IMG/VR virus record: IMGVR_UViG_3300032286_001748
Direction: 5' to 3' (one strand)
Length of the DNA: 20,000 bases
Source of the DNA: an uncultured virus (IMG/VR IMGVR_UViG_3300032286_001748)
Taxonomy: Duplodnaviria; Heunggongvirae; Uroviricota; Caudoviricetes
Positions 1-20,000 of the stretch are shown one piece after another (the stretch's first letter is position 1; the number at the start of each line of letters is the position of its first letter). The translations under genes were made by a program, and so were the position numbers. The notes under the pieces were generated by a model, which saw only the letters and a program-made list of their open reading frames with translations, ran no database searches and was not told where the DNA came from.

Positions 1-122
1 TCGTCGTCCTCGCCCAGGTCGTCGTCTTCCCCGAGGTCGTCGTCTTCCCCGAGATCGTCGTCCTCACCGAGGTCGTCATCCTCGCCAAGATCGTCGTCTT
101 CCCCGAGGTCGTCGTCCTCGCC
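1..122 (-). repeat. 18-bp coding tandem repeat (GEDDDL), 6 full units plus a partial unit
   Basis: Units at 15-32, 33-50, 51-68, 69-86, 87-104 and 105-122 differ only at synonymous positions. Confidence 0.95.
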
Positions 123-200
123 AAAGGTGTTGAGCAGCTCGTCGAGACCCATCGAGGAATCGAGTGCGCCGAGGAGGGTACGGTCCAGAGTGTCAGCCAT
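1..200 (-). CDS. N-terminal part of an acidic repeat protein (runs off the window; absent from the ORF track)
   Basis: ATG at 200 preceded by GGAG (tagGAGcctcccATG). Translates as MADTLDRTLLGALDSSMGLDELLNTF(GEDDDL)6GEDD with no stop before base 1. Confidence 0.85.
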   Translation of the reverse strand, partial: MADTLDRTLLGALDSSMGLDELLNTFGEDDDLGEDDDLGEDDDLGEDDDLGEDDDLGEDDDLGEDD

Positions 201-209
201 GGGAGGCTC

Positions 210-494
210 CTACGAGGGTTTCTTGCCACCAAGGGCTTTGAAGTTGAGATCGACTCCACGCTCGCTAATCCGGTCAAGCGATGCGCTCAACTCGGAGGAG
301 ACGATGTGGGCTTCCTTGACGAGAGAGGAGAGGAGATCACGATCGACCGGATCGAAGGAGGCCACAACCCGAATCTTGAGCGCGTCCCGCCGCGAGGCCG
401 ACTCAAGGAACCAGAAGGCGCCCCCCAAGACAACGGTAGCCCCGAGCGCCGAAGCCCCGACAAGGACCATCCGATCACGAAGCCGCGCGTCCAT
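210..494 (-). CDS. Small membrane protein (about 94 aa)
   Basis: Likely start ATG 494 (MDARLRD), 4 nt after the upstream stop. Hydrophobic segment MVLVGASALGATVVLGGAFWFL. Confidence 0.7.
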   Translation of the reverse strand: MDARLRDRMVLVGASALGATVVLGGAFWFLESASRRDALKIRVVASFDPVDRDLLSSLVKEAHIVSSELSASLDRISERGVDLNFKALGGKKPS

Positions 495-498
495 TCGC

Positions 499-750
499 TC
501 AGGCTCTCCGAGAGAGCATGTATCCGATCCCTGCACCCGTACCCAACCCGAGGAGGGAGACGGCGAGAAGCGGGAGAAGGCCAGCGCCCGGCGGCGGCGG
601 CGGCGGCGGCGGAGGAACCACGATGACCGGAGCGACCGGAGTTGGCTCCTTCCTCGCGACTACGTCCTTGATCGCCTTGGCCGCGACCAGAGGGACGATC
701 CCGAACGCAGGATCTCCCCCCAGCAGCCGGTCGATCTGGCCGTTCGTCAT
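499..750 (-). CDS. Small proline-rich protein with C-terminal membrane anchor (83 aa)
   Basis: ATGA overlap with the upstream gene. Poly-Pro run followed by LLPLLAVSLLGLGTGAGIGYML and a basic tail (SRRA). Confidence 0.75.
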   Translation of the reverse strand: MTNGQIDRLLGGDPAFGIVPLVAAKAIKDVVARKEPTPVAPVIVVPPPPPPPPPGAGLLPLLAVSLLGLGTGAGIGYMLSRRA

Positions 751-1271
751 CGCGTGCGCCCGAAGGCGTAGCCAATCCCGACGCCGACACCGACCGCGAC
801 CAGCCCGACCAACGCGAGCTGGATCGGGGAGGCCCCCGCAGGAGCCGCAGGGGCCGCAGGCGCCTGCACAACGATGGGGGCGGGGGCGGCAGCCGCCTGC
901 TTCTTCGAGGCCAGCTCCATGGCGCGCGCCGCGACCTTCTCGGCCTTCGACGTTCCCGACTCATCCTTCTTGAAGAAGGACGCGATCTGCTTTCCGATGG
1001 GACGCCCGTCCGCGGGCGGCTTCGCCCTCTTGACGGGGGCGGGCGGGACGGGCGACGAGGCAGGAGCCTGGGCGATCACCTCTGCCCCGTAGAACCCCAT
1101 GGACATCATGGGCGCAGAGAGGGACGCCATGGCGAGGCTGCCCCTGCGGGCGTCCTTCCGGCGCGCGTAGGGGCCCGGTGCCGGGTACACCACCTCGAGC
1201 ATCTCCGCAGGCGGATGCCACGTCGGCGTCGGGGGCCAGGCGGCCTGGTAGACGGGCGGGTAGGCATACAT
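747..1271 (-). CDS. Pro/Ala-rich protein with C-terminal membrane anchor (about 174 aa)
   Basis: Likely start ATG 1271 (MYAYPP), 1 nt after the upstream stop. C-terminus IQLALVGLVAVGVGVGIGYAFGRTR resembles the anchor of the neighbouring 83-aa protein. Confidence 0.75.
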   Translation of the reverse strand: MYAYPPVYQAAWPPTPTWHPPAEMLEVVYPAPGPYARRKDARRGSLAMASLSAPMMSMGFYGAEVIAQAPASSPVPPAPVKRAKPPADGRPIGKQIASFFKKDESGTSKAEKVAARAMELASKKQAAAAPAPIVVQAPAAPAAPAGASPIQLALVGLVAVGVGVGIGYAFGRTR

Positions 1272-1272
1272 C

Positions 1273-3285
1273 TCAGACCTTCCATTCGGCGCGCATGACG
1301 GCGACCGTATCCGGACCCACCACGCCCTGCGCCTTGAGCCCGCCCACCTTCTTCTGGAACGCGATGACCGCAGCCTGGGTGGCGGGACCGAAGTTCCCAT
1401 CCTCCTCGATGCCCGCGCCCTCGTTCTGGTTCAAGAGCTGCTGGAGGAAGCGGATCTCCCCGTTGGGGACCTTCCCGCCGATGCTCGTGTCCTTCATCCC
1501 CTTCTTGAGGTAGAGCGCGCCCGTGAGGGGGAACGCGGCGGCCGCGGGGGCTGCCTTCTGGGAGGCAGAGACCGCCTTCCAGGACGTGCTGTCGAACGCC
1601 TTCTCGTAGGCGGCCTTGCCCGCGGCGCGCACCGCGCCGCGCGCGGCGCGCAGCTCCATGCGCTGATCCGAGATCTCCTTGTCGTACTGCGCGATGAGCG
1701 TCGGATCGGAGGTCTTCGCGCGCTTCTGCTCCGCGCGTTGAAGACGCGTCTGCGCGAGGATCTCCCGCTTCTTCGCAACCCCCTGCACCTCGCGCTCCGC
1801 CTTACGCGCGGCGGCCGCCGCCTTGCCAGCCTGCGACATCCGCTTGGAGTCCCGTGCGCCCGTCGAGAAGAGGTTGCGGAAGAACTCGCCCAGCGACTGG
1901 AAGAACCCACCGAACGCATCCTCGGAACGGACGGCGTAGGCCAGCATGGCCTCGCTGTCCGCGCCGAGCGTAGCCGCGCGGTTCTGGAAGTGACGCACGA
2001 AGCGCCGACGCGCCGGGGTCACCCCGTTGTAGCTCTTGAGGTACTCCTCCTCGTTGTAGGCCTTCGGGGCCGTCGCCACGCCCTCGGTGTCCGACGACGC
2101 GCTCTCCGCGTCGGGGGCCGCATCCTCGGACTCCGCGTCCGGGGAGGAGCCGGCACGACGCGCCAGCTCGGCCTTCGCGGCCGCGCGGACATCCTTGCGG
2201 CGCAGCACGTCCTTGGAGATCGCACGGAGGCGAGCCTCGGGGAGGGTCTTGAACTTCTCCTGCATCGCGCGGAGGCGCTTGGTCTTCGGATCGACCGCCT
2301 CCTCGTCGCCCTCTTCCTCGCGGCGCGACAGCTCGGCCCGCGCCGCCTCGCGGACCTCCTTCTTGCGGAGCGCGTCGTTGGCGATGGCCTTGACCTTCTT
2401 CGTCGAGAGGGTCTTGAGCTTCGTGCTCATCACCGCCACGCGCTCTTCGGCGCCGTAGTCGGTGAGCTGGTCGAAGAGGGCGACCTCGCTCTCCTCCACG
2501 TTCACACGCGCGTCTTCGGCGCGCCAGACGGCCCTTGAGCCGGACTGAAGGGCCTTGGCCTTGGCGATGAGCATCTGGAGGGTCGCGCGGATCTGTGCCC
2601 GAACCGGGCCCGGCTTCGTGGTCTCCAGCTTCGCGCGAAGGGCTCGGATCTCCTTACGGGCTGCGGTTTCAGAGGCCGAAGCGACAGCCCCCATGCGCTC
2701 CGCGCAGTCCGCGCCGAACACGGAGTCGAGGTCGCCCCCGAAGGCGTGAGACGCCGCGCCGAGGTACGCCAGCGCATCGCTGAAGTCGGTGTCGTCCGCG
2801 CCCATGGTGTCGCTGGACGTGTAGAGCTGGGAGAGGAGCTTGTTCATCACGTCCTCCCGCTGGGACGCGGAGAGGCTCTCCTCGTACGCCTTGCGGCGGA
2901 GCAGACGCGTCTCCTCGGGAGAGTAGTAGCCGAAGCCGTCCGCGGTGTGCGAGGCCCGCACGGCCCCGATGACGTTGGCCTCGAGCGCGAGGGCCTCGTT
3001 CTCTTCCTCGGCGGCCGCCTCCGCGCCCATCCGAGCGAGGGGGTGGTAGCCGAGGGTCGAAGCCTTCGCGGCCGCGCCGCGGAGGCGGTCCGCACGACGG
3101 CGGCGGATGTCGGCCTGCGCGAGCGCCTCCTGGGCCCCCTGCACGAACGCACGCGCCTCTGGGCTGCCCTGGTCGGCCTTCTTCGCCAGCACGCGGGCTG
3201 CGATGAGATCCCGCGCAGCGCCCACCCGAACGATGTCCGTGGGGGACGAGGGGGAGACGAGGTAGGACAGGAGATCAGACGACAT
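1273..3285 (-). CDS. Large helical, charged protein with C-terminal peptidoglycan-binding domain (PG_binding_1-like), putative virion protein
   Basis: 670-aa ORF. The C-terminus LKKGM..GEIRFLQQLLN..EDGNFGPATQAAVIAFQKK..GVVGPDT matches the three-helix PGBD pattern. Internal repeat KLKTLSTKKVKAIANDALRKKEVREAARAELSRR / KFKTLPEARLRAISKDVLRRKDVRAAAKAELARR. Confidence 0.8.
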   Translation of the reverse strand: MSSDLLSYLVSPSSPTDIVRVGAARDLIAARVLAKKADQGSPEARAFVQGAQEALAQADIRRRRADRLRGAAAKASTLGYHPLARMGAEAAAEEENEALALEANVIGAVRASHTADGFGYYSPEETRLLRRKAYEESLSASQREDVMNKLLSQLYTSSDTMGADDTDFSDALAYLGAASHAFGGDLDSVFGADCAERMGAVASASETAARKEIRALRAKLETTKPGPVRAQIRATLQMLIAKAKALQSGSRAVWRAEDARVNVEESEVALFDQLTDYGAEERVAVMSTKLKTLSTKKVKAIANDALRKKEVREAARAELSRREEEGDEEAVDPKTKRLRAMQEKFKTLPEARLRAISKDVLRRKDVRAAAKAELARRAGSSPDAESEDAAPDAESASSDTEGVATAPKAYNEEEYLKSYNGVTPARRRFVRHFQNRAATLGADSEAMLAYAVRSEDAFGGFFQSLGEFFRNLFSTGARDSKRMSQAGKAAAAARKAEREVQGVAKKREILAQTRLQRAEQKRAKTSDPTLIAQYDKEISDQRMELRAARGAVRAAGKAAYEKAFDSTSWKAVSASQKAAPAAAAFPLTGALYLKKGMKDTSIGGKVPNGEIRFLQQLLNQNEGAGIEEDGNFGPATQAAVIAFQKKVGGLKAQGVVGPDTVAVMRAEWKV

Positions 3286-3310
3286 GCAGCCACCGGGAGA
3301 GAGGGGGTGG

Positions 3311-3356
3311 GGAGAAGAAGAACGGGGGCGTCGGGCGGAGGAGCCTGACGCCCCCG
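3311..3356 (-). terminator. Probable intrinsic terminator after the basic-protein gene
   Basis: 14-bp stem (3323-3336 / 3343-3356, one mismatch) with a 6-nt loop, followed on the minus strand by TTCTTCTTCTCC. Confidence 0.6.
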
Positions 3357-3387
3357 GAAGGGTCCTGCGGAGCAGGGCCTGTCGGGA

Positions 3388-4203
3388 CTACCGGTTGGCC
3401 GCGCCCTTCTGGGACTTCTTGCTCTGGCGCTTCACGTCCTGGAACTTGACCTGGCGGGGAGCGCCCTTCTCGCGCAGCTTCTTCGCCTTGTCGGTGTTCA
3501 GGAACGCGACGACGCGCTGCTGCTCCGCAAGGGAGAGCTGGTTGAACGGGGTCGCGCCCTGACCGGGGACCGCGGCCACGCGCGTCGGGATGCGCTTGGA
3601 CTTCTTGATCATGTAGGGCATCTTCTGGCCCTGGATCTGCACGAAGACCTGCTTGACCGACTTGCGGGTCTTGCGGGCCTTGCTGGTGATGCGAGCATCC
3701 GCGTAGATCTCCGCGAACTGCTCATAGAGGGTGCGGGTGTCGATCTGCGGGAAGCCCTTGGGCGCCTTCAAGAGCTTGGGGGACGTGAGCTTGACCCCGC
3801 CGCGCGTCTGGCGGGCCACCAGCGTCTTCGCCTTGATGGCACGCTGGATCTTGTCGACGCGAGCGCGAAGCGCCTTCGGGATGGTCGTGCTGGCGGCCTT
3901 ACCGCCCTTGCCGCTGACGCGGCTCCGGCTCTTGCGGCTCGTGCGCGTCTTCTTGGACTGGCGCTTGGCGCTGGTGCGCTGAGCCTTGGCCTGGGACTGG
4001 GCCTTGGCCTGGGCCTTGGCCTGCACCTTCGCCTGGGGGGCGACGCTCTTCAGCTCGGCGATGAGTTCGGCCTTGGTCATGGACGCGGCGTTGGCGATCA
4101 TCGCCTGCTTGGCGGCCTGGGGAGCGGGAGCGGACTTGACGAGGGAGATGAACTTCTTGCGAAGGGTCTCGACTTTCTGGTTCTGGAGTGCAACAGCGGG
4201 CAT
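3388..4203 (-). CDS. Highly basic K/R/A/Q-rich protein, putative DNA-condensing core protein
   Basis: 271 aa with very few acidic residues and runs such as KRQSKKTRTSRKSRSR and AKAQAKAQ. GGAG lies upstream of the ATG. Confidence 0.7.
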   Translation of the reverse strand: MPAVALQNQKVETLRKKFISLVKSAPAPQAAKQAMIANAASMTKAELIAELKSVAPQAKVQAKAQAKAQSQAKAQRTSAKRQSKKTRTSRKSRSRVSGKGGKAASTTIPKALRARVDKIQRAIKAKTLVARQTRGGVKLTSPKLLKAPKGFPQIDTRTLYEQFAEIYADARITSKARKTRKSVKQVFVQIQGQKMPYMIKKSKRIPTRVAAVPGQGATPFNQLSLAEQQRVVAFLNTDKAKKLREKGAPRQVKFQDVKRQSKKSQKGAANR

Positions 4204-4263
4204 GGGAGAGTCTCCGAGGAGGAGGAAGCGCCAGAGGCGCGAGTGGTGAAGCGTCCGAGAACG

Positions 4264-4659
4264 CTACGGGACCGGGGCCGTGAGGCACCGGGAGATCAGG
4301 TCGGACTTGGTGAGCCGCAGCAACCGGGTGGTCTCCGCGTCTACCTTGTCCGGGGGGCAGGCCTGCCGAGCCAGGATCTGCTCCACGATCTGCAGCTTCG
4401 TCAACGCCGCGAGCGAACCCGCGTCGTACGAAGACGGCTCTGCGGCCGAAGCCTCAGAGACGGGAGAGACATCCCCCGAAGGGGTGTCCTCGGAGGCCTG
4501 CGGCAGCGCCTCCTCCTCCATGGAAGGGGAACCGAGGGAGTGCTCGGAACGGTTCCCCTCTTCAACTGGAGAGATCTCCAGCGAAGCGAAATGCGCGCGC
4601 AAGCGGGCCGCGGTTTCAGCGGCCTCGCTCAGCGTCAGCGCGAGAAGCTCTGGATTCAT
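4264..4659 (-). CDS. Hypothetical protein (about 131 aa) with acidic linker and small C-terminal helical domain
   Basis: ATGA overlap at 4656-4659 (MNPELL). C-terminus contains LTKLQIVEQIL and LTKSDLISRCL. Confidence 0.65.
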   Translation of the reverse strand: MNPELLALTLSEAAETAARLRAHFASLEISPVEEGNRSEHSLGSPSMEEEALPQASEDTPSGDVSPVSEASAAEPSSYDAGSLAALTKLQIVEQILARQACPPDKVDAETTRLLRLTKSDLISRCLTAPVP

Positions 4660-5075
4660 CGACGGATGGCTCCGATAAGCGGAAGTAGCATGGAGCCAAG
4701 CGCAAGTCCACCCACGGCCACAACCTTCTGACCGGTGTCGGAACGCGCCATGTCGAGCGCCGTCTGGAACGCCGGAGCCGCCTGCCCGAACAGCGTCTCC
4801 ATCACGACGTCCTGCTGGCGCTCCGTGAGCAGAGGCTTCGACGCACGCGAAGGCGGGGGCGTGCGCGGACGCGACGGAGCCGGAGGCGCTGAACGCGCAG
4901 CCGCCGCCTCCTCCTCCTCGATCCACGGGTCGCTGTAGACCGACGCCTGACGCTGGGCGCGATGCATGGAACGCACCGCGCGCTGGGCACGCTGGGAACG
5001 AAGGTCAACCTCCCCCCGCCGGAGGCCGCGCACGATGGCCGCGTCCTCCTGCTCCCGCTCGTCTGCGTCCCTCAT
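4656..5075 (-). CDS. Hypothetical protein with C-terminal hydrophobic anchor (about 139 aa)
   Basis: ATGA overlap at 5072-5075 (MRDADERE). Ends VVAVGGLALGSMLLPLIGAIRR. Confidence 0.7.
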   Translation of the reverse strand: MRDADEREQEDAAIVRGLRRGEVDLRSQRAQRAVRSMHRAQRQASVYSDPWIEEEEAAAARSAPPAPSRPRTPPPSRASKPLLTERQQDVVMETLFGQAAPAFQTALDMARSDTGQKVVAVGGLALGSMLLPLIGAIRR

Positions 5076-7012
5076 GCGCCGTAGACCTCGGCGCCCACCC
5101 GGCGGGGAGGGGGAAGCGGGGAACCCTGCCCGTCCGGGTAGGCGTTCGCCGCGCCGTAGAAGACCGGCCCGTAGACCGCGTCCTCCGCCTCGTTCATCGT
5201 CGCCACCAACGTTGAGGCCGAGCCCTCCACGAGCAGGCCGAGGAGGTCTTCGTCTGACCCGTAGAGCACGGGTCCGTACAGCGCCTCCTCCACGTTGTTC
5301 ATGTAGGCAACGTCCGAATCGTCCTGACCGAGGTAGTCCGAGATCGACGTGTGGGCCGTCATCACGGCGACCGCGTCCGGAACGTCGTACCCGGTCGGGA
5401 CGCGACGAACCTCCTCTTCGTAGATCAGATCGAGCAGATCGCTGGACGCGCCCGTCTTGCGCTGGATGCCGATCACGATGACCGGCTCCGCGCCGTAGGT
5501 GCCCGAGCACGGGGCGAGGCGCGCGTAGTTCACGCTGCCGTTGGGCGCCACCGAACGCAGGGCGTCCGTGATCTGGGTGAGGAGCTTCGTGGCGCGCTGG
5601 GTCTTCTCCAGCACGTCCTTGCCCTCCCGCACGGAGCGAAGCTCCGAGACGGAGGGGAGAAGGACCCGGCGCTGGAGATTGGCCGCCTTCGCCTGCGCCG
5701 TGTCCATCTGCGCGGGCGCAGCCGACGCCTTCGGCTTCTCCTCGTCCTCGTCCACCTCGTCCTCGTCCACCTCGTCCTCGAGCCCGATCTTGGCGAGGTG
5801 AGCCGCGTTCATCTGCGAACGTGCCTTCCGGCGGATCTGGCGGGCAAGCGCCGGGCGAACCGCGCCCATCTGCTCCGCGAGACCGAGGAGACGCTCGGAC
5901 GAGACCACCCCGTCGAGCAGATCCACCAGGGCCGGCGCGGAGAGCCCATCCATCCCCTCGGCACCGAAGGCCGCGAGACGATCGCCCACGCCGCGCCCGA
6001 AGAGCGCGCGGAAGTCGGAGCTGGTGAACTCCACGTCCTCGCCACCGTCGATCCCGTAGTAGTCGTGCTCCATCGCGCTGAACAGGTAGCCGATGGTCTC
6101 CGCGCGGAGATCGGAGGCCAGATCTTCCTGGCCGACCGCGTAGTCCGAGGCCCCATAGTAGCAGGTGCCCCCGTAGCTCGGGGTAGACGTGGACAGCTCC
6201 TCCTCCAACGCAGCCTGGTCACGGAAGTAGGCCTCGCTGACCTTCTTGGAGACAGGCGTGTACGTCGAAGAGGCCGGCGGGACGACCGGGGCGACCGGAG
6301 CCGTCACGGTCGGCGGGGTGACCGTGGGCGCGACGAGCGAAGGCGCGTAGGCCGGCGTCACCGAAGTCGAGGCGGCCGAAGGAAGGGTAGACGGGTGGCG
6401 CGTCAAGATCTGAACGCGCGGAGGTGCAGGAACCCTGCGCGCGCGGGGCGGCCCGCGGAACCCGAGCAACTCGGCCTCCAGGCGACCCGGAGGGACGAGC
6501 CCCTGACGGTTCACGCCCAGCGTGCCCATGCGCGCCCAGATCCGCTTGAGGCGAAGGAGCGCGCGGCCCGCCACGTTCTTCCGGTTCTGCGTCTCCGAGA
6601 GGCCCGCCGTGAAGAGGGCGGCCGCCGCGCGGCCCGCCGTGAACCGGTTCGAGAGCCAGTACCGGAAGCGCTCGGTGACGCGCGCGTAGCGCGCCCGGAG
6701 CCGGGCCGTCTGGCCCGCCGTTGCGCCCAGCGCGTCCGCGCCCAGCGTGTCCGCGTACAGGCCCATCACGTCCGCGCCCAGCTCCGGAGCCGAATCGGCC
6801 GCGTACTCGACCGCGAGCGGGAAGGCGGTGAAGTCGTCCGGGAGCATCGCCGCCACCTCGGCACCCGAAAAGACCACACCATGCGTGGTTCGGGCGCCGG
6901 GCCGGAGAATGAGGGTGCTTCCGTAGTTCACGAGGTTGGAGACCGGGAAGGCTCCAAACGTACCCGAGAGGGCCGCGGAGATGCGCTCAATGTCGGTGTC
7001 AGTCAGTGCCAT
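5072..7012 (-). CDS. Large modular protein (646 aa) with many [LMFYV]GA motifs, putative virion precursor protein
   Basis: GGAG upstream of ATG 7012. Alternating acidic, basic and Pro/Thr-rich blocks; EDEVDEDEVDED repeat; ends VYGA. Confidence 0.75.
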   Translation of the reverse strand: MALTDTDIERISAALSGTFGAFPVSNLVNYGSTLILRPGARTTHGVVFSGAEVAAMLPDDFTAFPLAVEYAADSAPELGADVMGLYADTLGADALGATAGQTARLRARYARVTERFRYWLSNRFTAGRAAAALFTAGLSETQNRKNVAGRALLRLKRIWARMGTLGVNRQGLVPPGRLEAELLGFRGPPRARRVPAPPRVQILTRHPSTLPSAASTSVTPAYAPSLVAPTVTPPTVTAPVAPVVPPASSTYTPVSKKVSEAYFRDQAALEEELSTSTPSYGGTCYYGASDYAVGQEDLASDLRAETIGYLFSAMEHDYYGIDGGEDVEFTSSDFRALFGRGVGDRLAAFGAEGMDGLSAPALVDLLDGVVSSERLLGLAEQMGAVRPALARQIRRKARSQMNAAHLAKIGLEDEVDEDEVDEDEEKPKASAAPAQMDTAQAKAANLQRRVLLPSVSELRSVREGKDVLEKTQRATKLLTQITDALRSVAPNGSVNYARLAPCSGTYGAEPVIVIGIQRKTGASSDLLDLIYEEEVRRVPTGYDVPDAVAVMTAHTSISDYLGQDDSDVAYMNNVEEALYGPVLYGSDEDLLGLLVEGSASTLVATMNEAEDAVYGPVFYGAANAYPDGQGSPLPPPRRVGAEVYGA

Positions 7013-7048
7013 GCAGGACTCCAGACGCGGACATAGCCCGCGCGACGT

Positions 7049-7666
7049 TCAGATACCACGGAGGTGGAAGATGAAGGTGTTCGCCACGTTGCAGGACAGG
7101 GCAGACCAGAGCGCGTCCACACGCTCCCCGGCGGTCGCCGCATAGGCGAAGGTCGAGCCGAACTGGGGGATCTGGAAGGTCAAGACGCACGCGTTCTGGA
7201 CCGTGATCGCCTCGCATCCCTCGGGAAGCTCGATCACCGATGCGGGGGCCGTGTAGGAGAGGAACGAGAGGAGCGGCGAGCGCCCCAGGATCTCGTAGAC
7301 CCAGGTGAAGTAGAGCGTGCAGTCCGCGGGGATCGGCGTCACCGCACGCACGTTGACGTGGGGATAGGAGCCGACGTGCAGCTCCGCGGAGAGCCCCTCT
7401 CCGACCGCAAAGACGCGGCGCGCGATGCCGCCGTAGGCGGTGCCGGCCTCGGCGTCGATCGTGACCGTGAGGCCGGGGGTGGCGCTCTCGTTCTTGAAGC
7501 TGATCGAAAGCCCCATCGGGCCGATACCATCGACGTTGACGGGCGGGCGCCCCTTCCAGAGGGCCGAGGTGTCAGTCTTAGGGCCTCGGAAGAGGCCGCC
7601 ATCCCGCGCGCCACCCGCCAGCTCTTGCAGATTGGTCAGCGGGTATCGAATCGGGAACTGGCTCAT
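7049..7666 (-). CDS. Beta-strand-rich protein (205 aa), possible minor capsid or vertex protein
   Basis: ATGA-coupled to the transglutaminase-like gene. Alternating hydrophobic strands (LSISFKN, LTVTIDA, TLYFTWVY, TFIFHL). Function is inferred from context only. Confidence 0.55.
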   Translation of the reverse strand: MSQFPIRYPLTNLQELAGGARDGGLFRGPKTDTSALWKGRPPVNVDGIGPMGLSISFKNESATPGLTVTIDAEAGTAYGGIARRVFAVGEGLSAELHVGSYPHVNVRAVTPIPADCTLYFTWVYEILGRSPLLSFLSYTAPASVIELPEGCEAITVQNACVLTFQIPQFGSTFAYAATAGERVDALWSALSCNVANTFIFHLRGI

Positions 7667-8070
7667 CCGTTTCCTCCCATGCCAGCGGCACGGCTCGGGT
7701 CAAGAAGGCCCCACCGCTTCGTCTTGACGACGACGTGGTAGAGGTGGGGCCCGCTCTGGTAGACGTAGGTTCGGGCGTCTTCGCCCGCGAACATCATCTC
7801 GGCCGCCACGGCCGAGGACAGATCTTCGCAGTCCCCCTGCGCGGTGCCTCCGTTCGCGAGCTGGGCGACCAGCTCGTCCCACGTCTGCCAGTGTTCCCGT
7901 GGGTCGGCCCGCCTGTAGCGGACACGGCCCGACTGGATCCCGCGCAGGATGGGCATCGCCTTCGGATTGGCGTTGACGTGACGCATCTGGCCGAGGTTGG
8001 CAGAGACGATCCCGTCCAAGAGGTTGGCGGCATCCCGTGTGGCGACCCGGATGTAGGGGGTGACAGGCAC
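7663..8070 (-). CDS. Transglutaminase-like cysteine enzyme (putative protease)
   Basis: GDCEDLSSAVAAEM (catalytic Cys motif), YHVVVK (His) and LLDPS (Asp) appear in the order typical of the transglutaminase-like superfamily. 135 aa, GTG start. Confidence 0.8.
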   Translation of the reverse strand: MPVTPYIRVATRDAANLLDGIVSANLGQMRHVNANPKAMPILRGIQSGRVRYRRADPREHWQTWDELVAQLANGGTAQGDCEDLSSAVAAEMMFAGEDARTYVYQSGPHLYHVVVKTKRWGLLDPSRAAGMGGNG

Positions 8071-8073
8071 AGG

Positions 8074-9042
8074 CTACCTCGTAACGTAGGAGACGCTGTC
8101 GACGCTCGGCGTACGCCCCTGGGCGCCGCGCCGCGCGTACGGACCCGGCTGGTGACGGCCGAACTCGGTGTCGTCGAGAACATCGACGATGAGCTGGATC
8201 GTAAACGTCATCGACGTGTAAGGGACGCCCACCACGGCCGCCGAGAGATAGGCCCGGTTGGGGGAAGCGAGGATCGGGTTGTCGCGAAGCCCCGCGTACT
8301 CGGGGAGGAGCGTCGAGTAGACGGTCGCATCGACGTACTCGCCCTGCGGGAAGAGGTTCGCGGAGCCGCCGACGTTGAGGTTCCGAACGAGCAGCGTCGG
8401 GCGCTGGTTCGACGTGTAGATCTGTGGGATCAACGAACCGGGGAGGAAGCCGCCGCCGTTCGGGATCGGGATCCCTGTGGGGAGATCTTGGGTGTAGTCC
8501 GGAAGCGGGCAGGCCTTCGTGGAGACTTGAAAGCCCACGATCCGAACCGTGGCCCACTCCAGGATGGGGCTCCGGAAGTAAAGTCCGCTCACCTTCCGGT
8601 TCGCCGTCACCCCGTCCGTCGCGAACGGCGGGATGTTCACGATGACGGTGGGGTTGACCTCGTCGGGCTGCAAGGCCCCCGCGCCGGTCGTGACCGTCGT
8701 CCACCCCGTCTGCGGGTTCTTCGGATCCACACCCGAGGGGAAGGTCGGCTGGTTGTCCAGCTCATACAGGTACAGGGGAATCGCGACCAGACGCCCGATG
8801 CCCGGCGGCGCGTTGACCTCAAAGGCCAGGCCGCCGACCCCGTTCACGCCCGCCGCAGAGGCGAGCGTGTCCTTCATCAAGGCTACCGGGTCGGGGCGGA
8901 CCGGGGCCTTGCCGACCTGCGCGTAGAGCTGGTCGAGCGCCTGGCGGAGATCGCGCGCACGATCTCCGCTGCTCAAGCGGAGCAGCAGCTCGAGGCGCCG
9001 GATGCGGCCTTGGACGATGCGGCGATCGGATGCGTCGGACAT
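8074..9042 (-). CDS. Capsid-like protein paralog 3 (322 aa, most divergent, with insertions)
   Basis: Shares PPGIGRL, P..WAT.RIVGF, GG.ANLF, GLRD.PIL.SPN and DD..G.H.PGPYAR blocks with the two upstream genes. Confidence 0.65.
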   Translation of the reverse strand: MSDASDRRIVQGRIRRLELLLRLSSGDRARDLRQALDQLYAQVGKAPVRPDPVALMKDTLASAAGVNGVGGLAFEVNAPPGIGRLVAIPLYLYELDNQPTFPSGVDPKNPQTGWTTVTTGAGALQPDEVNPTVIVNIPPFATDGVTANRKVSGLYFRSPILEWATVRIVGFQVSTKACPLPDYTQDLPTGIPIPNGGGFLPGSLIPQIYTSNQRPTLLVRNLNVGGSANLFPQGEYVDATVYSTLLPEYAGLRDNPILASPNRAYLSAAVVGVPYTSMTFTIQLIVDVLDDTEFGRHQPGPYARRGAQGRTPSVDSVSYVTR

Positions 9043-9079
9043 GGCAGCCCCTTAGCGCGAAGAAGACGCGGATGCACGA

Positions 9080-9111
9080 AGGCCCGCCCGCGCCGAGACG
9101 CGAGCGGGCCT
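9080..9111 (-). terminator. Stem-loop between capsid-like paralogs 2 and 3, possible terminator or attenuator
   Basis: 13-bp stem AGGCCCGCCCGCG / CGCGAGCGGGCCT (one mismatch) with a 6-nt loop. The U-tail is weak. Confidence 0.45.
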
Positions 9112-9161
9112 CACGGGCGTCCGACCGGAGTTTCCCCCGGTCGGAACAGACCGAACCGGGA

Positions 9162-9857
9162 CTACCGGTTGACGAACGAACCGCCCTGGCGAACGAGGGC
9201 GCCCGCGCGCGCGTAGGCACCGGGGATGTGGGCCCCGTAGTTGTCGTCCACCAGGATCTCGCAGACCAGACTGGCGGAGAAGTTGATGCGGGACACGGTG
9301 ACGCCCACCGGGCCCACGACCTGGGCGTTGAGCTGCGCGACGTTCGGGCTCTTGAGGATGGGATAGTCGCGGAGGCCCGCGAAGCTGTCCTGACCCGAGA
9401 GGTAGATGTCGGCCGGAGCGAAGTCTTCGTGGACGAAGAGGTTCGCGCCGCCGCCGATCTGGAGCTGCGAGAAGCAGAGCTGCGCGACCGGGCCGTTCGG
9501 GAGAACGGGGTAGCGCACGGCGGCCTCGAAGCCCACGATGCGGAGGGTGGCCCAGGAGATCTGGGGGGTCTGGAGCTGGACGGTGCCGGTCACCGCGGTG
9601 GCGGAGCCCGCCTCGTTGGGCGACTCGGCGCAGATGGCCGGGACGGTGGTCGAGGTGCCAAAGCCGCCCGCGGCAACCGGGGTCGTGCTCAGGGGCTTGA
9701 AGCCCGCGACCGACGTGGTGACGTAGAACGGGATGCGGATGAGGCGGCCGATGCCCGGGGGCGCCTGCGCGGTGAACTGGAGACCGCCCACACCGTCAAC
9801 CATGGCGCGGTTGATGCGGTTGTTGGCGTCGAGGAGGGGGTTTGCAGAGCGAGCCAT
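9162..9857 (-). CDS. Capsid-like protein paralog 2 (about 231 aa)
   Basis: Likely start ATG 9857 (GGAG 6 nt upstream; in-frame alternative at 9896). Beta-rich, and nearly identical to paralog 1 in the C-terminal half. Confidence 0.7.
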   Translation of the reverse strand: MARSANPLLDANNRINRAMVDGVGGLQFTAQAPPGIGRLIRIPFYVTTSVAGFKPLSTTPVAAGGFGTSTTVPAICAESPNEAGSATAVTGTVQLQTPQISWATLRIVGFEAAVRYPVLPNGPVAQLCFSQLQIGGGANLFVHEDFAPADIYLSGQDSFAGLRDYPILKSPNVAQLNAQVVGPVGVTVSRINFSASLVCEILVDDNYGAHIPGAYARAGALVRQGGSFVNR

Positions 9858-9935
9858 GGAGAACTCCGTAGAGAGGAAGGGAGAAGGGGAGGACATCGCG
9901 CCGCGCGGGATGAGCCGCGCGGCGCGACAGCGGGA

Positions 9936-10808
9936 CTACCGGTTGACGAACGAGCCGCCCTGGCGGACGAGGCTGCCGCCGCGCGCGTAGGGGCCGGGGA
10001 TGTGCGCGCCGTAGTTGTCGTCCACGAGCACCTCGCAGAGCAGCGAGCAGCTCACGGTCATCGACTCGCCCACCACGTCATCGAGCATCTGGACGGTCAC
10101 GACCGCCGTGTTCGGGGACTTGAGGATGGGGTAGTCGCGAAGACCGCAGAACTCGGGCTGATCCGCGCTGTAGATGTCGGCGTCCGCGAAGTCTTCGTGG
10201 GTGAAGAGGTTCGCGCCGCCGCCGATCTTCAGATCCTGCACGAGCAGGATGGGACCGGGGTTCTGGATCGCGCAGTTGAGCTTCTGCGCCACCTCGAAGC
10301 CGACGATCCGCAGGGTAGCCCAGGAGATCTGGGGGGTCTGCAGGATGTGGGCCGCGTTGCCCGAGGTGCCCACGCCGGGGATCTCGATGAACACCGGGTT
10401 GACGGTGCTGGCCGTGTTGCCCGTCGCCGCGGTCGACGTGGAGGTGACCACGTTGAGGGTCGCGTTGACCGGGTAGAACGGGAGACGAACGAGGCGACCG
10501 ATGCCCGGGGGCGACATGGCCTGGAAGGACAGACCACCGACGCCCTCGATGCCGGAGGCAGCGAGCGCGGTCGCCGCAGCCTGCTTCTGCGCGGTGTAGC
10601 CGCTCTTGGCGAGGATGCGGTCGATCTGCATGAGCTTCTGCTTGATCGCCTTCTGGCGGGCCGGGCCGACCAGCGGGAGCTGGGCAACCAGCTTGCTGCG
10701 GAGGCGGAGGAGGCGGGCGAGCTTGCGCTCGCTCATCGCGCCCAGCTCATCCGTGCCGTCGTCGTCAGCGCCAAAGTCATCATCGAGGCCGAAATCGTCG
10801 TAAGCCAT
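9936..10808 (-). CDS. Capsid-like protein paralog 1 (about 290 aa) with acidic N-terminal extension
   Basis: GGAG upstream of ATG 10808. Begins MAYDDFGLDDDFGADDDGTDELGA, followed by a basic helical segment and then the shared beta-rich core. Confidence 0.7.
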   Translation of the reverse strand: MAYDDFGLDDDFGADDDGTDELGAMSERKLARLLRLRSKLVAQLPLVGPARQKAIKQKLMQIDRILAKSGYTAQKQAAATALAASGIEGVGGLSFQAMSPPGIGRLVRLPFYPVNATLNVVTSTSTAATGNTASTVNPVFIEIPGVGTSGNAAHILQTPQISWATLRIVGFEVAQKLNCAIQNPGPILLVQDLKIGGGANLFTHEDFADADIYSADQPEFCGLRDYPILKSPNTAVVTVQMLDDVVGESMTVSCSLLCEVLVDDNYGAHIPGPYARGGSLVRQGGSFVNR

Positions 10809-10859
10809 TGGAAACTCCAAGGAAGGGGAGAGAGGGAGAGGAGGAACGGGAAGGAGGGA

Positions 10860-11309
10860 CTACCAGCCGTAGGAGCTGTTCATCGAGCCGCGGGCGTAGT
10901 TCTGGGCGCCGCCCTTGGCCTTGGCGCCACCGCGAGGCGCGCTGGCAGGAGCGGACTCGGTGAGCTGGGGAGCCTCGGCGCTGGAGGAAGCCGCCGCCGC
11001 CTTCTTGGACTCAGCCGCCTTGCGGCAGGTCTCGGTGGCGACGAAGGAGCCGAGGAGGCCGGTCGCCACGTCGTGACCGACGCGACGGGCCATCGGGGGG
11101 CCGAACTGGCCGACGAGGGCGGCGGTGAGACCACCGAGGAAGCGGGCGTCCGTGAGCGCCATCACTTCCTTCACGCCACTATTCTTGTTGAGGACCTTGA
11201 AGCCGGTGCGAAGCGTGCCGTCCCGGCAAGCGAAGTGGGTGGCCGCGGCGTTGAGGCCGAGCGAGCCGAGCAGATCGAGCGGAGTGAAGTCAGAAGCGTC
11301 ACCGAGCAT
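10860..11309 (-). CDS. First gene of the structural operon, small possibly membrane-associated protein (149 aa)
   Basis: GGAG upstream of the ATG. Gly-rich hydrophobic helices FLGGLTAALVGQFG and VATGLLGSFVA, then a low-complexity tail. Confidence 0.7.
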   Translation of the reverse strand: MLGDASDFTPLDLLGSLGLNAAATHFACRDGTLRTGFKVLNKNSGVKEVMALTDARFLGGLTAALVGQFGPPMARRVGHDVATGLLGSFVATETCRKAAESKKAAAASSSAEAPQLTESAPASAPRGGAKAKGGAQNYARGSMNSSYGW

Positions 11310-11372
11310 GGGGGGACTCCAAAGGGTGGAAGGATTCGCAGGGTCGTTCCCCGCCGTCCTCTTCTACCGGGC

Positions 11373-11401
11373 TTGCAACGACGACGGAAGACCGTTACGG
11401 T
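11373..11401 (+). promoter_or_regulatory. Candidate sigma70-type promoter for the rightward block
   Basis: TTGCAA (11373-11378), 17-nt spacer, TACGGT (11396-11401), located in the only divergent intergenic region. Confidence 0.45.
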
Positions 11402-11411
11402 GGTCGCGAAA

Positions 11412-11437
11412 GTTCATATTCACGTTCACGCGTGAAC
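11412..11437. promoter_or_regulatory. Operator-like repeat and palindrome
   Basis: Three tandem RTTCAY hexamers (GTTCAT ATTCAC GTTCAC). The last forms the perfect 14-bp palindrome GTTCACGCGTGAAC (11424-11437). Confidence 0.5.
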
Positions 11438-12592
11438 ATGGCGTTGAAGCGGCAAGACCAAAAGAACAGGCAGTGCATGAACAGACCCCCTCCTCGCACC
11501 CGCTCCCAGGCCCCGATCACGGGCGGGTCGCCAGATCGCGGAGAGGAGGAACCCGAGGAGGGGACGGCGACCCCGCGCGCGAACCCGCGGCTGACCGGAG
11601 ACGCGCGCTACTACTGCTACGCCTGCGGGAGCCCCTGGCCGAAGGAGGCCGTGGTGTGCCCGGCCTGCAAAGGCAGCGACCGCGCCCGCGGCGCCGCACG
11701 ACCGATCCGGCCCGCGCAGAACGACACCGCCCTCTTCGACGGCCCGTGGAAGCTGCTCCCGTGGCCGAAGCAGGGGACGGTCGCCATGTACGGGGGGCCG
11801 GGAGCCGGGAAATCGAGTCTCGCGGGCCTCCTGCGCCCCACCCGCTGGCTGACGCGCGAGCAGGAGCCGAAACCGGTGGGCGACATGTTCCGGCGCATCC
11901 TCCCCGACTTCATGCCGAGCGTCGAGACCGTCGAGACACCTGAAGACGTAAAGCGCGTGCTGTCCGAGACGCAGCGCGGACCCGTCGTCATGGACTCGCT
12001 GACCGCGTTCGGCCTCCGTGAAGCGCTGGTCGTCGCCCACATGCTCGTCCACTGGGCCCAGCGCAACAACGACCGGGCGCTGGCGATCATCCAGCTCAAC
12101 AAGGACGGCCAAGCGGCCGGCTACATGGAGATCCCCCACCTCTTCGACGCCATCGCGAACGTGAGCCCCGACCCGTGGGGGGTGCGCGCCTTCCGCATCA
12201 CGAAGTCCCGGTGGTCGGCGCTGGAGTCGATCTACTGGACCTTCGACAAGGAAGGGAAGCTCACGATCCCTGAGTTCCCCGCCGCCTACAGCGTCGAGGG
12301 CGGGCCCGGAGAGTACTGGCTCCACCCCTACCCGCTCAAGGGGGCGAAATGGACGGGCGTGCTCGGCGCGCTCCACGCCGCAGAGCTGCTGCGCCCCGGA
12401 TGCGCCAGCTCCGCCATCGTCGCCGGGTACATGCCGACCGGGTTCCTCGAGCCGATGGACATTGAGGAGCGCCGCCGTTTCGCGGAGCGAAACGGGCTGT
12501 CGTGGGTGAGCGCGGACGACGCCGCCGATCAACTGAAAGACACCGCCCCGAACGCCGATACGAACAACCCTTTCCCTGACGACGAGGAATAG
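11432..12592 (+). CDS. RadA/Sms-like RecA-fold ATPase with C4 zinc finger and no recognisable Lon-like C-terminal domain
   Basis: YYCYACG..VCPACKG zinc finger; Walker A GGPGAGKSS; Walker B VVMDSLT. QLNKDGQAAGYMEIPHLFDA resembles RadA HVTK.G.IAGP..LEH.VD, and ITKSRW lies at the KNRFG position. The start codon is uncertain. Confidence 0.75.
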   Translation: MNMALKRQDQKNRQCMNRPPPRTRSQAPITGGSPDRGEEEPEEGTATPRANPRLTGDARYYCYACGSPWPKEAVVCPACKGSDRARGAARPIRPAQNDTALFDGPWKLLPWPKQGTVAMYGGPGAGKSSLAGLLRPTRWLTREQEPKPVGDMFRRILPDFMPSVETVETPEDVKRVLSETQRGPVVMDSLTAFGLREALVVAHMLVHWAQRNNDRALAIIQLNKDGQAAGYMEIPHLFDAIANVSPDPWGVRAFRITKSRWSALESIYWTFDKEGKLTIPEFPAAYSVEGGPGEYWLHPYPLKGAKWTGVLGALHAAELLRPGCASSAIVAGYMPTGFLEPMDIEERRRFAERNGLSWVSADDAADQLKDTAPNADTNNPFPDDEE

Positions 12593-12594
12593 AC

Positions 12595-13782
12595 ATGTAC
12601 TCTGAGAACTTTGAGAACCTCATCTACGGGGACGACGGGCAGAGCCCGATCCGCCCCCTCTTGATCCGGACGCTGGAGACCGCCAAGAAGGAGAACGTCC
12701 GCCTCCGAATCGACGTGCGGAGCATCGCCCTCGGGACGTCGAACAGCCGGAACGAGCACACGCTCTTCATGGACCCGAACGAGAACGACGCGGACGGCCT
12801 CATGCGCCTGTTGACCGACCGCCTCAACGACAGCCCGGGAGAGGGCTTCCTCGGCCAGATCCGGATGAACTTCGCGCCCGCCGGCAGCTCGGGCGAACGG
12901 TACGCAAGCTGGACCCGGACCATCAAGGCCCCGACGACCAGCAGCGGCCGCGCCGCGAGCGCCTCGGACGAAGACGAGGAGAACGAGGACGACGACAACA
13001 ACGTCGAGAGCTTCAGCCGCGGATCGCGCAGCGTCGGAGGAGGCTTCTCCGCGCCCGCTGGGGGCGGCGTGATGCTCTCCGACGATCAGGTTCGGCTCTG
13101 GATGGAGACGATGATGGGCTACGTCTTCCGCAGCCAGGCCCAGCAGTTCGCCATGTTCGAGCGCGCCACCCGCATGATGGAGTCCTACACGCTGCGCTTC
13201 GGTTTCCCGACCCATGAGGCCGGCATCATCGAGGCCCGCGGAGGGGAGATCCCCAGCAGCGCCGCGCCCGGGAGCGCCGGGCCGGGCGGGTTCGGGATCC
13301 TGCCCATGCTCCTGCAGGCCGCGACGAAGCTCGCCGCCGGGAACGATGCGCCGGCCCCGGCGCCGGCCGCCCCCGAAGGCTCGACCCAGCTCGTCCCGAG
13401 CGCGCGGGCGAACGGCCGCGCGATGGCGATCTCCGGCGCGGGCCGCATGGTGCGCGCGCTGCGGAACCAGCCGCCCATCCCGAAGCGCCCCGCGGAAGGG
13501 TTCGAGCGCGAGCCCGAGGTGGAGGAGGAGGACGGAGAAGAAGAGTCCCGCGCTACGACCGCCCGCTGGCGTGAGGAGCCCCAGGAGGACGCGTCCGACG
13601 AGGGGGAAGACGCGTACGAAGAGGAGGGCGAGGTCCGTTCGGGAGGGAGCGAGATGCCCGACTTGAACGGGATGTCCCCCGAAGAGATGAAGAGCACCGT
13701 CATCGCCTGGATCCGCGCCGACCCCAGCCGCAAGGCCGACGTGATGAACATGCTGCCCGACCTGTCCCGTGAGATCACTTGA
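12595..13782 (+). CDS. Hypothetical protein (395 aa) with folded N-terminal domain, acidic linkers and short C-terminal helical domain
   Basis: Starts 2 nt after the ATPase stop, with coding-like composition. No family recognised. Confidence 0.75.
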   Translation: MYSENFENLIYGDDGQSPIRPLLIRTLETAKKENVRLRIDVRSIALGTSNSRNEHTLFMDPNENDADGLMRLLTDRLNDSPGEGFLGQIRMNFAPAGSSGERYASWTRTIKAPTTSSGRAASASDEDEENEDDDNNVESFSRGSRSVGGGFSAPAGGGVMLSDDQVRLWMETMMGYVFRSQAQQFAMFERATRMMESYTLRFGFPTHEAGIIEARGGEIPSSAAPGSAGPGGFGILPMLLQAATKLAAGNDAPAPAPAAPEGSTQLVPSARANGRAMAISGAGRMVRALRNQPPIPKRPAEGFEREPEVEEEDGEEESRATTARWREEPQEDASDEGEDAYEEEGEVRSGGSEMPDLNGMSPEEMKSTVIAWIRADPSRKADVMNMLPDLSREIT

Positions 13783-13796
13783 ACAAGGAGAACGAG

Positions 13797-14021
13797 ATGT
13801 ACCCCATCGACGAAGCAAAGATTGAAGCCTGGGTGTCCGACCCGGAGAACCGCGATCGGGCGCGCGCCTTCGGCGCTCGGCTCATCCAGAACCAGGACGC
13901 CGGCAAGCTGGCCGCGCTCCCGAGCCTGGGCGAGTTCGAGGATCTCGCCACCCTCTGGGCGGCCCGGAACCCGATGAAGGCGCGGCTGCTCGTGATGCGC
14001 CTCGCGTCGAAGTTGCTGTAG
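13797..14021 (+). CDS. Small hypothetical helical protein (about 74 aa)
   Basis: AAGGAG at 13785-13790 and ATG at 13797. Confidence 0.7.
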   Translation: MYPIDEAKIEAWVSDPENRDRARAFGARLIQNQDAGKLAALPSLGEFEDLATLWAARNPMKARLLVMRLASKLL

Positions 14022-14026
14022 TGCGC

Positions 14027-14061
14027 GGGGCATGGACGAGATACCCTCTCGTCCATGCCCC
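14027..14061 (+). promoter_or_regulatory. Perfect 15-bp hairpin covering the start codon of the fibre-like gene
   Basis: GGGGCATGGACGAGA-TACCC-TCTCGTCCATGCCCC. ATG 14055 lies in the 3' arm. Confidence 0.6.
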
Positions 14062-15008
14062 ATCCCACACAGCCCTCCGGAGGCGGAGGTGGATCTCCAA
14101 CCCTCTTGACGGGCTGGACCTACGACGCCGGGCCTCCGGCCACCGTGCGCCTCACCACCTTGACGAACATCGTCAGCGTGGGGAACAACGCCGGGGTCGC
14201 GAACCGCAAGTTCTCTGTATACAACACGGGAACCGATCTGGGCGTGAGCGTCGTTACGCTCGTAAGCACGGACAACGTGCTGGAGACCTTCGTATCCGGA
14301 GAGGCGAACCTCCGCTGGAGCGTGAACGGGAGCGGGGCCACGCGCTGGGGCGCGGGCGGTGCGTCGGCGCTCGACACCCGACTCTACCGCTCGAGCGCGA
14401 ACACGTTGACCCTCGACAACGGGGCCGGCGGTTCTGCCACCCTCGTGCCGGGCGCGGACAGCGTCGGGAGCATCGGGACCAAGAGCCTGCGCTGGACGAC
14501 GATGGTCGCCAACACGCACGACGTCTACGCAGGCCTCGGAGATCTGAACGCGAGCACGACGCTCGCGAGCGGCTCCCTCTCCATGGGCGCAGGTGGAGCG
14601 GCGCCGATCGACACGCGGCTGTCGCGAACGGGGCCCAAGACCCTCACGGTCGATGACTCCGTTGGGGGATCGGCCCTCTTCCGCGTCCTCGGCCAGACCA
14701 GCACCCAGCAACGCGTTCACGCGTTCGTCGGGAAGACCTTCGCAGACAGCGGCTATGTCGTCACGGCGACCGACGATACCGCGTTCTGGAACTGCGGAGG
14801 CGGGAACTGCACGACGACGCTTCCGACTCCTGTTGGGGCCGGAGGCCGCGAGCTGGTGTTCAAGCGCACCGACACGTCTGCGAACACGCTCACCCTCACG
14901 CCCGCCGCGGGGCAGATCGAGGGGGCCGCGTCATACATCGTTGTGGGCGGACCCGGGCGCGCCTCCGTTACCGTGCGCTCCGACAACTCCAACTGGTGGA
15001 TCATCTGA
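14055..15008 (+). CDS. Fibre/spike-like structural protein (317 aa)
   Basis: G/S/T-rich. Internal repeat GAGGASALDTRLYRSSANTLTLD / GAGGAAPIDTRLSRTGPKTLTVD. The C-terminal TLP..GRELVFKRTD.SANTLT..IEGA..VRSDNSNWWII module resembles ends common in phage fibre proteins. Confidence 0.7.
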   Translation: MPHPTQPSGGGGGSPTLLTGWTYDAGPPATVRLTTLTNIVSVGNNAGVANRKFSVYNTGTDLGVSVVTLVSTDNVLETFVSGEANLRWSVNGSGATRWGAGGASALDTRLYRSSANTLTLDNGAGGSATLVPGADSVGSIGTKSLRWTTMVANTHDVYAGLGDLNASTTLASGSLSMGAGGAAPIDTRLSRTGPKTLTVDDSVGGSALFRVLGQTSTQQRVHAFVGKTFADSGYVVTATDDTAFWNCGGGNCTTTLPTPVGAGGRELVFKRTDTSANTLTLTPAAGQIEGAASYIVVGGPGRASVTVRSDNSNWWII

Positions 15009-15463
15009 TGGCGTTTACCACCTTCCCCTCTGCTGCCTTCGCTGCTGCGCCTGGCGTGAACGACGACAGCACCAAGGGCTACGTCGTCGGTTCCCAGTGG
15101 ACGGACACCTCGGCGTCTCCGCGACGGATCTACCTCTGTACCGACGCAAGCGTCGGAGCGGCCGTCTGGGTCAACGCGGGGGGCGTCACCGCGCACACGG
15201 CGCTCACGGCCCTGGGCTGGTCGGCCTCAGGCCACACCGGGACCGTCACGTCCGTCGCCACTTTTGACGGGACCGGCGCCGCGCAGTCGGTGGCGGCCAC
15301 GCAGGACGGCACGGTTCTCTCGCGCGTGGGCGGCGTGATCGCGTGGGTGGCGCTGGCGGCGACGGTGAGCTTCGTCACCGCCGACATGACAGAGTATCTG
15401 CTCAGCGGGGCCGTTGTCATGCCCGAAGCCACGGCCGTCGTGCAGACCGGAGTGATCGCCTAA
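15008..15463 (+). CDS. Small fibre-associated structural protein (about 151 aa)
   Basis: TGATG coupling at 15006-15010. APGVNDDSTKGYVVGSQWTDT..IYLCTDASVGAAVW is a motif type seen in phage fibre modules. Confidence 0.65.
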   Translation: MAFTTFPSAAFAAAPGVNDDSTKGYVVGSQWTDTSASPRRIYLCTDASVGAAVWVNAGGVTAHTALTALGWSASGHTGTVTSVATFDGTGAAQSVAATQDGTVLSRVGGVIAWVALAATVSFVTADMTEYLLSGAVVMPEATAVVQTGVIA

Positions 15464-15464
15464 A

Positions 15465-16442
15465 ATGCCTCTCCCTACGCTCAACTGGAAGTACGTCGGC
15501 GCGTTGAACCACACGGTATCCTCGATCAACTCGGCGTTGGACGCCGTTTACACGCTCGGGACCGCCGTCACCTACGCGGACGGCTCGGCGCGTGTCCCCG
15601 GCACGGGGTCGGCCTGGACGTGGCTTCGCGAGGTCAGCGGCGTGACCGTCGCAGCTTACGGCGCACCCCCGACGAACGCGCTCAACTTCCGCTACATCCT
15701 CGGGGGGACGGTCGGCGCGAGCGCATACACGTTCCTGACGCCCGACACGGGGACCCTTGCCAACGTGATCGTGTACGGGATGAACCGTAACAGCGGCGCT
15801 TACACATCCTGGGTCAACGCCCAGCCGTTCACGTCGGGGTTCAGCGGGTACTGGCGCGCAACGCAGAGCTACGTCAACGCCTACGACAGCGTGACGATGT
15901 GGGAAAGCCAAGAAGGCTGCGCGATCCAGTTCAACCGCACGGCGACGGGCGTTCTCTCAGCCGTCAACTTCGGCGCCCTGTTCGATCCGCTCACGGCGAG
16001 CACGCTCGTCGCGGAGTCGGACGGTCGCGTCTACTCGATGGCGGGGACGGGATCCAGCGCCACCGTGCCCGGGAACTGGCTGCTCACCTCCGGGGCATCG
16101 AGCGTCGGGCTCTTCGGGTCGGGCAGCTCAACGGCGAGCAACGGGCACGCGGGTACGCTGGCGCCGGGGAGCACCGTCATGGTCGGAGGAGCCGGCGCGC
16201 AGACCCAGCGTTTCGGAGACTTCACCGTCGCGACGACGTTCACGGCGCCCAACGGCGACATCGTGCGCGTGCCCTTCAGCCAGATCGCATCAACCGGGAA
16301 CTACCTCGGACAAAGCCGCAACTTCTTCATCATCAAAGATGCGATCTCGCGGCAAACGTACACGTCGGGCCCGAGCACGGTAGGGTACGTCTTCGGGTCG
16401 AGCACGACGGGGACCAGCGACTCCGTTCTCCTGGGAGCGTAG
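15465..16442 (+). CDS. Beta-rich putative spike/receptor-binding protein, paralog A (325 aa)
   Basis: S/T/G/aromatic-rich and collinear over its full length with the next gene. Confidence 0.65.
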   Translation: MPLPTLNWKYVGALNHTVSSINSALDAVYTLGTAVTYADGSARVPGTGSAWTWLREVSGVTVAAYGAPPTNALNFRYILGGTVGASAYTFLTPDTGTLANVIVYGMNRNSGAYTSWVNAQPFTSGFSGYWRATQSYVNAYDSVTMWESQEGCAIQFNRTATGVLSAVNFGALFDPLTASTLVAESDGRVYSMAGTGSSATVPGNWLLTSGASSVGLFGSGSSTASNGHAGTLAPGSTVMVGGAGAQTQRFGDFTVATTFTAPNGDIVRVPFSQIASTGNYLGQSRNFFIIKDAISRQTYTSGPSTVGYVFGSSTTGTSDSVLLGA

Positions 16443-16445
16443 CCG

Positions 16446-17414
16446 ATGCCCCTTCCCGCGCTCAACTGGCGGTTCGTGGGCGAGGTCGCCTTCACGCCGG
16501 GCTCGATCAACGCCGGGCTCGACGGGCTGTTCACCCTTGGTACGGCAACGACCTACGCCGACGGGACCGCGCGCACGCCGGGGACCGGCAGCGCGTGGAC
16601 GTGGCTCCGTGAGGTCAGTGGCGTCACGGTGGCCGCCTATGGAAACCCGCCGACGAATGCCCTGAACTTTCGCTACATCATCGGCGGAACCGTCGGCGCC
16701 GTCGCCTACCCGTTCCTGACGCCCGACATCGCAACGCAAGTCAACACCCTGGTCTACGGCATGAACCGCAGCAGCGGGGCGTTTACGACGTGGAGCGCGG
16801 CGCAGCCGTTCACGTCTGGTTTCAGCAACTACTGGCGTGCGACCCGCTCCTTTGCCACGGTCGCCTACGACAGCGTGGCCTTGTGGGAGTCGCAAGAGGG
16901 CTGCGTGATTCAGTACGGGGTGATCGCAACCGGGGCCGCCAGCAGCGTTCAGTTCGGCGCCCTGTTCGATCCACTCTCGTCGGCGGCGGCCAACAGCGAG
17001 TCGGATGGACGCCTCTACGCGATGTGCGGTTCCGGCTCTCTGACCACGACCGCGAGCAACTGGCTGACCTCGGGCAACGCGATGTTCGGGGAGGGGAGCG
17101 TCACGGCGAGCGACTACCACGCAGGCATCTTCGCGCCAGGAACCGCCGTGATGTTCGGAGGCGCAGGCGTCCAGACCAAGCGTTTCGGCAGCTTCAGCGT
17201 CACCTTGGACTACGCTTCCGCGAACGGGGACGTGCCGCGCGTCCCTCTCTGTGTCACCTCGACGGCGGGCGCGTTCTTGGGGCAGGGGAGGGCGATCTAC
17301 ATCGCCCGCGACACGATGTCGTACACCACCGTGCGAAACGGGGCCACGCCGGTCGGCTACATCGTCAGCGGGAGCCTCATCGCCCCCCAAGACGCCGTTC
17401 TCCTCGGAGCCTGA
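16446..17414 (+). CDS. Beta-rich putative spike/receptor-binding protein, paralog B (322 aa)
   Basis: Shares PGTGSAWTWLREVSGVTVAAYG, PPTNALNFRYI, WESQEGC, FGALFDPL and ESDGR with paralog A. Confidence 0.65.
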   Translation: MPLPALNWRFVGEVAFTPGSINAGLDGLFTLGTATTYADGTARTPGTGSAWTWLREVSGVTVAAYGNPPTNALNFRYIIGGTVGAVAYPFLTPDIATQVNTLVYGMNRSSGAFTTWSAAQPFTSGFSNYWRATRSFATVAYDSVALWESQEGCVIQYGVIATGAASSVQFGALFDPLSSAAANSESDGRLYAMCGSGSLTTTASNWLTSGNAMFGEGSVTASDYHAGIFAPGTAVMFGGAGVQTKRFGSFSVTLDYASANGDVPRVPLCVTSTAGAFLGQGRAIYIARDTMSYTTVRNGATPVGYIVSGSLIAPQDAVLLGA

Positions 17415-17415
17415 C

Positions 17416-17631
17416 GTGACCTACAGCTACCTCAACGCCGTCCTCGACGCGAACCCCCGCGCGGTGAAGCTCGTCCTCACCCAGGAGGTCTACGCCGTCG
17501 CCGTCGGAGACGTGCCGGCGGGCGAGGCGTCGATCCCCGGTCGCGTTGCCCTCTTCGAGGAGCCGCTGGGTCTACTGGTCAACCGCGGTTACGACGTCGC
17601 GAACGGGCTCGTCATCCAGTTCATGTGTTAG
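17416..17631 (+). CDS. Small hypothetical protein (about 71 aa)
   Basis: GGAG at 17406-17409 and GTG at 17416, 1 nt after the upstream stop (MTYSYLNAVLDANP...). Confidence 0.6.
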   Translation: MTYSYLNAVLDANPRAVKLVLTQEVYAVAVGDVPAGEASIPGRVALFEEPLGLLVNRGYDVANGLVIQFMC

Positions 17632-17677
17632 CGCAAGGGCCCCTGGATCGTGATACCGTCCTCGACCCGAGGTCAGG

Positions 17678-17962
17678 ATGGCACTCAACAGCTACCGCCA
17701 GTTCACGACGACGCGCACTCCTGTGAACGCAGGCGCATGGAACGCCGTCCTCCTTCCGGCCGGCGCGCTGGACGGGACCATCACCCTCGAGGACGCGACC
17801 GCGACCTTCCGCGTCACGGCCGACAACACGATCGGCCTGGCCCAGGGCGTGCCCGTGTCGGCGGCCGGGAGCTACATCTTCCCGGGGGTCGCCGCAACGG
17901 CCATCACCGTCTACGTCAACCCGAGCGCGGGGACCGTTGCGGTGGTTCAGTCGCAGCTCTGA
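17678..17962 (+). CDS. Small beta-rich protein (94 aa), possibly structural
   Basis: Clean ORF with strand-like alternation (TITLED, TFRVTAD, ITVYVNP). Confidence 0.65.
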   Translation: MALNSYRQFTTTRTPVNAGAWNAVLLPAGALDGTITLEDATATFRVTADNTIGLAQGVPVSAAGSYIFPGVAATAITVYVNPSAGTVAVVQSQL

Positions 17963-18698
17963 CCGTCGTTCGGATCTCCTCGTCCCGCGCCCTGGCCCGA
18001 TCCCGCAGGGCCCAGATGGTGCGGTCCAGTGGATCTGCGTTCACCCGCGCGCGTTCCGTTTCCCGTGCGGAGAGACAGGCGCTGCAGATGCGCGTGTAGC
18101 CGGTGAGCGAGCGGACATGCTTCCGGAAGGCGGGGAGGGGAAGCGAGGCCTGGCAGGCCTCGCACATCTGCTCATCACCGCTGGAGGCCCGGAGCGCATT
18201 GAGATCTGCCACACGCGCCTCCCGACCTGCGTTCCGCAGCTCCGCACGCGCCGCAGCCTCGCAGGCCTTGCAGCGGGGCGCGTGCCCGTTGCGACGACGA
18301 GTGTCCACCCGAAAGGCCTCGACCGGATGCGTCTCGCTACAACGAGTGCAGGTGAGCAACGAGGCCGGGAGGATGGGGCCCGCCTCGACGGCGACGAGGC
18401 GCTCCTCGGAGCGGCAGTAGACACAGCGCGCGCGATGGCCCTCGGGCATCTGGGCATCCGCGTGGAAGTCGATCCACGGGCGAAATGTGGCGCACCCCGT
18501 ACACGTCCTGCCAGCGACCCCGTCGACCTCGAGGAGGACGCCCTCCTCGTCGTTTCCCGAGGCCTGACGGCGCGCGCGGGCGTCGGCGGAGCGGCAGACC
18601 CTGCAGCGAGCCTGGCGACCCCGCGGGACGCGGGCGTCGGGGGAGAAGGCCTCGACCGGGAGGAGCTGGTCACAACCGGCGCAGGAGAGCGTGGTCAC
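17916..18698 (-). CDS. Protein with four CxxC...CxxC zinc-ribbon repeats (about 260 aa)
   Basis: GTGA overlap with the MTase stop (18695-18698). Repeats: CAGC..F..GRQARCRVC, CTGC..F..GHRARCVYC, CTRC..F..GHAPRCKAC, CEAC..F..GYTRICSAC. Confidence 0.8.
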   Translation of the reverse strand: MTTLSCAGCDQLLPVEAFSPDARVPRGRQARCRVCRSADARARRQASGNDEEGVLLEVDGVAGRTCTGCATFRPWIDFHADAQMPEGHRARCVYCRSEERLVAVEAGPILPASLLTCTRCSETHPVEAFRVDTRRRNGHAPRCKACEAAARAELRNAGREARVADLNALRASSGDEQMCEACQASLPLPAFRKHVRSLTGYTRICSACLSARETERARVNADPLDRTIWALRDRARARDEEIRTTVRAATEPPQRSPRSG

Positions 18699-19378
18699 GC
18701 GACCCTCGACAGGCGAGCTGCGAGCTGCTGGCCGCGCCGCGGGAGGTCCCAGGCGACGAAGGAGCGCACACGGCGGAGTTCCGGAGGAGAGGTCGCCCCT
18801 TCGGGGCGGAGGAGAGAGTCGGGAGAAGGAGTGCGCGCAGGGGGGTCGAGAACGAAGAGCGTCGAGCCCTGCGGGGGAGCCGAGATGCGCTCCCCGCTGG
18901 GCCGGCAGTACGCGATGCGACCCAGCGAGACGACCTCGGTGGCGCGCTCCGCGGCCTTCCACCACCAGGCCGTGTCGGTGGCCTCGGGGACAAGGAGGAG
19001 GATACGACAGACGCGCTGCGCGTCCAGCTTGAGGAGCGCCCGGTCGATCCAGGCCGGGGTGCCGGTCTTGCCGGTGCCCCACGGGGGGTTGAGCCAGACG
19101 CTGGGCGTCCACGAGACGCTCCAGCGGGCCTCGGGCGTGGGCCAGGAGGTCGCGTCACGGCCCGAGGCCCGATCCCACCAGGGTTCAGGCCGCAACGCGT
19201 CTGTCTCGGGCGGGATCCAGCAGGGGGCGAGCGCTACGTCCGCGCTCGTCGCGGCCGCGTCGAGGAGGGGGACACCGTAGCGGGCGAAGAGGTGGTTGGC
19301 GACGAGGCGGTCGGTGCGCCAGCAGCGCTTCTCGTCGAGCGGGGTCTGGATCGGACCCCCGGTGAACAGGGTGGACAT
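18695..19378 (-). CDS. Phage-type DNA N6-adenine methyltransferase (Dam family, PF05869-like)
   Basis: CWRT, LDAAA, VWLNPPW (catalytic NPP-aromatic motif), LLVPEATDTAWW, GRIAY and PPQGSTLFV follow the family pattern. GGAG lies upstream of ATG 19378. Confidence 0.85.
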   Translation of the reverse strand: MSTLFTGGPIQTPLDEKRCWRTDRLVANHLFARYGVPLLDAAATSADVALAPCWIPPETDALRPEPWWDRASGRDATSWPTPEARWSVSWTPSVWLNPPWGTGKTGTPAWIDRALLKLDAQRVCRILLLVPEATDTAWWWKAAERATEVVSLGRIAYCRPSGERISAPPQGSTLFVLDPPARTPSPDSLLRPEGATSPPELRRVRSFVAWDLPRRGQQLAARLSRVA

Positions 19379-19499
19379 CGGGCTCCGAGGGCCCACAGAA
19401 CGACCACGCGCCGCGAGGGGCCCGAAACGAGCCCGACGCGGCGGTGGGGAAGACGGTGGACACGAACCCGGAGGTATCCGGGGACTTGTCCGAAGTCAA

Positions 19500-19955
19500 C
19501 TACGAGCGGCGGTAGAGCGTGAAGGCGGGGGTGGTCGCGTTGGTGCAGACGAGGAGGAAGCTGCCAGAGCCACTGTTGGAGGCGCTGGCGCCTCCACTCA
19601 AGTAGCCCTCAACGGTGCGCTGAGACACGTCAGACGTGCCGTTCGTGATGTCCGTGTTGACAGCCACGATCACGCCCGAGGTCGCGCCAGCAGCCGAGTT
19701 GTTCTGGATGCTGAACTCGATGGCCTGACCAACCACCAACGGGGTCGAGATGGCCGCCGCGAGCGCAGCGGCAGTCGGAAGAGTCACGGTCGCGTCGGCG
19801 CTGGGAGAGGCGGTGAAGAAGCCACCCAAGACCTGAGCCGCGGTGAGAGCGGTGGGACCGGCGGCGATAGCGCCGAGGGCCGTGACAGTGCGGAAGACGA
19901 GGCTGCCAGAGCTGGAAACGCTCAGGCTTCCGGGGATGATGTTGGCGGTAGGCAT
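19500..19955 (-). CDS. Small A/T/S/G-rich virion protein, decoration/spike-like (151 aa)
   Basis: GGAG upstream of the ATG. LTAAQVLGG...TLPTAAALAAAI...EFSIQN...FTLYR resembles a pattern seen in small phage capsid-associated proteins. Confidence 0.6.
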   Translation of the reverse strand: MPTANIIPGSLSVSSSGSLVFRTVTALGAIAAGPTALTAAQVLGGFFTASPSADATVTLPTAAALAAAISTPLVVGQAIEFSIQNNSAAGATSGVIVAVNTDITNGTSDVSQRTVEGYLSGGASASNSGSGSFLLVCTNATTPAFTLYRRS

Positions 19956-20000
19956 GGAAGTCTCCAGGGGTTCGTGAGGGATCGCCAGTAGGGCCGGTCA

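Follow-up and report, generated by a model that had tools for sequence, protein, structure and literature searches.

The locus described here raises the question of why a short hydrophobic-Gly-Ala motif recurs in several otherwise unrelated structural proteins of one virus, and whether a small Cys-His-Asp enzyme encoded among them acts upon it. The window is the whole 20,000-nucleotide stretch of IMG/VR record IMGVR_UViG_3300032286_001748, and it contains the morphogenesis block of a widespread bacterial virus, so far undescribed, belonging to an unannotated jelly-roll-like lineage. Sequence searches of phage records and IMG/VR contigs returned no match to this lineage. Neither the 20 kb nor the flanks of its relatives yielded a gene for a portal, a terminase or an HK97-type capsid. 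The block and its divergent neighbor are organized as follows.

1–200, minus strand: 5′ part of a gene running off the window start, from the open reading frame list; its product starts MADTLDRTLLGA, with about 7 LGEDDD units.
747–1271, minus strand: 174-aa tail-anchored membrane protein with the C-terminal hydrophobic stretch LALVGLVAVGVGVGIGYAF.
1273–3285, minus strand: g670, a 670-aa motif-rich structural protein with 9 [LMFYIV]GA sites.
3388–4203, minus strand: g271, a 271-aa K/R-rich protein without the motif.
4264–4926, minus strand: 220-aa acidic protein without the motif, seen only in the closest relatives.
5072–7012, minus strand: g646, a 646-aa motif-rich structural protein with 11 [LMFYIV]GA sites.
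7049–7666, minus strand: g205, a 205-aa conserved protein without the motif, which begins within the last 4 nt of the enzyme gene.
7663–8070, minus strand: g135, a 135-aa transglutaminase/papain-like Cys-His-Asp enzyme, assigned from predicted fold and family alignment.
8074–9042, minus strand: capsid-like jelly-roll paralog 3 (322 aa), whose leader lacks an acidic tail, its first element being the basic helix.
9162–9896, minus strand: capsid-like jelly-roll paralog 2 (244 aa), without a leader and with an invariant DDNYGAH near the C-terminus.
9936–10808, minus strand: capsid-like jelly-roll paralog 1, with Met at 10808 as the likely start.
10860–11309, minus strand: g149, a 149-aa protein that opens the block; the terminal YGW-stop is nearly invariant in its family.
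11432–12592, plus strand: RadA/KaiC-like ATPase carrying a zinc ribbon at its N-terminus, divergently transcribed and syntenic with the block.

The preliminary description had counted [LMFYIV]-G-A 9 times in g670 and 11 times in g646; both counts are exact, every example quoted there is present, and the motif is enriched over composition-preserving shuffles in both proteins (P ≤ 0.0002). Across 5000 such shuffles the mean was 1.91 for g670 (P = 0.0002) and 2.35 for g646, where none of the 5000 reached 11. The motif is also present, as described, in the leader of capsid paralog 1 (DFGADDD and ELGA; 3 sites in the protein versus 1.0 expected, P = 0.08) and in the 174-aa protein, which has one FYGAE site (1077–1097). 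At the window start, the reported LGEDDD repeat was located at 1–119 as 6.6 copies of an 18-nt tandem unit, LGEDDD being an acidic Leu-Gly form of the motif. The proposed near-absence from the RadA-like, 395-aa and K/R-rich proteins holds numerically (1 site versus 0.85 expected, 0 and 0), but these low counts are not significant alone because only 0.4–1.0 sites are expected. The suggestion that motifs sit at borders between acidic and basic blocks fared poorly, with 2 of 18 scorable sites in the window at acid-to-basic borders (0.11 versus 0.07 for all positions; family-wide, 0.16 versus 0.07), whereas acid on both sides is the commonest context (0.38 versus 0.19). The motif-bearing stretches are acidic and probably disordered.

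Comparison with homologues changes the definition of the motif. The core conserved among relatives is D-x-[FYLM]-G-(A)-D, retained in homologues as distant as about 25–30% identity, and Ala is its least conserved letter; in the g646 and g670 families, respectively, Asp at −2 is enriched 3.6- and 4.0-fold, Asp at +3 3.3- and 4.4-fold, and Ala at +2 only about 2-fold (2.1 and 1.8). Accordingly, [FY]G is enriched in shuffle tests in 13/13 g646 and 10/10 g670 homologues, whereas [LMFYIV]GA reaches p ≤ 0.05 in 8/13 and only 5/10; the earlier expectation of a motif conserved in homologues holds for the core and for some positions and is weaker for the Ala. An unbiased dipeptide scan ranked YG (75 versus 23.9 expected) and FG (68 versus 21.7) highest, second only to DD, in 12 g646-family proteins, and FG first (53 versus 15.1) in 8 g670-family proteins. 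Within the block, the motif is restricted to certain genes: observed/expected ratios of acid-flanked aromatic-Gly are high for g294 (3.55), g646 (3.86) and g670 (4.35), and at or below 1 for g386 (1.0), g395 (0.94), g205 (0.45), g322 (0.41) and g271 (0), with 0 sites versus 2.2 expected in 9 members of the g271 family. Judged by sequence, D-x-[FYLM]-G-(A)-D is common to several otherwise unrelated structural proteins, namely capsid paralog 1, g646, g670, the variable proteins between them and the window-start gene. Some individual sites are position-conserved, including site 286 of g646 (14/16 homologues), site 95 of g646 (10/13), and sites 190 (9/9) and 161 (8/9) of g670; in the window, the conserved g670 sites are DTMGADD (2791–2811), SVFGADC (2704–2724) and ATLGADS (1954–1974). 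Sites kept in at least 70% of aligned diverged homologues number only 3 of 11 for g646 and 3 of 9 for g670.

The motif also occupies a recurrent structural context, standing at the head of a module of about 50 residues in which an acidic aromatic-Gly cluster leads into a basic amphipathic 'SERR' helix. This module is present in three families, the capsid-paralog-1 leader, g646 and g670, with aromatic-Gly in register, and profile comparison with hhalign linked the families at Prob 88, 92 and 94% (E 2e-7 to 3e-6), whereas none of 40 controls with shuffled columns exceeded Prob 3.1%. In paralog 1 the leader reads MAYDDFGLDDDFGADDDGTDELGA, followed by MSERKLARLL, with the junction at 10722–10751, and the body carries DNYGAHI at 9999–10019. 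In g646 a conserved N-terminal domain precedes the acidic aromatic-Gly cluster, whose last site, DALGATA (6716–6736), abuts the basic helix; the conserved CYYGASD (6143–6163) and EHDYYG sites follow, and the protein terminates in EVYGA-stop (5075–5089). Among distant capsid-like clusters, the leader helix was aligned in 50 representatives, and in 21 of these an aromatic-Gly lies within the 14 preceding residues. Across the N-extensions of 75 long capsid-like representatives, 208 sites were counted versus 69.2 expected (p ≤ 0.01 in 23/75).

The enzyme encoded within this block had been described as transglutaminase-like, which is borne out by invariant Cys81, His112 and Asp124 in its family and by the predicted structure. 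In the g135 model (pLDDT 89), Cys81 sits at the N-terminal end of a helix and the strands after it bear His112 and Asp124. The predicted fold is that of a transglutaminase/papain-like Cys-His-Asp enzyme; the corresponding landmarks are GDCEDL (7819–7836), His112 (7735–7737) and Asp124-Pro125 (7696–7701). Nearly all fold neighbors are transglutaminase-like cysteine proteases, isopeptidases or transglutaminases, such as 3kd4 (Z 7.3), PeiP (6.8), PeiW (6.6), LapG (5.7) and CPR-C4 (5.5). These matches are moderate (Z < 8) and include non-proteolytic transglutaminases, arylamine N-acetyltransferases and the cell-wall isopeptidases PeiW and PeiP. Pfam scores for g135 from the window all fell short of threshold, and PF06035 was touched by only 1 of 24 family members (E 0.081). 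Conservation of the enzyme (57–78% identity) exceeds that of the capsid genes (52–64%), and a homologue occupies the syntenic position in 26 of the 35 informative loci. Co-occurrence of motif and enzyme extends to these loci but not to a low-GC clade (L049, L050, L051, L054, L056 and L061), which retains YGAD, LGAD and LGLD motifs and has no enzyme gene after the capsid genes, its contigs being incomplete. In two distant relatives (P0245 and P0246), the enzyme carries a fused C-terminal acidic aromatic-Gly tail enriched in the motif (7 versus 2.5, p = 0.009; 5 versus 1.6, p = 0.017).

Our tentatively preferred explanation is a T4-like arrangement, in which the module would serve as an assembly or targeting element bringing its carrier proteins into the forming particle, and the aromatic-Gly junction would be recognized and cut by g135 during assembly. 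The hydrophobic residue would then be P2, Gly P1 and the small residue P1′, and the cut after Gly would separate acidic parts from basic helices and domains, by analogy with the capsid-targeting sequences that the prohead protease removes in T4 and SPN3US, despite an unrelated enzyme fold. The earlier idea that the motif marks sites of cleavage or cross-linking gains from the co-occurrence and the enzyme-tail fusions and loses with the weaker Ala and border rules; we infer the proteolytic activity of g135, its action at the motif and the position of the cut. The companion idea that precursors become many small core peptides found no support in the analysis. Low position conservation of the sites and the low-GC clade with motif but no syntenic enzyme count against cleavage, as do the moderate fold matches, with non-proteolytic enzymes among them, and the sub-threshold Pfam scores of g135.

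Nearly as likely as this T4-like cleavage, and itself only possible, is that the motif is a docking or 'sticker' element that is never cut, the enzyme's job being unrelated; acidic aromatic-Gly together with the basic helix would tie internal proteins to each other, to the K/R-rich core protein or to the inner surface of the capsid by multivalent, charge-driven assembly. Since the motif is symmetric, with Asp on both sides, and occurs in tandem arrays (for instance, about 12 copies of DDLGL in L009), a role in multivalent or ion binding fits no less well than one in proteolysis. Docking also agrees with the predominance of acidic flanks, the sharing of one module by three families, the terminal YGW-stop of the g149 family, which resembles a docking tip, and the persistence of the motif in the clade lacking a syntenic enzyme; the acidic tail of P0245 and P0246 would then simply be a targeting tail. 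However, it leaves unexplained both the strongly conserved Cys-His-Asp enzyme inside the capsid block and how capsid-like proteins with N-extensions of 200–500 residues could, if unprocessed, leave space for the DNA.

It is unlikely that g135 is a virion-borne or lytic cell-wall peptidase working with the peptidoglycan-binding end of g670, with the motif unrelated. PeiP and PeiW are among its best fold matches, psiM2 PeiP was also matched in the viral library, and g670 has a C-terminal PG_binding_1 domain (1294–1461, E 5e-11). However, this domain appears limited to the window's close clade, being found in 0/6 homologues scanned (L015, L017, L021, L023, L028 and L029, four of which run off the contig end, and the 828-aa protein of L029 occupying the g670 position without being labeled a g670 homologue). 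Relatives encode separate lysis genes elsewhere (PG_binding_1 plus CHAP in L023, a PG_binding_1 lysin in L015 and a holin in L017), and g135, situated among capsid genes, showed no wall-binding domain or signal sequence. A true transglutaminase cross-linking capsid or core proteins through Gln-Lys isopeptide bonds, with the motif marking or flanking cross-link regions, is very unlikely: Factor XIII, TG2, TG3 and bacterial transglutaminases are fold neighbors (Z 5.5–6.3), but the catalytic core is equally compatible with hydrolase and transferase chemistry, the motif contains neither Gln nor Lys, and the K/R-rich g271 lacks it. That the motif is a functionless by-product of low-complexity acidic sequence, from slippage-expanded DDLG-type repeats and GC-rich Gly-Ala codons, is scarcely credible: some copies are encoded by 18-nt and 15-nt tandem repeats, the Ala is weakly conserved and [LMFYIV]GA is unenriched in several lower-GC relatives (e.g., L017, 3 versus 1.2), but composition-keeping shuffles fail to reproduce the motif, and this reading is largely refuted by homologue enrichment (aromatic-Gly at 57–68% GC, and the motif in one relative of 35.5% GC), by in-register profile alignments of unrelated proteins and by single dispersed sites position-conserved at about 30% identity.

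To our knowledge, no prokaryotic jelly-roll virus has a maturation protease, and none appeared among the entries listed by our literature searches. The adenain-type consensus is (M/I/L)XGG-X or XGX-G. Adenain and the Ulp1-like proteases of Polintons, virophages, poxviruses (I7) and ASFV (pS273R) resemble the arrangement proposed here as cysteine proteases in jelly-roll-virus morphogenesis modules that process the precursors of capsid and basic core proteins at short sites containing Gly; unlike g135, with its Cys-His-Asp order and transglutaminase-like fold, they belong to clan CE, have the order His-Glu/Asp-Cys and occur in eukaryotic viruses. A maturation role is outlined for the adenovirus protease AVP in PMC4246237. 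As summarized in PMC7411985 and PMC3012670, T4 capsid-targeting propeptides are removed by gp21, SPN3US head proteins have a common AXE site, and the SPN3US protease cleaves off its own C-terminal propeptide, which is proposed to target the protease into the prohead and would be comparable to the P0245 and P0246 tails. In those accounts, as here, one enzyme lies in a head gene block, a short consensus recurs across unrelated head proteins and targeting propeptides are removed after assembly, a removal that we infer for the present virus. In contrast, T4 gp21 and SPN3US gp245 are serine proteases of tailed HK97-fold phages that cut after (L/I/A)-x-E, whereas the present system combines a transglutaminase/papain-like enzyme, a D-x-aromatic-G-x-D motif and jelly-roll-like capsid proteins. 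LapG-type BTLCPs (Peptidase_C93) share fold class and triad with g135 and, according to PMC10990149, are sequence-specific endoproteases cutting at a motif of small residues (di-alanine). LapG itself, which regulates adhesins in the periplasm in a calcium-dependent manner, differs in context and motif. PeiW and PeiP, pseudomurein endoisopeptidases of methanogen viruses, are likewise virus-encoded minimal transglutaminase-fold Cys-His-Asp enzymes, but are lysins with wall-binding repeats.

With regard to the capsid, the Sphaerolipoviridae, Simuloviridae and Matshushitaviridae (Helvetiavirae), which have two single-jelly-roll major capsid proteins, offer a likeness in their adjacent paralogous jelly-roll-like capsid genes, their small tail-anchored membrane proteins and a weak structural match, the top one for paralog 1, to HHIV-2 capsid protein 6h82_b (Z 7.0, below 8; 130/135 residues aligned; model pLDDT 63). 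The present virus, however, has three paralogs with helical leaders, its neighboring ATPase is RadA/KaiC-like rather than FtsK/HerA-like, and relatives' contigs measure 50–190 kb. Among the remaining proteins, g271, a candidate DNA-condensing core protein by its composition, belongs to a family with a conserved C-terminal GAAN[RW]W tail, and the 174-aa membrane protein has a 172-aa homologue in L006.

The preliminary description of this virus DNA had read a recurrent [LMFYIV]-G-A motif as the cleavage or cross-linking site of a neighbouring enzyme in structural precursors, and the counts behind it hold against 5000 composition-preserving shuffles per protein. The 670-aa structural protein (g670) carries 9 sites against a shuffle mean of 1.91 (P = 0.0002), and the 646-aa protein (g646) carries 11 against 2.35, a number that no shuffle reached. 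The examples quoted were all found, mainly as [LMFY]-G-A-[DE], and the LGEDDD repeat proved to be an 18-nt tandem unit at window positions 1–119. Near-absence of the motif from the RadA-like (g386), 395-aa (g395) and K/R-rich (g271) proteins is borne out as low counts (1, 0 and 0) and not as significance, with 0.85, 0.99 and 0.38 sites expected. The proposed placement at acid-to-basic borders holds poorly, applying to 2 of 18 window sites (0.11 vs 0.07 for all positions); across the g646 and g670 families the border share is 0.16 against 0.07, and the commonest context is acid on each side (0.38 vs 0.19). Among the remaining 24 ORFs tested, P < 0.05 was obtained only for the alternative ORF 210–536 (P = 0.03) and for g325 (5 sites vs 1.33 expected, P = 0.008), a member of a ~323-aa pair and the sole [LMFYIV]GA-enriched protein outside the gene block. 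The features concerned, with window coordinates and strand, are as follows.

11309 down to 1, minus strand: gene block with g149, capsid-like paralogs g294-g244-g322, g135, g205, g646, g220, g271, g670, two tail-anchored proteins and a partial gene
10860–11309, minus strand: g149, with a nearly invariant family end, …N-[YF]-A-Y-G-W-stop (homologues in ~50 loci)
7663–8070, minus strand: g135, the 135-aa putative enzyme, transglutaminase/papain-like
3388–4203, minus strand: g271, 271-aa K/R-rich protein with (AKAQ)n repeats and a C-terminal GAAN[RW]W tail kept across the family
747–1271, minus strand: tail-anchored small protein 2, ending …GVGVGIGYAFGRTR
499–750, minus strand: tail-anchored small protein 1, ending …GLGTGAGIGYMLSRRA, with a nine-proline run
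11432–12592, plus strand: g386, RadA/KaiC-like ATPase of the RecA superfamily with an N-terminal CxxC…CxxC zinc ribbon
15465–16442 and 16446–17414, plus strand: paralogous pair, ~323 aa each, both ending LLGA-stop, with FGALFDP and VGA sites in common
17916–19112, minus strand: multi-zinc-ribbon protein (Stc1, endonuclease VII or Lar-like PHROGs)
18695–19396, minus strand: Dam-type DNA methylase

The window has a GC content of 66–72%. Pfam and PHROGs matched the 24 window proteins only at PG_binding_1 (the C-terminus of g670), the Dam methylase, the endonuclease-VII/Stc1-like zinc protein and two weak hits; neither library gave a capsid, portal, terminase or protease family among these 24 proteins or among 87 and 65 proteins from relatives' flanks. 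The listed methylase ORF overlaps that of the zinc-ribbon protein by ~400 nt, so that one of the two starts is probably placed wrongly. The two tail-anchored membrane proteins, whose terminal segments are alike, may be internal-membrane components or lysis proteins, and the ~323-aa pair may be spike or fibre proteins. In composition, g271 resembles histones or adenovirus core proteins, an uncommon feature for a phage structural block. In g149, the first gene of the block, an aromatic-Gly tip lies at the extreme C-terminus, and a low-GC clade of relatives adds acidic LGAD/LGLD arrays in the C-terminal region.

Conservation of the motif in homologues depends on how the motif is defined. Family tests used full or long ORFs only, comprising 13 g646 and 10 g670 homologues, some of them cut at contig ends; of 25 g646-matching loci, the near-identical L004 and L007, the duplicates L003, L026, L027 and L062, and short fragments were left out. 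[FY]-G is enriched in 13/13 g646 (p ≤ 0.023) and 10/10 g670 homologues (p ≤ 0.031), whereas [LMFYIV]-G-A as first put reaches p ≤ 0.05 in just 8/13 and 5/10. Scans of all dipeptides, with no motif presupposed, ranked DD first in 12 g646-family proteins, followed by YG (75 vs 23.9 expected) and FG (68 vs 21.7), and ranked FG first in eight g670-family proteins (53 vs 15.1); for GA the g646 set shows only a mild excess (149 vs 103.8). Around 265 g646 and 136 g670 [FYLM]-G sites, D is enriched at −2 (3.6x and 4.0x, respectively), A at +2 (2.1x and 1.8x) and D at +3 (3.3x and 4.4x), which together define the core as D-x-[FYLM]-G-(A)-D. Pooling the window with nine diverged loci, observed/expected ratios of acid-flanked aromatic-Gly are 3.55 for g294 (capsid-like paralog 1), 3.86 for g646 and 4.35 for g670, compared with 1.0 for g386, 0.94 for g395, 0.45 for g205, 0.41 for g322 (capsid-like paralog 3) and 0 for g271. 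High ratios are found as well in four unlabelled proteins after g646, namely three between g646 and g271/g670 and the 828-aa protein at the g670 position of one relative (L029). The core is a short consensus common to several unrelated structural proteins, and as a cleavage site it is a candidate. At the level of single sites, g646 site 286 is retained in 14/16 aligned homologues (a stricter column rule gives lower figures), site 95 in 10/13 and site 619 in 5/7; in g670, site 190 is retained in 9/9, site 161 in 8/9 and site 440 in 5/7, and the other 14 window sites are retained in at most half of the aligned homologues. We set aside a DNA-level origin from a recurrent nucleotide word (for example GGCGCGGA), since the motif is kept at the protein level in relatives of 35–66% GC. 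Calcium binding of an RTX or DxDxDG-like kind was considered as well; the D-x-aromatic-G-x-D spacing appears not to match the RTX nonapeptide.

The motif is also part of a longer shared arrangement. In the alignment of the paralog-1 leader, an acidic run with aromatic-Gly repeats closes with an invariant D-E-[FLY]-G end and passes immediately into a basic helix (…DEFG-x-SERRIARLLKRRAKL…). A like arrangement follows the N-terminal domain in the g646 family (…ALGA-TAGQTARLRARYARV…) and lies mid-protein in several g670 homologues (…DLFGMSERRKARVLRRL…). Profile–profile comparison of the three sub-alignments gave Prob 88%, 94% and 92% (E 3e-6, 2e-7 and 6e-7) with aromatic-Gly in register, against a best Prob of 3.1% among 40 column-shuffled controls. 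Among capsid-like cluster representatives with an aligned helix, 21 of 50 have an aromatic-Gly at most 14 residues upstream of it, or, by our own count, 17 of the 26 with at least 14 upstream residues; most other representatives start at the leader helix, like paralog 3. In the N-extensions of 75 long (at least 320 aa) capsid-like representatives, acid-flanked aromatic-Gly sites number 208, where 69.2 are expected, with p ≤ 0.01 in 23/75. Pfam gave no relevant match for 14 distant capsid-like representatives. Some distant capsid-like proteins among P0285, P0302, P0319 and P0373 have N-extensions of 300–570 residues, in which strongly basic blocks alternate with acidic aromatic-Gly ones ahead of the leader helix, and which look like internal-protein modules joined to the capsid protein; P0285 instead carries a long insert inside the jelly-roll region.

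The 135-aa protein had been described as a transglutaminase-like Cys-His-Asp enzyme, and alignment and model both agree with this assignment. D80-C81-E82-D83, H112 and D124-P125 are invariant among 24 aligned sequences (C81/H112/D124 in 24/24), and in the predicted structure (pLDDT 89, pTM 0.86) the putative catalytic Cys81 begins helix 81–94, His112 lies in strand 110–117 and Asp124 follows strand 121–123, so that both the triad order and the Cys at a helix N-terminus are those of the class. The best 17 rows of VIA-align (Z 5.4–7.3) are mostly transglutaminase-like proteases, isopeptidases and TGases, together with axonemal-complex chains that bear no such label. Neighbours include 3kd4 (Z 7.3) and 3isr, both putative cysteine proteases, PeiP (6.8), PeiW (6.6), LapG (5.7), CPR-C4 (5.5), TglA, factor XIII, TG2/3 and TgpA, then arylamine N-acetyltransferases; the best Foldseek matches (3isr, TgpA, TGase, LapG, PeiP) have prob 0.9–0.99 with E values of 4e-3 and weaker. 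Since all Z values are below 8, the similarity is moderate and argues for the fold class, not for a particular reaction. Pfam Transglut_core (PF01841) matches 20/24 family members weakly (best E 5.2e-5) and a longer relative, P0241, at 24.3 bits (cut-off 23), and gives no match to the window's own g135 even at E ≤ 10. BTLCP/Peptidase_C93 (PF06035) matches 1/24 members at E 0.081, and profile searches against PDB sequences returned nothing for g135 or g205 (best E 0.89 for each). Clan CE adenain/Ulp1-like identity was rejected because the residue order is Cys-His-Asp, not His-Glu/Asp-Cys; no CE-clan protease is named among the best 50 entries of either PDB structure search.

The g135 family (177 homologues, at least 50% identity) is tight, restricted to these contigs and more conserved than the capsid genes. 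Of six longer relatives compared, P0245 (39% identity) and P0246 (32%) consist of the enzyme and a ~220-residue tail bearing acidic aromatic-Gly elements (7 vs 2.5 expected, p = 0.009, and 5 vs 1.6, p = 0.017, respectively). P0241 has an N-extension opening with a basic helix that weakly resembles the capsid leader (hhalign Prob 51%) and is not leaned on here. A complex prediction of g135 with paralog-1 leader residues 1–55, run without controls, gave a score of 0.01 and a mark of 0.32 and bears neither way on binding.

Gene order places the enzyme within the motif-rich block. The arrangement g395← g386← →g149-g294-g244-g322-g135-g205-g646-(0–3 variable genes)-g271-g670 is kept in long loci, with g149 to g646 in this order in 10/10 mapped long loci other than L050; g386 and g395 run opposite to the block, and g386 is strictly syntenic with and divergent from it. 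Co-occurrence of enzyme and motif, as the preliminary description envisaged, is found in most loci and breaks down in one clade: 26 of 35 informative loci (non-duplicate, at least 450 nt beyond the last capsid paralog) carry g135, and the nine without it are the borderline L025 and L038, the distant L068 and a low-GC clade (L049, L050, L051, L054, L056, L061). This clade has two tandem g149-g294-g244 sets and is without g322-g135-g205-g646, yet YGAD, LGAD and LGLD motifs are still present. The clade is marine-looking; L050 has 35.5% GC and carries an N6 DNA methylase and four leucine-rich-repeat genes after the two sets.

Papain-like proteases usually take a hydrophobic residue at P2 and many viral ones cleave after Gly, so a cut would fall after the motif's Gly; this preference, a T4/SPN3US model and a LapG precedent make it our preferred reading, though a tentative one by analogy and short of probable, that the shared sequence is an assembly module whose aromatic-Gly junction would be cut by g135. 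The closest working model for such a system is the T4/SPN3US head, in which, as these sources describe it, a short targeting propeptide common to unrelated internal proteins attaches to the prohead core and is removed by the prohead protease at a short consensus, the protease's own targeting propeptide being self-cleaved (PMC7411985, PMC3012670). Transglutaminase-like enzymes are likewise described as capable of sequence-specific proteolysis at small-residue motifs, di-alanine for LapG (PMC10990149). Against cleavage stand the symmetric flanks of the motif, its occurrence in tandem arrays and its survival in the clade that lacks the syntenic enzyme. The same module could instead act as a non-cleaved docking element, which we consider nearly as likely. 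The remaining likelihood is divided between a cell-wall peptidase, a cross-linking enzyme and the absence of any function.

The virus itself belongs to a lineage that is frequent in metagenomes from lakes, marine sites and sediments. A large protein collection contains 479 homologues of capsid paralog 1, every one metagenomic or MAG-derived, and in a representative library the homologues form 208 clusters (50% identity). No relative was found by a paralog-1 protein search of 50,697 phage records or by capsid or enzyme queries against IMG/VR, so current virus-calling pipelines probably miss the lineage. In the relatives' DNA (three MAG contigs and 67 metagenome loci), the flanks encode endolysins (PG_binding_1 + CHAP), a holin, a tail-fibre-like repeat protein, an HTH regulator and endonuclease-VII-like genes, with no terminase, portal or HK97-type capsid gene within 20 kb flanks; the virus thus infects bacteria with a peptidoglycan wall and is of a type that the libraries do not cover. 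The jelly-roll assignment of the capsid-like proteins, based on predicted structure, is weak: the paralog-1 model has pLDDT 63, its best fold match is the HHIV-2 capsid protein 6h82_b (Z 7.0 over 130 aligned residues, rmsd 4.5), Z values of 6–7 are also reached by many beta-sandwiches that are not capsid proteins, and Foldseek found no PDB match at E ≤ 0.001. The adjoining ATPase, perhaps an atypical enzyme of packaging or replication, matches RadA (PDB E 1.3e-5, its only PDB match) and, in 13/18 members, a KaiC-type ATPase (best E 5.7e-7), with no FtsK/HerA (A32-like) family listed for it, in contrast to the FtsK/HerA-type neighbour of Helvetiavirae-type viruses; a packaging ATPase may lie elsewhere in the genome. 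The weak capsid assignment and an ATPase unlike those of known jelly-roll virus modules lead us to file the virus under no known family.

Taken whole, we regard as unlikely the fullest reading, that of an unclassified, widespread bacterial jelly-roll lineage with adenovirus- or T4-head-like maturation, in which a minimal transglutaminase-fold cysteine protease, unrelated to known virion proteases, would cut at D-x-aromatic-Gly sites that double as the targeting module of capsid leader and internal proteins, so releasing basic helices together with a histone-like core. Maturation proteases that act on one consensus site in several substrates are an established class; we know of no transglutaminase-fold enzyme that plays this part, at this motif, in a jelly-roll-like bacterial virus. 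A literature search at abstract level found no transglutaminase-fold maturation enzyme for a jelly-roll-like bacterial virus. If the fullest reading were true, a prokaryotic jelly-roll virus would for the first time be credited with a maturation protease, the logic of targeting propeptide plus consensus site would have been invented independently, and virion maturation proteases would gain a third, independent fold, beside the serine prohead type of tailed phages and the Ulp1/adenain type of eukaryotic jelly-roll viruses; the use of one short site in many structural proteins would have evolved again in an undescribed virus group. Even if the module docks and is not cut, some 50 residues common to the capsid leader and two unrelated internal proteins are a clue to how the particle is built. 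The motif and leader junction (…DEFG-x-SERR…) offer a simple sequence handle for finding these viruses' internal proteins, and the enzyme/substrate pair is small enough for direct bench testing.

A further longer enzyme relative, P0244 (459 aa), to which Pfam gave no match at E ≤ 0.01, carries ~320 extra residues exactly at the catalytic Cys (…TGD-C FPEGTVLL … VSN-C EDFSS…), which look like an intein lodged in the active-site motif, with an insert of the size of a homing endonuclease.
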